Shown here one piece after another: positions 1 through 42,406 of a DNA stretch of 42,406 nucleotides. The stretch comes from Candidatus Thorarchaeota archaeon (GTDB lineage: Archaea; Asgardarchaeota; Thorarchaeia; Thorarchaeales; Thorarchaeaceae). The notes under the pieces are model-generated. The model did not search any database, was not told where the DNA came from, and saw only the letters and a program-made list of their open reading frames with translations. Numbering within the stretch: position 1 is the first letter of the stretch; the number at the start of each line of letters is the position of its first letter. The stretch spans positions 1 to 42,406 of the forward strand of contig JBHLQJ010000002.1 of assembly GCA_048884945.1 (NCBI GenBank), in the 5' to 3' direction. Both the position numbers and the translations under genes were made by a program.

Positions 1-1
1 A

Positions 2-58
2 AGAGCCGCACGTGAAGTCTTCCAAGAAGTTCCTGACACTGCATTAATCCACATGTAA
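2..58 (+). CDS. 3' end of an unidentified upstream ORF (partial at window edge)
   Basis: Frame 2 is open from the window edge (..RAAREVFQEVPDTALIHM) to TAA at 56-58. A T10 run follows directly. Too short to identify. Confidence 0.2.
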   Translation, partial: RAAREVFQEVPDTALIHM

Positions 59-59
59 C

Positions 60-69
60 TTTTTTTTTT
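60..69 (+). terminator. oligo-T tract, candidate archaeal terminator
   Basis: Ten consecutive T immediately after the TAA at 56-58. Archaeal RNA polymerase terminates at oligo-T. Confidence 0.3.
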
Positions 70-141
70 CAAATACATGGTGTCTAGTTGTGCTTTCAAC
101 TTACAAATGCACCATGTAAATTTTCTCATTCTGTGTGGTGG

Positions 142-148
142 TTATATA
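142..148 (+). promoter_or_regulatory. candidate TATA box for the roadblock/GTPase operon
   Basis: TTATATA lies about 53 nt upstream of the TTG start at 201. A purine-rich SD-like GGAGCTGAGGA sits at 189-199. Confidence 0.3.
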
Positions 149-200
149 GTTACGATATGGATTCTACATTGAACCCAACCGTTGGTCCGGAGCTGAGGAC

Positions 201-1148
201 TTGAGCGATGAATTGACTGAAACCCTTCAGAACATTAAGACCATTACCGGCGTTGAGAATGTGGTCCTAATTCAAAAAGATGGGCTTCCTGTGGCAAGCG
301 CAGGAGTATGGTTTAGTAAAGATGAGGTATTTGCTGTAGCGTCCTCTACCTGTGCAATCTTTGGTGTAGCCAAACTCATACATGGTGATTTTAAGTACCT
401 TCTAATGGAATCCGATACATCCAAGGTTTTCCTTGCTTCATTACCAAATGACCCAGACTATTTCTTAACAGTGACAACCGCGCCTCGTGTTAATCTAGCA
501 GCATTATTCATTGAGATGAAAGACAGTCTCTCCAGACTGTCTTTCCTTCTTAGACAGCATGTTGATGGAAGACTTCCTCCACTTCGATCGTACAGCCTTG
601 ATGAAACTCAAAAGGTACTTCGTGGATTCGCTGTAGCCGAAGGTCGCGGTACGAGCTATGGTCTCTCACGATCTATGATTTCACTCGATCGATCCCAAGC
701 ACTTAGTCTTAGAGCTCTCCTACGTCAAGTACATGACTGTATCCCTAACATCGGGTCGGTATTCCTATCCTTAAGTGGCGGAGTCCGAGTTTCATTAGAA
801 GGGTTCACCAATGACCGACTAGCTGCAATGTCTTTCGCACTTCATGACGCATCAGAACGAGTAGTACGGACACTTCGGAATAGCTCACTTCAAACTGTCC
901 TATGCGAAACGGATGAAACACGCCACTTCATCTATGCTGTTCCAAATGGTGTGTTTAGTTTATGGGTGGATAAAGATAGTCAGAAGCTTGGTCTGATGAG
1001 GCTTTTATTGAAACATTATATTGATGAAATAAGACGGGTCTTAGCCGCTGCAGCATCAGTGAAACCTGCAGTACCTGATGATTTGAAAGAGCTGCTTTTG
1101 TCAGGAGGATCTGACAGCGGTTTGATGTTAACGAGGAGAGAACCATGA
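201..1148 (+). CDS. tandem Roadblock/LC7 (MglB-like) domain protein
   Basis: 315 aa with a TTG start. The N-terminal ~115 aa (ITGVENVVLIQKDGLPVASAG...FLTVTTAPRVNLAALFIEM) and residues ~165-290 (IPNIGSVFLSLSGGVRVSLEG...VFSLWVDKDSQKLGLMRLL) both fit the Roadblock/LC7 pattern. Its stop overlaps the next start (ATGA). Confidence 0.7.
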   Translation: MSDELTETLQNIKTITGVENVVLIQKDGLPVASAGVWFSKDEVFAVASSTCAIFGVAKLIHGDFKYLLMESDTSKVFLASLPNDPDYFLTVTTAPRVNLAALFIEMKDSLSRLSFLLRQHVDGRLPPLRSYSLDETQKVLRGFAVAEGRGTSYGLSRSMISLDRSQALSLRALLRQVHDCIPNIGSVFLSLSGGVRVSLEGFTNDRLAAMSFALHDASERVVRTLRNSSLQTVLCETDETRHFIYAVPNGVFSLWVDKDSQKLGLMRLLLKHYIDEIRRVLAAAASVKPAVPDDLKELLLSGGSDSGLMLTRREP

Positions 1149-2065
1149 CATATTCAATCATGAAACTAATTGAGCTGATGGATGATCAATTTCCACTCCT
1201 GTTAAACACATTATTAGAACGTATACCAGTAATTGTAGCAGGTGAGGATATCGAGTTAGTTGATGATATCACAGAAAGTCTGACCACTCTATGTGCCCAT
1301 CGACACAAACTGGTATTTTGGCGTGATTTCACATCTGAATCAGAGATTCTAGCAGTATGGGAAGAAGAAAAACACAATCACGAAGTCAGCAGAACTATTG
1401 TATGCGGTCTATCAGGAAATCTTCGACTCGCCATTGATAGAATGTCACATTATGCAGGCTGGATTCTTGCAGTGCCATTAGGTTTTACAGTACTAGGAGT
1501 GCAGGTAACTGAGAATACACTTCAAGATGTTACTACTCACATTCTTAAAAATTCAGGTAACTGCGGAATTTTAAGAGTTAGTTCGCCTTCATCTATAACC
1601 TTCTCACTTGTCAGACCTACTAATAGTAGTCTTGAAGTTGAGAAGAAAATTGTAAACAAAATTCTGGTTCGAAAGAAACAATCGCTAGAACGGATTAGGC
1701 GTCTTCTTACGAAATCACTCCGTGGTCTTAATGTATCAAACCATATTCTTACAGCAGTTCTCAAACTTGATGATGAGTCTGAGAACCTCACGCAGGATGT
1801 TTTCGAGGAGGAAATTAATAATTATGTTCACGCAGCGCGTAGAGCAGTTACCTTGTTATCGCGTATTCGATTGGCAAGGGAGCTCGGAGCATCTTCTACT
1901 TTAACGGAAAGAAATCTCTATGAAGCAATCGGATGGGATGGAGGAGAACTACCTGATTTGATTCAATTCATTAGAGCTGAGTGGCATGAAGATTTTTCTG
2001 ATTGTGTGAAGAGCGGAGCCTTGTCGGGTCTAGGAGCATGGGTAGACAGTATGTGGGGAACATGA
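1145..2065 (+). CDS. hypothetical protein, middle gene of the roadblock-GTPase operon
   Basis: 306-aa ORF. ATG overlaps the upstream stop, with GAGGAGAG SD at 1133-1140. It has no P-loop or NKxD motif. I recognise no family by eye. Confidence 0.6.
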   Translation: MTYSIMKLIELMDDQFPLLLNTLLERIPVIVAGEDIELVDDITESLTTLCAHRHKLVFWRDFTSESEILAVWEEEKHNHEVSRTIVCGLSGNLRLAIDRMSHYAGWILAVPLGFTVLGVQVTENTLQDVTTHILKNSGNCGILRVSSPSSITFSLVRPTNSSLEVEKKIVNKILVRKKQSLERIRRLLTKSLRGLNVSNHILTAVLKLDDESENLTQDVFEEEINNYVHAARRAVTLLSRIRLARELGASSTLTERNLYEAIGWDGGELPDLIQFIRAEWHEDFSDCVKSGALSGLGAWVDSMWGT

Positions 2066-2079
2066 CTGGAGGTTAATGA

Positions 2080-2661
2080 ATGATAATCGACTATGGGAAT
2101 CGCACAGTGGGACTCAAAATAGTCTTTTTTGGACCTGCAATGAGTGGAAAAACAACTTCGATTCGATGGTTATTTTCAACACTAGACTACGCAGAGAAAT
2201 TGACTTCAATAGAAAACACTGTGGGACGAACGATGTTTTGTGACTTTGGTACTATACCTTTTTCATTGAGTAACAGCTGGACAATAAATGCGCATATATG
2301 GTCTGCTACAGGTCAAGATTTCTACAGATCAACACGAGAGGTAGTATTAGTTGGAGCTGATGGAGTGATTTTTGTTGCAGACTCTCAAAAGCCTCTTCTA
2401 GATGAGAATCTTGCAAGCTGGAACGAGCTAATGTCAATGATTGAGGAGGAAGAACGACCTCTTCCATTAATTGTGTGTCTTAACAAACAAGATCTTCCAA
2501 ACGCAATCCAGGAAGAACAACTCAGAATACATTTGAGAATACCGTCATCTGTACCCATCTTTAGAAGTGTGGCACGGGAAGGTCATAATATCATGGAATC
2601 TTTCCAGTATCTTTTCCAAAACGCTATGCGTGCAAGCATTCTTGCTCAGCCAATATCATGA
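2080..2661 (+). CDS. MglA-like Ras-superfamily small GTPase
   Basis: G1 is GPAMSGKT, G3 is the non-canonical SATGQ (compare MglA TVPGQ), and G4 is NKQD. It also has GVIFVADSQ and a TMFCDF switch-I-like segment. GGAGG SD at 2069-2073. Confidence 0.85.
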   Translation: MIIDYGNRTVGLKIVFFGPAMSGKTTSIRWLFSTLDYAEKLTSIENTVGRTMFCDFGTIPFSLSNSWTINAHIWSATGQDFYRSTREVVLVGADGVIFVADSQKPLLDENLASWNELMSMIEEEERPLPLIVCLNKQDLPNAIQEEQLRIHLRIPSSVPIFRSVAREGHNIMESFQYLFQNAMRASILAQPIS

Positions 2662-2781
2662 GCGCGGAACTCGTTGCATAGGAATTACCGAGCAAACCAT
2701 TTATACGACTAGATATGACTTTAATCGCAGTTCTAGGCTTGGAGAATATATGGTTCCCCAATATTATTTCTGAGGCTGTTG

Positions 2782-4464
2782 ATGTTGGATTCTATACAAC
2801 GAAAACCAAATTTTGTATTCATTACGGGTGGTGTTCTTTCTGGTATTGGAAAAGGAGTCACTACAGCTTCTATTGCAAAACTATTCCAATTTCGTGGGTT
2901 TGACATTCGAATAATTAAGATTGATCCGTATCTCAACATTGACCCTGGCACATTGAATCCTATCGAACATGGTGAGGTTTTTGTAACAGACCAAACTTGG
3001 AAGTTCCAACCAGTTGATAATTTTAAATTTAGAATATCTGAGATTGACTTGGATTTCGGGACTTATGAACGATTCACTGGATTGGAGGTTCATCCATCTC
3101 AGAACATCACGTCAGGACAGGTATACCTCTCAGTCATCCTTGAAGAGAGAAAAGGTAGTTTTCTTGGACACACAGTTCAAATCATCCCTCACATAACGGA
3201 CAGAATTAAACAAAGAATTTGGGAGGTAGTGAAAAAGCAACCAATACCGGATATTCTTCTTGTAGAAATTGGTGGTACTGTGGGCGACATTGAAGCAATG
3301 CCATTTCTTGAGGCTGTTAGACAACTTGTTCATGAGCTAGGTCGTGGTCGTACTGCTGTTGTACATGTCACCTTAGTACCCTATATCAAAACTGTAGGAG
3401 AGTTCAAGACTAAACCAACCCAGCACAGTGTTCGGACTCTTCAAAGTCTAGGTCTCCAGCCTGATGTCACCATTTGCAGAGCTGAGAGAAAACTCCCAGA
3501 TTCTGTGAAGGAAAAAATCGCTTTGTTCTGTAATGTTCCAAAAGAACGTGTCATTTCGAACCCAGATATTCCTGTAGTTTACCAACTTCCACTTTTATTT
3601 GAGGATGAAAATCTTGGAAATATACTTGTTGAATACTTTGGGATGGAATCAAGAAAGCCCGATATAGAATCTTGGTCTAAAATAATCCGTGCCTTTGACG
3701 AAGCATCTGAAACAGTAACAATTGCAATGCCCGGGAAATATACCACACTTGGCGACTCCTACAAGAGTATCAATCAAGCGCTAGCAGATGCTGCAGCTGC
3801 CTGTGGCGCTAAAGTTGAGATAAAATGGATTGAAACGGAGGAGCGGAGTACTGAAGAAGGTTTCACTAGTGATCTATCAGATGTAGATGGGGTGCTTCTA
3901 ACTCCCGGTTTCGGGGAACGTGGTGTTGAAGGTATGATTTGTGCTGCTGCAATCGCCTTGAAATCCAATATTCCTCTCTTGGGCATCTGCTATGGTGCTC
4001 AACTCTCTACGGTTGCATTTGCTAGAGTTGTTATGGGTTGGAAAGGAGCTCATACAACAGAAGTAGACATTGATAGTCTATATCCTGTTGTCGATTTGAT
4101 GGATGAACAGAAGCTTACAGAAGATAAGGGTGGTACAATGCGTCTTGGAAGTCATGATGTTTACATTATAGAAGGCACTATATTACACAAAATCTATGGC
4201 ACAGACAAGGTCCGTGAGCGATTCCGTCATAGGTATCATTTGATTGAACGTTATCTGACCAAGATGCGCGAAAAAGGCCTGAGGATATCAGCTTTTGACT
4301 CCACAAAGAAAATAATCAATGCAATTGAGCTTGCTAATCATCCTTTTTGGATTGGAGTACAATACCATCCAGAGTTCAGGTCTCGACCTGATAATCCTCA
4401 TCCTCTTTACTTGGGTCTAATAAGGGCCGCCATTGAATACAAAAAGCTGAGAGTGAAGAAATAG
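2782..4464 (+). CDS. pyrG: CTP synthase
   Basis: FITGGVLSGIGKG, EIGGTVGDIEAMPF, KTKPTQHSV, GATase LGICYGAQL and RFRHRYHL motifs. ATG at 2782 is preferred over the TTG at 2779. Confidence 0.95.
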   Translation: MLDSIQRKPNFVFITGGVLSGIGKGVTTASIAKLFQFRGFDIRIIKIDPYLNIDPGTLNPIEHGEVFVTDQTWKFQPVDNFKFRISEIDLDFGTYERFTGLEVHPSQNITSGQVYLSVILEERKGSFLGHTVQIIPHITDRIKQRIWEVVKKQPIPDILLVEIGGTVGDIEAMPFLEAVRQLVHELGRGRTAVVHVTLVPYIKTVGEFKTKPTQHSVRTLQSLGLQPDVTICRAERKLPDSVKEKIALFCNVPKERVISNPDIPVVYQLPLLFEDENLGNILVEYFGMESRKPDIESWSKIIRAFDEASETVTIAMPGKYTTLGDSYKSINQALADAAAACGAKVEIKWIETEERSTEEGFTSDLSDVDGVLLTPGFGERGVEGMICAAAIALKSNIPLLGICYGAQLSTVAFARVVMGWKGAHTTEVDIDSLYPVVDLMDEQKLTEDKGGTMRLGSHDVYIIEGTILHKIYGTDKVRERFRHRYHLIERYLTKMREKGLRISAFDSTKKIINAIELANHPFWIGVQYHPEFRSRPDNPHPLYLGLIRAAIEYKKLRVKK

Positions 4465-5627
4465 TGGAAAGAACTCTCGATAAACTACTATCAAGATTGG
4501 TTGAAGAAATTGAGCACATCGAGGTAACAAGAGAAGGATTTGGGGAAGTTCTCAGAAATATCAGAGACCAAATCGATTTGAGTAGATTTCCAAGAATCGC
4601 AATAAATACTATTGATAAACAGCTATATACAAAGATAGAGCCTACTAGTCTATCAGGTCTTCGAATAGCTGGTATAGATGGAGGTTTAGTCCGAAAACGC
4701 TTCAGGTCAATGGATTTAGTTTTAACAAGGGGTGTTGCGGTTGTATTTCAATTTGGTGCAGAAGAAGGTCCCACTGTTGATTTCTATCCTGATGCTTTTC
4801 CTGAACCAAAGATTAGTCCATTACTTCTGACATTATCTGCGATAGAGCTAGAACAGCTCGCCTCACTAGAACGGATTGCAGCAGAACTCAGAGTTGCTTT
4901 GTCAATTCTTGAGGAATACCATACAGATTTGATTCTTCTCGATGGATCGTTGTTTTATCACCCTCGAGACCGTCCCTCAGCTGGATCTATCGTTTATGAG
5001 AAGTTTCAAGAGATTCTATCATTGTATAAACAACTCTATCACAAAGCTCGGAAAAAAGGTACAACTCTAGTAGGTATAGTCAAAGACAGTAAATCAACAC
5101 GGGTCGCATCTATAATGGGGGAGATACTCCCACACATTGTTCGAAAACCAGCCATCTTTGAGATGATGCAAGGTGTTGATTATAGATGGCTACTCAAGAT
5201 ATCTAGAGACTGTGATTTACTTGATACATTCCTTGAACAAGGAGAGCGATCTTTTGTCTTCCGATACTCGTCAGAACTGTTTCATAATACAAACTCAATA
5301 AGCGACATTTCTGCGAACTGGGCATCTTCAATCTGGGTCACATATCTGAAAACAGCAAGAGATGATTTGCCAATAAGAGTAGAGTTCCTTTCAGCTGGAG
5401 ATGATGAAACAATCACTGAGAGATTAGACAAAGCATTGTCAGCAATACTTCCACTTTCATCACAGCATCCTGAATATGGTATTCCTACTCCAATTCTGGA
5501 AGCTGACACTCGTGCAAAAATTACTGCAAATGAAACTCGTTTAATTATTGACCGGCTAATGGCACTTTCTGGGCTTACTTACATGACCCTTGAAAAAAGA
5601 CGTTCAAGAAACCCGTTTGGAGGTTAA
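4464..5627 (+). CDS. nurA: NurA 5'-3' nuclease
   Basis: IAGIDGG and LILLDGSL NurA-type motifs, 387 aa. The GTG start overlaps the pyrG stop. It lies immediately upstream of herA. Confidence 0.75.
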   Translation: MERTLDKLLSRLVEEIEHIEVTREGFGEVLRNIRDQIDLSRFPRIAINTIDKQLYTKIEPTSLSGLRIAGIDGGLVRKRFRSMDLVLTRGVAVVFQFGAEEGPTVDFYPDAFPEPKISPLLLTLSAIELEQLASLERIAAELRVALSILEEYHTDLILLDGSLFYHPRDRPSAGSIVYEKFQEILSLYKQLYHKARKKGTTLVGIVKDSKSTRVASIMGEILPHIVRKPAIFEMMQGVDYRWLLKISRDCDLLDTFLEQGERSFVFRYSSELFHNTNSISDISANWASSIWVTYLKTARDDLPIRVEFLSAGDDETITERLDKALSAILPLSSQHPEYGIPTPILEADTRAKITANETRLIIDRLMALSGLTYMTLEKRRSRNPFGG

Positions 5628-5630
5628 CAA

Positions 5631-7145
5631 ATGACTGAATTCTCACCAACTTCGCGACTAGGAACTGTGGTATCAACCGACTCTGGTCCCAATGTTATGG
5701 AGTTCTCCTTTGTCCTTGAAGGTGGCTCTCGTGAGATCATTGCCCGACGTGGCGAGTTTGTATCAGTTGTCACTGATGAAGGAACTGTGATTGCAAGAGT
5801 CCAAAATCTTGTTCGTACAAACCGATATTATCAACATGCTGAAGCAGTTCGCGAATACCAGTCAAGAGGTGAACCACTAAGATCGATATTTCCAACAGAC
5901 CGCTGGCAATATACAGTTGCAACGGTTCGTGTATTAGGTCTATGGAGTAATGGTCACACAATTAGACCATATTTTGCAGTGTCTCCTGGAGCTGTTGTTA
6001 GACGTGTCGATGAGGATGTTCTTGCCTCATTTCTGAAGCTTGATTTGGAAAAAGGTCTTTATCTTGGCCAATTATCATATCAGAACCTTGCGTTTTCGCC
6101 GTCCATAGACCGGCTACTATCTAAACATCTAGCAATTCTTGCAATGAGTGGTGCAGGTAAATCTTACTTTGTATCTGTTCTTATAGAAGAGTTACTATCT
6201 CGTCCAAAAGAAAGGGGTCGTCTATCTGTTGTTGTCATTGACGTACACGGAGAGTACACCTATCTGAAAGACATCACTCCAGAAGTTCTCGGGCTTTCCA
6301 AGGGTCAGTTCGAAGTTGAGCATATAAGAGGATCATACTTTCAAATTCCTGTTCAGATGCTTTCTGCTGAAGCGATTGGAGCTCTTGTTTCCGACATGAG
6401 CTCGATTCAGATTCGAGACCTACGTCGAGTTGTATCTGAGATAAAAGACACAATGAAAGAAGGATATACCTTACCAGATATTGTTGAGTATGTACAACAC
6501 GATGAAAAAATAAGTAAAAACACACGTGAAGCTCTTATCGGCTGGCTGATTAATCTAGATGAAACGGGTCTCTTTGGAAAAGAAGCTGTCCCAAATATCA
6601 AAAATATTGTGAAACCCGGCAGAATTACACTAGTCGACCTCAGCGATTTCATCAGTCTCAAGAAGAAGCAAATAATCGTTTCTTATTTGGCCAACGAACT
6701 ACTTCATTTACGGAGACGCGAAGCAATTCCGCCTTTCCTGCTGGTTCTTGAAGAAGCTCATCAGTTTTGTCCCGAAAGTAGACATGAGCTTGCACTCCCC
6801 AAAAGTCGCATAGAAACTATTGCACGAGAAGGGCGGAAGTTCTATGCACTTCTTTGCCTAATATCACAGAGACCTGTGAAACTCTCAACTACTGTTCTAA
6901 GTCAGTGTAGCAATCAAGCAATTTTTAGATGCACGAATCCTTATGATTTAGAACACATTGGAAAATCAAGTGAAGGAATTGATCGATCATCACTTGATGC
7001 GATTACGACTTTAGAAATTGGAGAGTCGCTCTTTGTTGGTGAAACCGTGTCAGTTCCCACATTTGTTAAGATACGACAAAGAAAATACGAGCCAGCTGGC
7101 ATATTCAAGAGTCTTTCTGAGGCTGTGAAGAAATCTGATAAATGA
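5631..7145 (+). CDS. herA: HerA hexameric DNA helicase/translocase
   Basis: Walker A is AMSGAGKS and Walker B is LLVLEEAHQF. It has an N-terminal barrel-like region. GGAGG SD at 5617-5621. Confidence 0.85.
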   Translation: MTEFSPTSRLGTVVSTDSGPNVMEFSFVLEGGSREIIARRGEFVSVVTDEGTVIARVQNLVRTNRYYQHAEAVREYQSRGEPLRSIFPTDRWQYTVATVRVLGLWSNGHTIRPYFAVSPGAVVRRVDEDVLASFLKLDLEKGLYLGQLSYQNLAFSPSIDRLLSKHLAILAMSGAGKSYFVSVLIEELLSRPKERGRLSVVVIDVHGEYTYLKDITPEVLGLSKGQFEVEHIRGSYFQIPVQMLSAEAIGALVSDMSSIQIRDLRRVVSEIKDTMKEGYTLPDIVEYVQHDEKISKNTREALIGWLINLDETGLFGKEAVPNIKNIVKPGRITLVDLSDFISLKKKQIIVSYLANELLHLRRREAIPPFLLVLEEAHQFCPESRHELALPKSRIETIAREGRKFYALLCLISQRPVKLSTTVLSQCSNQAIFRCTNPYDLEHIGKSSEGIDRSSLDAITTLEIGESLFVGETVSVPTFVKIRQRKYEPAGIFKSLSEAVKKSDK

Positions 7146-7228
7146 TGTATCTCCTAACAACCCTGATAAGATGAAAGAATGGTGTTCCACTTGGATCTGA
7201 TAAGAAATGAATTGGGGAATCTGTAAAG

Positions 7229-7783
7229 ATGTCAGATGAAAATCTAAACGAGATTAAACAACTTATCGATTCAATGCAATCAAATCTTGTTGAGCTTTTT
7301 GATCAGCTCCGTGAGCTGCGTAATCATTTGAATCTCGTTACCAATAAAGTTTCAGAAACCTCCCCTTCAATTCTACCTCTCTTCTCAGAAATCAAAACAC
7401 CAAATTCAGAGGCTGACTCAACTCCTAACTCAGAAGATGAGGAAACTTCTATTCTTGTTCCGGAAGAGGATGTACCCACAGATATCATGATAGATGATGA
7501 CTCGGAAGCTGGAAACAACGCCAAGGTAAATCGAGTTCTCGATCCAATCTCCCATGAACTACGCACTGGAGAGGCCCCTGCAGAGATAATTTATGAATAC
7601 CTCCAAGCTGCAAGAGAATATCTAATTGATGACGATAAAGAACCTCAAAAAGGGAAAGTTGCGAGAGACATGGATATAGTTCTTAATTTCTTGAAAGCTC
7701 GCGGAAAAAGAACAATTCGTCCTGATGAACGTGATAATATTCTAAAAAGAATTCGTCGTTGGAAAGCTCATCTAGCTGTCTGA
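7229..7783 (+). CDS. hypothetical protein with acidic centre
   Basis: 184 aa. N-terminal heptad-like helix, a D/E/S-rich centre (SEADSTPNSEDEETSILVPEEDVPTDIMIDDDSE) and a basic C-terminal helical region. No recognisable family. Confidence 0.5.
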   Translation: MSDENLNEIKQLIDSMQSNLVELFDQLRELRNHLNLVTNKVSETSPSILPLFSEIKTPNSEADSTPNSEDEETSILVPEEDVPTDIMIDDDSEAGNNAKVNRVLDPISHELRTGEAPAEIIYEYLQAAREYLIDDDKEPQKGKVARDMDIVLNFLKARGKRTIRPDERDNILKRIRRWKAHLAV

Positions 7784-7834
7784 TTTAGCTCTCCAACGGA
7801 CTTTCCACATGATTGTTGCGATTGATTGAAAAAT

Positions 7835-8077
7835 CTACTCTAAGTCTATGATGATGCGTTTGACCTTGGTCCATGAAATCTTCTTGAGACCGTGCTGGCC
7901 TGGTTCATACCTACACTCCAGTAAATCGGCATCTTTCAAGATTTTAATTTGGGCGCTGGCATTGGCTTCGGTTCCGCCGAGGTGTCTAGCCACTCGTGTC
8001 ACGTCTTTTTCTCCCTGAAGCAAAATCTTCAGTACCTTTAGCCGAGTTCCTGATGAAAGAGCTCGTCCTATTCGCAA
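7835..8077 (-). CDS. ArsR-family winged-helix transcription regulator
   Basis: ALSSGTRLKVLKILLQGEKDVTRVARHLGGTEANASAQIKILKDADLL fits the ArsR HTH pattern. The start is uncertain: TTG at 8077, and the frame stays open upstream to about 8119 without an ATG or GTG. Confidence 0.65.
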   Translation of the reverse strand: MRIGRALSSGTRLKVLKILLQGEKDVTRVARHLGGTEANASAQIKILKDADLLECRYEPGQHGLKKISWTKVKRIIIDLE

Positions 8078-8270
8078 AATAGCATCGTCGTTGTTGATTT
8101 CAAGTGTTTCGGACAGTTGTTACACCTCGAATAAGTATTATAACATTGCTCAAGTATTGCTTTATTATAGTTGTTGTTTGAGGATGACCAAAACTGTCAA
8201 CTGTACAAGTTTGAACCAACAAATAGGTTCAATACCTTTTCCTATCTCATAAGAATGAGTGCTGAGCCCA

Positions 8271-10292
8271 ATGGGCGACGATGAAGTATTCATCATAGGT
8301 TTCGACATATTGCCTTCATATAGTGCTTCCTCAAAGAAAGCACCGAAATTTGCTTGCGTGATTGCTAGAAATGAGATGGTCCTAAATGAGTTTCCCGAAC
8401 TATCTCGAGGCGCATTATTAAAACTGGTCCGTGAAGTCGTTCCTAAATGGCTGTGCACAGATAACATCTTTGAGATAGTTCCTGATACAAAATCTCTCTT
8501 TCAACTTGTAGATAAAATCCCAGCTGAAACCAAAATTGTCCAAGTAACCGGAATCCCACCACACCAAACGCCTCTCAAAATATTAGCAAAACGTCATGGT
8601 CTAATCTCCAGAGGTAAACCAAGTCCTCTGGAATCAGCTCGTATTGCAGCACAACTAGCGTCAAGAGGTATTGGTTACTCACTCGAATGCTTTGGAGAAC
8701 AGACTGAAATCAAAGTGACTCGAGCACGGAAACCTGGTCGTGGTGGGCAGAGTGCAAACAGATATCGTCGCAGAGTCCACTCAGAGATACAACAGATGAC
8801 CCGCTTCATAGAGTCCCAGTTGAAGGCTGCTGAAATCGAATACGACCTCGATACTCGCATATCTGATTTTGGTTATGCGAGTGCAAGAATTGTAACATAT
8901 GCCCCATTACCAGCAATTCGTAGTCTTGTTGAATCTAAACGTGGTGGGGATTTCAATGTAATCATCTCTCCTGTTCGAAAGAGAGTAGAATTTCTCTCAC
9001 TCGAACCCCGTCCTGCAGTTACAGACTTAAAACCAAAGTATTTCATTCTGGGCATTGACCCTGGAACAACAGCAGCCTATTGCTTATTGTCATTGGACGG
9101 GAAAATACTTGCATTGAGAAGTAAAAAGGGACTTACAAGAGCGGATCTTATCAGAGAGGTCTACGAGGATGGCATTCCTGCAATGGTTGCTTCGGATGTC
9201 CCACAGGCTCCTCACTTTGTTGATAAGATTACTAGTACGGTGAATGCCACCCTATTCACCCCCAAGAAACCAATTGCGGTCGCAGACAAACAGGAACTAG
9301 CTCGTGAATATGGTGGTGAAATAAAAATTCGAAATGCTCATGAACGTGATGCTATGACAGCAGCAATATTTGCGTTCAAGAGCCTTCTTCCCAAATTTCA
9401 ACAAATTGACAAAATAGTTCGTGAAGATAAACTCTCAGTTGACCGTAACCATCTCAAGGCATTAGTGATAAAGGGTGCTTCAATCAATGAAGCTTTAGCT
9501 AAGATAGAGAGTGAGGAATCAGAACCTGTAGAAAGTGTTCCTGAACGACCACAAGTCAAAGATGAACCTTTGACACAGGAACGTTTTGATGTAATAAAAT
9601 CAAAAATGGAGCATTTAGAATCTGAAAACAGACTCCTTGCAGAGAAGATTGATGACCTTAAACGGTTCGTAGAATATCTAAAGTTTAGAGAGAGCGAACT
9701 TAAAGAGAGTCTCGAAATAGTAAACCGCGAGAACCATTGGAAAATCAAACGAGACCGTGAAGTGGAGAAAATCAAGTCCACATTGAAGAAAACACAGCGG
9801 GAAACACACTCACTAAGAAGACAAGTAGATACCTTGAGCAAGCGTCTCGAACGTCTGAAGGGAGTCAAACGTCTAGAAATGCGCGGAGATATGCTAGCTG
9901 TAAAAACAATTCCTCACTTTACCCGCGAAAGTATTGAAGAATTCATGAAGAAAGTTGGTTTGAAGCGTGGTGATGTTGTCCTCTTTGAAGACGCCTCAGG
10001 TGGAGGTCCACAGACAGCAGGAATACTCATTGATCGAGAGATACGAGCTGTGGTTGTAGACACACCTCTCTCACATCTTCCACAAGATGTACTGATTAAA
10101 GCACTTATTCCAGTCATCAATGCCAAAGAAGTAGAGCTTCAACGAGTAGATGAATTTGCATTTATTAGTCGTGTGAAGTTTAATCAACAACTTCAAACAT
10201 TCATGCGAAATGTACGTGAACAAGCTAGACAAAAGGGAGAGGAGCAGCTAGTAGAGTTAGTGGAACGATATCGTCGCGAGATTGAGCGATAA
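8271..10292 (+). CDS. DUF460/COG2433-like protein: RNase H-fold (RuvC/YqgF-like) domain plus long coiled coil
   Basis: FILGIDPGTTAAYCLLSLDGKILAL is an RNase H-like first strand. An ERDAMTAA acidic motif follows, and the C-terminal ~200 aa are heptad-rich. ATG at 8271; an alternative GTG is at 8259. Confidence 0.6.
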   Translation: MGDDEVFIIGFDILPSYSASSKKAPKFACVIARNEMVLNEFPELSRGALLKLVREVVPKWLCTDNIFEIVPDTKSLFQLVDKIPAETKIVQVTGIPPHQTPLKILAKRHGLISRGKPSPLESARIAAQLASRGIGYSLECFGEQTEIKVTRARKPGRGGQSANRYRRRVHSEIQQMTRFIESQLKAAEIEYDLDTRISDFGYASARIVTYAPLPAIRSLVESKRGGDFNVIISPVRKRVEFLSLEPRPAVTDLKPKYFILGIDPGTTAAYCLLSLDGKILALRSKKGLTRADLIREVYEDGIPAMVASDVPQAPHFVDKITSTVNATLFTPKKPIAVADKQELAREYGGEIKIRNAHERDAMTAAIFAFKSLLPKFQQIDKIVREDKLSVDRNHLKALVIKGASINEALAKIESEESEPVESVPERPQVKDEPLTQERFDVIKSKMEHLESENRLLAEKIDDLKRFVEYLKFRESELKESLEIVNRENHWKIKRDREVEKIKSTLKKTQRETHSLRRQVDTLSKRLERLKGVKRLEMRGDMLAVKTIPHFTRESIEEFMKKVGLKRGDVVLFEDASGGGPQTAGILIDREIRAVVVDTPLSHLPQDVLIKALIPVINAKEVELQRVDEFAFISRVKFNQQLQTFMRNVREQARQKGEEQLVELVERYRREIER

Positions 10293-10335
10293 ACTCACTG
10301 AGTGATGAATACACTCAAAGTCTGCACGAACCTGG

Positions 10336-10563
10336 TTAATCAGGAATCTGAATCCACAGGATATTGTTGCCTCTTATCAGAACTTGACCATACTTAGCTT
10401 TGATTTCATCCTCTTCAAGTTCCTCTGCATCTGCAAGTGTGAGATTCATGTACATGTCACACCGTGTTATGCGCCCTCGAAAGATTCTCTGGTCTTTCAA
10501 TTTTATCGAAACAATATCATTGAGTTGTTGTTCTAAGGCTTTTATCGGCATTTTCTCAGGCAC
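10336..10563 (-). CDS. Sm-like archaeal protein (SmAP/LSm)
   Basis: Sm1/Sm2 pattern (IVSIKLKDQRIFRGRITRCDMYMNLTLADAEE ... VLIRGNNILWI). GTG start preceded by GAGGTG. Confidence 0.85.
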   Translation of the reverse strand: MPEKMPIKALEQQLNDIVSIKLKDQRIFRGRITRCDMYMNLTLADAEELEEDEIKAKYGQVLIRGNNILWIQIPD

Positions 10564-10708
10564 TTAGGACACCTCTCAAGAGAGGCCCTCTGAGTGTATT
10601 ATAAAGCCTTTGCTAGATACGATACATGTCAACATGGTCCAAGCGTAAGAGTCAACTTATGTTGATACACACGATTTACTAGAACATATCTACTCGGGTT
10701 ACCATAAA

Positions 10709-11695
10709 ATGACACTCTACTGTCTAGGAATCGAAGGAACTGCACACTCATTTGGTGCTGGCATCGTTACAAGTGAAGGTAAGGTTCTATCAAATGAATG
10801 GGACATGCTTAAACCCGCTCAAGGCGGTATCCATCCACGCGAGGCTAGTCGTCATCATTCAGAGTTGGGTCCAAAAATAATCAAAGATGCGGTTCAGAAA
10901 GCTGGAATTGATTTTCAAGAAATAGATCTTATTGCCTTCTCTCGAGGTCCTGGATTGGGTCCATGTCTCAGAACTACTGCCACCATTGCCAGAACTCTCT
11001 CTCTCAAATTGAAGATTCCACTTGTTGATGTCAACCACTGCGTTGCTCATATTGAGATTGGCTGTCTAGAATCCAACTTCAATGATCCAGTAACAGTCTA
11101 TGTTTCTGGTGGGAACACACAAGTCATCGCTTTTGCAGGTGGTCGATTCAGGACTTTCGGTGAAACTCTAGACATTGCAATTGGGAATATGTTGGATGTT
11201 CTTGGTCGAGAGTTAGGAATGGATTTCCCTGGTGGCCCTATCATAGAAAAGCATGCTAAGAACGGCCAGGAATATCACAATCTTCCTTACTCAGTAAAAG
11301 GGATGGACCTGAGCTACTCAGGTCTGCTTACTGCTGCAAAAAAGCTCTATTCAGAAGGTGTTTCTATACCAGATATCTGTTATAGTGTACAAGAAACCTC
11401 TTTCGGGATGCTTGCAGAGGTAGCGGAGCGTGCAATAGCACACACCAAGAAGAGAGAGCTGCTCCTGACTGGTGGAGTTGCTCGTAATAGTCGACTTACT
11501 GAGATATTATCAGGTGTAGCAAAAAGACATGAAGCTAAGTTCCATCGAGTATCTCCTTCCTTAGCTGGTGATCAAGGTGCAATGATTGCTTGGAATGGAA
11601 TTCTTCAGTATAATACAGGTCATCAAATCAAAGTAGAGAATTCTCACGTGCTACCAAAATGGCGCACTGACGACCAAGATATTTTATGGAGGTAG
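10709..11695 (+). CDS. kae1: Kae1, tRNA N6-adenosine threonylcarbamoyltransferase (KEOPS)
   Basis: CLGIEGTAHSFGAGIV, HCVAHIE, YVSGGNTQV and LTGGVARN motifs. Confidence 0.9.
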   Translation: MTLYCLGIEGTAHSFGAGIVTSEGKVLSNEWDMLKPAQGGIHPREASRHHSELGPKIIKDAVQKAGIDFQEIDLIAFSRGPGLGPCLRTTATIARTLSLKLKIPLVDVNHCVAHIEIGCLESNFNDPVTVYVSGGNTQVIAFAGGRFRTFGETLDIAIGNMLDVLGRELGMDFPGGPIIEKHAKNGQEYHNLPYSVKGMDLSYSGLLTAAKKLYSEGVSIPDICYSVQETSFGMLAEVAERAIAHTKKRELLLTGGVARNSRLTEILSGVAKRHEAKFHRVSPSLAGDQGAMIAWNGILQYNTGHQIKVENSHVLPKWRTDDQDILWR

Positions 11696-11700
11696 ATAAG

Positions 11701-12327
11701 ATGAAACAGATGATAGCAAGAGGTGCAGAGTCAGTCATTTACAAGATTGAGCAATGGGGGCTCCCATTTGTACTAAAATGGCGCCAAGGCAAATCCTACC
11801 TCTTGAGAGAAATAGACTCACAGCTCAGAAAATTACGAACCAGTCGAGAATGCAAGATGTTGACAATATCACGAGCACTTGGAGTACCTACACCAGCTGT
11901 TTATTCTGTCGACCTTGAAAACTATACAATTCTAATGGATTTCATAGCAGGTGTCCAATTCAAACAACTAGCACCACAGCTCTCCCGAACTGATTTAGTT
12001 TCTCATTGTCATAGATTTGGCAAGCTAATTGCTTTACTTCATGAAGGTAATGTCGTTCATGGGGATCCAACTACAAGTAATATCATTGTAGATGAAAAAT
12101 CGCGTCTGTGGATTGTTGATTTTGGCCTGTCGGAGATGAATGCTACAGTTGAGATGAAGGGCGTTGACCTACATCTAATTCAACGCGCACTAGAAACCAC
12201 TCACTGGGACATTCAAGAGGATATGTTAAATGCTACTCTTGAGGGCTATGTTGACATACTAAAAAATGACGCAGAACCAACACTAGCAAGGATGAGTGAA
12301 ATCCGAGAACGTGGCAGATATCATTGA
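11701..12327 (+). CDS. bud32: Bud32/PRPK atypical kinase (KEOPS)
   Basis: IARGAESVIYK glycine-loop analogue, HGDPTTSNII catalytic loop and IVDFGLS. ATG at 11701 follows GGAGG at 11688-11692. The track start at 11686 overlaps kae1. Confidence 0.8.
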   Translation: MKQMIARGAESVIYKIEQWGLPFVLKWRQGKSYLLREIDSQLRKLRTSRECKMLTISRALGVPTPAVYSVDLENYTILMDFIAGVQFKQLAPQLSRTDLVSHCHRFGKLIALLHEGNVVHGDPTTSNIIVDEKSRLWIVDFGLSEMNATVEMKGVDLHLIQRALETTHWDIQEDMLNATLEGYVDILKNDAEPTLARMSEIRERGRYH

Positions 12328-12447
12328 TAATTCTGCAGACTATTATTCAATGAAATTGCTAACCACAAGGTAATCTTTATATCCACAGTCTTAAGCCGTG
12401 GTGCAGACCCGTCTTCTGAGGGTATATTGGACTTAGAGGTAGTTCCA

Positions 12448-12909
12448 ATGGCAAGGATGCACACAAGACGCAAAGGCGAATCAGGTAGCAAACGTCCTTC
12501 AACATTGAGGGTCCCTGAGTGGATAGAGAAAGAAAAAGATGCTCAGTGGGTAGAAACCAAGGTGATTGAACTTGCCAAAGCTGGAAATACTCCTTCTACG
12601 ATAGGCCAAACCCTCCGGGATCAATATGGAATTCCTCTGGTTCGGGTGATTACTGGAAAACGAATATTGGATATACTTCGCGAGAATGATCTTGAGAGGC
12701 GTGTCCCTGAAGACCTTCGAAATATGATTGCAAAGGCTGCTACATTGCGAAGACACATGGAAGAGAACAAAACAGATTACGTGACCAAAAGAGGTCTTCA
12801 ACTGGTCGAAAGCAAAATCCACCGACTATCGAAATACTATCGCAAAAAGAGAGTTTTGCCTGCAGATTGGAGATACAGTCCTGACCAAGCAGCCGTTCTT
12901 TTGAGATAG
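12448..12909 (+). CDS. rps15: ribosomal protein uS15 (S15P/S13e)
   Basis: The MARMHTRRKGESGSKRP N-terminus is typical of archaeal S15. The track start at 12427 is probably too early. Confidence 0.9.
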   Translation: MARMHTRRKGESGSKRPSTLRVPEWIEKEKDAQWVETKVIELAKAGNTPSTIGQTLRDQYGIPLVRVITGKRILDILRENDLERRVPEDLRNMIAKAATLRRHMEENKTDYVTKRGLQLVESKIHRLSKYYRKKRVLPADWRYSPDQAAVLLR

Positions 12910-12942
12910 TTTTATCATCGACGAGAAACTTGTTTTCATGAG

Positions 12943-14289
12943 ATGAGTAAGAACACACGTAGCTCAGTTTCCCTCACATCGTTGAAAAAACAGTGTGCTG
13001 AGCTGACACTCAAAGATACCAAGCAAGTGTTTCTAGTATCTTCTCCTTATACAAGTTCAACGCTTGCCACTGCAATATTGTGCAGAGCCATTATGAAATC
13101 AAACAAGGCATTTCATATGTCATTTGAAACTCCTATCCTGAATCTGGATAAGGTCAATGAAATTCGAGTCAATCATGAGAAGGCGTTAGTTATTTTTGTT
13201 GGTATTGATACTATAGGGAAGAAAAAACTACGGAAAACTAAAAGTTACCCAATATTTGTTGGTGGAACTTCAGAATCAGAGCAAGTCAACTCACTAACTT
13301 TTGGAGCTAATAATACAGTACCTGCAACAGCCTACGTACTCGCAGATGAACATCTTTCAACCGATTACTATGAGCTACAGATGGCTGCTGCTGCAACATT
13401 ATTACTTGATGAGTCTGCTCAATCATCACCCAAAGCAAACAAAGAGATAGTTGAACAAGCCAAAGGACAAAATTTGATAGAAGAAAGGAAAGGAGTTAGA
13501 CTGTTTGGTTTTGGATTCTTACCACTTGATGAATTGTTTCTATATAGTACACGTCCATTCATTCAAGGCTTAAGTGGGGATCAGAAGGCCTGTGACATGT
13601 TACTAAACGAAGCTGAAATTCCAGTCACAAAACTTCGTTCTCCGATGAGCGCATTGAGTAACGCTGAAGCTCAACATCTTACTCAGCATTTAACATCTAA
13701 ACTGCTAGATATGATTGGGCCAAGCATTATTCCTCATATTCTTGGAACTGATTACATTTTATCACATGAAAATGAAACCAGTCCACTCAGATACTTATCG
13801 GGATTAGAAGCCATTGCAGAAACTGCTTGGGCTCGACAGGAACAAGGTGCATCGATGAGTGTGTGGATCGGAGACCGCGGGCGAGCTCTACGGACTGTAA
13901 TTGATACACATCTAATTCATCAAAAAGATGTTATTTCAACAATACGACGACTGGAATCCAAGTTAAAGGGCACATCAACCGAAGTAAGTGCTTCACTCGA
14001 GATTGCTGGTGTTCAAAGTAATCTGTTGACCGATGTAGGCCGTATTGCTCTACAGAGTGGTATAGTGAATAAAGAACGCCCATTACTGATTAGTAACGAT
14101 GAATCAACCTTGGCTTTATGGGCTTATGAGAAAACGGAGATGAATCAAGTTCTTTATTCTGTCCAAAAGAAGAATCTGAATCCAGTACTAACCTCAGCAA
14201 AATCACTCATGTTCAAAAGACTTTCAGAAGAGTTAAGAGAAGATGTACTCAAATCAATCAATCCAAAATTTAGGGAGGCTCAATCTTGA
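12943..14289 (+). CDS. RecJ/GAN/Cdc45-like protein with degenerate DHH catalytic motifs
   Basis: By my recollection it is collinear with archaeal RecJ/GAN (VFLVSSPYTSSTLATAILCRAI; ALVIFVGIDTIG; VRLFGFGFLPLDELFLYSTRPFIQGLSGDQKACDML). The DxD, DHH and GGGH residues are not present. It follows rps15, as in some archaeal genomes. Confidence 0.55.
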   Translation: MSKNTRSSVSLTSLKKQCAELTLKDTKQVFLVSSPYTSSTLATAILCRAIMKSNKAFHMSFETPILNLDKVNEIRVNHEKALVIFVGIDTIGKKKLRKTKSYPIFVGGTSESEQVNSLTFGANNTVPATAYVLADEHLSTDYYELQMAAAATLLLDESAQSSPKANKEIVEQAKGQNLIEERKGVRLFGFGFLPLDELFLYSTRPFIQGLSGDQKACDMLLNEAEIPVTKLRSPMSALSNAEAQHLTQHLTSKLLDMIGPSIIPHILGTDYILSHENETSPLRYLSGLEAIAETAWARQEQGASMSVWIGDRGRALRTVIDTHLIHQKDVISTIRRLESKLKGTSTEVSASLEIAGVQSNLLTDVGRIALQSGIVNKERPLLISNDESTLALWAYEKTEMNQVLYSVQKKNLNPVLTSAKSLMFKRLSEELREDVLKSINPKFREAQS

Positions 14290-14525
14290 CTGTCAAAATT
14301 CAATTACAGTTTCAATCTGAAGAAGAAGCAAGAAGGACACTTTCAGCTATCTCTCCAGATAATACTCCATTACCAGAAGGTCTTCTGATTGAGTGTTTGC
14401 TTGATAATCGGGAATTAACAATTACAGTAAAGTCCTCACGCAGTTTAGATAGTTTAGCTGCTACACTAGAAGATATAATGAGTGCTATTGATCTTTCATT
14501 AAGAGCATCTGAATCTATTAATTGA
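14286..14525 (+). CDS. pcc1: Pcc1-like KEOPS subunit
   Basis: 79 aa with a beta-alpha-beta pattern (KIQLQFQSEEEARRTLSAISPDN...LTITVKSSRSLDSLAATLEDIMSAIDL). The TTG start overlaps the upstream stop. GGGAGG SD at 14273-14278. Confidence 0.55.
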   Translation: MTVKIQLQFQSEEEARRTLSAISPDNTPLPEGLLIECLLDNRELTITVKSSRSLDSLAATLEDIMSAIDLSLRASESIN

Positions 14526-14565
14526 TTATCCAAACCCGTGAGCTTCAAATAGACTCGGAACTCGG

Positions 14566-16020
14566 TTAGTTTGATGCAGCGAGTTCATCGCATATCGTCT
14601 GAGCTTTTGAATGTGATTGATCAGCCATTTCTTGTGTAATGAACCCTCGCTGGACTGCTTTCTTTAGAAGATGCTGATCTATGATGCGGGGATCTTCAGT
14701 GATTGGTGCTTTAACGACATCAATTTCAAGGTCAACATATCGTATTCTTCCGGGACTATTTCCATTGCTTGGATAGACCTCAACACCCGTGTTAATGTTG
14801 ACATAAGTGCCTTTAAGACTACCATCGCGGGAGTAATAGTTAGTCAGCAGAGAGAATGCTCCTGGAATCACTTGGGTCAGTGCATAGTCGCCCTCACTAC
14901 TCACTACATCAACACCCTCATACGAATCCTGATTCATCTTCAGTTTCCTATTTGTGTGTCTAAATTGTCTTCTAATAACGAATCCTTTAGAATTAGTTTC
15001 AGCAATTCTTCCTCTAGCAAGTACAATATTCCTGCCATCAAGTTTCACATGTTCTATGTTGATTGAATCATCAACACGAGGCAAGTCGCGTGAAATCACC
15101 TTTTCAAGTTTGGAAACGACATAACCTCGGTCCTCAGGACGATCTTCAATAATCATCTCTGCAAGGTCGACAAGTGACGCATACCCAGCACTTTTGTAGA
15201 AGTGGTGCCGTTTTAATGTAGGTTTGATTTTTGCTCGTGTCTTATCGAGTGTGTCCTTCACCTCCGAAGGAAACTCAATATCTGCATTACTAGTGCCCTC
15301 AAACAAGATACCTGTTGATTCCAAGTCATTATACTTATTGAATACTTGTTGAGCTGTATCAAGAAGATCATCAACCTCATTACGCAGCTCTTCTTCAGTA
15401 AGTTTCCCCGCAGCAGTTCTCCATAATATTCCCCAGTTCTCTGCATGTTCTCTGATTTTACGACCAAGAATCAATAGATTTCTCCGAGAATCTTGATCCT
15501 TAATCTTTGTACTAAGACGTACAACAGGCTCAGGAAGGAGGACAGCTGCTTGCCCGGGAATGGTAATACTTGAGGACAGAACTGGAGCTTTCCGTCCATA
15601 GTCATGAGCTCGTATCTGAACCATAATCTGTTGTCCTCTTTGGAGTCCTCTGTCCGGTAATAATCCCGATATCGTTCCTAAGTCAATCTTTGTTTGTCCT
15701 GTTCTTTCATCTTTTCCGAGAACGATTCCTCTATAGATAGAACTCTTAGCAACTCTAGGTGTTCGAGTAATTACACCACCTAATCTTCGCCGCAACACTT
15801 CCGTTAGGCGACTCAGAACAGATTCAAACGCAATTGCTACAACACCTTGAAGGTCACTTCTGTCCCATATGTCCACATCTGGAATTTCACTACGATATGG
15901 GAGACCAAACCTTCTTGCCACTTCTGGAGTAGGCTGCACTATATCAAAATGATTTTGCAGCATAATCTGCGTCAACGACTGCGAATATATTCCTCGTATC
16001 CTCGCTTTTATCATGAACAA
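14566..16020 (-). CDS. FAU-1 / RNase E/G-like RNA-binding protein (C-terminal DUF402-like)
   Basis: The N-terminus MIKARIRGIYSQSLTQIMLQNHFDIVQPT resembles archaeal FAU-1. RYVDLEIDVV near the C-terminus. 484 aa. Confidence 0.65.
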   Translation of the reverse strand: MFMIKARIRGIYSQSLTQIMLQNHFDIVQPTPEVARRFGLPYRSEIPDVDIWDRSDLQGVVAIAFESVLSRLTEVLRRRLGGVITRTPRVAKSSIYRGIVLGKDERTGQTKIDLGTISGLLPDRGLQRGQQIMVQIRAHDYGRKAPVLSSSITIPGQAAVLLPEPVVRLSTKIKDQDSRRNLLILGRKIREHAENWGILWRTAAGKLTEEELRNEVDDLLDTAQQVFNKYNDLESTGILFEGTSNADIEFPSEVKDTLDKTRAKIKPTLKRHHFYKSAGYASLVDLAEMIIEDRPEDRGYVVSKLEKVISRDLPRVDDSINIEHVKLDGRNIVLARGRIAETNSKGFVIRRQFRHTNRKLKMNQDSYEGVDVVSSEGDYALTQVIPGAFSLLTNYYSRDGSLKGTYVNINTGVEVYPSNGNSPGRIRYVDLEIDVVKAPITEDPRIIDQHLLKKAVQRGFITQEMADQSHSKAQTICDELAASN

Positions 16021-16106
16021 ACACTGGCCCGGGAAATGGGTCCCATTCCATTACCTTACACGGTGCTGGCTGGTCTTTGTGGTTCACTACTACGTTCCAA
16101 ACAGAG

Positions 16107-16370
16107 CTAGTCACGAATCGGTTCCAGCAAGCTAGAAACATGCCATATCTTTGTCCGAGCATGGTTGGGACAGTTTGGGTCTTGGCTTGGCTCATCCAAG
16201 ATTGCTATTGCATTCTGTGCTCTCACAGCGGGAGAGTCTGTTTCAGTCTCAAGAACGGCGATTGCTTCATTTGCAGCGCGCCTAATGTTCCTGGGAACAG
16301 AGGAATCCTCCGATATTTGTTTTAGGAGGTGTTTAGACTGGTCGATGCTCTTCTGTGTTTCGGGGTCCAA
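16107..16370 (-). CDS. UPF0147-family small protein
   Basis: ISEDSSVPRNIRRAANEAIAVL ... AVRAQNAIAILDEPSQDPNCPNHARTKIW. The preferred start is TTG at 16370, preceded by GAGGTGA. The long track ORF to 16580 is hydrophobic with no SD. Confidence 0.65.
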   Translation of the reverse strand: MDPETQKSIDQSKHLLKQISEDSSVPRNIRRAANEAIAVLETETDSPAVRAQNAIAILDEPSQDPNCPNHARTKIWHVSSLLEPIRD

Positions 16371-16555
16371 TGGACTCACCTCTGAATGGTCTTTGCGCAC
16401 AAACGGAGTGCGAACAACAAGGACTCTCACTGTGTTAACCATATCAACGTTTTCATCAGACCTAACGAGTCTGCAAGTTATTAATAAAATCATAAACAGC
16501 TTCAAAAACAACGCAGCTTTCTTATATCCTATCAGATACTTTTGTTTGTGTGAGG

Positions 16556-16912
16556 ATGATGAGTGACAAAGATGACACATCTGTGAAGAGAATGGCTGAT
16601 CTTCTACGAAAAGGCGCTACAATGCTTGCAGATGCTTGTCCTCAATGTGGCTCTCCTCTTTTCAAAGTTAAAGACGACATTTATTGTGCTAAATGTGACA
16701 GACGAATAGTTTATGCACAGTCAGATGAGGAAGTAAAAGTTCAAGCAGTCAAGACACTGATTCCTGAACTCAGAGAGACCCTAATAAATAAACTAAAGAC
16801 CCTTAATCAAATCGTCGATAATGAAACAGACACTGAGGCTCTCACTAAACTTGCCAATCTAATGGTCCTACTGTTACAAGCACTACACGAACTCGAGAGA
16901 ATGGGAAACTGA
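16556..16912 (+). CDS. UPF0148 / autoantigen-p27-like zinc-ribbon protein
   Basis: MADLLRKGATMLADACPQCGSPLFKVKDDIYCAKCD. A TATA-like TTATAT about 27 nt upstream suggests a leaderless or near-leaderless ATG. The track start is GTG at 16550. Confidence 0.7.
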   Translation: MMSDKDDTSVKRMADLLRKGATMLADACPQCGSPLFKVKDDIYCAKCDRRIVYAQSDEEVKVQAVKTLIPELRETLINKLKTLNQIVDNETDTEALTKLANLMVLLLQALHELERMGN

Positions 16913-16929
16913 GAAATAACCAAAGCTCT

Positions 16930-17583
16930 CTAAAACTCTTTTTCAGCTGATGTACCTCTTCGAAGTCTGGCTCTTCGTATTTTGACCTCTTCTGGTCCCT
17001 TAAGCACCTTACTCTTTCGAATTTCGCACTGCCGAATTGGAATTATTTTCTTGACCTCTTCGTGAACCTCTGCAGCTAAATCTCCAAGAATCACCTTGGT
17101 GACAAGCTCATCAAAAACGTGCCTCTTTGCATGCGCTCGAATGACCTTCTCAGTGGCTTTTCTAACAGCATGCTCTTGGCTTGTCTTAGCTCGTGTGGTT
17201 GTAAACACAATTACAGAGATGCGCATCAAATAGTCGTCCTTGGTGAGGATTGGACCAATCCAATCAATTCTAGATGTACCTCTCCGAACTAACCCTCTCA
17301 GATAGTCTGAACTCCATTCATGTCCATAGAATACTGTCTTAGCCTGTTGTCCCGCAACTTCTAATATCTTAAAACGTAGTTTGACATGAATCCTATCAAA
17401 ATCCCCAGTCAGATCGTAGAGTGTGGGCTGTACAGTCCTTCCAATCATCTGTTCTGGAGCACCTGCAGGAGTCTTACCTATCTCTTTGTTATCGAAATAG
17501 TCTGGCGCAAGAATCTGATACCAGATTTTATCTCGCCATTTGTCCTTGGTCCTTGCCGCTGTCTGTCTACTTTTTGAGGACAT
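16930..17583 (-). CDS. rps3ae: ribosomal protein eS1 (S3Ae)
   Basis: MSSKSRQTAARTKDKWRDKIWYQILAP...HVKLRFKILEV. I trimmed the start to the ATG at 17583. The 65-aa track extension is hydrophobic junk. Confidence 0.9.
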   Translation of the reverse strand: MSSKSRQTAARTKDKWRDKIWYQILAPDYFDNKEIGKTPAGAPEQMIGRTVQPTLYDLTGDFDRIHVKLRFKILEVAGQQAKTVFYGHEWSSDYLRGLVRRGTSRIDWIGPILTKDDYLMRISVIVFTTTRAKTSQEHAVRKATEKVIRAHAKRHVFDELVTKVILGDLAAEVHEEVKKIIPIRQCEIRKSKVLKGPEEVKIRRARLRRGTSAEKEF

Positions 17584-17747
17584 TTGATTATCACACTCAT
17601 ACTGGAAAATCCAGAAAATCATGGATTGCTCTATGGTCTTGACCACAGAAACGCGCCGACAACTAAGGAGTCTAATAAAAACATTGTGACATGTCCTGAT
17701 ACAGATAGCAAAACTAGATATGATAATCATGTTTGGTGAGGCATGGG

Positions 17748-17894
17748 ATGCTTTCCATGAAAAGTACAGCATGCTCAAGATGCGGATTCAATGATGTAGC
17801 TCTAGTAAGGAAAGAGATGCTCGGGAGCGGCAAGTATAGGAAAAAGTGGCGTTGTCCACGCTGTAGTAACACTTGGGAAACCCTTGAGGACTGA
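17748..17894 (+). CDS. small (48 aa) CxxC...CxxC zinc-ribbon protein, absent from the ORF track
   Basis: MLSMKSTACSRCGFNDVALVRKEMLGSGKYRKKWRCPRCSNTWETLED. GGTGAGG SD at 17735-17741. It lies in the gap between rps3ae and tRNA-Leu. Confidence 0.5.
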   Translation: MLSMKSTACSRCGFNDVALVRKEMLGSGKYRKKWRCPRCSNTWETLED

Positions 17895-17943
17895 TAGATA
17901 CAAAACGGTTAAAACTAGCCTGGTTTCAAACTTGCTTCATTAA

Positions 17944-18031
17944 GCGGAGGTTGCCAAGCCAGGTCAAAGGCGCGGGGTTTAGGTCCCCGTTCAGTAGTGA
18001 TTCGCGAGTTCGAATCTCGCCCTCCGCACCA
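17944..18031 (+). tRNA. tRNA-Leu(UAG) with encoded CCA
   Basis: Acceptor GCGGAGG/CCTCCGC. Anticodon stem CGGGG/CCCCG with loop TTTAGGT. Long variable arm. T-arm GCGAG-TTCGAAT-CTCGC. Discriminator A plus CCA. Confidence 0.9.
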
Positions 18032-18061
18032 CTCTTTTCATGAACTCTCCTGATGCTGAAA

Positions 18062-18069
18062 TTTTTTTT
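18062..18069 (+). terminator. oligo-T tract downstream of tRNA-Leu
   Basis: T8 run about 30 nt after the tRNA 3' end. Confidence 0.3.
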
Positions 18070-18289
18070 ACAAACAATCAGCCAAATAATCACAGTGGAT
18101 AACAGAATCAAACCAACTACGTAAACAGAATATTGCATCCATTGGGGATGCATATTGGTGACAAACAATGCGCTTAGAAAAATGACTATGATCTCCACAA
18201 CAACTATACTTCTCAACAAAGAACAAGCATTAGCTCTTCTCAAAAAACGACCCTCCTTTTTTTGTAAATACTAAAACCAGACCCAAAGA

Positions 18290-18769
18290 CTACAGTATCT
18301 GTTTTTCCATCCATACATGAAATCCCCATGGATTCTTCTCTCTTTTGATAATAGAATAACCATGTTTATTGTAGAAATCTAGAGCCCACTTAGCCTCACT
18401 ATCGGTTTCAAGCTGTTTTTTTTTAAAATGCTGTTCTCGGGCTAGCTCCTCAAGATACATCATCAATGATGAGCCTATCCCTTTCTTCTGACAATCAGAT
18501 CTAACATACATGAGTGGAATCCAGGCAATCTCCTTACTCCGAGTACTAAATGATCCTACTGCAACAATTACACCTTTGTTTCTGTGAACAAAAAACTCCA
18601 TGAAGGTAGCCATTTCTTTTAGCTGCTCTCTTGTAAGAAAAGGTTCAAACCAGTGTTCCTCTGGTATTATCCTGCTATACCATTCGCGATTTGTTTTGTT
18701 GATTAATGATAAAATCTCATCCATATCTCCAGTCTTACTTTTCTCAAATTTTATTTCTAATATCTTCAT
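18290..18769 (-). CDS. GNAT-family N-acetyltransferase
   Basis: YVRSDCQKKGIGSSLMMYLEELAREQ (Q/RxxGxG/A acetyl-CoA motif) and ALDFYNKHGY. Confidence 0.8.
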   Translation of the reverse strand: MKILEIKFEKSKTGDMDEILSLINKTNREWYSRIIPEEHWFEPFLTREQLKEMATFMEFFVHRNKGVIVAVGSFSTRSKEIAWIPLMYVRSDCQKKGIGSSLMMYLEELAREQHFKKKQLETDSEAKWALDFYNKHGYSIIKREKNPWGFHVWMEKQIL

Positions 18770-18867
18770 TCTACTCCCCGAAGAACATCACCGAGGGTCA
18801 ATATGAATCCTAGCACTTTTCAGTAATCCTCATTATTGAGTTTGTTCGTTTTTGTATCGGGATTATC

Positions 18868-19209
18868 ATGAAGTACTTATTTTTAGCAACTGAAGACAAT
18901 AAGATGCAGTTGTATCATCTACTTCTCAATGCGATTAATTTCCATGAAAATGGTCACGAGGTATCAACTGTTCTAGAATGTGCCTCTCCAAAGCTACTGA
19001 TTGGAATCGCGGATGGTACAATCAAGCTCCCAGTCTTTGACAAAGCGATGGGACATGGTATCATAGACCATGCTTGTAAAGCCTGTACCTTCTCTTTCTC
19101 AGCCACTGAGGCAGCGGAGAAGCTCAAAGTTCCTTTGAAAGGTGAGTTGAATGGTCACAGTGACCTGTTAAAGTTCAGTGCATCAGGATATTCAATCCTT
19201 ACATTCTGA
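18868..19209 (+). CDS. DsrE/DsrF-like small protein (putative)
   Basis: 113 aa. The pattern KYLFLATED...ENGHEVSTVLECASPKLL...IDHACKAC resembles the DsrE/TusD fold family. By-eye only. Confidence 0.35.
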   Translation: MKYLFLATEDNKMQLYHLLLNAINFHENGHEVSTVLECASPKLLIGIADGTIKLPVFDKAMGHGIIDHACKACTFSFSATEAAEKLKVPLKGELNGHSDLLKFSASGYSILTF

Positions 19210-19258
19210 TATTACAGACAATTAACATTATATCCCTACAACCATGGTAGCAAAGTGA

Positions 19259-19376
19259 GCCGGGGTCTCCTAGTGGCTATGGAGGCGGTCTCGAAAACCG
19301 CTGCCCTTTGTGGCTCGTGAGACCGCGTGTAATTAAACGACACGAGGCACGAATTCAAATCTCATCCCCGGCGCCA
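19259..19376 (+). tRNA. tRNA-Ser(CGA) with a 32-nt non-canonical intron in the T-arm (between positions 53/54) and encoded CCA
   Basis: Acceptor GCCGGGG/CCCCGGC. Anticodon stem GCGGT/ACCGC with loop CTCGAAA. Variable arm TGCCCTTTGTGGCTC. The T-stem 5' half GTGAG (19317-19321) is separated from TTCAAAT-CTCAT by 19322-19353. Confidence 0.8.
19322..19353 (+). other. tRNA intron with bulge-helix-bulge geometry
   Basis: The central 4-bp helix CGTG (19316-19319) pairs with CACG (19348-19351). It is flanked by the 3-nt bulges AG|A and AA|T that carry the splice sites. The inner helix is CCgCGTGT/ACACGaGG. Confidence 0.7.
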
Positions 19377-19380
19377 TTTC

Positions 19381-20763
19381 TCATTTTAATTCATCCAATA
19401 CCTGCTCCATTATCTTCTTGGCTGCGGTTGCAATCTTGTCCAATGCTTGCTGTGACTTGGCTCCGACATAAAATCTAGCCTTTGGTTCGGTCCCTGAAAC
19501 TCTAATCAACACATAAGAACCATCCTTGTAGTCTACTCGAACTCCGTCCACTTCGAGCACTTTTTCCACACCATCAATCTCTGGAATAAGCAGTTCTTTC
19601 ACTCTTGGCAGAAAGGCTTGTTTGATCTTATCTGGGCATGAAACGAAATCTCTCAGAATGGGATACTTGGGAATTGTTTCCATCAGTTTCATGCAACTGC
19701 CTCCACCTATTTCATCTACAAGTTGCGCAAAACGTCCTGCTCCTGCAATGCCATCCATCCACCAACCGAATTTGGCAAATATTGGTTTCCAAGGCTCTGA
19801 GGCAAAAATCACATCCTTTCCTCTCTCAGTTACTAGAAACTCTTGAAGCGACCCAAGAGGCATTCGAATTACAGATCCTCCAACAGAGTTGACAATCTCA
19901 TCAATCACACTTGAGGTGTCTATTGATGTGAGCACAATGCCTCCTCCATTTCTTTCCACCTCGTTTCTCGCAAATACTGCAATTACACGATTTTGGTCAA
20001 TAAAATCGCCTGCTTCGTCAATTACAGCTAATCGATCACCATCACCGTCGTGGCACATGGTAACAGCAAAATCAGACTCTGCAGCCATCTTCATCGCATC
20101 GCCGAGGTTTCTCGGTGATGGTTCCGGTGGTCGACCTGGAAAATGACCATCCTGATGTGAGTTCATTGTTGTCACCGAGAACCCAAGATCTGCTAACAAT
20201 TCTGGTGTATAGTTTGTAGCTGCTCCATTTGCTAAATCAATCAAGACCTTTGTTCCTTTGCTTAACCCACCTCTACTCAGCAAGAATTTTTTCACATCAG
20301 ATAAGTAGTCCAATCTAATGTTTTTCTTTGTAATCTGTCCAATTTTGTCCCAAGATGCAACCCTATACTCTTTGTTTTGTATGGAATTTTCCAAAAATTC
20401 TTCTTCGGATCTGATGAATTCTCGACCTGATGAAAAGAACTTGAATCCATTGTCAGTAGGTGGATTATGGCTTGCTGTTATGATGACAGATGCAGAAATT
20501 TCTTTGATGGTGCTATAGTAAGCCACAGTAGGCATAGGTGCTATCCCTAAATCTACTACATGCAGTCCTGTTGAAAGCAGTCCACTAATAAGAGCACTTT
20601 TCAACATCTCACGCGAAGTTCGAGCATCAACACCTACTCCAACAACTCCTTTCCCACCATAAAATGATCCAAGTGCTCGACCAAGTCCAAGTGCTAAATC
20701 AGGGGTTGATTTGTCAATTATTGTTCCCCTTATTCCAGAAGTACCAAATAGTTTCTGACTCAT
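19381..20763 (-). CDS. alpha-D-phosphohexomutase (phosphoglucosamine mutase / phosphomannomutase)
   Basis: FGTSGIRG, TASHNPPTDNGFK active-site serine loop, GDGDRL Mg site and SGTEPK. Confidence 0.9.
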   Translation of the reverse strand: MSQKLFGTSGIRGTIIDKSTPDLALGLGRALGSFYGGKGVVGVGVDARTSREMLKSALISGLLSTGLHVVDLGIAPMPTVAYYSTIKEISASVIITASHNPPTDNGFKFFSSGREFIRSEEEFLENSIQNKEYRVASWDKIGQITKKNIRLDYLSDVKKFLLSRGGLSKGTKVLIDLANGAATNYTPELLADLGFSVTTMNSHQDGHFPGRPPEPSPRNLGDAMKMAAESDFAVTMCHDGDGDRLAVIDEAGDFIDQNRVIAVFARNEVERNGGGIVLTSIDTSSVIDEIVNSVGGSVIRMPLGSLQEFLVTERGKDVIFASEPWKPIFAKFGWWMDGIAGAGRFAQLVDEIGGGSCMKLMETIPKYPILRDFVSCPDKIKQAFLPRVKELLIPEIDGVEKVLEVDGVRVDYKDGSYVLIRVSGTEPKARFYVGAKSQQALDKIATAAKKIMEQVLDELK

Positions 20764-20774
20764 TATTCATTCCT

Positions 20775-21752
20775 CTAATTATGAGGTAGAGCTAGGTCGA
20801 CAATGTCTTTTGCTGCCTCACCCATTCTCAATAGACTATCTACAACCAAAATCTGAGTTTGTGGCTGTCCATTAGGAGTTGCTACAATATGCTGTCTAAG
20901 CTTTCCTGTTTCTGAAATCAGTTCTCTTTCAGACTCGATTACTGATATCACTTTCTTGGTATCAAACTTGAACAAATTATTGAATGCATTTGAGAACATC
21001 TTGCTTACTTTTTCCACTATTGGTTCTATCTTCTTTTTTAGAGAAATGTCTACAGGATCCCCAACCCTCTGTGCAACATCTACAGCTAAATCCGCAATCC
21101 TTTCAATGTATTGAACAGCAAGCCGAAAATCAAGTGCTTCAACTGGTGCGATATTCATCATCTCACTCATTCTGGGATATTGAATTGCAGACCGCAATTC
21201 TCGAACTATCAGAAAGAATAAACGGTCGACCTCCTCATCTCGCTGGACAACCTCATCAGCCAAATCTTTGACACCATCGATGTAGGCCATCAACGAATCA
21301 CTAATCATTCTTGATGTGATAAGATGCATTCTACGCATTGCAGTATTGACAGGTAGGGTCGCAGGATCAACAAGACATCTCACAACTATCTGGTGGTCAT
21401 CTTCTTCAGTGACTTCAAGTGCCACAAAACGTTTGATTATTCTCTTTAAATCATCCCTTTGAGTATTTGTAATGGGCTCTTCACTAACAATACGTATTTC
21501 ATCATAACCTAGTAGATATCTACTGGTTATTTCCCACCTCAGATTTTGCTCTATCTGTGCAGTAGTTGTCTTTCTCTCGCCAGCTTTTGGAAGCCGTGGA
21601 TCTACAATTAGGCAGCCATCTTCACGTTCTGCAACTACCACAGGATCTCCTTTACTCAACTTTTGTCTAACTATCCAGTCTTTAGGCAGTATTATCAAAA
21701 AGGAACTTCCATTTTTTCCACCGGTCTGCTGGAGTCGTCTTATGTTAACCAT
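20775..21752 (-). CDS. AbrB/SpoVT-domain plus PhoU-domain regulator
   Basis: N-terminal SSFLIILPKDWIVRQKLSKGDPVVV (AbrB-like swapped hairpin), followed by helical PhoU-like repeats (RIADLAVDVAQRV; GEAAKDIVDLA). ATG at 21752 with GGGTGA SD is preferred over the TTG at 21767. Confidence 0.65.
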   Translation of the reverse strand: MVNIRRLQQTGGKNGSSFLIILPKDWIVRQKLSKGDPVVVAEREDGCLIVDPRLPKAGERKTTTAQIEQNLRWEITSRYLLGYDEIRIVSEEPITNTQRDDLKRIIKRFVALEVTEEDDHQIVVRCLVDPATLPVNTAMRRMHLITSRMISDSLMAYIDGVKDLADEVVQRDEEVDRLFFLIVRELRSAIQYPRMSEMMNIAPVEALDFRLAVQYIERIADLAVDVAQRVGDPVDISLKKKIEPIVEKVSKMFSNAFNNLFKFDTKKVISVIESERELISETGKLRQHIVATPNGQPQTQILVVDSLLRMGEAAKDIVDLALPHN

Positions 21753-21899
21753 ACTTTTTTCACCCAATTGAGGAAGGCGCCAATTGAATTCTAAGTAGGC
21801 GGCTTATTACGTTTCCCGCAGCTCTCTTTTTTCTAAATTCATATCCATGATGGATGATGTTTAAAACGAGAAACACGTACATCCTAGGTCGGTGGCCTA

Positions 21900-23522
21900 T
21901 TGACATCCTCGATTCGACGAAATGTGTTAAAATTACTAATTGAGTCAGGGCTCCAAGTAGCACCTGAGGCACTCGAGTATATCCTAAATCTAGAAACTCC
22001 CATTGAAACAATCAAGTCAATTCTTATGGCTAACAAAACTGGAAAGCACCCACCTGTTCTTTCACGTTCTTACGTTGAATCACTTGTCGAAGGAAAAATC
22101 TTTGAAACATCTCAAAGAGAAGAGCCTGAAGCAAGTGAAGACGAACCTGAAAGAGAAGAGATTGAAACCCCACTACCAAGCTCAGTTATGGATATTGAAA
22201 CTGGGTGGTCTTTTCAAATAATAAAAAACCCCGAAGCGTCACAGGTAGGTTCTGGGGGAACTGTCGAGGACTTCCTAGCACTTTTCATAGATCGTTTTAA
22301 TCGTATAAAACGAATATACATGAGTCGAATTGATACCCAAAATGCAGTATCCCCGCAGATAGCCAAATTGAGAAAAGAATCTGCAAAACAAAGAAGGGCA
22401 ATGACCCGAGAGGGCATACGCACGACAAATCGCACGACCCAGACAGTTCTTGGAATTGTAAAGAATAAGAGTATCTCCCAATCACGAAATGTAATCATTG
22501 AACTTGAGGATATAGACGACTCGATTATCTGCATCATTCCTGCAACTCGAGAAGGCTTGAAGGGCCAACAGCTTTCCGAAAAAGCCAACTCCTTACTTCT
22601 TGATGAGATTACCTGTATCTCTGGCTTCGTTGATGAGAATGCGAGAATGATTGCGGATGATGTAATTTTTCCCGATATTCCAACAGCTCGAGATGTAGGC
22701 AGAGCAAGAAGAGATGTCTACGCAGTTTTTATTTCAGACACCCACTGTGGTAGTAAAGAATTCTTAGAAGATGAGTTTGATCGGTTTATTGATTGGATGA
22801 ATGGGCGAAACATTGATGATGAAGACAAAGCACTGGTGAAACAAGTCAGGTATCTCTTTGTTGCTGGTGATATGATAGATGGAATCAGTGTCTACCCCAC
22901 ACAGAGAAATGACTTGAAAATTGAGAGCATTTATGAACAATACGCGCTCTTTGCGAGCAAGCTAAGTAAACTTCCTAATTTGGTCAAGATTTTCTGTATC
23001 CCTGGGAACCATGATGCTAATCGGCAAGCTCTTCCAAAACCCCCTATAGCGGAAGAATTTGCACAGCCATTATACAAGCTAGGAAATCGAATAACAATGT
23101 TAGGCGACCCGAGTCAAGTGGTTGTTGAGGGAGTAAATGTTCTCTTGACTCATGGGGACAGCCTTGATGACCTCGTTACAAACATACCTGGTGCATCATA
23201 TACGGAACCTGCAACACCAATGATAGAACTTCTCAAGAAACGTCATCTTGCTCCTATGTATGGGGGGAAGACCGAGCTTGCGCCACTTCATAGGGATTGG
23301 ATGGTGATTGACACACCTCCAGATATAGTGCATTTTGGTCATTGCCATCACAATGCTGTTGACAACTATCGTGGCGTCCAAATCATTAATTCTGGAACAT
23401 TTCAATCCCAGACTGACTTTATGCGTAAACAAGGAGTGGTGCCAACGCCTGGTATTGTCACACTATTGAATCTCAGAACCGGTGCTCCTGATGTGAGATT
23501 CTTCTATGATATGTCTTCATAG
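21900..23522 (+). CDS. dp1: DNA polymerase D (PolD) small subunit DP1
   Basis: Calcineurin-like phosphoesterase motifs VFISDTHCGS, VAGDMIDG, GNHD and GHCHH. An acidic linker follows an N-terminal helical domain. TTG start. Confidence 0.85.
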   Translation: MTSSIRRNVLKLLIESGLQVAPEALEYILNLETPIETIKSILMANKTGKHPPVLSRSYVESLVEGKIFETSQREEPEASEDEPEREEIETPLPSSVMDIETGWSFQIIKNPEASQVGSGGTVEDFLALFIDRFNRIKRIYMSRIDTQNAVSPQIAKLRKESAKQRRAMTREGIRTTNRTTQTVLGIVKNKSISQSRNVIIELEDIDDSIICIIPATREGLKGQQLSEKANSLLLDEITCISGFVDENARMIADDVIFPDIPTARDVGRARRDVYAVFISDTHCGSKEFLEDEFDRFIDWMNGRNIDDEDKALVKQVRYLFVAGDMIDGISVYPTQRNDLKIESIYEQYALFASKLSKLPNLVKIFCIPGNHDANRQALPKPPIAEEFAQPLYKLGNRITMLGDPSQVVVEGVNVLLTHGDSLDDLVTNIPGASYTEPATPMIELLKKRHLAPMYGGKTELAPLHRDWMVIDTPPDIVHFGHCHHNAVDNYRGVQIINSGTFQSQTDFMRKQGVVPTPGIVTLLNLRTGAPDVRFFYDMSS

Positions 23523-23542
23523 TATCTCCAATCTTAACCAGT

Positions 23543-24790
23543 TTAATCAAGAATTTCTTGTGCCACCTTACTGAGACGAATATCATCATCCAGAATGACA
23601 CCAATCTGTTTCTTGCTAACAGCTAATTTGATCTTTTTCGTTCTCCCATATCGGCCTTTTGAAATCACTGTAGTATTAATCAACCCCAACATATCTAATT
23701 CAGAGATTAAATCGGATACACGCCGTTGGGTCAGCGTGTCTAATGAAAGAGACTTGGCAATCTCTGAGTAGATATTATAGCACTCACCAGTGAAGATATC
23801 TCTTTGACCCTTACTTGCCAATACATAGACTGCAAAAAGAACAGCTTTTGACTGCATTGGAAGCGTTTTCACTGTTTCAGTTATAGTATCACGTTCAATG
23901 ACCTTTTGTGCTTCTCGTACATGGTCTTGGGTGACTGTATTGTCACCTCTTCTCTCAGCAAGTTCTCCTGCAGTTCTTAGTAGATCGAGTGCTCTGCGAG
24001 CATCTCCATGCTCTTGTGCTGCTAATGCTCCAACAAGATTGATTACTCCCTCATCACCTATGGCGTTCTGATTGAAAGCAAGTTCAACCCGTTGTTTTAG
24101 AATGCCTTTCAGTTCCACAGCATTATAAGGTGAGAAAATAACCTCTTCTTCTCCAAGGGTTGACAAAACTCTAGGGTCAAGCATCTCTTTGAATTTCAAA
24201 TCATTACTAATGCCTATAATCGATATTCTACTATTCTCCAGCTCCCCGTTCATTCTTGTCAACCCGTAGAGAATATCGTTACCTTGTCCAACGTCACGTT
24301 TCAATAAACTATCAACTTCATCAAGTACAACTGTAAGTATGTTTGTTTCGGAATCCAACTTGTTCTTGAGAACATCCCGAATCTCATCGGTTGGAAGACC
24401 TGTGAAAGGCACTTCAGTCCCATCTGGCATTGTTGCATCTATCTGGTCACAAAGTCGTTTCAGAACTCGATAGTTTGTGCCCACTATCCTACAGTTAACA
24501 AAAGCGGTCAAAGGCGCATTTATCCCACTCTCTTTTGCCTTTTTCACCAACATATCCAGTACATATCTTGCCACTACAGTTTTCCCAGTTCCAGTCTTCC
24601 CGTAGCACAAAATGTTTGATGGTGGAGCACCCCTGAGTGCTGGTCCTAAGATTGACCCAATTCGACTCATTTGGTCATCTCTATATGGCAGGTTCTGTGG
24701 TACGTAAGTAGGTCTAAGAGCTGTTCTATCTCTGAAAATGGCTTGACCTTGCAAGAATTTATCAAATAACTTATCGAGCGGTTTCTCCAT
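23543..24790 (-). CDS. cdc6: Orc1/Cdc6 replication initiator
   Basis: Walker A is CYGKTGTGKT and Walker B is VVLDEVD. Sensor region GDARRALDLLR. C-terminal winged helix. 415 aa. Confidence 0.9.
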   Translation of the reverse strand: MEKPLDKLFDKFLQGQAIFRDRTALRPTYVPQNLPYRDDQMSRIGSILGPALRGAPPSNILCYGKTGTGKTVVARYVLDMLVKKAKESGINAPLTAFVNCRIVGTNYRVLKRLCDQIDATMPDGTEVPFTGLPTDEIRDVLKNKLDSETNILTVVLDEVDSLLKRDVGQGNDILYGLTRMNGELENSRISIIGISNDLKFKEMLDPRVLSTLGEEEVIFSPYNAVELKGILKQRVELAFNQNAIGDEGVINLVGALAAQEHGDARRALDLLRTAGELAERRGDNTVTQDHVREAQKVIERDTITETVKTLPMQSKAVLFAVYVLASKGQRDIFTGECYNIYSEIAKSLSLDTLTQRRVSDLISELDMLGLINTTVISKGRYGRTKKIKLAVSKKQIGVILDDDIRLSKVAQEILD

Positions 24791-25006
24791 CTCATCATCT
24801 TCTCCAGTCTGAACCTGACATGTACGGTACTACCTTGGTCATAAATACTTCCATAAGAACCTGAGGCAAGTTCCAGTGGACTTCGAGTGGAGCCTATGCA
24901 ACATGTGGAACTGATAAGAGTGGGTATTACCTAGGTCTTTGGCACATATAGCAATATAATTCAGCAGTATGGAGATTGCTTATTCAACAAATAAAACGCC
25001 AAATAG
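24791..25006. promoter_or_regulatory. candidate replication origin / cdc6 promoter region with mini-ORB-like elements
   Basis: GTTCCAGTGGA (24870-24880) matches the ORB core TTCCAGTGGA. An inverted GTTCCA half-site sits in acatGTGGAAC (24901-24911). Extra AGTGGA (24886-24891) and AGTGGG (24919-24924). A/T-richer stretch at 24943-25000. Confidence 0.4.
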
Positions 25007-25645
25007 GTGGAGTTCTTGCGTCTGAAAGACCTTGAAATTGCACTTGAATCAATGAAGCGGTTGGAAGAATACAATGTATCTTTAGAACAGTACCCTACTC
25101 CAGCTTCAGTTGCAGCCTCTGTTCTCTATGCTGCTCAGATGGAACACAAAGACATCGAAAATAGAATTGTGTTGGATCTTGGCTGTGGTGATGGAATCTT
25201 CGCAATTGGAGCGGCGTTACTAGGTGCATGCAAGGTCATTGGAATTGATGTACAAAGCAAAGCCTTAAAGGCGTCTCAAATGAACTCACGATTGCTCGGA
25301 ATAGAAGACACCGTGGACTGGGTTCTGGGTGATGTTTCCTCCCTACAGCTATGTTGTCAAATAGATACAGTAGTAAGTAATCCCCCCTTTGGGGTAAAGA
25401 ATCGGGGTGCCGATTTGAGATTCCTTAAAACAGCAATCTCTATTGCTGATGTGGTATACAGCATGCATCTCGCTGGCGACAAGAACAGGGTGTTCCTGAG
25501 CAAAGAGATAGAGAAACTAGGTGCCACAGTGACACAGCTTGAAACGTTTCAGTTTCCAATTGGTCGACTGTTTGAATTCCATAAAAAATCGAAACACTTG
25601 GTGGATGTAGATCTGTATCGTATACGTGTCAAAGAGCGTGAATAG
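25007..25645 (+). CDS. SAM-dependent methyltransferase, METTL5/COG2263-like (NPPF motif)
   Basis: LEQYPTPASVAA, VLDLGCGDGIFAIGAALLGA and SNPPFG motifs. GTG start. Confidence 0.7.
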   Translation: MEFLRLKDLEIALESMKRLEEYNVSLEQYPTPASVAASVLYAAQMEHKDIENRIVLDLGCGDGIFAIGAALLGACKVIGIDVQSKALKASQMNSRLLGIEDTVDWVLGDVSSLQLCCQIDTVVSNPPFGVKNRGADLRFLKTAISIADVVYSMHLAGDKNRVFLSKEIEKLGATVTQLETFQFPIGRLFEFHKKSKHLVDVDLYRIRVKERE

Positions 25646-25646
25646 A

Positions 25647-26387
25647 ATGGCAGATGTGAAGAGCGGCGATATCGTAGTACCCGGGGATCAACTCTGCGTC
25701 ATTGAAGAGTTGATGCCAAGTTTTGGTACTTATGAGAAGGATGGTATCGTTTATGCCGCGGCTCCTGGGCTAGTCGACATGGACCTCAAGGAACGCAGTA
25801 TCAGAATTATTGATCCTAGTGGTGAAATGAAACTTTCCCTTCCAAAAAAGGGCGATATTCTAATGGGTGAAGTCACCCTTGTTTTTGATCAACGGGCTGA
25901 AGTCAAAATAGTGAGGATTAATGATCAGGACTATCATAGCGGCCTTATTGGTGAATTACATATAAGCAACGTGACCCGAAGGTACGTGAAAAGCATGCAG
26001 GACGTACTCAAACAGAACGACATAGTTCGTGCTGCAGCTCTCAATACACACGAGATTCCTGTAGAACTGACCTTAGTAGGTCCTGAACTCGGAGTTCTCT
26101 TTGCTTTATGCGTTAGGTGTGGAAACGCCCTGACTCTCACTACCCACAACAACATGTTTTGCCTGCGTTGTGAGAATCGCGAAACCCGAGAAGTTGCAAA
26201 TGATTACGGTCTAAGATTTGGTATAGAACCAAGGCCTGATCTGGCACCTCGCAGACGACCATATGAACATCGAAGATATGACCGTGATGATCGCGGAGGT
26301 AGACGATTCGATGGTCCACGTGGAAGAGGCGGTCCCAGAAGAGATAGAAGGAGCGACGATCGCCACAGAGAGAATAGGAGACGATAG
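25647..26387 (+). CDS. csl4: exosome cap subunit Csl4 with C-terminal Arg-rich (RGG/RD) tail
   Basis: VPGDQLCVIEE, an S1-like core (GDILMGEVT), the zinc ribbon CVRCGN...CLRCEN, then 55 aa that are Arg-rich. ATG at 25647 is preferred over the GTG at 25626. Confidence 0.75.
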   Translation: MADVKSGDIVVPGDQLCVIEELMPSFGTYEKDGIVYAAAPGLVDMDLKERSIRIIDPSGEMKLSLPKKGDILMGEVTLVFDQRAEVKIVRINDQDYHSGLIGELHISNVTRRYVKSMQDVLKQNDIVRAAALNTHEIPVELTLVGPELGVLFALCVRCGNALTLTTHNNMFCLRCENRETREVANDYGLRFGIEPRPDLAPRRRPYEHRRYDRDDRGGRRFDGPRGRGGPRRDRRSDDRHRENRRR

Positions 26388-26389
26388 AC

Positions 26390-26680
26390 ATGAAGCCAAG
26401 AACTATTGAACATTCTAAGTTCGAAATTAAATTTGAGATTGGTGGAGAGGGACATTCATTCCCAAATCTACTTCGTAAAACACTCTTGGAAGAGTCCTCG
26501 GTGGAGTTTGCTGGATATAATATTGAACATCCACTACTTGCAAGTCCAATCCTGACATTAAGGACAAAGCGGCGCCAGTCAAATGTTGTCCTAAGAGAAG
26601 CTCTGGAGAAGATGCTTGCAAGAACTGAAGAATTCCGTAAGAAATTCAAACAAGCAGTTCTAGACCATAATGTTGACTAA
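26390..26680 (+). CDS. rpoL: RNA polymerase subunit L (Rpo11)
   Basis: FEIGGEGHSFPNLLRKTLLE...VEFAGYNIEHPLL is the characteristic Rpb11/RpoL pattern. Confidence 0.8.
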   Translation: MKPRTIEHSKFEIKFEIGGEGHSFPNLLRKTLLEESSVEFAGYNIEHPLLASPILTLRTKRRQSNVVLREALEKMLARTEEFRKKFKQAVLDHNVD

Positions 26681-26683
26681 ACT

Positions 26684-27115
26684 ATGCCTAGGGCGGCCTT
26701 TCGTATGTGGGAGACCTTTGTCCAGCATCAATCCGTTGAAGAGATAATGAATGATAAAGGTCTAGCAAAGATAGGTGATGGTATTGTCAACCTATGTTAT
26801 TCTCTAGCGAAATCCAAAGTCCTTGGTAATGCTACAGGTGACAAAGTAAAGGATAGTATACTAGCTCGCGCAATCCGTGCAACGGAAGTTTACAGATATA
26901 TCTCTCACAGAACCGATTCCGGAAAAGCGGCTGATGCTTACGAAGCAATAATAGCATACTTGTGGATGAGAGATAGAATAACAGTACAAGGAATGGTTGA
27001 AAACCTTGTTCAAACTCTTCGAATAGATTCAAAGACCAGTAGAAAGAGAGAAGAAGAGATTGCAGCTCATTCATTCCAACATTTCCTAGAGCAACACATT
27101 ACTTCGTTGCCCTAG
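26684..27115 (+). CDS. small RNase III-like domain protein (putative)
   Basis: GLAKIGDGIVNL resembles the RNase III signature (ERLEFLGDAVL). AADAYEAIIAYLW resembles ADAFEALIGAIY. 143 aa with no dsRBD. Confidence 0.4.
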   Translation: MPRAAFRMWETFVQHQSVEEIMNDKGLAKIGDGIVNLCYSLAKSKVLGNATGDKVKDSILARAIRATEVYRYISHRTDSGKAADAYEAIIAYLWMRDRITVQGMVENLVQTLRIDSKTSRKREEEIAAHSFQHFLEQHITSLP

Positions 27116-27183
27116 CCATTGAATGTACCCTGTCGTAATGCTTAATTGAAATGTAAACGCTCCAGCCGAGAAGTGATTATTTC

Positions 27184-27507
27184 ATGGAATTCTGTGACAA
27201 ATGTGGTGCAATGATGATACCAACCACAGAGGATGATGGTAACAGAGTCCTAAAATGTAGAAGCTGTGGACATACAAAAAGCATCAAAGGGCGACTCACA
27301 GTTACTCAGACATTTGAGAAAACACCACGTGACAAGATAGTTGTTGTAGATGATGACGCTATTCCCATGCCTGTTACAAAGGAAACATGTCCAAAATGTG
27401 GAAACAATGATGCCTATTATTGGACTCTACAAACAAGACGCGGAGATGAAGGTGCAACAGAGTTCTATAGATGTACAGAGTGCAAGCACACATGGCGTCG
27501 GTACTGA
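27184..27507 (+). CDS. tfs: transcription factor S (TFS, TFIIS/Rpb9-like)
   Basis: N-terminal ribbon CDKCG...CRSCG. C-terminal ribbon CPKCGNNDAYYWTLQTRRGDEGATEFYRCTECKHTWR with an acidic DE loop. Confidence 0.85.
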   Translation: MEFCDKCGAMMIPTTEDDGNRVLKCRSCGHTKSIKGRLTVTQTFEKTPRDKIVVVDDDAIPMPVTKETCPKCGNNDAYYWTLQTRRGDEGATEFYRCTECKHTWRRY

Positions 27508-27564
27508 CAAATTTATAGCCTTCGAGATATAGCAACCTATGTATCGTATTGTTCAATCTCTCTT

Positions 27565-27963
27565 ATGATTCTGAATGGTGTAGTTAAAGTGACCGAAGAA
27601 AAGAGCTTCCCTCGTCGAGAACCATCTAAACTTACCACGATACGAAAACTATCTTCAAATACTCGAGGCCCTGTTAGAATAATGGGAATCGTTGTTGATG
27701 CTAGTCCGGGTCTTGTAGTTGTTCAAGACATATACGATGACGATGTAAAAAACGCAGGGAAAATCCAAGTCAGCGTTGAAGGATCTCTCGAAGTGAGTAA
27801 GAAATACATGTTTATTGGAGAAGTGACAGAGAAGACAATAGACACTGGAAAAGAACTCAGATTGAATGCATCAATCGCCCATAATATCGATAATTTAGAT
27901 ATTGTACTCTATAAAGAAGTTCGGGATATGGAGGGAAAGGTGACTAGAACAATGAGTGAATGA
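27565..27963 (+). CDS. small OB-fold-like protein (hypothetical)
   Basis: 132 aa. VRIMGIVVDASPGLVVVQD...IQVSVEG...KYMFIGEV gives a beta-rich OB-like pattern. It lies between tfs and pcna. Confidence 0.35.
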   Translation: MILNGVVKVTEEKSFPRREPSKLTTIRKLSSNTRGPVRIMGIVVDASPGLVVVQDIYDDDVKNAGKIQVSVEGSLEVSKKYMFIGEVTEKTIDTGKELRLNASIAHNIDNLDIVLYKEVRDMEGKVTRTMSE

Positions 27964-27976
27964 GGGATGGATAAAG

Positions 27977-28729
27977 ATGTTTCATGCAACTCTTGAAAGT
28001 AGCAAAACATGGAGGCAAATAGTTGATGCTTTGGCAACATTACTCACAGAAGCTCATTTCTTAATCAGGAATGACGGAATCTCACTTACTCAATACGACT
28101 CTTCAAGAGCTGCAATGGTTGATCTTTTTCTCCCATCGACTACATTCCAAGAGTACAACTGTAAGGGAGAACACGAAGTCAGCTTAGGATTAGATGAGCT
28201 CGTCAAAGTGAGTAAACGAATCGCTGGTGATGATAGACTTGAATTTTACCTAGACCAATCTCAGAATCGTTTTGAGATTAGGATGGTCGGCCAAGCTGAA
28301 CGAACATTCAAGATTCAACTATTGACACCCCCAGAAGAGAGGACCAAAAAAATTAGTCCAACGTTCGAAACACATGCTGAAATGTTCTCTGATGCATTCA
28401 AGCAAGTAGTAAAGGACATCGGTGTCGTTTCAAACCATATAAAAATCACTGTAACTAAGGAATCACTAGGCTTTGGCGGAGTTGGTGATGTTGGCGAGGC
28501 TGAGGTTTCCTTAAAACTTGGAGATGACTCTCTTTTATATCAATTAGAGGTGAAACAAGATGCCACTGCGATGTATGCTCTATCTTATCTCTTAGAAATT
28601 GCAAAAGCAATCTCAAGTGATACCTTAATCCTCCGAATGACCGAGAATAAACCCGTGATGCTTGAATTCTCAATTGCAGAAGGTGGAGTCATTAAATTCC
28701 TTTTGGCTCCAAGGATAGAGAGAAGATAG
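27977..28729 (+). CDS. pcna: PCNA sliding clamp, paralog 1
   Basis: MFHATLESSKTWRQIVDALATLL ... FLLAPRIE C-terminus. 250 aa. ATG at 27977 follows GAGGG. Confidence 0.9.
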   Translation: MFHATLESSKTWRQIVDALATLLTEAHFLIRNDGISLTQYDSSRAAMVDLFLPSTTFQEYNCKGEHEVSLGLDELVKVSKRIAGDDRLEFYLDQSQNRFEIRMVGQAERTFKIQLLTPPEERTKKISPTFETHAEMFSDAFKQVVKDIGVVSNHIKITVTKESLGFGGVGDVGEAEVSLKLGDDSLLYQLEVKQDATAMYALSYLLEIAKAISSDTLILRMTENKPVMLEFSIAEGGVIKFLLAPRIERR

Positions 28730-28914
28730 CGACAAGCTACTATATTTTGCCTATAAAGGAGAGTCTAATTCTACCGAGAGGCACATTTTAAATGCGGAAT
28801 CCTTTTTGAGAATCTAGTTCAAAGATATGGAGCGACACTGACTGCTTAAATGATATTGCATCATTTTGATTCAAATGTCAGTTCGCGCATCAACAGACAA
28901 TTGGAGATAATGGC

Positions 28915-29670
28915 ATGTTTCACGCGACTCTCGATAGCACCAAAACCTGGAAACAGATTGTGGATGCCCTTGCTACCTTGCTTACAGAAGCACATTTTCG
29001 TGTGTCTGAATCCGGAATATCACTTCGTCAGCTCGACTCATCAAAAGCAGCAATGGTTGATTTGACCCTTCCATCAGGAATCTTTCAGGAGTATTCATGT
29101 AAGGGCGAACATGACATTTGCTTGGGTATTGATGAACTCGCCAAGGTGAGCAAAAGGATGGCTGGAGATGAGCACCTTGAGTTTAATCTTGACGAGTCTG
29201 AAAAACGGTTTGAGATTAGAATGGTTGGACAAGCGAGCAGAGTGTTTAAACTTCAGCTCCTCACCCCACCAGATGAACCGACAAAGAAACCTGGAATTCA
29301 GTTTGATGTGAAAGCAGAATTATTAGCCGACACTTTCAAACAAGCAATCAAGGACATTGGCGTCGTTTCTAGTCATGTGAAAATCAGCGCGGAATCAGAA
29401 CAACTCAACTTCGCTGGTGAAGGTGATACTGGTGAAGCCAATGTTGCACTAACAACTAAGGGTGATGCTCCAGCTCTTTTCCAGCTGGAAGTATCAGGTA
29501 AATCCGCGGCAATGTATGCACTCAACTACCTTAGCGAAATCTCAAAAGCGATTGCTAGTGACAGCCTAATGCTTCAATTCACATCCAACAAACCGATGAT
29601 GTTGGAATTTCCAATAGCAGAAGCTGGAAGTATAAGCTTCGTCCTTGCACCACGTGTAGAACGAAGATAA
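28915..29670 (+). CDS. pcna: PCNA sliding clamp, paralog 2
   Basis: MFHATLDSTKTWKQIVDALATLL ... FVLAPRVE. 251 aa. GGAG lies upstream of the ATG. Confidence 0.9.
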   Translation: MFHATLDSTKTWKQIVDALATLLTEAHFRVSESGISLRQLDSSKAAMVDLTLPSGIFQEYSCKGEHDICLGIDELAKVSKRMAGDEHLEFNLDESEKRFEIRMVGQASRVFKLQLLTPPDEPTKKPGIQFDVKAELLADTFKQAIKDIGVVSSHVKISAESEQLNFAGEGDTGEANVALTTKGDAPALFQLEVSGKSAAMYALNYLSEISKAIASDSLMLQFTSNKPMMLEFPIAEAGSISFVLAPRVERR

Positions 29671-29721
29671 GAAAACAAGAAGTACCAAATACATTGGGTC
29701 CAATTCGCGGGGTTCTAGTGC

Positions 29722-31110
29722 ATGTCAAGTCAGAGCCAAGGTTTCACAAGCACGGTCTTGAAACTGCGATTCATGTTCCATGAGTACTACAAGTCCAACC
29801 CTGACTCTATTGACATTCCGGATAAAATCCACAATAGAGAGTTTGGTATTCAAAGTTGGGAATACAATTGGTATTGCCCTATGAGGAAAGGTCGTGACGA
29901 GGCTGGTCGGAATAAGGCAATAGGATGTGGACAGTCTGGGACATCATTCACAAACATCAAAATATGTCCAAATTGCGGATCTACTGACATCCAGACAACT
30001 ACATGGAAACGACATGTAGGTTATTTGAACCGTGATGAACTCGTCCGAGATTTGGTATCGGTAGCTCCTCACAGTGTCTATCATTCAGCGGCATTCTACA
30101 AGATTCCAGTCGCACGGCATATGAATGAAAAAGAATGGTTTGGAGCTGAGCTTGTCTTCGATATTGATGCAGATCATCTAGAATTACCATGTGCAAAAAA
30201 TCATGACGCATGGCGATGTAATGCTGAGAACTGTCATAAAACCGGAATTGGCACTCCGCCTGAGCGTTGTCCAGACTGTGATGGCACGAGTTTCAGTACA
30301 AGAAAGTGGGTATGTGAGAACTGTCTAGCCGAAGCTAAGAAATACACGAAGAAGCTCTATGATGAGTTCATCGTGACTGATTTTGGATTCAGTCCTGAAT
30401 CTATTCAACTTAATTACAGTGGTCATAGAGGATATCATATTCGTATTCGCGATCCCCGGGCTTTTACACTTGATTCGAATGGTCGTATTCAGATAGTACA
30501 CTACGTCATGGGTCTTGGTTTCAACACCGAGAAAGTCATTGTAAATCAAGGTGGAGTGGATAGAATACCAGACCGCGTCTTTCCAGGATGGGCTGGCAAA
30601 ATAGCTGATGCTATTGTAGATTTTGTACGAAACATAGAATCATACGATGGAACTGAGAGATGGGTCAAACCACTTAGAAAAGGAAAAGTCGCAGCCCTTG
30701 ATGGACTGCTAAGAACCCCTCCTATTTTGAATAAAGAAGCAAGAGATATTGGATTAAAGTCTTGGCAAGAAATCGCTGAGAAAGCAGCAGAGTTCTATGG
30801 TGGTGAGATAGACCGTCCGGTGACCCATGATGTTCACAGAGTTATTCGCTTAATTGGTAGTCTAAATGGAAAGACTGGATTTATGGTCAACAAGCTTACC
30901 AGAGATCAACTAGATGACTTCGATCCTTTTCGTGATGCAATTGTCTTTAATGATGGACAAATGAAGGTTAAATTTCTGCGCAAATCTCCTGGTGTCCCCC
31001 TTTTCAGAATTGGTGACGACACCTATGGTCCATATCATGGAGAATCCGTTGAATTACCAACAGCAGCAGCAGCATTTGTGTTATGCAAAGGAGTTGCTAT
31101 CATTGAGTGA
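29722..31110 (+). CDS. priS: DNA primase small (catalytic) subunit PriS with extra N-terminal zinc ribbon
   Basis: Catalytic LVFDIDADH, SGHRGYHIRI and RVIRLIGSLNGKTG motifs. Zn-knuckle C..H..C..CPDCDG. An additional CPMRKG..CGQSG..CPNCGS ribbon lies between the REFG and RH segments. Confidence 0.85.
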   Translation: MSSQSQGFTSTVLKLRFMFHEYYKSNPDSIDIPDKIHNREFGIQSWEYNWYCPMRKGRDEAGRNKAIGCGQSGTSFTNIKICPNCGSTDIQTTTWKRHVGYLNRDELVRDLVSVAPHSVYHSAAFYKIPVARHMNEKEWFGAELVFDIDADHLELPCAKNHDAWRCNAENCHKTGIGTPPERCPDCDGTSFSTRKWVCENCLAEAKKYTKKLYDEFIVTDFGFSPESIQLNYSGHRGYHIRIRDPRAFTLDSNGRIQIVHYVMGLGFNTEKVIVNQGGVDRIPDRVFPGWAGKIADAIVDFVRNIESYDGTERWVKPLRKGKVAALDGLLRTPPILNKEARDIGLKSWQEIAEKAAEFYGGEIDRPVTHDVHRVIRLIGSLNGKTGFMVNKLTRDQLDDFDPFRDAIVFNDGQMKVKFLRKSPGVPLFRIGDDTYGPYHGESVELPTAAAAFVLCKGVAIIE

Positions 31111-31717
31111 GCTAGGGTATAACGATATCAAATCTACATGGGAGAACGAAGTACAGAATGAAATTCTTCAAGATTTAGGTGACCTACGACTAAACAAAAT
31201 GATATCGTATCTCTCTAGTGTTCGTTTATCACTAGCATCTATGGATGCTGAAAAACGAGTCCAAGCTGATATACTCACACAAGAAGCTCTAAATCTCGAG
31301 TTCATGATTGAAGATCTTTTGACACTCCGAAGACAGAAGATATTGAAAGCTGCAATGTCTGGACACAAGCCTACTGGTGATATGACACTCGCAGAGGAAG
31401 AACTATACAATAGAACCCAACGAGCTCTTGATGGTCACACAGAGTTTATTGCAGACTCTCTAGCTGGGACTAAACCAAAGAAGGCAAAGAAAGGCGACGA
31501 TTCAGAACAATCCACAGCTCCCTCCTCCTCTGAAATGGTTGATTACGTGACTGTTAGATTTCTCCAACCAATCGGTGATGCCTTTTTGGGTATTGATGAG
31601 AAGACGTATGGGCCTTTCAAGAAGGAAGATGTTGCTATGATTCCTGCAGCTAATGCCAGAACTTGGTTGCGGGATGGCACAGTTGTCCGCATTGTCACTG
31701 AGGAGGATTTCTCTTAA
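31103..31717 (+). CDS. gins51: GINS subunit (Gins51/Gins15-type)
   Basis: A-domain helices with LRRQKILKAA. B-domain VTVRFLQPIGDAFLGIDEKTYGPFKKEDVAMIPAANARTWLRDG. TTG at 31103 follows AAAGGAG (31087-31093) and overlaps the priS stop. The track start at 30992 lies inside priS. Confidence 0.65.
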   Translation: MSELGYNDIKSTWENEVQNEILQDLGDLRLNKMISYLSSVRLSLASMDAEKRVQADILTQEALNLEFMIEDLLTLRRQKILKAAMSGHKPTGDMTLAEEELYNRTQRALDGHTEFIADSLAGTKPKKAKKGDDSEQSTAPSSSEMVDYVTVRFLQPIGDAFLGIDEKTYGPFKKEDVAMIPAANARTWLRDGTVVRIVTEEDFS

Positions 31718-32004
31718 TGAAAAAAGAAGATATAGATACTGAAATATCTGCACTCCTTTATTTCATCAATGAATCCCGTGACCAAGTCGCTTTGGAACAC
31801 GATAAATTCCAAGTCGCGCTCACTAACACACTTCGACTACTTGATGAGAGCAGCTCAACGCTCATTAAAATGAAAGGTAATGTAAAGTCACTAAAGTCAT
31901 ATCTAATCAGAACAAGTACCGAGATTCGTAATAGTTCGTTAGGTCAATTCGATAGCATAAAAGATAGAGTTGAGAGAATATATAAACTGCTACAAGCCCT
32001 TTAG
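31717..32004 (+). CDS. small coiled-coil protein translationally coupled to GINS
   Basis: 95 aa. ATG overlaps the GINS TAA (TAATG). GAGGAGGA SD at 31700-31707. Heptad-like helical sequence with no family recognised. Confidence 0.5.
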   Translation: MKKEDIDTEISALLYFINESRDQVALEHDKFQVALTNTLRLLDESSSTLIKMKGNVKSLKSYLIRTSTEIRNSSLGQFDSIKDRVERIYKLLQAL

Positions 32005-32044
32005 TATCGAAAGTACTAAGAGTACAGTAAGCACTGCTAAGTTC

Positions 32045-32233
32045 ATGTCATTGCACCGGAAATGGCTCTTTTACTTGACTGGCTTAGTGTGTATAGCGCT
32101 TGCAGTAGCAGGTGGACTACTGTATCCTGATACCCAGTGGGGTATACTGGCTCCAGTTTCTTTCGTGCTTGTAGTGTCTCTTGTCGCAATCGGTCTTCTT
32201 CGCTTGATATATTTGAAGGGACTTCCGGAGTAA
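32045..32233 (+). CDS. small two-TM membrane protein (hypothetical)
   Basis: MSLHRKWLFYLTGLVCIALAVAGGLLYPDTQWGILAPVSFVLVVSLVAIGLLRLIYL has two hydrophobic helices. I trimmed the start to the ATG at 32045. Confidence 0.3.
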   Translation: MSLHRKWLFYLTGLVCIALAVAGGLLYPDTQWGILAPVSFVLVVSLVAIGLLRLIYLKGLPE

Positions 32234-32352
32234 TTTCTTACGCTTAATATCATTGAACTACGCTATTCGTCGTTTCTGCAAACTTTTAATATGGGCTCTC
32301 AAATCGCTCACCCAACTGGCAAAATAGCCTTACACACAAATGGTGCACACCC

Positions 32353-32895
32353 ATGGCTGAAACAAAAGAACCGACTGAGTTCCCAGTCACGTTGATTGAC
32401 CCTATTGAAATGTCGAAACTTGACAGCAAATTCCGGGAAGAGATTCATAGCATGCCAAATGGCGAGGAGCTTTCTGCATGCTTTGCTTGTTCAACCTGCA
32501 CTGCGGCATGTCCCATTGCAAACATTTGGAAATACAAACCACATCAGTTAATCCGAATGATACTATTAGGTATGCGTGATGAAGTTCTCTCTTCTGATGA
32601 AATCTGGCTTTGTCTGACGTGTTTCCAGTGTCAAGAAAGGTGTCCCCAAAAAGTACGAGTAACTGACATTTTCTTTGACTGTAAAAACCTAGCTGCTGAA
32701 CAAGGAAAAGTTCCACCAAATATCGTCAACCTAGGCAGAGAACTGCTTGAGAAAGGCCAACTCTATACTGTCACAGCTGACTGGGAACGTGAAGACATGG
32801 GTCTAGAACCCGAAGTACCAGGTTTAGCAGTTGATGCTGTAAAAGAAATTCTAAAAGAAACCCGAACAAGCAAGCTTGTGGGTGGTGGTGAGTAG
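32353..32895 (+). CDS. hdrC: heterodisulfide reductase subunit C-like (2x[4Fe-4S])
   Basis: CFACSTCTAACP and CLTCFQCQERCP motifs. 180 aa. It directly precedes hdrB. Confidence 0.8.
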   Translation: MAETKEPTEFPVTLIDPIEMSKLDSKFREEIHSMPNGEELSACFACSTCTAACPIANIWKYKPHQLIRMILLGMRDEVLSSDEIWLCLTCFQCQERCPQKVRVTDIFFDCKNLAAEQGKVPPNIVNLGRELLEKGQLYTVTADWEREDMGLEPEVPGLAVDAVKEILKETRTSKLVGGGE

Positions 32896-32896
32896 G

Positions 32897-33763
32897 GTGC
32901 CGGTTTACAATTTATACATGGGCTGCAGTGTGCCAGCAAACTATCCAAATTACGAAACGGCAATGATCAAAGTCGCTACAGCCTTTGATATGCAATTGGA
33001 GTACATGGAAGGAGTCGCCTGCTGCGGAAGCCCCAATCTTCGTGCAATCGATTACATGGGATGGCTCACTGTAAATGCAAGGACATTGGCTATTGCTGAG
33101 AAAAACGGACACGACATCGTCACACCGTGCAATGGATGTTTTGGATCTCTCAAAGACACTTACCACTTTCTCAAGCATGATAATGATTATAGAAAGAAAG
33201 TCAATACCGCTCTGAAGAAGGAAGGTCTTGAATTCAAAGGCACAATAGTCCCTCGCCATTTTGTAGAGGCTCTCTATACAGACATTGGGATTGATGAAAT
33301 TAGGAAGAAGGTCACAAAACCCCTTGATGGTGTAGGAATTGCGATTCACTACGGTTGTCACGTTTTACGTCCAGCTGATGTGACTGAATTCAGACCAGAA
33401 TATCTAGACGAGTTAATCAAGGTCACTGGAGCATCGGTTGTAGAATATCCAATATGGAAACAATGTTGTGGTGCAACTATTCTTCCCGTCAACGAAAATC
33501 TAGGAATTAGACTGGCTCGTGACAAACTCAAATCGATGAAAGAATCCGGAGCTGAGTTCATTACTGTTGTCTGTCCAGCTTGTGGAAATCAATTGGATTT
33601 ACAACAGCTCGGTTTGAAAGAATCATATGGGGAAGAGTACAATCTACCAGTTCTTCTGTATCCCCAGATACTTGGTCTAGCATTGGGAATGGATGAGGAA
33701 GAGGTAGGACTTAGCATGAACAGAGTTCCTGCAGACCCAATTTTGAATCATTTGACCGGATGA
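32897..33763 (+). CDS. hdrB: heterodisulfide reductase subunit B-like (two CCG domains)
   Basis: YMGCSVP, VACCGSPN, KQCCGA and VCPACG motifs. GTG at 32897 follows GGTGGTGGTGAG and lies just after the hdrC stop. Confidence 0.85.
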   Translation: MPVYNLYMGCSVPANYPNYETAMIKVATAFDMQLEYMEGVACCGSPNLRAIDYMGWLTVNARTLAIAEKNGHDIVTPCNGCFGSLKDTYHFLKHDNDYRKKVNTALKKEGLEFKGTIVPRHFVEALYTDIGIDEIRKKVTKPLDGVGIAIHYGCHVLRPADVTEFRPEYLDELIKVTGASVVEYPIWKQCCGATILPVNENLGIRLARDKLKSMKESGAEFITVVCPACGNQLDLQQLGLKESYGEEYNLPVLLYPQILGLALGMDEEEVGLSMNRVPADPILNHLTG

Positions 33764-33774
33764 GGTGAAATAAA

Positions 33775-35025
33775 GTGACTAATCCGGTCCTTATCATTGG
33801 AGCCGGCGTTGCAGGCATGACTGCTGCAGTTGAGCTTGCAGACTCTGGGATTAAGACAATCCTTGTGGAACGACAGAGATCAGCAGGAGGTAACGCTTTG
33901 GTTCTTTACAAGGCATTTCCAACCGATGACTGTTTCTACTGCTTCGAGGGGAACCGCTGGCGTCCGGGAATCCGTAAATGCTTCTATAGGAGCGCGCTTA
34001 CAGATCAACCCAATATTGCTTTAAAGATGAATAGTGAAGTAGACGAAATCTCAGGCAGTCCTGGTAAATTTACTGTAAAACTGAACGTAGGTCCTGTGTA
34101 TGTCCATCCAAAGAAATGTACACTATGCGGACTTTGTATGGAAAAGTCTCAGGCTTTCTTTCTACTATCACCACAGTGCCAACCACAGGCAGTAATGTAT
34201 GACCCAACGAAAGCTGATGATGGTGCAAAACAGGCTGAAGATGAATGTCCAACAAAGGCAATCAATCTTAGTGCTCAACCAACAGAAGAAACAGTTCAAG
34301 TTTCAGACATTGTAATTGCAACTGGTTATCATGAGTTACAACCGACCAACATGGATGAATACTATTATGGAAAACATCCTAACATCATCACCCAACTAGA
34401 ACTGGCCAAGATTATCGATCCGATTGGAACCTCAAATGGGGCTCTGTTAAGACCCTCTGATGGAAAGCCCGCAAAACGAGTGATGATGGTACAGTGTGTT
34501 GGAAGCAGGGATGAGAATTACTATCCTTATTGTTCCAAAATTTGCTGTATCTTCGCTCTCAAACATGCAAATATACTCACACAGGAGAGAAACGATGTTC
34601 GAATAAGTGTAGTATACATGGATATCCGTACATATGACAGGTATGAACGATATTACCGCGAATCTCGAAATTCCGGAGTGGAGTTTATCAGAGGTAGAAT
34701 CACTCTCATTGAGCCACGAAAAGATGGTGCCTTAGATATAACAGTCTATGACTCACTCTTGAACAGATATCTCAAATTCCCTGTGGACATTTTTGTTCTC
34801 TCGTCAGCCCTCGAACCTCCTAAAGGGACTGACAAACTCATTGAAACACTTGGAATAAAGTCTGCAAGTGGATTTGTTGGAATTGCAGATCAAGCTTCAG
34901 AGAATGAAGTGGTGGTCGGTGACCATATCTATGCTTGTGGAACCGCACTTGGTCCTGCAGAAGTTCCTGAAAGTGTGACTCAGGCACGTGCAGTAGTGTC
35001 TAAGATTCTCCAGAGTAGGAAGTGA
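33775..35025 (+). CDS. hdrA: short HdrA-like FAD flavoprotein
   Basis: VLIIGAGVAGMTAAVELADSG dinucleotide fold, FPTDDCFYC and MVQCVGSRDENYYPYCSKICC (HdrA-type Cys cluster). 416 aa, lacking C-terminal ferredoxin domains. GTG start after GAGGTGA. Confidence 0.7.
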   Translation: MTNPVLIIGAGVAGMTAAVELADSGIKTILVERQRSAGGNALVLYKAFPTDDCFYCFEGNRWRPGIRKCFYRSALTDQPNIALKMNSEVDEISGSPGKFTVKLNVGPVYVHPKKCTLCGLCMEKSQAFFLLSPQCQPQAVMYDPTKADDGAKQAEDECPTKAINLSAQPTEETVQVSDIVIATGYHELQPTNMDEYYYGKHPNIITQLELAKIIDPIGTSNGALLRPSDGKPAKRVMMVQCVGSRDENYYPYCSKICCIFALKHANILTQERNDVRISVVYMDIRTYDRYERYYRESRNSGVEFIRGRITLIEPRKDGALDITVYDSLLNRYLKFPVDIFVLSSALEPPKGTDKLIETLGIKSASGFVGIADQASENEVVVGDHIYACGTALGPAEVPESVTQARAVVSKILQSRK

Positions 35026-35034
35026 AACTAACAG

Positions 35035-37200
35035 ATGGATAACAACAAATCAGCGGTACTCATCTGCACCTGTGGTAAACAGCTCCAGTTGGGATTTGAC
35101 TTCCTAGAAACTCAGATCAAAAAGATGAACTTAGCTTCTTCTGTGGATGTTCATGATCTTGTCTGTCAAGAAGAAGGTCTGGTCAAAATTGCAGAACTCC
35201 TAAAGACAAGTGATGGAAGACTCGTGATTGCTGCATGCTCCAGCCAGAAAATTCAACCACGAATTGATCATTATCTTGACTCAAAGGGTATAAACAGCTC
35301 CCAGATTCAGTATACGAACATTCGAGAGCACTCAGCATGGGTGCATAAAGACTTGGATGAAGCAAACAAAAAATCTGTAGATATGATTAGCGGCACGCTT
35401 GCAAGGTCTGCAAATTCCACAAAGCGCGTATTAGAACAAAAACAAATTTCTACGCACGTCACGGTAATAGGAGGTGGAATTGCAGGTGTTGAATCTGCGC
35501 TTAGCCTTTCAAACCTTGGTTACAAGGTCTCTCTAATAGAACTCACCGATGAGCTAGGAGGACATGTCAAGAGTCTTCCTGTGGTTGCTCCCACAGGTAA
35601 GTCAGGCAAGGAGATACTTAGTGGTCGATTAGAAGCACTTCAAAGTGATGATAATATTCAGATAATGATTAAGACAAAGGTCAGGTACGTTACAGGCGAG
35701 ATGGGTAACTTTGTAGTTCACTATTCATCTGAGAAAGACGAAGAGAAGACTTTGGAAACCGCTGCTATAGTATTAGCTAACGGATTCAAAGAATTCAAAC
35801 CAACATCTATGGAAGAGTATCATTACGGGAAGAATCCAAATGTCATCACCCAGTTTGAGCTTTCATGTATGCTCTCTGAAGGCGAACTTGTTCGACCATC
35901 TGATGGAAATCCGGTCAAAGATGTAGTAATGGTGCAGTGTGTTGGTAGTAGGGACGAGAACTACAAGAAAGACTGCAGTAAGTTATGCTGCACATTTGCT
36001 ATTGACAACTCTCTTGAAATCCTCAAGAGGATACCCGAAGCCAATGTCAGGATAGTCTACATGGACATCAGAGTCCCGTTCGAAAACGAGATGATATACA
36101 AAGAGTCTCGTGAGAAGGGCATTGACTATATTCGAGGCCGAATTAGTATGACCTGGGAAAAAGATGACTCTACATATGTGCGAATCTATGATTCTTTGCT
36201 TGACAAGTATCTTGAAACAACTGTGGATCTATTGGTCCTCTCGTCAGCAGTACTCCCCCCTGATGGGATTTCTGAGCTTTCCGAAACCTTAGGATACGCC
36301 GTCGAAGAGGATGGCCATGTGAAGGAACTCTATGGCAAACTAAGAAGGAATGAAACCCGTCGTCGTGGCGTTGTTGCGGTAGGAGGAGTCACACGTCCTC
36401 AATTTGTGTTTGAAGCAGTGACAGATGCCCAAGCTGGTGCGCTCATCATTCATAATGAACTCCAGAGCGGAGAGATTCAGTCTATTGCACGAGGTGCAGT
36501 TCTAGATGTGGATGATTGTGTTGGCTGCAGTCTCTGTGCTCAGCAGTGTCCACGCGGAGTTCCACTAATGATTGAACAGACAGAAGTTGAAGAAGCTGAC
36601 GAGGAACAAAAAATACTGTTCAAGGCTTCAATTGACACTCTAAATTGTCACTCCTGTGGAGTATGTCAGAGCTTGTGTCCTTCAGGTGCTACTCAGCTTA
36701 ATTTTCTATCTAACGAGCAACTCTGGTCTGAAATTGATGCCACGCTAGAAGGTGCAGGTTCTGAATATCCAATCACACTTTGCTTCTACTGCGAAGAGTG
36801 TTCTGTGTCTACAATTGACATTGTTGGTACCAGAAGAATGGAATACCCAGCTAGCACACGCCTAATTCCAGTTCCTTGTGCAGGTAGAATAAGCATCATC
36901 GACATCCTCAAGGCATTTGAGAATGGTGCCAGCACCGTAATGATAGCAGCTTGTGAGAAAGACCGATGTCATATAGGTGGAACTGGTAACGAAATTGCTC
37001 AGGTACAGGTAGATGTTGCCCAAGACATTTTGAAAGCTATTGGATGGGAGGGCAAACGTGTTGGTATGTTTAGGATGTTCAGCGCAGAGCCTGAACGCTT
37101 CACGAATGCAGTCAATGAAATGGTGAAACGTGCTAAGGAGCTAGGCCCCACCCCGGTTCATGAAGGCACTGCAGGGAAGTGGATGGAGGTGACTGAATGA
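35035..37200 (+). CDS. hdrA: HdrA fused to a C-terminal MvhD-like domain
   Basis: N-terminal Cys domain (LICTCG), VIGGGIAGVESAL, MVQCVGSRDENYKKDCSKLCC, and ferredoxin motifs CVGCSLCAQQCP and CHSCGVCQSLCP. The MvhD-like tail is LCFYCEEC...VPCAGRI...MIAACEKDRCH. Confidence 0.8.
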   Translation: MDNNKSAVLICTCGKQLQLGFDFLETQIKKMNLASSVDVHDLVCQEEGLVKIAELLKTSDGRLVIAACSSQKIQPRIDHYLDSKGINSSQIQYTNIREHSAWVHKDLDEANKKSVDMISGTLARSANSTKRVLEQKQISTHVTVIGGGIAGVESALSLSNLGYKVSLIELTDELGGHVKSLPVVAPTGKSGKEILSGRLEALQSDDNIQIMIKTKVRYVTGEMGNFVVHYSSEKDEEKTLETAAIVLANGFKEFKPTSMEEYHYGKNPNVITQFELSCMLSEGELVRPSDGNPVKDVVMVQCVGSRDENYKKDCSKLCCTFAIDNSLEILKRIPEANVRIVYMDIRVPFENEMIYKESREKGIDYIRGRISMTWEKDDSTYVRIYDSLLDKYLETTVDLLVLSSAVLPPDGISELSETLGYAVEEDGHVKELYGKLRRNETRRRGVVAVGGVTRPQFVFEAVTDAQAGALIIHNELQSGEIQSIARGAVLDVDDCVGCSLCAQQCPRGVPLMIEQTEVEEADEEQKILFKASIDTLNCHSCGVCQSLCPSGATQLNFLSNEQLWSEIDATLEGAGSEYPITLCFYCEECSVSTIDIVGTRRMEYPASTRLIPVPCAGRISIIDILKAFENGASTVMIAACEKDRCHIGGTGNEIAQVQVDVAQDILKAIGWEGKRVGMFRMFSAEPERFTNAVNEMVKRAKELGPTPVHEGTAGKWMEVTE

Positions 37201-39461
37201 GTCAACTAACATCAGAGAAAGTAATTGCTCCTAAAAGACAGCGCATGCTGGACATGATTCTGGCTCTTGGTGGACTCAAAGAAGAGGCGACAATTCCACT
37301 CAGTAAGGTCAAGGAAGAGATTGACAATCTGAAGAAAGAATTGGCACCATTGACCGACGCCATCCTTGCATTTCCCGACTCTTATTATGAGAAATTCTTG
37401 AATACAATTGAGAAACGAAATACTGTTTCTGAGATACACGATCGGGGAATTCTCAAAAAAGCCATCTCGGATCTTGATATAGTATCATCAAAAGCCGAAT
37501 CCAAATCCCTTGAAGGACTAAAAGAGTTGCTCACAATTGCTCTAAGTAGAATGGCTGAGGTTGAAGAAACACAGGGCCCTTCTATCGAGATAGATATGGC
37601 TACGAACCTTTCCAAACTCGCTGACTTGGTATCAGAAATAGAATCAATCACAGAAGGGTTTGAGAAGAAAGCAGAATCAGAAGCAAAGTCCGCACAGGCT
37701 GAGCTTGTGTCCTTGGTCGAAAATCTCAATGCAGCAAAATCAATGGCTGAAAATGACCCTGAAACCACTCTAGATGAGCTCCAAACCATTGGTTCTAAAA
37801 CAAGGTATGGCCCTGGACTAAGAGCTATCGCTCAAGTCAAACGAGGAAAGCGAGAGGGGCGAATTGACGACTCTCGGTTCCACGCACTCGTTATAGAAAA
37901 CATGCTCACTGAAGCAAATCGCGGGATGATAATGTTCATTCTTGGAAAAATGGGTTCAAAGACGGTCACTCAGATAGGAGAGCTCATGCAGACCACTCCC
38001 CAAACAATACAGAACGCTATTGTTACCATGATTCAGAGAGGTGAAGTTGAGATGGTCGGTCTTGATGGAAGCGCTCCCGTATTCTCCAAGGTTCTCACCG
38101 AAATACCCAACTCGACTCTGGCCATGAAAAGAATCGTACAACAGGTTCGTGGAATGGTCAAGTCACTTGAGCATAATCTGGTTGACAGTGCAAACACATC
38201 ACTTGAAAAATTACAAACATTACTAGAACGACTGCAAATACTGGGAACTTACGAAGAGAGTGAGCTTTCAGAACCAATGAACAAGCTACGAGAGCTTGTT
38301 GATAATACCACTCAAGCAGTTCTCACCACCCAGACAACTGATGATGCTAAAAACCTACGACTTCTAGTTTCAGCAGGTCTTGAGGCTTTTGCACGTTTTC
38401 GTCTGAAAATCGCCTTGGAGAAGGGTCCAAATCTCGTGTCTGGAACAAATGTCTACGGAGAAAAACTCAATCCTGAAGTCTACCAGACTATGATGGACTC
38501 TTATCTTGAGAATGAGCTTGAAAGAGGGACAATCCTAATTCTGATAAGAGAACTAGGCGCCCTCACAGCACATGACCTTGCTGAGAGAACAAATATTCCG
38601 CAGGACAGGATTCTCAGGCATCTGCTACGAATGAAACGTGATGAGCTTCTCACCATAGCTGGTGAGAGCCATGGCTATGTACTCTATGATGTACCTAGAA
38701 CACCATCAGAAGCTGAAATCACCATTCAAACAACCTGCTCCCTTGCTCTACAACTCTCTGAAGCCACGATAGAGTTACAGAGAATTTTGAGCGAATTGAA
38801 AGCGTCTGATATTGGGAAGCTAGCTAACTCTCTAGAAGTCTTTTCAAAGGCTCGCGATAAACTGGCAACAGTTCGTGTGAGTGGCGCTGTGATTGATGAA
38901 ACCACATTGAACGAAGTCGAGGACAAAATACGGTCAGCCCTCTTGCTTACTTATCGAACTCGCGCAAAGATACCCAGCACAAGGCCAAAGGTCTCGATTG
39001 AGGACCTAGCAGATGTTGATGTACCATCAGTCCTTGATGAGTATAGAAACCAGATGGGTTATGCGCCTTTGCTCGGATTTGGAACAATTGAATGGGAGCA
39101 ATCAAGGTGTCTCGGCTGCAAATCTTGTGAGATTGCATGTCCCGAGGATGCGATTGAGTTAGAACCTCGAATCGAGATTTCCAAGTTTTTTGAAATCTCT
39201 GATGAAGCCCTCTCTCAATTACCATCCAATCGGTCCATTTTGTACAAGACTGTGCAAAACCTTGCGAAGACAAAACCCTCAAAAGAAATTCTCCTCGCGA
39301 ACGATGCACCAGGATTTGGATCAATTGAAGTGGATCTCTGGCTTTGTGTTGCCTGTCGTACCTGTGTCAGGAGATGTCCAGGACCTGAAGGTGGAGCTTT
39401 AGAACTAGAGTTAAAGTGGAACCTGCCAGAAGTTGTAAGACACATAACATCAACCTCATAG
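37197..39461 (+). CDS. unrecognised 754-aa protein: helical repeats, two winged-helix-like modules and a split C-terminal 2x[4Fe-4S] domain
   Basis: ATG overlaps the hdrA::mvhD stop (ATGA) after GGAGGTGA. wHTH-like segments are MIMFILGKMGSKTVTQIGELMQTTPQTIQNAIVTMIQRGEVEMVG and ILILIRELGALTAHDLAERTNIPQDRILRHLLRMKRDELL. Fe-S motifs are CLGCKSCEIACP and CVACRTCVRRCP. Confidence 0.7.
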   Translation: MSQLTSEKVIAPKRQRMLDMILALGGLKEEATIPLSKVKEEIDNLKKELAPLTDAILAFPDSYYEKFLNTIEKRNTVSEIHDRGILKKAISDLDIVSSKAESKSLEGLKELLTIALSRMAEVEETQGPSIEIDMATNLSKLADLVSEIESITEGFEKKAESEAKSAQAELVSLVENLNAAKSMAENDPETTLDELQTIGSKTRYGPGLRAIAQVKRGKREGRIDDSRFHALVIENMLTEANRGMIMFILGKMGSKTVTQIGELMQTTPQTIQNAIVTMIQRGEVEMVGLDGSAPVFSKVLTEIPNSTLAMKRIVQQVRGMVKSLEHNLVDSANTSLEKLQTLLERLQILGTYEESELSEPMNKLRELVDNTTQAVLTTQTTDDAKNLRLLVSAGLEAFARFRLKIALEKGPNLVSGTNVYGEKLNPEVYQTMMDSYLENELERGTILILIRELGALTAHDLAERTNIPQDRILRHLLRMKRDELLTIAGESHGYVLYDVPRTPSEAEITIQTTCSLALQLSEATIELQRILSELKASDIGKLANSLEVFSKARDKLATVRVSGAVIDETTLNEVEDKIRSALLLTYRTRAKIPSTRPKVSIEDLADVDVPSVLDEYRNQMGYAPLLGFGTIEWEQSRCLGCKSCEIACPEDAIELEPRIEISKFFEISDEALSQLPSNRSILYKTVQNLAKTKPSKEILLANDAPGFGSIEVDLWLCVACRTCVRRCPGPEGGALELELKWNLPEVVRHITSTS

Positions 39462-39493
39462 CTTGACCATTGAATCACTCCATTGCCCTTTAG

Positions 39494-39513
39494 CAATTGA
39501 CTTATACAATTGA
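39494..39513 (+). promoter_or_regulatory. candidate promoter/operator of the acyl-CoA dehydrogenase gene
   Basis: Two CAATTGA motifs (39494-39500, 39507-39513) bracket a TATA-like CTTATAC about 45 nt upstream of the ATG at 39552. Confidence 0.25.
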
Positions 39514-39551
39514 GAAGATGTCAGAAACTGCAAATCCTTTGAGGGAGCACA

Positions 39552-40751
39552 ATGGTTGACTTCAGACTGACACATAACCAACAGGAGCTACAGAATAGAG
39601 CTAGAAAGTTTGCACAAGAATATATGATTCCCTATGCGCATTACTATGACAAAACCGGAGAATTTCCACGTCCAATAATTCAGAAATGCTGGGAGGAAGG
39701 ACTCATGAATTTGTCCATCCCAAAGGAGTATGGAGGTCCCGGCTTGGGCTCAATCGAACAATGTATCACAGTGGAAGAAATGGCGGCTGGGTGCGCAGGA
39801 ATGACCACTAGCATTTATGTAAATACATTAGGTGCTGAACCAATACTTGTAGCTGGGACGAATGAACAAAAGGAGAAGTATCTACGTCCACTTACTGAAG
39901 ACCTCAAATTCGTCAGTTTTGCATGTTCCGAACCAGGCATGGGTTCAGATGTTGCTGGAATACAGACTCGGGTAAAGAAAGAGGGAAGTAACTATGTGCT
40001 CAATGGTTCAAAGTTTTGGATAACAAATGCGCCTCATGCAGATTATTTCACAGTCTTTGCAAGCCTTGATCCAAGCCAGCGGCATAAAGCTCTTTGCGCT
40101 TTTATTGTAGATGCAGATACTCCAGGGGTCAAAACAGGTCGTCCTGTTGAAAAGATGGGGCATAGAGCATCTACTACCTCTTCTGTCATGTTTCGTGACG
40201 CCAAAGTGCCTGAGGAAAACATCTTGGGCAGTGAGGGGAAAGGCTTTGGAATCGCTATGAAGACTTTCGCTATGACTCGACCATCGATTGCCGCCTTTGC
40301 AACTGGCTTGGCACGAGCTGCTATGGAATATGCAAGGGACTATGTCAACAAACGAGATGTGTTTACTCAAAAACTACGAGAATTTGAAGTGACTCAGTTC
40401 AAATTAGCAGAAATGTACATGAAAATAGAGGCTTCAAGAGCACTATACTTGAAGGCTGCATGGACAACAGATAATGTTGGAGATGCCACGGTCCCTGCAA
40501 GTGTGGCAAAAGCATACGCCACTGATGCAGCCATGGAAATAGCAAGTGAGGCTCTTCAAATCCATGGCGGATATGGATATATTGACCAATATCCGCTCGA
40601 GAAGCTCTTCAGAGATGCGAAACTCTACCAGATTTATGAGGGGACCAGCGAGGTACAAAGACTCATTCTTGGTCGTCATGTCCTAAGTGGATATGAACCT
40701 GCCATGGATAAGATACCAAAGTGGTATAATGAAAAACCTCCAGATTTCTAG
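39552..40751 (+). CDS. acyl-CoA dehydrogenase (short/medium-chain type)
   Basis: ACSEPGMGSD, FWITNA, QIHGGYGY and YQIYEGTSEVQRLI (catalytic Glu region) motifs. 399 aa. GAGGGAG SD. Confidence 0.9.
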   Translation: MVDFRLTHNQQELQNRARKFAQEYMIPYAHYYDKTGEFPRPIIQKCWEEGLMNLSIPKEYGGPGLGSIEQCITVEEMAAGCAGMTTSIYVNTLGAEPILVAGTNEQKEKYLRPLTEDLKFVSFACSEPGMGSDVAGIQTRVKKEGSNYVLNGSKFWITNAPHADYFTVFASLDPSQRHKALCAFIVDADTPGVKTGRPVEKMGHRASTTSSVMFRDAKVPEENILGSEGKGFGIAMKTFAMTRPSIAAFATGLARAAMEYARDYVNKRDVFTQKLREFEVTQFKLAEMYMKIEASRALYLKAAWTTDNVGDATVPASVAKAYATDAAMEIASEALQIHGGYGYIDQYPLEKLFRDAKLYQIYEGTSEVQRLILGRHVLSGYEPAMDKIPKWYNEKPPDF

Positions 40752-40771
40752 GATAATTGGGAGATTCTGCT

Positions 40772-41146
40772 ATGATTGTTAAGAAACTAAATGATCTCAA
40801 ACAAATTGTTGCACTTGATGACACAATAATACGAGAGATACTCAATCCTAAGCATACAAAAGACACACTACATCTTGGATACAGTCTGGCACACGCAACT
40901 CTCCCGCCAAAGAAAGTTTCACTCCCACATCGGTTCAAGACAGCCTCAGAGGTCTATTACATCCTCAACGGAAATGGTCTCATGCATATTGACACCGAAA
41001 CGGAAAGGGTAGGACCTGGTGATACTATCTATATCCCACCAATGGCAGTTCAATCTATCGAAAATATTGGAAATACAAATCTGGAGTTCCTGTGTATCGT
41101 CTATCCTGAGTGGCAACCTGATGCTGAGGAACTTGTTCGCTCTTAA
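40772..41146 (+). CDS. cupin-domain protein
   Basis: HRFKTASEVYYILNGNGLMHID...VGPGDTIYIPPMAVQSIENIG is a two-motif cupin pattern. ATG at 40772 follows GGGAG. Confidence 0.7.
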   Translation: MIVKKLNDLKQIVALDDTIIREILNPKHTKDTLHLGYSLAHATLPPKKVSLPHRFKTASEVYYILNGNGLMHIDTETERVGPGDTIYIPPMAVQSIENIGNTNLEFLCIVYPEWQPDAEELVRS

Positions 41147-41265
41147 AATGAATCAAACAAATCGCTTAACACGAGGGTGGCGTTTCTGAATAGAATTACC
41201 AATCGAGTGTTTTGCGAACTCGACGCATTGTGTCTTTTCAGGAAAATAATTGCTCACAAATTAGT

Positions 41266-41742
41266 TCAACCATTTGAAGTATGAGCTCTCCACTGATTCT
41301 CTATCCACTGTTCCAATCCAACTTTTTCTATCGCCTTCAAGTTTTCAATGGTCTTCCACTTAATTATACCGGGCTTGCTCTTGAGATTCGAACACGGGAA
41401 ACTTGCACATTCACTACATAATGAGAAACCCCTTTCGAAGCAACATTTTCTGATATCACACCTTTCCTTCTCTTCTTTCGAATAATCAGGGATTTCAGCT
41501 TTGCATCCTGAACAAATCTTTGATTCTGCTAGTATTTGCAGCCCTCGCGAAAAGTTCTCGCCATCAACACCCTCCACTTGAAGTTGCTTCACGAACCCGC
41601 CATACTCTTGGAACATGTCGAGAGCAGCTTGTGCAGTCTTTCTTATTTTTCCTGAATGCCAATCACAAGTGTGACAATATGAACCGCAGAACGAAATGTA
41701 TCTCCTCTTCTCTTCCTCGTACCTCACCCACTGAGTCACCAT
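41266..41742 (-). CDS. Cys-rich DUF3795-like protein
   Basis: CGSYCHTCDW...CSGCKAE...CDIRKCCFERGFSLCSECASFPCSNL. The Cys spacing resembles DUF3795. Confidence 0.5.
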   Translation of the reverse strand: MVTQWVRYEEEKRRYISFCGSYCHTCDWHSGKIRKTAQAALDMFQEYGGFVKQLQVEGVDGENFSRGLQILAESKICSGCKAEIPDYSKEEKERCDIRKCCFERGFSLCSECASFPCSNLKSKPGIIKWKTIENLKAIEKVGLEQWIENQWRAHTSNG

Positions 41743-42016
41743 CCGATATCTATGAACTTACTCTAGGATAAATTCAGCTCACTATGCAACCGTCTAAGCA
41801 TTTTTACTCGGGCTTGTCTATTTTCGTCATAGGAAGGGTGGAACACAGGAGTTGAAGGTTACAGTGGAAGTTCACTCAACATCTTCTGAAACCTGACACA
41901 GATCGGTGCACGCAATCAAAAACTTAGGGTCTTGGTTGCATACTCTCCTAACTGAAAGATTATATGTTGGCTCGGATGAGCCCATTCATTAACTACATTT
42001 AGGCGATTGAAGAATA

Positions 42017-42406
42017 ATGCCACCCAAAGACATGAACATCATCGTATACGGCTGCATGCAATGTATGTACGCTGCGTCCGACCTCGCAGGAACGATGAAG
42101 TTGCAGTACGACATCACGAGTAGGATTATCCGAATGCCCTGCACCGCGCGACTGGACATTAACTTCTTACTCAAAGCGCTACAGGAGGGGGCGGATGGCG
42201 TACTAGTTGTGGGGTGTCATCCCGGGGACTGTGCATACAAAACAGGAAATCTGGGAGCTGAGCGTAGGGTCCGGTTTACAAGAAAATTGGTTGGTCAGTT
42301 AGGTCTGAACGAGGACCGTGTGAAGATGGTGTTCGTGTCAGCAGCCGAAGGTGACAAGTTTGCGGCAGAGGTCAACAAGTTCGCTGAGGAGATCCGAAAG
42401 ATTGGC
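42017..42406 (+). CDS. mvhD: stand-alone MvhD/FlpD-like protein (runs off window end)
   Basis: My own translation is MPPKDMNIIVYGCMQCMYAASDLAGTMKLQYDITSRIIRMPCTARLDINFLLKALQEGADGVLVVGCHPGDCAYKTGN.... The frame has no stop before the window end, which is probably why it is absent from the track. Confidence 0.75.
   Translation, partial: MPPKDMNIIVYGCMQCMYAASDLAGTMKLQYDITSRIIRMPCTARLDINFLLKALQEGADGVLVVGCHPGDCAYKTGNLGAERRVRFTRKLVGQLGLNEDRVKMVFVSAAEGDKFAAEVNKFAEEIRKIG

Follow-up and report, generated by a model that had tools for sequence, protein, structure and literature searches.

Results

The window analysed here, 42,406 nucleotides of DNA from a Candidatus Thorarchaeota archaeon, carries three tightly packed genes on the + strand at positions 201-1148 (gene 1), 1145-2065 (gene 2) and 2080-2661 (gene 3), where a first-pass annotation had already placed three translationally coupled genes. 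All features described below lie on the same strand. The last 4 nt of gene 1 (ATGA, 1145-1148) are also the first 4 nt of gene 2, and a gap of 14 nt separates gene 2 from gene 3, with GGAGG ahead of the gene 3 ATG. The upstream neighbour, an HD-domain gene, ends at around position 59, an oligo-T run occupies 60-71, and a BRE/TATA-like promoter element (GTGTGGTGGTTATATAG) lies at 133-149, about 52 nt 5′ of the gene 1 start. The downstream neighbour of the triad is pyrG. Upstream regions of 10 diverged Thorarchaeota loci were aligned, and the promoter block was found to be nearly invariant, with TTA.ATA fully invariant, between flanks that could not be aligned. The TTG start codon of gene 1 was also invariant in 10 diverged Thorarchaeota loci.

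All three genes, with 54-99% amino acid identity and in the same order and spacing, were found in 78 Thorarchaeota species-level loci, hence they are real genes and not chance open reading frames. Order and spacing are also intact in the nine of these loci that have no downstream pyrG/nurA neighbours. A wider survey of archaeal relatives, as the first-pass annotation had suggested, showed that the order is kept in Lokiarchaeota and Helarchaeota despite unrelated flanking genes, and in a fourth deep clade that is divergent and AT-rich. Wherever the DNA of a locus extends far enough, the Roadblock gene stands two genes 5′ of the GTPase gene; between them the middle gene is kept without exception, with start/stop overlaps, in every lineage examined. 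The gene overlap, the conserved TTG start, the triad's own promoter and the kept order support a single operon. Positions 133-2661 of the window are the Thorarchaeota copy of a three-gene operon that is conserved across Asgard archaea and has its own promoter.

Gene 1 (201-1148, 315 residues) encodes a tandem Roadblock/LC7 protein of the MglB-like type. Pfam Robl_LC7 matches it in two stretches with 40.7 bits (cut-off 23), a profile of the gene 1 family matches solved Roadblock proteins with both halves (residues 3-110 and 165-282), and its relatives are labelled by JGI as ‘predicted regulator of Ras-like GTPase activity (Roadblock/LC7/MglB family)’. In the AlphaFold model, which is of moderate confidence (pLDDT 67.5, pTM 0.63), the Roadblock alpha-beta-beta-alpha-beta-beta-beta-alpha topology occurs twice, at residues 3-121 and 164-285. 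Foldseek searches with this model gave 103 PDB matches at E ≤ 1e-3, which include Thor-RB (7f8m), MK-D1 Roadblock3 (9jue), MglB of M. xanthus and T. thermophilus, and LAMTOR2/3. Target-normalised TM scores against these proteins were 0.75-0.86 (0.75-0.82 for MglB alone), and the Streptomyces Roadblock structure 3kye was also among the best fold matches. The proposal that one chain carries two Roadblock/LC7 domains is thus borne out by Pfam, by the profile, by the predicted structure and by fold similarity to MglB, LAMTOR and Asgard Roadblock proteins.

Roadblock domain 1 (201-563, residues 1-121) contains the canonical DG motif as ‘QKDGLPVAS’, in which D27, G28 and P30 are invariant in the Thor, Loki and Hel sequences, and matches 7f8m by phmmer with an E-value of 5e-5 over residues 3-108. 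Roadblock domain 2 (690-1055, residues 164-285) is more degenerate, with SGG in place of DG; the family profile matched 9jue with an E-value of 2e-3 over residues 165-282 and 7yh1 with an E-value of 0.03. Past domain 2 lies an acidic and hydrophobic C-terminal segment, VPDDLKELLL (1071-1100, residues 291-300), for which the AlphaFold model predicts a helix at residues 293-300. L295, L298, L299 and L308 in this C-terminus are conserved, Loki and Hel sequences included, and the position of the helix appears to resemble that of the MglB Ct-helix. The pTM of 0.63 suggests a defined arrangement of the two domains; matches that span both of them (MON1/CCZ1, BLOC-3) have rmsd values of 16-18 Å. The fused double Roadblock would form an MglB-like pseudo-dimer by packing of its two domains.

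The 193 residue protein encoded by gene 3 (2080-2661) found its best PDB matches by phmmer in MglA of T. thermophilus (105 bits, E 3e-29) and M. xanthus (103 bits, E 1.3e-28). The next matches were far weaker (Rab7 with 42.6 bits and E 5e-10, Arf with around 40 bits). A GTPase phylogeny had been called for in the first-pass annotation, and in a bootstrapped neighbour-joining tree, a distance method applied here to a small sample, gene 3 falls inside an Asgard-triad clade with 100% support and groups as sister to MglA with 81% bootstrap, RagA branching outside the clade of MglA and the triad. The three outcomes that would have spoken against the first interpretation, namely a GTPase of an unrelated family, failed Roadblock profile searches and lost synteny among relatives, were not found.

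The GTPase motifs are well conserved among the 120 closest homologues. The P-loop (G1) is GPAMSGKTT (2131-2157, residues 18-26), with GPAMSGKT in 108 of the 120. G2 and strand β2 (2227-2247) comprise R50-T51 followed by M-F-C-D-F, which aligns with R53-T54-L-F-F-D-F of MglA and is found within VGRTMFCDF in 114 of the homologues. The G3 motif SATGQ (2302-2316, residues 75-79) is without the Asp and keeps the catalytic Gln79, and 117 homologues have WSATGQDFY. Its second and third positions are A-T, where the MglA Group 1 consensus TVPGQ has V-P; it hence fits the Group 1 principle, with Asp absent and Gln present, but not the consensus. G4 is NKQD (2482-2493, residues 135-138; 119/120). The hallmarks named in the first-pass annotation are all present, SATGQ at residues 75-79, GVIFVADSQ at 95-103 and NKQDLPNA at 135-142. 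The triad GTPases of four deep Asgard clades share R50-T51, the β2 hydrophobic stretch, Q79, a G3 without the Asp, and NKQD.

Between GK[ST] and G3 the triad GTPases have 51-52 residues, as against 54 in MglA and 38-48 in ARF1, RAB7A, RagA and HRAS; the extended segment from G1 to G2/G3 is the bacterial-type insertion of MglA. Pfam Gtr1_RagA scored 21.9 bits against gene 3, under its cut-off of 22, and the protein consists of a GTPase domain only, with no C-terminal Roadblock domain. The MglA matches, the R-T of G2 and the Asp-less G3 agree with the first assignment, and judged from its sequence the gene 3 GTPase is MglA-type and Group-1-like, with a putative catalytic Arg (R50) and Gln (Q79) of its own.

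Gene 2 (1145-2065, 306 residues) had been described as an orphan and as an additional unknown component. It belongs instead to an Asgard family of proteins of around 300 residues (64 clusters at 50% identity, 42 of them with E ≤ 1e-10) and, as judged by AlphaFold, Foldseek and sub-threshold Pfam matches, its fold appears to be DENN/d-DENN-like. The AlphaFold model is confident (pLDDT 87.7, pTM 0.84). Residues 1-155 (1145-1609) form a predicted DENN-core-like α/β domain in which strands 29-33, 54-58, 84-88, 106-111, 141-147 and 150-155 alternate with helices. R26-x-P28, H52-R53, D61-F62, E75, R83 and G105-W106 are conserved in this core, and RxP, HR, E75, R83 and GW are invariant residues of surface type. 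The β1-α1 loop (VAGEDIELV) is no Walker A motif: across the family neither a Lys nor a Ser/Thr is conserved after β1, and conservation of Walker A or Walker B residues is likewise absent. Residues 164-306 (1634-2062) form a predicted d-DENN-like all-helical region with helices at 164-192, 199-205 and 209-246 followed by three short ones, the long helices 164-192 and 209-246 forming a hairpin; E166, E211, A230, R233, E279 and W304 are conserved here. DENN domains have been described as a five-stranded α/β sandwich of minimal P-loop-NTPase-like topology without NTP-binding residues, followed by an all-α d-DENN with hairpins. The gene 2 model agrees with this description, having an α/β core without NTP-binding residues and an α-hairpin d-DENN region. 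The chain begins with the DENN-like core, and no fused N-terminal longin (u-DENN) domain is present in the model.

The best Foldseek match of gene 2 was 8dhb_J from the FLCN GAP complex (E 6.7e-3, probability 0.96), and further matches were to C9orf72-SMCR8, DENND10 and DENND1 (DENND1A/B). These matches are globally weak, with TM scores of at most 0.33, nothing at E ≤ 1e-3 and P-loop/AAA+ ATPases interleaved, namely clamp-loader, RavA, TadA/CpaF and VirB11 ATPases at similar E-values. Among full-length matches the probabilities were 0.96, 0.75 and 0.47 for DENN-module proteins and 0.60 for TadA/CpaF. Pfam gave no DENN, Folliculin_C, DUF742 or other match for gene 2 of the window. Folliculin_C is the only Pfam family that recurs among its relatives (4/55, best E 4.8e-4, below the curated threshold; 15.3 bits against a cut-off of 27 for the relative P0252), and one of the 55 matches Pfam DENN with 13.1 bits (cut-off 23.4). 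The sub-threshold Folliculin_C and DENN matches lie in register on the same N-terminal β1-α1 element. The gene 2 family profile had no match among PDB sequences, and hhalign against the FLCN C-terminal domain was not significant (E 0.28). A DENN/d-DENN-like fold is thus suggested for gene 2 by weak global scores, with eukaryotic DENN-module proteins as the best matches.

Discussion

Our preferred explanation, to which we give a probability of roughly 0.6, is an Asgard operon of a Roadblock tandem, a DENN-like protein and an MglA-type GTPase that encodes a self-contained GTPase switch formed by the three proteins. In MglA the R-T and the Gln are the intrinsic catalytic machinery that is positioned by MglB, and the complex of an MglB dimer with a single MglA is asymmetric. 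By analogy the Roadblock tandem would act as the MglB dimer does, binding asymmetrically to the switch/β2 face of one GTP-bound GTPase, and may have GAP activity on it by bringing R50 and Q79 of the GTPase itself into position. The DENN-like protein would dock on the Roadblock platform, and the two proteins together might be the equivalent in trans of a eukaryotic longin-DENN regulator such as FLCN-FNIP, C9orf72-SMCR8 or DENND1. Such an assembly could tune nucleotide exchange or hydrolysis, or could couple the switch to a target and so to a cellular output.

The closest bacterial comparison is with the Group 1 MglA/MglB systems of M. xanthus and T. thermophilus. Gene 3 is 31-33% identical to these MglA proteins over its full length and shares with them the R-T of G2, the β2 hydrophobic stretch, the catalytic Gln, the Asp-less G3 and the long G1-G2 segment, and two Roadblock units per GTPase equal the 2:1 stoichiometry of MglB to MglA. 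However, the Roadblock units are here part of a single fused chain and are mutually divergent, the G3 of the triad is [ST][AS]TGQ rather than TVPGQ, a DENN-like gene stands between the pair, the host is an archaeon, and no RomR/RomX, MglC or motility context is found at the triad. The eukaryotic longin-DENN modules (the FLCN-FNIP2 RagC GAP, the C9orf72-SMCR8 Arf/Rab GAP, the DENND1-Rab35 GEF and DENND10) provide the best fold matches of gene 2; they share its α/β DENN core followed by a helical d-DENN, and the triad too pairs a GTPase platform of longin/Roadblock type with a small GTPase. In contrast to these modules, the platform of the triad is a Roadblock tandem encoded by a separate gene and not an N-terminally fused longin, there is one DENN protein in place of a DENN heterodimer, and the sequence similarity of gene 2 is below Pfam thresholds. 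Furthermore, FLCN and SMCR8 provide an Arg finger from the longin domain, whereas the MglA-type GTPase of the triad has a putative one of its own.

The interpretation of gene 2 is where other explanations enter. It might be a degenerate α/β domain derived from P-loop NTPases or AAA+ proteins, with a helical lid, that has converged on a DENN-like shape and is still part of the module but has no evolutionary continuity with eukaryotic DENN. The ATPases at similar Foldseek E-values, the minimal P-loop NTPase topology ascribed to the DENN fold itself, the profile matches under curated thresholds and the hhalign result are all in keeping with such an origin. We nevertheless consider it unlikely: DENN-module proteins lead the full-length Foldseek probabilities (TadA/CpaF notwithstanding), Folliculin_C is the sole recurring Pfam family and its matches are in register with those of DENN, Walker residues are not conserved, and an independent published annotation, in the accessible text of Liu et al., names a DENN protein in such an operon. 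Alternatively, the locus may be a plain polarity-type MglA/MglB module in which regulation of the GTPase falls to the Roadblock protein alone, while the protein of the co-transcribed middle gene has no more than a structural part or one unrelated to the switch. A GTPase with the MglA hallmarks and a Roadblock tandem would already suffice for an MglAB-like pair, MglB of M. xanthus on its own behaves both as a GAP and as a GEF, and the DENN similarity of gene 2 is statistically weak. This seems to us quite unlikely given how strictly the middle gene is held in place, with its start and stop overlaps, together with its invariant surface-type residues and its best fold matches, which are to known regulators of small GTPases.

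A further possibility concerns the client. The Roadblock and DENN proteins might constitute a regulator of the folliculin/Ragulator kind that acts mainly on Rag/Gtr-like or Ras/Rab-like GTPases from other loci, with the co-encoded GTPase serving as a subunit. By analogy to FLCN, the accessible text of Liu et al. proposes that such a regulator is a GEF of Rab and Rag GTPases, and Asgard genomes have many Rag-like and Ras-like GTPases, which are usually not found beside regulator genes. Against this, the strict one-to-one co-inheritance and tight gene coupling point to the co-encoded GTPase as the client; that GTPase keeps the MglB-contacting β2 stretch and the intrinsic catalytic residues, and differs from Rag/Gtr proteins in its missing C-terminal Roadblock domain and its sub-threshold Gtr1_RagA score. 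The chance that the main clients lie elsewhere is in our view slim. Ragulator itself compares with the triad in that its LAMTOR2/3 Roadblock heterodimers match the gene 1 fold well and in that a Roadblock platform would scaffold a small GTPase in both systems; RagA branches outside the clade of MglA and the triad. Extra conserved partners do occur in bacteria, in actinobacterial conservons (CvnB-CvnC-CvnD) and Group 3 MglA systems, and the earlier claim that the triad has an additional component that bacterial mglBA lacks was therefore too strong. Both systems resemble the triad in encoding a prokaryotic MglA-family GTPase with a Roadblock protein and an extra conserved protein, and conservons have the same order of Roadblock, protein of unknown function and GTPase; the similarity of gene 1 to Streptomyces 3kye might also suggest an archaeal conservon with a sensor kinase signalling output. 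However, the GTPase group (TT, GTPGQ) and the third protein are different: gene 2, at 306 residues, has a predicted DENN-like fold and matches neither DUF742 nor any other Pfam family, and gene 3 has RT and NKQD, where Group 2 GTPases have TT and GTPGQ and a G4 that deviates. No conservon histidine kinase adjoins the triad, which is flanked by the HD-domain gene and pyrG. The GTPase motifs and the gene neighbourhood essentially refute identity with a conservon.

One further reading is speculative. The triad would encode a Roadblock-DENN regulator, assembled in trans, that serves only an MglA-type GTPase in possession of an arginine finger; DENN would have stood first beside a prokaryotic MglB/MglA switch and only later have been fused to longin and redirected to eukaryotic Rab, Rag and Arf GTPases. 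In that case the triad would represent a surviving intermediate stage on the way from MglAB polarity switches of bacterial type to the eukaryotic folliculin/C9orf72/DENND regulators. We put this forward tentatively, as a possibility that is more doubtful than not.

An Asgard-wide operon of a Roadblock (LAMTOR1-like) protein, a small GTPase and a DENN protein, viewed as a folliculin-like module, was described by Liu et al. (bioRxiv 10.1101/2020.10.19.343400; Nature 2021). From its composition and distribution the triad appears to be this operon: the same Roadblock/GTPase/DENN composition was reached here independently, in Thor-, Loki- and Helarchaeota. Since that operon is published, the triad seems to have been known already, although the first-pass annotation of it was real and partly well interpreted. 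The accessible text of that study describes the GTPase as ‘Rab-like’, whereas we find it MglA-group-1-like, and does not mention a tandem Roadblock architecture; the MglA-group-1-like assignment and the Roadblock protein as a fused pseudo-dimer hence appear to be new. The pairing of an MglA-type GTPase with double Roadblock and DENN-like proteins is real and evolutionarily interesting but not new. A search of the literature found no biochemical or experimental study of the module.

Asgard small GTPases are numerous and are rarely encoded beside their regulators, which makes it hard to pair the two. The triad is an exception, in which the genome itself names the GTPase, the Roadblock platform and the DENN-like partner, and it provides a compact and tractable system for studying what Roadblock/longin platforms, and DENN domains with them, do to a GTPase. 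It also bears on a proposal made in 2012 on structural grounds, namely that an MglB/MglA-type switch was the ancestor of the folliculin, C9orf72 and DENND regulators of eukaryotes. If the triad is indeed an intermediate between MglAB and DENND, it would be a minimal three-protein system from which the mechanism of DENN domains could be learned.

Results

Organisation and conservation of the operon

The window carries, on the + strand and exactly where the first-pass annotation had placed them, three ORFs: gene 1 (201-1148), coding for a tandem Roadblock protein of 315 aa with a TTG start; gene 2 (1145-2065), coding for a DENN-like middle protein of 306 aa; and gene 3 (2080-2661), coding for an MglA-type GTPase of 193 aa. 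Genes 1 and 2 overlap in an ATGA and the 14-nt gap between genes 2 and 3 contains a GGAGG. Homologues bear the name Candidatus Thorarchaeota, which assigns the window, an entire NCBI contig of 42,406 bp, to an Asgard archaeon. Alignment of the upstream regions of ten diverged loci revealed a promoter element, GTGTGGTG[AG]TTA[TA]ATAG (133-149, upstream of gene 1), which is conserved together with the TTG start in flanks that are otherwise unalignable. The HD-domain gene before the triad ends around position 59, with an oligo-T run after it. Hence the triad is an operon with its own promoter. A scan for sigma-70 promoters and intrinsic terminators, models that are not applicable to archaea, stayed at chance level.

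Scanning a single genome for each species, we found 78 Thorarchaeota triad loci. The order Roadblock tandem-middle gene-GTPase and its spacing are constant in all of these loci with enough DNA, so that the synteny implied by the first reading holds. Genes for CTP synthase, NurA and HerA lie directly downstream (2779-7145) and are kept in most Thorarchaeota loci. Nine loci with enough DNA lack this downstream pyrG/nurA and retain an intact triad, which shows that these genes are neighbours outside the operon; pyrG and NurA/HerA have no consistent linkage to the triad across the Thorarchaeota loci. Lokiarchaeota and Helarchaeota have the identical three-gene order within unrelated flanks. The order is also kept in a divergent AT-rich clade, sampled as three short loci from a metagenome scan with a narrower alignment, and its GTPase carries GRTLFFDF and SATGQ.

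The GTPase

Gene 3 contains all three motifs that had led to its description as MglA-type, namely SATGQ, GVIFVADSQ and NKQDLPNA. Its Pfam matches are limited to the broad Arf, Roc and Ras families. Among the sequences of all solved structures, T. thermophilus MglA (105 bits, E 3e-29) and M. xanthus MglA (103 bits) scored highest by a wide margin, ahead of Rab7 and Arf at around 40 bits. According to Wuichet and Sogaard-Andersen, Group 1 MglA proteins have an intrinsic Arg beside the G2 Thr, an Asp-less G3 (TVPGQ) and a normal NKxD, and Groups 2-5 have TT and GTPGQ. In gene 3, R50-T51 followed by M-F-C-D-F aligns with R53-T54-L-F-F-D-F of MglA, the site of the beta2-screw and of MglB contact. 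Gln79 and NKQD are retained and G3 lacks the Asp, but reads SATGQ rather than the TVPGQ of Group 1. These motifs are near-invariant among the 120 closest homologues.

In a neighbour-joining tree the operon GTPases of four Asgard clades formed one clade with 100% support, which was sister to bacterial MglA (81%) and apart from ARF1, RagA, RAB7A and HRAS; the ARF1, RAB7A and RagA references had been checked against the PDB beforehand. As this was a small bootstrapped sample and the method is distance-based, we regard the tree as supportive only. The G1-to-G3 spacing is 51-52 residues in the triad GTPases, 54 in MglA and 38-48 in ARF1, RagA, RAB7A and HRAS. Judged from its sequence, the gene 3 GTPase is thus MglA-group-1-like, in contrast to the term 'Rab-like' used by Liu et al. 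(bioRxiv 10.1101/2020.10.19.343400), and this refinement comes from the present analysis. MglA1-type GTPases are already on record in Asgard archaea.

The tandem Roadblock protein

The proposal of two Roadblock domains in one chain is confirmed. Pfam Robl_LC7 matched gene 1 above threshold in two stretches, and the gene 1 family profile matched solved Asgard Roadblocks with both halves (aa 3-110 with 7f8m, aa 165-282 with 9jue). The AlphaFold model, computed from 13 sequences and of moderate confidence (pLDDT 67.5, pTM 0.63), repeats an alpha-beta-beta-alpha-beta-beta-beta-alpha unit at aa 3-121 and 164-285, joined by a low-confidence linker. Finally, Foldseek returned 103 PDB matches at E<=1e-3 with target-normalised TM values of 0.75-0.86, including Thorarchaeota and MK-D1 Roadblocks, a Streptomyces Roadblock, LAMTOR2/3 and the MglB proteins of M. 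xanthus and T. thermophilus. Relatives of gene 1 are named at JGI as 'predicted regulator of Ras-like GTPase activity (Roadblock/LC7/MglB family)'. Domain 1 retains the Asp-Gly motif of the family (QKDGLPVAS), where domain 2 has SGG. Our second refinement is the description of gene 1 as a fused Roadblock protein, a putative pseudo-dimer.

Beyond the second Roadblock domain there is a conserved acidic/hydrophobic helix, VPDDLKELLL (1071-1100, gene 1 aa 291-300), which is conserved in Thorarchaeota and partly in Lokiarchaeota and Helarchaeota sequences. Its position recalls the Ct-helix of M. xanthus MglB, an allosteric promoter of nucleotide exchange, and by this analogy may offer a lead.

The middle protein

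Gene 2 had been described as an orphan. Its sequence gave no significant match in Pfam, NCBIfam or the PDB sequences, and its family profile found only spurious ferritin matches among the latter. When 1.84 billion representative proteins were scanned in full, a family of 64 clusters nevertheless emerged, of which 42 reach E<=1e-10, with members of around 300 aa and identities as low as 20-35%; the named relatives are Thor-, Hel- and Lokiarchaeota. A further search with a profile of distant members, restricted by a word filter, brought up Hel- and Loki-type relatives alone. Conserved positions are R26-x-P28, H52-R53, D61-F62, E75, R83 and G105-W106, and, in the C-terminal part, E166, E211, A230/R233, E279 and W304.

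The AlphaFold model of gene 2 is confident (pLDDT 87.7, pTM 0.84) and consists of an N-terminal alpha/beta domain (aa 1-155), followed by a hairpin of long helices and then by short helices. The first-ranked Foldseek match in the PDB was 8dhb_J, which belongs to the active FLCN GAP complex (E 6.7e-3, probability 0.96), and C9orf72-SMCR8 entries, DENND10 and DENND1A/B are also listed. Between them stand P-loop/AAA+ ATPases with lower probabilities, and every TM value is 0.33 or less. Such a mixture is expected for a DENN protein, since Zhang et al. describe DENN as a five-stranded alpha/beta sandwich with minimal P-loop NTPase topology, without nucleotide-binding residues and followed by the all-alpha d-DENN made of hairpins. 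A conservation check found Walker A to be absent from the gene 2 family.

Among 55 gene 2 relatives, four matched Folliculin_C (best E 4.8e-4), more than any other Pfam family, and one matched DENN. One match of each kind, examined individually, fell below the curated cut-offs, and both lay on the N-terminal beta1-alpha1 element. Alignment of the family profile by hhalign to the C-terminal domain of human FLCN, whose sequence had been checked against the PDB, was not significant (E 0.28), and the sole alignment obtained covered this same element. Collectively these data suggest that gene 2 encodes a DENN/d-DENN-like protein which is likely to be homologous to DENN. The first-pass interpretation thus stands for the MglA-type GTPase, the tandem Roadblock and the synteny, but not for the orphan status of the middle gene.

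Other features of the window and related loci

Two adjacent ORB-like motifs, TTCCAGTGGA (exact) and TTCGAGTGGA, occupy an intergenic stretch (24871-24891) upstream of the Cdc6/Orc1 gene (23543-24790, - strand). The pair formed by the PolD small subunit gene (21900-23522) and cdc6 has a short repeat, CCTAGGTC..TGGC, on either side, at 21883 and 24930, and the cumulative GC skew turns at around 14-24 kb. This may be a replication origin, but ORB-like motifs are no more numerous over the window as a whole than chance would give. A 484-aa protein with RNase E/G-family and DUF402 matches (FAU-1-like; 14566-16020, - strand) adjoins the switch point of gene strand and GC skew. A replication gene cluster (27565-31110) starts with a small OB-fold protein with weak RPA3/Ten1-like matches (27565-27963) and continues with two tandem PCNA paralogues (27956-28729 and 28915-29670) and the primase small subunit (29722-31110).

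Elsewhere, the genes of Kae1 (TsaD family) and of a Bud32/RIO-like kinase adjoin each other with a slight overlap (10709-12327); ribosomal protein S15 and a DHH-CID-containing protein are encoded next. A heterodisulfide-reductase/MvhD-like redox cluster (32353-39461; 4Fe-4S, CCG, FAD/NAD and FlpD domains) includes a 754-aa protein combining a MarR-like HTH match with 4Fe-4S domains.

In one locus of the AT-rich clade (L084) a small ORF of very high hydrophobicity (1228-1602, + strand) comes after the triad, and the opposite strand encodes a 156-aa protein (1618-2088, - strand) with a putative V4R/TRAPPC3-type domain, judged by eye from the sequence. The Lokiarchaeota locus L079 has a second Arf/Ras-type small GTPase (1-322) around 2.7 kb upstream of the triad and, downstream of it, split EF-2-like genes comprising a 96-aa GTP_EFTU fragment and a long EF-G-like ORF (7360-8903).

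Discussion

The operon itself is already known. Liu et al. (2020 preprint, later Nature 2021) describe an Asgard Roadblock-GTPase-DENN operon and propose that its products, in the manner of the folliculin complex, serve Rab and Rag GTPases as a GEF. The composition and distribution of the triad match that operon, and on these grounds, rather than by accessions, we infer that the two are the same. The searchable literature yielded no biochemical or structural work on the triad. An AF3-modelled Thorarchaeota MglA/MglB-like pair (Dinet et al. 2026) was considered as the present locus and set aside; it involves a dimer of single-domain Roadblocks and so is probably different from the triad.

The analyses establish gene identities, folds and catalytic motifs, operon structure and conservation, and a likely mechanism is proposed beyond these. 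The MglB homodimer binds one MglA asymmetrically and positions MglA's own Arg and Gln for hydrolysis. By analogy, the fused Roadblock tandem would take the place of this homodimer, and a fused, internally diverged pair would be compatible with asymmetric binding of one GTPase. The DENN-like protein would join the Roadblock platform to give, in trans, the Roadblock/longin-DENN-dDENN layout seen in eukaryotic GTPase regulators, and would tune exchange or hydrolysis, or couple the switch to a target. As MglB alone can act both as GAP and as GEF, the division of labour within the triad is not predictable.

A plain MglAB pair with the middle gene as a passenger is unlikely given the strict synteny of that gene. 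It is possible that gene 2 has a convergent, ATPase-derived fold and is no true DENN. The suggestion of Liu et al. that the regulator acts on other GTPases as clients is also possible, but the strict co-inheritance with the gene 3 GTPase disfavours it. A conservon-like system, of the actinobacterial Cvn type, is rejected on the grounds of motifs, domains and neighbourhood, and the same three grounds rule out readings of the module as Rag/Ragulator or as an active ATPase.

An MglA-type switch with a fused Roadblock and a DENN-like partner touches on the proposal of Zhang et al. (2012) that the DENN module's longin domain derived from Roadblock GAPs of the MglB type that act on MglA-like GTPases. 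In later papers DENN domains count as eukaryotic-signature proteins of Asgard archaea, and DENN-like folds are noted in prokaryotes. Tran et al. remark that operons joining Asgard GTPase genes with Roadblock or longin genes are generally not seen, which makes the triad an unusually informative exception. Its existence would be no surprise to the specialist; the triad is relevant to how the GTPase regulators of eukaryotes arose, and is tractable by experiment.

Follow-up and report, generated by a model that had tools for sequence, protein, structure and literature searches.

An Hdr/MvhD-type gene module without an adjacent hydrogenase and its candidate iron-sulfur partner protein in Asgard archaea

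Gene content and organization of the locus

The window, the whole 42,406-nt stretch of Candidatus Thorarchaeota contig JBHLQJ010000002.1 that was analyzed, contains seven consecutive plus-strand genes, all present at the coordinates given in a preliminary description of this DNA. The series begins with an hdrC-like gene (32353-32895) encoding a 180-aa protein with two [4Fe-4S] clusters and Fer4_8/Fer4_17 matches, followed by an hdrB-like gene (32897-33763) encoding a 288-aa protein with two CCG domains (PF02754 twice). The GTG start of hdrB at 32897 fits the 288-aa length in relatives, and a TTG at 32876 is also in the list of open reading frames. Two hdrA paralogs come next: hdrA' (33775-35025; 416 aa), with a thioredoxin-reductase-like FAD core and a one-cluster remnant of the inserted ferredoxin domain, and an hdrA::mvhD fusion (35035-37200; 721 aa), with an N-terminal domain, FAD core, C-terminal ferredoxin domain and MvhD. 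The fusion overlaps, at an ATGA, a gene for a 754-aa protein with winged-helix domains and a C-terminal 2x[4Fe-4S] domain (37197-39461), hereafter referred to as X. Downstream lie genes for a 399-aa MCAD-like acyl-CoA dehydrogenase (ACAD) with three ACAD Pfam domains (39552-40751) and a 129-aa cupin (40757-41146; Cupin_2, 1e-12). The junctions from hdrC to the cupin gene, in order, are +1, +11, +9, -4 (ATGA), +90 and +5 nt; these measurements agree with the tiny or overlapping junctions claimed earlier, as Pfam and NCBIfam annotation does with the earlier gene labels. A free-standing mvhD (FlpD, 152 bits), overlooked in the preliminary description, occupies 42017-42406 of the plus strand and runs off the window end; in 21 of 38 Thorarchaeota loci, an ortholog of 131-136 aa follows X at a distance of 1-8 kb.

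The seven genes had been taken as a single operon, but they probably form two transcription units. About 60 nt upstream of hdrC, a BRE/TATA-like element, TCTGCAAACTTTTAATATGGGC (32275-32296, plus strand), is nearly invariant at the same distance in approximately 50 Thorarchaeota loci, among which protein identity is only 49-91%, suggesting a promoter role; this single class-wide promoter-like motif was counted in favor of a five-gene operon. A different promoter-like or regulatory motif, the 18-bp TTAGCAATTGACTTATAC (39490-39507, plus strand), lies in the spacer between X and the ACAD gene, 45 nt before the latter starts. It is unique in the window, with 0.07 copies expected by chance, and about 45 of the 67 Thorarchaeota loci have it in the corresponding position with no more than four mismatches; it was not found in Helarchaeota-type loci. 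The spacer itself ranges from 50 to 163 nt (median 85 nt) in Thorarchaeota, and the cupin, which varies in position, adjoins the ACAD in 21 of 38 loci with enough downstream sequence. The most plausible reading is a five-gene unit (hdrC, hdrB, hdrA', hdrA::mvhD and X), with ACAD and cupin probably transcribed separately.

HdrC, HdrB and the two HdrA paralogs

The HdrC-like protein scores 106 bits against TIGR03290, below the cutoff of 160, and its translation shows both CX2CX2CX3CP motifs. The HdrB-like protein likewise falls below the TIGR03288 cutoff (279 vs 345 bits) and aligns to the methanogen HdrB structures 8rvu and 5odc with 240 bits and ten of ten CCG cysteines. For both HdrA paralogs the best NCBIfam model is NF040770 (HdrA2), which the fusion protein matches with 454 bits against a cutoff of 1100. 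Since the equivalog cutoffs for HdrA, HdrB and HdrC are all unmet, heterodisulfide is not necessarily the substrate.

HdrA' aligns to residues 142-555 of HdrA in 8rvv (247 bits) and covers positions 140-556 of NF040770; the GxGxxG and CVGSRD..CSxxCC motifs are visible, and the N- and C-terminal HdrA domains are missing. Its identity to the core of the 721-aa paralog is 43%; in that paralog, FlpD (PF02662, 115 bits) spans residues 582-704. The 721-aa protein had been described as a full HdrA fused to MvhD; it is not full, as the inserted ferredoxin domain is missing and chain residues 243-319 are left out of its alignment to 8rvu. HdrA is split into two paralogs with complementary domain sets, and comparable paired sizes (431-448 aa and 705-791 aa) recur in Helarchaeota-type loci. 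No cofactor-binding motif is lost from HdrB, HdrC, MvhD or either FAD core.

Architecture and family of protein X

X consists of a helical N-terminus, two repeats of an extended winged helix plus helical hairpin, a disordered linker, and the C-terminal 2x[4Fe-4S] domain, which is split by a 60-residue insert and contains eight invariant cysteines in two CX2CX2CX3CP motifs. The internal duplication is detected by hhalign with a probability of 98.6%, and the domains are confident in an AlphaFold 2 model with a pLDDT of 75.5. A Foldseek search with this model gave RPC62/RPC82 as the best match, a very weak one (E = 9e-4, TM score ~0.1, 11% identity), and PF08221 (HTH_9) matches 6 of 14 X family members. 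Like X, this RNA polymerase III subunit is built from repeats of an extended winged helix, along with helical elements; the likeness is in fold elements only, whereas X has a ferredoxin domain and a redox operon setting.

An exhaustive search of 1.84 billion proteins returned 48 representative matches, of which only about 20 extend past one winged helix, with source names from Thorarchaeota, Helarchaeota, Lokiarchaeota, Sifarchaeia and Hermodarchaeota. Judged by these matches, X is the founder of a small new protein family seen only in Asgard archaea. No recognizable substrate, flavin or NAD(P)H site was found in the canonical X of the window, so that an adaptor role argues from absence. The X proteins of one Thorarchaeota subclade carry an NfnB-type NADPH flavoprotein module in place of the middle part, first winged helix included. 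The module scores 328-403 bits against others of its type in the PDB, and the variant is represented by six Thorarchaeota species representatives and independent metagenome contigs.

Conservation of the module and absence of hydrogenase genes

Gene order proved to be conserved in relatives. X follows hdrA::mvhD with a 4-nt overlap in 67 Thorarchaeota-type loci (junction over 60 loci: median -4, range -4 to -1), the remaining intra-operon junctions measure 0-18 nt, and the four hdr genes plus X are complete in 50 of the 51 Thorarchaeota loci whose upstream sequence is long enough. Nine Helarchaeota/Lokiarchaeota-type loci have the order hdrA'-hdrA::mvhD-X-hdrC-hdrB, with X only 19-25% identical. 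Despite this rearrangement, hdrA::mvhD is followed by X in every locus examined, across two distant Asgard classes, which supports X as the probable conserved partner of the Hdr/MvhD module.

Pfam scans covering the open reading frames down to 180 aa, together with several shorter ones, detected no hydrogenase, formate dehydrogenase or Etf gene in the window, in agreement with the earlier statement that MvhA/G, formate dehydrogenase and EtfAB are missing. Beyond the window end, none of the three was found in 10 kb of the 93%-identical relative L074. Neither a lack of conserved gene order nor a hydrogenase or Etf gene just outside the window, the findings that the preliminary description had named as refuting it, was observed. 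Neither hydrogenase nor formate dehydrogenase was found within ~32 kb upstream or 10 kb downstream. These results support an Hdr/MvhD-type module without adjacent hydrogenase, Fdh or Etf.

Comparison with known Hdr systems

In solved Mvh-Hdr and Fdh-Hdr complexes, MvhD bridges the donor's Fe-S chain to HdrA. The methanogen complexes MvhADG-HdrABC and FdhAB-MvhD-HdrABC (5odc, 7bkb and 8rvu, which are among the structure matches of hdrA and hdrB) share with the Thorarchaeota locus an HdrB with two CCG domains and ten cysteines, a dicluster HdrC, an HdrA FAD core with the CVGSRD..CSxxCC cluster motif, and MvhD as adaptor. The Thorarchaeota locus differs from them in having no nearby hydrogenase or Fdh, a split HdrA, a fused MvhD, the additional X, and proteins that miss the equivalog cutoffs; as the host is not a methanogen, CoM-S-S-CoB is an unlikely substrate. 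The HdrA::MvhD fusion is also found in Methanosarcina HdrA2B2C2 (HdrA2); the Thorarchaeota module differs in scoring far below the HdrA2 model cutoff (454 vs 1100) and in having a second, truncated HdrA. Methanosarcina also has an hdrA-polyferredoxin-hdrCB arrangement, and Helarchaeota-type loci similarly place an Fe-S protein between hdrA and hdrCB; in contrast to the polyferredoxin, X combines one dicluster domain with 620 residues of winged-helix/helical scaffold.

Other Hdr modules that are fed through an MvhD-like protein by something other than a hydrogenase are FlxABCD-HdrABC of Desulfovibrio and the NAD(P)H-linked modules of the NfnAB/HdrL type; an NfnB-type NADPH flavoprotein module is also carried by the Thorarchaeota X variant. 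Asgard archaea are reported to have Flx-Hdr (PMC7015854). However, flxABC genes are missing here, and the canonical X of the window has neither a flavin nor an NAD(P)H site. In Moorella MetFV-HdrABC-MvhD, the order hdrC-hdrB-hdrA-mvhD is followed by an Fe-S adaptor and then a flavoenzyme acting on a fairly positive redox couple, resembling the Thorarchaeota gene order; by comparison, MetF and MetV are absent here, the flavoenzyme is an ACAD preceded by a promoter-like element of its own, and Helarchaeota-type loci have the module without this ACAD.

Alternative explanations

The preliminary description had proposed an undescribed Hdr-type complex whose partner is the 754-aa protein and/or acyl-CoA oxidation. 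Accordingly, X might bridge the MCAD-like ACAD to Hdr/MvhD, with acyl-CoA oxidation or enoyl-CoA reduction coupled to ferredoxin and disulfide without ETF, in analogy to MetFV-HdrABC-MvhD and Bcd-EtfAB logic. The ACAD comes directly after X in all 61 Thorarchaeota loci, those of the NfnB-insert variant among them, the order hdrC-hdrB-hdrA-mvhD-[Fe-S protein]-[flavoenzyme] mirrors Moorella hdrCBA-mvhD-metVF, and the best NCBIfam matches of the ACAD are Bcd-type (acryloyl-CoA reductase, cyclohexanecarboxyl-CoA dehydrogenase). However, the functionally unrelated upstream primase-GINS pair is as conserved (48 Thorarchaeota loci), so ACAD synteny within Thorarchaeota proves little; no ACAD was found within 10 kb of X in the nine Helarchaeota/Lokiarchaeota-type loci, and the spacer carries its own conserved promoter-like motif. 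An apparent X-ACAD fusion in one locus (L043) was produced by a run of N. Thermodynamics also opposes the bridge, since acyl-CoA at about -10 mV cannot be the donor for Hdr-type bifurcation, and an enoyl-CoA acceptor would leave HdrBC redundant. With 397 bits to mitochondrial MCAD structures and a YEGT catalytic-base motif, the ACAD is a canonical MCAD-like enzyme closest to ETF-dependent MCAD, and a Thorarchaeota MAG has been reported to encode EtfAB (PMC8072921). ACAD and cupin appear tied to the Hdr complex by class-wide synteny only, making the ACAD link weak and the bridge unlikely; the preliminary interpretation was partly supported, with the 754-aa protein as the conserved partner of the module, whereas neither acyl-CoA oxidation as partner nor a single seven-gene operon was supported.

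It is still less likely that the locus encodes an ordinary Mvh- or Fdh-dependent heterodisulfide reductase whose donor is encoded elsewhere, with X as a minor accessory polyferredoxin-like protein. In methanogens, hdr and mvh genes are often unlinked, and the HdrB matches true HdrB while keeping all cysteines. MvhADG-HdrABC has also been reported for Asgard archaea (PMC7015854, PMC11291895). However, the split HdrA pair and sub-threshold equivalog scores are unlike the canonical enzyme, hydrogenase and Fdh genes are absent from the surveyed flanks, and MvhD is fused to HdrA and overlapped by X in every locus, which makes X, rather than MvhG, the likely dedicated neighbor of the fused MvhD. A redox-sensing transcription factor that reports the Hdr redox state and controls nearby promoters, such as that of the ACAD, is a very improbable role for X. 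Its two winged helices do give MarR/ArsR/TrmB matches (MarR_2, 30.8 bits vs cutoff 27), the second recognition helix has a net charge of +4 in Thorarchaeota, and the conserved 18-bp motif lies just downstream of the X stop codon. However, recognition-helix charge is not conserved (0 in the first; -2 to +1 in the second of most Helarchaeota-type copies), the motif is confined to Thorarchaeota loci among the two types, and X is a 754-aa protein, net acidic in the window and other Thorarchaeota copies. In addition, its translational coupling to an enzyme subunit, its classical electron-transfer dicluster ferredoxin domain, and the replaceability of the first winged helix by an NfnB enzyme module all argue against regulation.

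Proposed complex

Taken together, the gene content and its conservation suggest that the locus probably encodes an HdrABC-type flavin/iron-sulfur complex that is cytoplasmic, lacks a hydrogenase, is specific to Asgard archaea and is formed from five co-transcribed genes, with X as adaptor. HdrA' and HdrA::MvhD would form a heterodimer as the counterpart of the methanogen HdrA homodimer, and HdrBC would serve a thiol/disulfide couple as the high-potential branch. Because an NfnB-type module replaces the middle part of X in a subclade, X is read as an Fe-S adaptor on the MvhD side: non-catalytic itself, it may take the hydrogenase's place, in a role similar to that of MvhG or FdhB in methanogen complexes, its C-terminal 2x[4Fe-4S] domain connecting a redox partner with the [2Fe-2S] cluster in the fused MvhD. 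Alternatively, this domain could replace the clusters of the missing inserted domain, in the low-potential output branch. Free-standing MvhD genes nearby, such as the one at 42017-42406, indicate that other MvhD-mediated contacts exist. The duplicated winged-helix/helical body of X would represent a docking platform rather than a DNA-binding module. In the NfnB-variant subclade, where the first half of this platform is replaced, NAD(P)H would be the substrate on the X/MvhD branch, and for the canonical X of the window the redox partner would bind in trans.

Gene Content of the Locus and Its Surroundings

All seven plus-strand genes listed in the preliminary description are present, and their identities were confirmed with Pfam and NCBIfam. 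In order, they encode an HdrC-like protein (32353-32895), a 288-aa HdrB-like protein (best started at the GTG at 32897, for a length matching that of relatives), a 416-aa HdrA core paralogue (HdrA', 33775-35025), a 721-aa fusion of HdrA and MvhD (HdrA::MvhD, 35035-37200), a 754-aa protein designated X (37197-39461) that shares an ATGA overlap with the upstream hdrA::mvhD, an acyl-CoA dehydrogenase (ACAD, 39552-40751) after a 90-nt spacer, and a cupin (40757-41146). The absence of hydrogenase, formate dehydrogenase and Etf genes, likewise claimed at the outset, holds throughout the 42-kb window and the 10 kb past its end, as read in L074, a 93%-identical relative; no MvhAG or FdhAB donor genes lie near hdr or mvhD over the same range. 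Those further 10 kb of L074 contain a free-standing MvhD, hypothetical proteins, GNAT, HD, AsnC, JAB, RNase P and ribosomal genes. Within the window, neither flxA, flxB or flxC beside the hdr genes nor an FrhB-like gene was found.

A second, free-standing mvhD (FlpD, 152 bits; 42017-42406, plus strand), missing from the earlier gene list, is cut by the window end. In 21 of 38 Thorarchaeota loci, an orthologue of 131-136 aa follows X at a distance of 1-8 kb. This gene is an orphan with no adjoining hydrogenase. Between it and the cupin lies a 158-aa cysteine-rich DUF3795 protein (41266-41742, minus strand), whose position is shared only by L011 and L074, the closest relatives; in L028 and L038 it is found elsewhere.

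The window, which belongs to a Thorarchaeota-type Asgard archaeon, has a G+C content of 42%, and the named sources of the nearest protein relatives are Thorarchaeota, Sifarchaeia and Promethearchaeota. Its flanking genes are Asgard-typical, including Cdc6, the PolD small subunit, two PCNAs, primase, GINS and a Roadblock/Arf-like GTPase cluster. The PCNA paralogues stand in tandem (27956-28729 and 28915-29670), and two are likewise present in L004 and L074; other Thorarchaeota (L001-L003) have one PCNA at that position. At 201-2661, genes for a 315-aa Roadblock/LC7-domain protein, a 306-aa protein outside any Pfam family and a 193-aa Arf/Ras-family small GTPase cluster together in what resembles an Asgard "eukaryotic signature" GTPase module.

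Hdr Subunits and a Split HdrA

The Hdr subunits retain intact cofactor motifs. In HdrB, PF02754 (CCG) is matched twice, and comparison with HdrB chains of solved methanogen complexes gives 240 bits, with 10 of 10 CCG cysteines aligned (8rvu); in bifurcating HdrABC enzymes, the ten cysteines of these two domains serve two non-cubane [4Fe-4S] clusters. The translated HdrC contains both [4Fe-4S] motifs, CFACSTCTAACP and CLTCFQCQERCP, and matches Fer4_8 at 2e-12. The flavin cores of HdrA' and HdrA::MvhD are 43% identical, and both keep GxGxxG and the CVGSRD..CSxxCC cluster motif. An FlpD (MvhD) domain with visibly conserved cysteines forms the C-terminus of the fusion (residues 582-704, 115 bits).

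The two HdrA paralogues differ in domain content. HdrA' aligns with HdrA residues 142-555, corresponding to the core plus an inserted ferredoxin domain reduced to one cluster, and lacks the N- and C-terminal domains of HdrA. HdrA::MvhD consists of the N-terminal domain, the core, the C-terminal ferredoxin domain and MvhD; it has no inserted ferredoxin domain, and the label "full HdrA" initially given to this 721-aa protein had to be dropped. The complete HdrA domain set is found in no single polypeptide, only across both paralogues together. Methanogen HdrA is a homodimer whose electron paths are shared between two protomers (5odc, 7bkb). Because the domain sets are complementary and the methanogen protein is homodimeric with shared paths, the simplest reading is an obligate HdrA'/HdrA::MvhD heterodimer.

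Scores with the equivalog models TIGR03288, TIGR03290 and NF041778/NF040770 all stayed below the cut-offs (279 against 345, 106 against 160, 329 against 1400 and 454 against 1100). The module is best described as related to heterodisulfide reductase rather than as a proven example. It resembles HdrA2 of Methanosarcina in that the MvhD domain is fused to the HdrA C-terminus, but differs from HdrABC of the bifurcating type in distributing the HdrA domains over two paralogues. In contrast to FlxABCD-HdrABC, the window has no flxA/B/C, and an NfnB-type NADPH module occurs only in an X of ~972 aa from other Thorarchaeota.

Conservation of the Gene Neighbourhood

For comparison, 63 loci were fetched from one-genome-per-species archaeal and bacterial contigs, supplemented by exact look-ups and a metagenome scan, and the window proteins were searched against all ORFs of the fetched loci. 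Thorarchaeota-type loci number 67 in total. The order hdrC-hdrB-hdrA'-hdrA::mvhD-X is present in 50 of the 51 that have enough upstream sequence, and the ACAD lies within 400 nt of X in all 61 with enough downstream sequence. The single exception upstream, L031, which seems to lack the hdr genes, is a scaffold with N gaps. However, primase-GINS and two small ORFs also directly precede hdrC in 48 Thorarchaeota-type loci (window 29722-32233), so gene order in Thorarchaeota is conserved for functionally unrelated genes as well, and such class-wide synteny should not be taken for functional linkage. This joining of replication genes to a redox operon is an unusually deep synteny, retained in nearly every Thorarchaeota species representative. 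The small ORFs (31717-32004 and 31970-32233) encode 95 and 87 aa without a Pfam family; the former overlaps the GINS stop codon, and both travel with GINS in Thorarchaeota.

A more informative comparison is provided by nine Helarchaeota/Lokiarchaeota-type loci, in which the order is hdrA'-hdrA::mvhD-X-hdrC-hdrB and no ACAD occurs within 10 kb of X. These rearranged loci reveal that X, the split HdrA pair and HdrCB stay linked through rearrangement and ~75% sequence divergence, whereas the ACAD does not. The expectation that the gene order would be conserved in relatives is thus borne out by the Thorarchaeota, and the coupling of X to hdrA::mvhD is kept in the second group too. A metagenome scan with a Helarchaeota-type alignment recovered only five loci, which share one arrangement.

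Upstream, the Helarchaeota/Lokiarchaeota-type loci carry a pair of giant genes for HdrA fusions, along with a free mvhD and a gene of 94 aa. A correspondence between the small ORFs before hdrC and the 93-95-aa gene preceding hdrA' in Helarchaeota-type loci was considered and rejected for want of any similarity. The giant fusions (~1015 aa and >900 aa) lie within the 6 kb upstream of hdrA' in L005, L009, L072, L073 and L076; both contain duplicated FAD cores and ferredoxin domains, one ends in MvhD, and neither has a counterpart beside the Thorarchaeota operon. The free mvhD is intact in L009 and L072 (128-141 aa), but in the Helarchaeota-type L005 (5524-5904) and L006 (2645-3025) it is called as two separate FlpD pieces, 57 and 48 aa long. 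The split call may reflect an in-frame UGA for selenocysteine or a frameshift; MvhD selenoproteins have been reported in Asgard archaea (PMC9723677).

Transcription Units

Junctions within the Thorarchaeota operon are short, with medians over loci of +1 nt for hdrC/hdrB, +13 nt for hdrB/hdrA' and +6 nt for hdrA'/hdrA::mvhD. The coupling of hdrA::mvhD to X is strict (median -4 nt, range -4 to -1, n = 60), and the X/ACAD junction has a median of +85 nt (range 50 to 163). A nearly invariant element, TCTGCAAACTTTTAATATGGGC, lies ~60 nt 5' of hdrC (32275-32296). A second conserved element, TTAGCAAYTGACTTATAC, is located in the X-ACAD spacer (39490-39507), ~45 nt before the ACAD start; it occurs once in the window (0.07 expected by chance), holds a constant position in most Thorarchaeota loci and is followed by GAGGGAG, a ribosome-binding-like site. 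Both elements resemble archaeal BRE/TATA-type promoters. Two such putative promoters would define two transcription units, hdrCBA'A-X and ACAD(-cupin). A scan for bacterial sigma-70 promoters and terminators was set aside as uninformative in an archaeon.

Protein X

X homologues were sought with HMMER among 1.84 billion representative proteins, using residues 1-625 and excluding the ferredoxin domain. Of the 48 matches, ~20 extend past a single winged helix and represent full-length relatives or fragments; the others cover one winged helix only. A second search, from the X alignment, returned the same Thorarchaeota set and added little. The Thorarchaeota group is 49-93% identical, and a second group (734-747 aa, 19-25% identical) comes from MAGs named Helarchaeota or Lokiarchaeota; the family is Asgard-only in its distribution. 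In an alignment of 14 sequences, eight cysteines are invariant; they form two CX2CX2CX3CP motifs with a conserved ~60-residue insert between them. A GFG ahead of the first motif is likewise invariant, and the alignment also shows KR at the N-terminus and EK(G) near residue 408.

With this alignment, AlphaFold2 modelled X at a pLDDT of 75.5, compared with an unusable 38 from the single sequence. The predicted fold comprises a long N-terminal helical stretch, two extended winged helices each followed by helices (225-300 and 426-498), a disordered linker (595-626) and a ferredoxin domain (627-745). X is internally duplicated, its two winged-helix/helical halves aligning in hhalign with a probability of 98.6% (E = 9e-16). 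A Foldseek search of the model against the PDB detected no real structural homologue; the best match was a weak whole-chain one to the Pol III subunit RPC62/RPC82 (E = 9e-4), followed by local matches to MarR-type regulators and by ferredoxin domains of PFOR and FwdF. Pfam HTH_9 (RPC82) is weakly matched in 6 of the 14 family members, MarR_2 is matched at 30.8 bits (cutoff 27), and a sequence search of X against the PDB retrieved generic ferredoxin motifs only.

X shares the winged-helix fold of MarR/ArsR regulators, but a recognition helix or wing that is basic and fit for DNA binding is not conserved across the 14 sequences. The net charge of the recognition helix is ~0 (-2 to +1) in the first winged helix of all 14; for the second, Thorarchaeota sequences have +4 and most Helarchaeota-type sequences -2 to +1. 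Because basic character is not conserved in these recognition helices, the winged helices are probably structural rather than DNA-binding.

In six Thorarchaeota species representatives of one subclade, and in independent metagenome contigs, X is ~972 aa long (L059, L061-L065, L007 and L008). Here, a Fer4_20 + Pyr_redox_2 module substitutes for residues ~160-630; the N-terminal ~160 residues, second winged helix and ferredoxin domain are kept, and the first winged helix is lost along with the helices on either side. The nearest solved relatives of the module (9bov, 9n5u "NfnA", 8oh5 and 4ylf_B; 328-403 bits) are NfnB-type NADPH-binding bifurcating flavoprotein modules. This insertion points to X as an evolutionary plug-in point for redox input or output of the complex, and suggests NAD(P)H as the probable substrate of the variant.

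In literature searches, which left most subscription journals outside their reach, no description of X or of the five-gene module was found. Asgard reports describe MvhADG-HdrABC, Flx/Fix-HdrABC, multiple HdrA copies and "unidentified heterodisulfide" acceptors (PMC7015854, PMC11291895, PMC11237513, PMC9723677, PMC6478937).

Electron Partners and Proposed Mechanism

The preliminary description envisaged a hydrogenase-less Hdr module partnered by the 754-aa protein and/or the ACAD. The part concerning X is upheld by its coupling to hdrA::mvhD in two locus groups. The inclusion of the ACAD and cupin in the module found no support, since Helarchaeota-type loci have no ACAD within 10 kb and the spacer carries its own promoter-like element. 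By its sequence, the ACAD is a standard enzyme: PF02771, PF02770 and PF00441 are matched, the YEGT catalytic Glu motif (IYEGTSE) is present in the translation, and mitochondrial MCAD structures are matched at 397 bits.

That the ACAD is nevertheless coupled to the Hdr module is unlikely. The gene order does resemble the Moorella hdrCBA-mvhD-metVF cluster, in which an Fe-S adaptor and a flavoenzyme come after mvhD. However, the acyl-CoA/enoyl-CoA couple (~ -10 mV) is too positive to donate to Hdr-type bifurcation, and enoyl-CoA as acceptor would duplicate the role of HdrBC. Although no EtfAB genes occur near the ACAD in the window or L074, a Thorarchaeota MAG is reported to encode EtfAB (PMC8072921), which also weighs against such coupling. 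An apparent 1161-aa X-ACAD fusion in L043, a would-be Rosetta-stone link, was rejected on account of a run of 100 N. It is quite improbable that X is an Asgard-confined electron-input subunit linking the Hdr bifurcating flavoprotein directly to flavin dehydrogenases, with the MCAD-like ACAD as its Thorarchaeota partner. If true, the X-ACAD link would connect beta-oxidation (or enoyl-CoA reduction) with ferredoxin/thiol redox pools independently of ETF, and would do so in the archaea most closely related to eukaryotes.

The observed gene set probably encodes a single cytoplasmic complex of HdrA', HdrA::MvhD, HdrB, HdrC and X. In such a complex, HdrA'/HdrA::MvhD would form a flavin-based bifurcating or confurcating core and HdrCB would act on a thiol/disulfide couple. 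The dicluster domain of X would link a partner to the MvhD [2Fe-2S] cluster, the part played by MvhG or FdhB in solved complexes, with the winged-helix/helical body as a docking scaffold. Alternatively, the two clusters of X may replace those of the missing inserted ferredoxin domain, making X a low-potential exit.

No flavin-based bifurcation machinery is more widespread than Hdr-type modules, and the electron source of those in non-methanogens is a standing question; the Asgard literature repeatedly mentions an "unidentified heterodisulfide" or unknown partner. The present module varies a known type of system and is built around the X family, for which no description was found. As a discrete five-gene unit, it appears to be universal in Thorarchaeota and occurs also in Helarchaeota/Lokiarchaeota-type genomes. 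Its dedicated subunit, X, occupies the place of the hydrogenase, and a natural variant has gained an NfnB-type NADPH module. The five genes offer a target for co-expression and purification, with NAD(P)H as a candidate donor for the variant, and help to separate HdrA copies now pooled as "HdrABC" in Asgard metabolic reconstructions.

Follow-up and report, generated by a model that had tools for sequence, protein, structure and literature searches.

The gene that we designate X, in a 42,406-nucleotide stretch of a Candidatus Thorarchaeota contig (the window), most likely encodes an undescribed Fe-S subunit of an Asgard Hdr-type energy complex rather than a gene regulator. More specifically, and with a probability of about 0.7, X is a non-catalytic Fe-S structural subunit of an Asgard-specific flavin-based electron-bifurcating complex, formed together with HdrA-core, HdrA'::MvhD, HdrB and HdrC.

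Gene order and translational coupling

The genes and signals of the hdr region in the window are the following:

32276-32292, + strand: BRE/TATA-like element CTGCAAACTTTTAATAT ahead of hdrC, conserved in an alignment of 48 upstream regions
32353-33763, + strand: hdrC (32353-32895) and hdrB (32876-33763), with Pfam Fer4_8 and two CCG matches
33775-35025, + strand: HdrA-core, 416 aa, a TrxR-like FAD domain with a single-cluster inserted ferredoxin
35035-37200, + strand: hdrA'::mvhD, 721 aa, with the MvhD/FlpD domain at nt 36778-37146 (Pfam FlpD, 3e-33)
37185-37200, + strand: SD sequence GGAGGTGA (37185-37192) and ATGA start/stop overlap with hdrA'::mvhD (37197-37200)
37197-39461, + strand: X, a 754-aa Hdr-associated winged-helix/ferredoxin protein, stop codon included (ORF list, translation)

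The BRE/TATA-like element is the probable operon promoter. The products of hdrC and hdrB match the NCBIfam CoB_CoM_SS_B/C models and the 721-aa HdrA'::MvhD matches HdrA2 (9e-136), in all cases under the cut-offs. As described in the first-pass annotation, the ATG of X (37197-37199) lies behind the SD sequence and overlaps the TGA (37198-37200) of the preceding ORF, and X is made in one translational unit with HdrA'::MvhD.

X directly follows an MvhD-ending hdrA gene in every locus; of 63 loci, 59 show a 4-nt overlap between the two genes and two more a 1-nt overlap, so that they are translationally coupled in 61/63. The surrounding gene order is hdrCB-A-A'::mvhD-X in Thorarchaeota (Thor-type) and A-A'::mvhD-X-hdrCB in the five Loki/Hel loci, where X is also coupled to hdrC, its stop overlapping or adjoining that gene (-4 to -15 nt). 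The link outlasts this rearrangement at 19-25% protein identity; the MvhD-ending gene is the invariant upstream partner of X.

The X family is small, about 250 clusters of full-length homologues, and the homologue search placed it in Asgard MAGs only. Identity to the window protein is 49-93% for Thor-type and 19-25% for Loki/Hel-type members; both winged-helix (WH) modules and 8/8 cysteines are kept in homologues as low as 19% identity, which indicates that these features are more than a product of chance. The architecture had not been recognised from the sequence, and indeed no curated family, solved structure or paper was found to describe it.

Domain layout and ferredoxin domain

An AF2 model of X, built on a 40-sequence alignment (A4), has a mean pLDDT of 76.7 and a pTM of just 0.39, and for the latter reason it does not define the placement of the ferredoxin relative to the scaffold. 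The model is predominantly helical, in agreement with the earlier description, and it contains two 3-helix/2-strand WH folds (aa 225-299 and 426-498), with a set of three long helices after each. The protein is organised as follows:

37218-37298, + strand: conserved N-terminal motif, aa 8-34, 'APKRxRMLDM..L..GL+EE' (A2 and A4 alignments)
37299-37796, + strand: variable acidic long-helix (coiled-coil-like) region, aa 35-200 (AF2)
37797-38096, + strand: WH module 1 (WH1), aa 201-300, with a basic 'RAIAQVKRGKREGRI' segment, a long helix and a wHTH (Pfam, AF2, hhalign)
38109-38330, + strand: helical bundle A, aa 305-378, three long helices (AF2)
38340-38696, + strand: WH module 2 (WH2), aa 382-500, with an 'FRLK..EKG' helix, an 'NVYGEKL' loop (38448-38468) and a wHTH (hhalign, BLASTP)
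38709-38969, + strand: helical bundle B, aa 505-591 (AF2, pLDDT 77-92)
38970-39074, + strand: low-confidence linker, aa 592-626, with a conserved 'P..EY' segment before the invariant GFG (AF2, A4)
39075-39458, + strand: 2x[4Fe-4S] ferredoxin domain, aa 627-754 (Pfam Fer4_7 and others)
39075-39083, + strand: invariant GFG of the ferredoxin
39108-39143, + strand: Cys motif 1, C638-x2-C641-x2-C644-x3-C648-P
39144-39344, + strand: 67-aa helical insert, with an invariant L675-P676 inside the window's 'LPSNR'
39345-39380, + strand: Cys motif 2, C717-x2-C720-x2-C723-x3-C727-P

The N-terminal motif is a candidate docking peptide: K13 and R14 are invariant in a 13-sequence alignment (A2) and at least 90% conserved in A4, and the motif, modelled as a low-confidence helix (pLDDT <60), is kept in the variant of X with an NfnB insert described below. 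The region that follows (aa 35-200; AF2 helices at aa 35-124, 134-183 and 188-202) has the lowest conservation and carries a net charge of -15 in the window protein, while the linker before the ferredoxin falls below pLDDT 50 at aa 595-624.

The proposed internal duplication is well supported for the WH modules (hhalign 98.3%, E 2e-14, 85 columns, as obtained with a diverse alignment; a shallow one gave a weak signal, E 3e-4) and is marginal for the bundles (E 6.5e-4). The two leucine-rich helices reported earlier are present, at aa 335-350 and 524-538, but their positions are not equivalent: of the three helices that follow each module, the one behind WH1 falls in the second and the one behind WH2 in the first. 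The best Foldseek matches of X are eukaryotic and archaeal multi-WH scaffold proteins, namely Pol III RPC62/C82 (7d58_O, E 5.9e-4, prob 0.96), UFL1-DDRGK1 and PCI subunits, in which extended WH strings are interleaved with helices as in X; however, the TM score is ~0.1 and the rmsd ~30 Å, and Pfam HTH_9 (RPC82 HTH) matches WH2 of two Hel/Loki members only at a sub-threshold E of ~0.015. The likeness is architectural only, and common descent is not supported by Foldseek or Pfam.

The C-terminal domain of X, with two [4Fe-4S] clusters, is of clostridial type and resembles those of polyferredoxins. The dicluster Pfam match covers aa 631-728 and includes the two CxxCxxCxxxCP motifs with a long linker that had been read from the sequence (68 residues between C648 and C717), and W741/P744 and a helix lie at its C-terminus. 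Conservation within X is highest in this domain: the 8 cysteines, whose conservation the first-pass annotation had proposed to check, are invariant in the 40 sequences of A4, together with GFG and L675-P676. The profile is closest to the polyferredoxins FwdF (3e-22) and MvhB (1e-19), although scores for the NCBIfam VhuB and FwdF models are far under cut-off. Among solved proteins, MvhB and FwdF (FmdF) are thus nearest in sequence to this domain; in the Mvh-Hdr-Fmd supercomplexes of methanogens they connect Hdr electrically with partner enzymes, and their CxxCxxCxxxCP [4Fe-4S] units follow a 'G-x-I' strand as in X. Unlike them, X has one dicluster domain rather than 6-8 repeats, its two motifs are separated by a conserved helical insert of 67 aa, and ~625 aa of the protein are scaffold free of Fe-S clusters. 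In canonical X the two clusters are the sole recognisable substrate or cofactor site.

Winged-helix modules and the NfnB-insert variant

As judged from sequence comparison, both WH modules of X belong to the family that forms the C-terminal extension of "long MvhD" in other archaea. Against a profile of this ~110-aa module built from non-X sequences (A6), WH2 aligns as a bona fide MvhD-associated module (hhalign 99.7%, E 2.5e-25, 119 columns) and WH1 as a divergent copy (98.3%, E 2e-14); WH2 also shares 32% identity over 108 aa with an MvhD-WH fusion (P0150, BLASTP). Among 80 metagenomic loci carrying the module, it is fused to the MvhD C-terminus in 76 and directly follows MvhD in one, and HdrA-like genes occur in 79; a representative locus (L094) has the order hdrB-HdrAcore-HdrA'-[MvhD-WH]-... 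Thus, the hdrA-cluster context and the order HdrA', MvhD, WH are common to X and to long MvhD, and gene boundaries alone differ. The extension of long MvhD is uncurated and no solved structure covers it. In X, by contrast, two copies of the module sit on a polypeptide of their own, with a helical bundle after each copy, and the protein further comprises a ~200-aa N-terminal coiled region and the C-terminal two-cluster ferredoxin. The sole structurally described MvhD-like adaptor with a wHTH, likened to X by description, is BamF of class II benzoyl-CoA reductase, whose wHTH makes protein-protein contacts within an HdrA-type complex, on the side of the electron-input module.

In one Thorarchaeota clade, aa ~205-417 of X (WH1 and bundle A) are replaced by an NfnB/GltD-type NADPH-FAD-FeS module (best match 4ylf_B, 1.6e-96; Pfam Fer4_20 and Pyr_redox_2), which points to NAD(P)H as the electron donor in that clade. 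The clade is monophyletic (7/7 terminals) and its X genes occupy the same operon slot as canonical X. Insertion of GltD into HdrA itself is known (PMC12054007); in type III HdrA the domain is inserted in HdrA, whereas in the variant it is inserted in X. MvhAG hydrogenase, FdhAB and FlxABC are electron-input modules that reach HdrA via MvhD, and X is likewise encoded beside MvhD, but its canonical form is devoid of a catalytic or substrate-binding domain.

Direction of electron flow and role of X

The adjacency to MvhD and the NfnB fusion favour entry of electrons into the complex through X over exit from it. It is unlikely that X is instead a low-potential exit, whose tethered ferredoxin would take an electron from the "inserted ferredoxin" branch of HdrA and pass it to a partner enzyme on the WH/bundle scaffold; in Thorarchaeota, such a partner could be the neighbouring medium-chain acyl-CoA dehydrogenase (ACAD), acting as an enoyl-CoA reductase. 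This reading draws on the presence of a single-cluster inserted ferredoxin in HdrA-core and of none in HdrA'::MvhD, which shortens the canonical two-cluster exit and leaves a gap that X could fill, and on MvhB, among the closest ferredoxin relatives of X, to which one study assigns the exit role in methanogen Hdr-Fmd supercomplexes (PMC13580544). ACAD does follow X in all Thor-type loci with downstream sequence (n=64, including duplicates and the window; gaps 60-163 nt). However, the connection is weaker than had been implied: ACAD is missing from the Loki/Hel loci and, where present, is preceded by a conserved BRE/TATA-like element of its own, and adjacency in Thor MAGs is weak evidence, because the unrelated upstream genes for PCNA, primase and GINS are equally syntenic. 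Moreover, the enzyme is MCAD-like, a class normally using ETF, and both the position of X beside MvhD and the fusion to NfnB, of NADPH-input type, indicate the entry side.

Slightly less probable still is the redox-sensing transcription factor put forward in the first-pass annotation, in which two ArsR/MarR-like WHs would bind the hdr and/or ACAD promoters and the clusters would signal how oxidised or reduced the cell or the Hdr complex is. Fe-S wHTH regulators exist, e.g., Rrf2/IscR. In WH1 of X, a MarR-type stretch (aa 242-285) exceeds the whole-protein cut-off of Pfam MarR_2 (30.8 bits versus 27), WH2 is ArsR/SmtB-like, with an ArsR/TrmB-type stretch (aa 446-489) that scores under Pfam cut-offs, and the closest solved relatives of the module profile are DNA-binding ArsR-family proteins (PH1932 and HlyU, at about 1e-6). 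X shares the HTH-core fold and the '..LRH..xL+..GLV'-like recognition helix with ArsR/SmtB and MarR regulators, and this similarity is compatible with DNA binding; just past the conserved TATA-like box of hdrC lies a short dyad, CCAACTGG. Nevertheless, no long conserved operator-like palindrome was found upstream of hdrC (32234-32352) or ACAD (39462-39551), Thor X proteins are acidic (pI ~5), their wings are neutral or negative, and the charge of the recognition helix is not conserved. X also differs from these regulators in lacking MarR-type dimerisation helices and metal-sensing sites, in having an extra N-terminal 'FRLR..GNVYGEK' element, and in being always linked to MvhD, not to a divergent promoter. 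It lies inside an operon, coupled to one neighbour in Thor and to two in Loki/Hel; its type of WH module is covalently joined to the Fe-S adaptor MvhD in most of the 80 metagenomic loci, and WH1 is dispensable, an NADPH oxidoreductase taking its place in one clade. Its cluster motifs are those of classical low-potential electron-transfer ferredoxins, nearest to polyferredoxins, and its length, 754 aa of which about 400 form scaffold helices, is atypical for a regulator.

A role for X in the assembly or maturation of Hdr, or as a dimerisation strut of purely structural function, with clusters off the catalytic electron path, is very improbable, since, although about 600 aa are scaffold-like helices and WH domains and the best Foldseek matches are assembly or scaffold proteins, conservation peaks in the ferredoxin, whose cysteines and flanking motifs are invariant at 19% overall identity, and the NfnB-module fusion implies electron flow through X.

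The scaffold or electron-entry role, also considered in the first-pass annotation, is therefore favoured by the coupling, the MvhD-fused WH homologues, the NfnB swap and the polyferredoxin-like ferredoxin. As an Fe-S subunit of the Hdr complex, X would use its WH modules to bind the surface of MvhD/HdrA instead of DNA, as reported for the BamF wHTH, and its N-terminal peptide perhaps docks there too; its coiled N-terminal region and bundles A and B would serve as a spacer or as a scaffold for dimerisation. The [4Fe-4S] pair may act as a short wire that links an external redox partner to the [2Fe-2S] cluster of MvhD, the port of the bifurcating HdrA flavin. One Thorarchaeota clade would have captured this partner by fusion, as the NfnB/GltD-type NADPH-FAD-2x[4Fe-4S] module; for canonical X, including that of the window, we conjecture that it may be a separate protein or a ferredoxin.

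Gene X and the hdr operon

The first-pass annotation described a 754-aa protein (here X) encoded directly after hdrA'::mvhD, the gene of a 721-aa HdrA'–MvhD fusion; the ORF is real, runs on the forward strand from 37197 to 39461 and translates into 754 aa. Both elements of the start context that had been pointed out are present, namely an SD, GGAGGTGA at 37185-37192, 4 nt before the ATG of X, and the overlap of this ATG (37197-37199) with the TGA (37198-37200) of the preceding ORF. The neighbouring genes named there (hdrC, hdrB, HdrA core, HdrA'::MvhD and ACAD) were borne out as well, and the region is organized as follows.

Features of the hdr operon region (window positions)
32276-32292, conserved BRE/TATA-like box CTGCAAACTTTTAATAT, upstream of hdrC (48-63 Thor loci)
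32311-32319, short 4+4 dyad CCAACTGG, after the hdrC box
32353-32895, hdrC
32876-33763, hdrB
33775-35025, HdrA core, 416 aa
35035-37200, HdrA'::MvhD fusion, 721 aa
37197-39461, forward strand, X, 754 aa
39492-39507, conserved BRE/TATA-like box AGCAAyTGACTTATAC (AGCAATTGACTTATAC), upstream of ACAD (48-63 Thor loci)
39552-40751, acyl-CoA dehydrogenase (ACAD), downstream of X
40757-41146, forward strand, cupin, downstream of ACAD
41266-41742, reverse strand, DUF3795 protein, downstream of ACAD

The hdrC and ACAD boxes have a GCAA(A)C...TTATA core in common, and the cupin gene is mostly next after ACAD in Thor loci, at a varying distance. HdrA is split over two adjoining genes (33775-37200), a TrxR-like core of 416 aa and the 721-aa HdrA'. 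The core carries a single-cluster inserted ferredoxin, with ligands C115/118/121/158, which is absent from HdrA'; the latter has an N-terminal 4-Cys cluster, a 2-cluster C-terminal ferredoxin and the fused MvhD. The presence of two adjoining hdrA genes suggests a heterodimeric HdrA/HdrA'. Sec read-through from HdrA-core into HdrA'::MvhD was also considered, the two being in frame, 9 nt apart and separated by a TGA stop; it was rejected, since an in-frame TAA follows two codons past the TGA (TGA-AAC-TAA-CAG) and the frames differ at other loci.

Among 5.8 billion clustered proteins, 247 matches to X were found, the best 120 of which are full length (~754 aa), at least 69% identical to X and derived from Thorarchaeota, 'Sifarchaeia' or Promethearchaeota MAGs; the fullest name among these 120 is '4Fe-4S dicluster domain-containing protein'. 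With aa 1-625 as query, thus without the ferredoxin, exhaustive HMMER scanning through 1.84 billion representatives identified 48 proteins at E ≤ 1e-3, including nine full-length relatives of 734-747 aa and 19-24% identity, with Helarchaeota or Lokiarchaeota as source labels. These distant members, which represent the Loki/Hel branch of the family beside the Thor-type one, retain both winged-helix (WH) regions, all eight Cys and the long insert of the ferredoxin; in a further protein search with a mixed 13-sequence alignment (A2), the Thor clade filled the results and nothing new was found. In a 40-sequence alignment (A4) covering both branches, invariant positions include the 8 Cys, G627-F628-G629, immediately preceding the ferredoxin, L675-P676, located in the insert, G706, G708, W741 and P744, and likewise E408-K409, G454 and Y494; the ferredoxin is the most conserved region of X. 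When each GTDB species was scanned through one genome, 62 X loci were obtained, ~59 from Thor-type MAGs and 3 from Helarchaeota. Judging from the conservation down to 19-24% identity and from this distribution, the X family is real, strongly constrained and, going by the depositors' labels, restricted to Asgard MAGs. One Hel-type homolog of 730 aa (P0203) is deposited as bacterial 'Candidatus Deferrimicrobium sp.'; this record is probably a misbinned Asgard contig.

Analysis of all fetched X loci by tblastn and ORF prediction placed X immediately after the MvhD-ending hdrA gene wherever upstream DNA is present. The start of X overlaps the stop of this gene by 4 nt (ATGA) at 59 of 63 loci and by 1 nt at two, while at two others a gap of 11-16 nt is found; X is co-operonic and translationally coupled with hdrA, mvhD, hdrB and hdrC, and the arrangement is conserved. 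The gene order is hdrC-hdrB-hdrA(core)-hdrA'::mvhD-X-ACAD-(cupin) in Thor-type loci and hdrA(core)-hdrA'::mvhD-X-hdrC-hdrB in five Loki/Hel loci, where the end of X and the beginning of hdrC overlap or adjoin (-4 to -15 nt) and ACAD is absent. As these two orders indicate, the link between X and MvhD outlasts operon rearrangement and ~80% sequence divergence, whereas the link with ACAD does not. Replication genes (two PCNA-like, primase small subunit and GINS51-like) are found directly upstream of the hdr operon, at 29722-31110 and further upstream in the window and at 1-4800 of loci L001 and L003. The PCNA, primase and GINS genes are syntenic across Thor MAGs although functionally unrelated to hdr; gene order in Thor is thus conserved even between unrelated genes. 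Since ACAD also has its own promoter-like box, is of the medium-chain type (1e-118 to MCAD) and is missing in Loki/Hel, its adjacency to X is weak evidence, and the tie between the two drawn in the first-pass annotation loses weight.

An apparent exception, a closed Thor chromosome (CP070658.1) with only MvhD and no hdrCBA upstream of X, was rejected, the seemingly stand-alone MvhD resulting from a 100-nt run of N (5452-5551) inside hdrA'::mvhD; a Ras-family small GTPase gene lies close by (3879-4487, minus strand). At Loki/Hel loci, two giant tandem-HdrA-like proteins (about 1000-1170 aa), one of them with fused FlpD, are encoded right upstream of the X unit; the upstream parts (L005:1-6302, L006:1-5904, L068-L070) also contain a stand-alone MvhD followed by a 93-aa ORF, resulting in a large hdr supercluster. 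This 93-aa ORF was tried as a WH module and rejected, as it has no similarity.

Domain composition and predicted fold of X

The architecture of X, which had not been recognised from the sequence, matches no curated family. Searches of NCBIfam and of all PDB chains with the X sequence recognised nothing beyond a generic ferredoxin motif and, below threshold, an ArsR-like segment; Pfam identified a MarR-type wHTH stretch (aa 242-285), an ArsR/TrmB-type stretch (aa 446-489) and a dicluster ferredoxin (aa 631-728). A first AF2 model, built on a shallow alignment (sequences at least 69% identical) and unusable in its C-terminal third, was superseded by a model from the diverse 40-sequence alignment (mean pLDDT 76.7, pTM 0.39); the domain folds predicted by the latter are credible, but not their mutual arrangement.

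Domains of X
aa 8-34, conserved, low-confidence N-terminal peptide/helix; K13-R14 invariant in A2 and at least 90% conserved in A4
aa 35-200, variable acidic region with long helices
aa 201-300, WH module 1 (WH1)
aa 305-378, three-helix bundle A
aa 382-500, WH module 2 (WH2)
aa 505-591, three-helix bundle B
aa 592-626, disordered linker
aa 627-754, ferredoxin-fold domain, its two cluster motifs separated by a helical excursion (661-689)

The internal duplication claimed earlier holds for the WH regions, which with the diverse alignment match each other with 98.3% probability (E 2e-14, 85 columns; weak, E 3e-4, with the shallow one), but not firmly for the bundles, whose match is marginal (E 6.5e-4). 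Foldseek comparison of the model with the PDB produced one match below 1e-3, RPC62 (7d58_O), a four-WH subunit of Pol III, followed by other multi-WH scaffolds (UFL1-DDRGK1, PCI subunits) and by single MarR/ArsR regulators; global TM-scores are ~0.1 (0.08-0.13), and no characterised family with this architecture emerged. These matches to a predicted model are taken to show no more than that extended winged helices follow one another in a string. Among the top structures, 7d58_O and 2xv4 point weakly to winged helices of the extended RPC82/RPC62 type. The corresponding Pfam profile (HTH_9) remained below its cut-off (E ~0.015) and was seen in two Hel/Loki members only, within WH2 (P0128 aa 442-469, P0139 aa 435-472); neither this nor a TM-score of ~0.1 is significant for homology, and the relationship to RPC62/C82 was kept as an architectural resemblance only.

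In the C-terminal region, Fer4_7 scores 36.9 bits (cut-off 27), identifying a dicluster 2x[4Fe-4S] domain. The two CxxCxxCxxxCP motifs of the first-pass annotation are both complete (C638-C648 and C717-C727) and separated by 68 residues, close to the ~65 aa claimed; ferredoxin strands are modelled at 627-633, 653-656, 709-712 and 735-742, and the eight ligand Cys would accommodate two predicted [4Fe-4S] clusters. The nearest matches of the ferredoxin profile are FwdF (3e-22) and MvhB (1e-19), both polyferredoxins of methanogens; they match motif by motif, and the insert between the motifs of X was found in none of these proteins. X is however not one of these polyferredoxins: it scores 22.5 versus 600 bits with the MvhB/VhuB model (NF045874) and 22.3 versus 375 bits with that of FwdF (NF042909), and it contains one dicluster unit, whereas MvhB and FwdF carry 6-8 in tandem.

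A winged-helix module associated with MvhD

The weak tail of the exhaustive HMMER scan (E 1e-5 to 1e-3, X aa ~380-500) consisted at first sight of small wHTH proteins; several of them (P0150, P0156, P0160, P0167) have an N-terminal MvhD/FlpD domain according to Pfam, and BLASTP of X aa 395-499 with P0150 gives 32% identity over 108 aa, spanning the family-signature loop NVYGEKL. An alignment of eighteen non-X sequences (A6) defines a module of ~110 aa, comprising a 'FRLR..GK' helix, a 'GNVYGEK' loop, an 'E[FY]xR' helix and a wHTH with a 'VLRH..xLR' recognition helix; its HTH core finds its nearest PDB matches among ArsR/SmtB-type regulators (about 1e-6). In profile-profile comparison with A6, WH2 matches with 99.7% probability (E 2.5e-25, 119 columns; NVYGEKL at aa 418-424) and WH1, in which the NVYGEK loop is absent, with 98.3% (E 2e-14, 74 columns). 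By this homology, the WH modules of X are members of an MvhD-associated module family.

A metagenome scan with a closer subset of A6 (A7) as query confirmed 143 module stretches, and 80 loci were fetched. In 76 of them the module makes up the C-terminal half of an MvhD protein 250-290 aa long; in one, MvhD is the directly upstream ORF, and three are cut by the contig end. HdrA-like genes are present in 79 of the 80 loci, and both X and, apart from the three cut loci, the non-X members are encoded fused to, or right after, MvhD/FlpD in an hdrA cluster. Long MvhD with a C-terminal ArsR-like WH module of ~110 aa is a widespread class that does not correspond to a Pfam family; no solved chain in the PDB includes the extension, the deposited MvhD chains being all of 129-141 aa. 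The long MvhD genes (L074-L153, e.g. L094:3581-4357) carry source annotations as 'F420-reducing hydrogenase delta subunit / ArsR family regulator', and one record is labelled Bathyarchaeota. On the 861-kb contig of locus L094 the order is hdrB - HdrA-core(443) - HdrA'(544) - [MvhD-WH](258) - tandem HdrA(1006) - MvhD(143) - hdrC: the domain order HdrA' -> MvhD -> WH is the same as in the window, but the gene boundaries are different. From the module homology and this common order, X looks like the split-off WH extension of a long MvhD, duplicated and supplemented with the bundles, the N-terminal coiled region and a ferredoxin cap.

In the literature searched for MvhD in combination with a winged helix, the sole link was a cryo-EM preprint on class II benzoyl-CoA reductase, which describes BamF, an MvhD-like adaptor, as '>100 aa longer' than MvhD, with a wHTH 'that interfaces with BamI', the electron-input arm. 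Apart from this remark on BamF, the literature searched describes neither X nor the MvhD-associated WH module.

In a group of Thor loci (L055, L057-L061, L007/L008; e.g. L055:6001-8919) the exact slot of X is occupied by proteins of 972-974 aa (P0123 and relatives), whose genes overlap the MvhD-ending gene by 4 nt and are followed by ACAD. They retain X aa 1 to ~204 and aa 418-754, while aa ~205-417 (WH1, bundle A and helix 382-414) are exchanged for an NfnB/GltD-type module (Pfam Fer4_20 and Pyr_redox_2; 1.6e-96 to Thermotoga maritima NfnB, 4ylf_B, and 2e-119 to 9bov_A). The seven variants group as a single clade within the Thor sequences when the C-terminal 337 aa common to all are placed in a neighbour-joining tree, and on this tree the module swap is derived and retained. 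Since its central module is exchangeable for an NADPH-FAD-2x[4Fe-4S] input module, X very probably belongs to an electron path. For HdrA itself, an inserted GltD domain is on record under the name 'type III HdrA' (PMC12054007).

X as a putative subunit of the Hdr complex

On the available sequence evidence, X is probably a subunit of the Hdr complex (probability roughly 0.7). Two readings had been proposed for it, and one of them, a scaffold or electron-entry subunit, is favoured by the fusion of the homologous WH module to MvhD at other loci, by the translational coupling and by the module swap. X would dock through its WH modules on the surface of MvhD/HdrA', its bundles and coiled N-terminal region would act as spacer or dimerisation elements, and the two [4Fe-4S] clusters would link the complex to a partner. 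In Mvh-Hdr, the [2Fe-2S] cluster of MvhD is the entry route to the bifurcating FAD. A placement at the entry, with the X clusters feeding this [2Fe-2S] cluster, is favoured by the position of X next to MvhD and by the fused NfnB/GltD module, a kind of device typically used for NADPH input. Alternatively, X could complete the low-potential exit, as the polyferredoxin MvhB does in methanogen supercomplexes, given that the inserted ferredoxin of HdrA-core has one cluster and HdrA'::MvhD lacks any.

The other reading, a redox-sensing DNA-binding regulator, is improbable: the ArsR/MarR ancestry of the WH core would suit it, but the X gene lies inside the operon and is translationally coupled, the same WH module is covalently joined to the Fe-S adaptor in 76 of 80 loci, an enzyme module can stand in for WH1, and the ferredoxin, the best-conserved region, is of the electron-transfer (polyferredoxin) type. 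Charge points in the same direction, Thor X proteins having a pI of 4.8-5.4; the WH1 wing ranges from -4 to +3 over the alignment, being mostly neutral or negative (-1 to -4 in all Thor-type members), the recognition helix from -3 to +4 across the family, and the sole consistently basic segment is aa 201-224. Upstream of hdrC (32234-32352) and ACAD (39462-39551), the operator search identified BRE/TATA-like boxes, SDs and, beside the hdrC TATA-like box, a short 4+4 dyad that would speak for a regulator, but no long conserved palindrome. MarR_2 reaches 30.8 bits on the whole of X (cut-off 27), with no single stretch passing alone, and MarR 24.5 against 24.6, with no match in most Loki/Hel members; the wing and helix charges and the promoters do not appear to conform to a MarR-type regulator, with its homodimer helices, basic wing and recognition helix and palindromic DNA. 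Nor is X an ArsR/SmtB metalloregulator (NF033788, 25.1 bits against a cut-off of 55).

As for X as an Hdr subunit, a more tentative proposal is that it founds a new class of Hdr adaptors, in which WH modules of ArsR ancestry would serve, at the MvhD port, as a platform for modular docking, with electron-donor modules plugged onto it. If true, NfnB-like NADPH modules or separate enzymes would plug onto this platform, and X would set the physiological donor of the non-methanogenic Asgard Hdr complexes. In a bolder extension, the tandem extended-WH scaffold is possibly related in evolution to eukaryotic multi-WH scaffolds such as RPC62/C82.

Hdr complexes with exchangeable accessory modules are known; new within this kind are a putative ferredoxin subunit scaffolded by WH domains and the recurrence of a WH module as appendage of MvhD, and it appears that a fold otherwise used to bind DNA has been put to new use in the construction of electron-bifurcating complexes. 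The module definition may also aid the reading of BamF-type adaptors and of the many proteins annotated as 'MvhD / ArsR family regulator'. Among Asgard archaea, to which eukaryotes are more closely related than to any other prokaryotes and which are not methanogens, HdrABC-MvhD genes occur widely, and no Mvh hydrogenase is encoded in the hdr operon of the window; this raises the question of what supplies the Asgard Hdr complexes with electrons or draws them off. A conserved Fe-S protein always found at the MvhD port offers a handle on their donor or acceptor, of relevance to models of energy metabolism and syntrophy, and the NADPH-oxidoreductase module of one clade makes NAD(P)H a concrete candidate donor.
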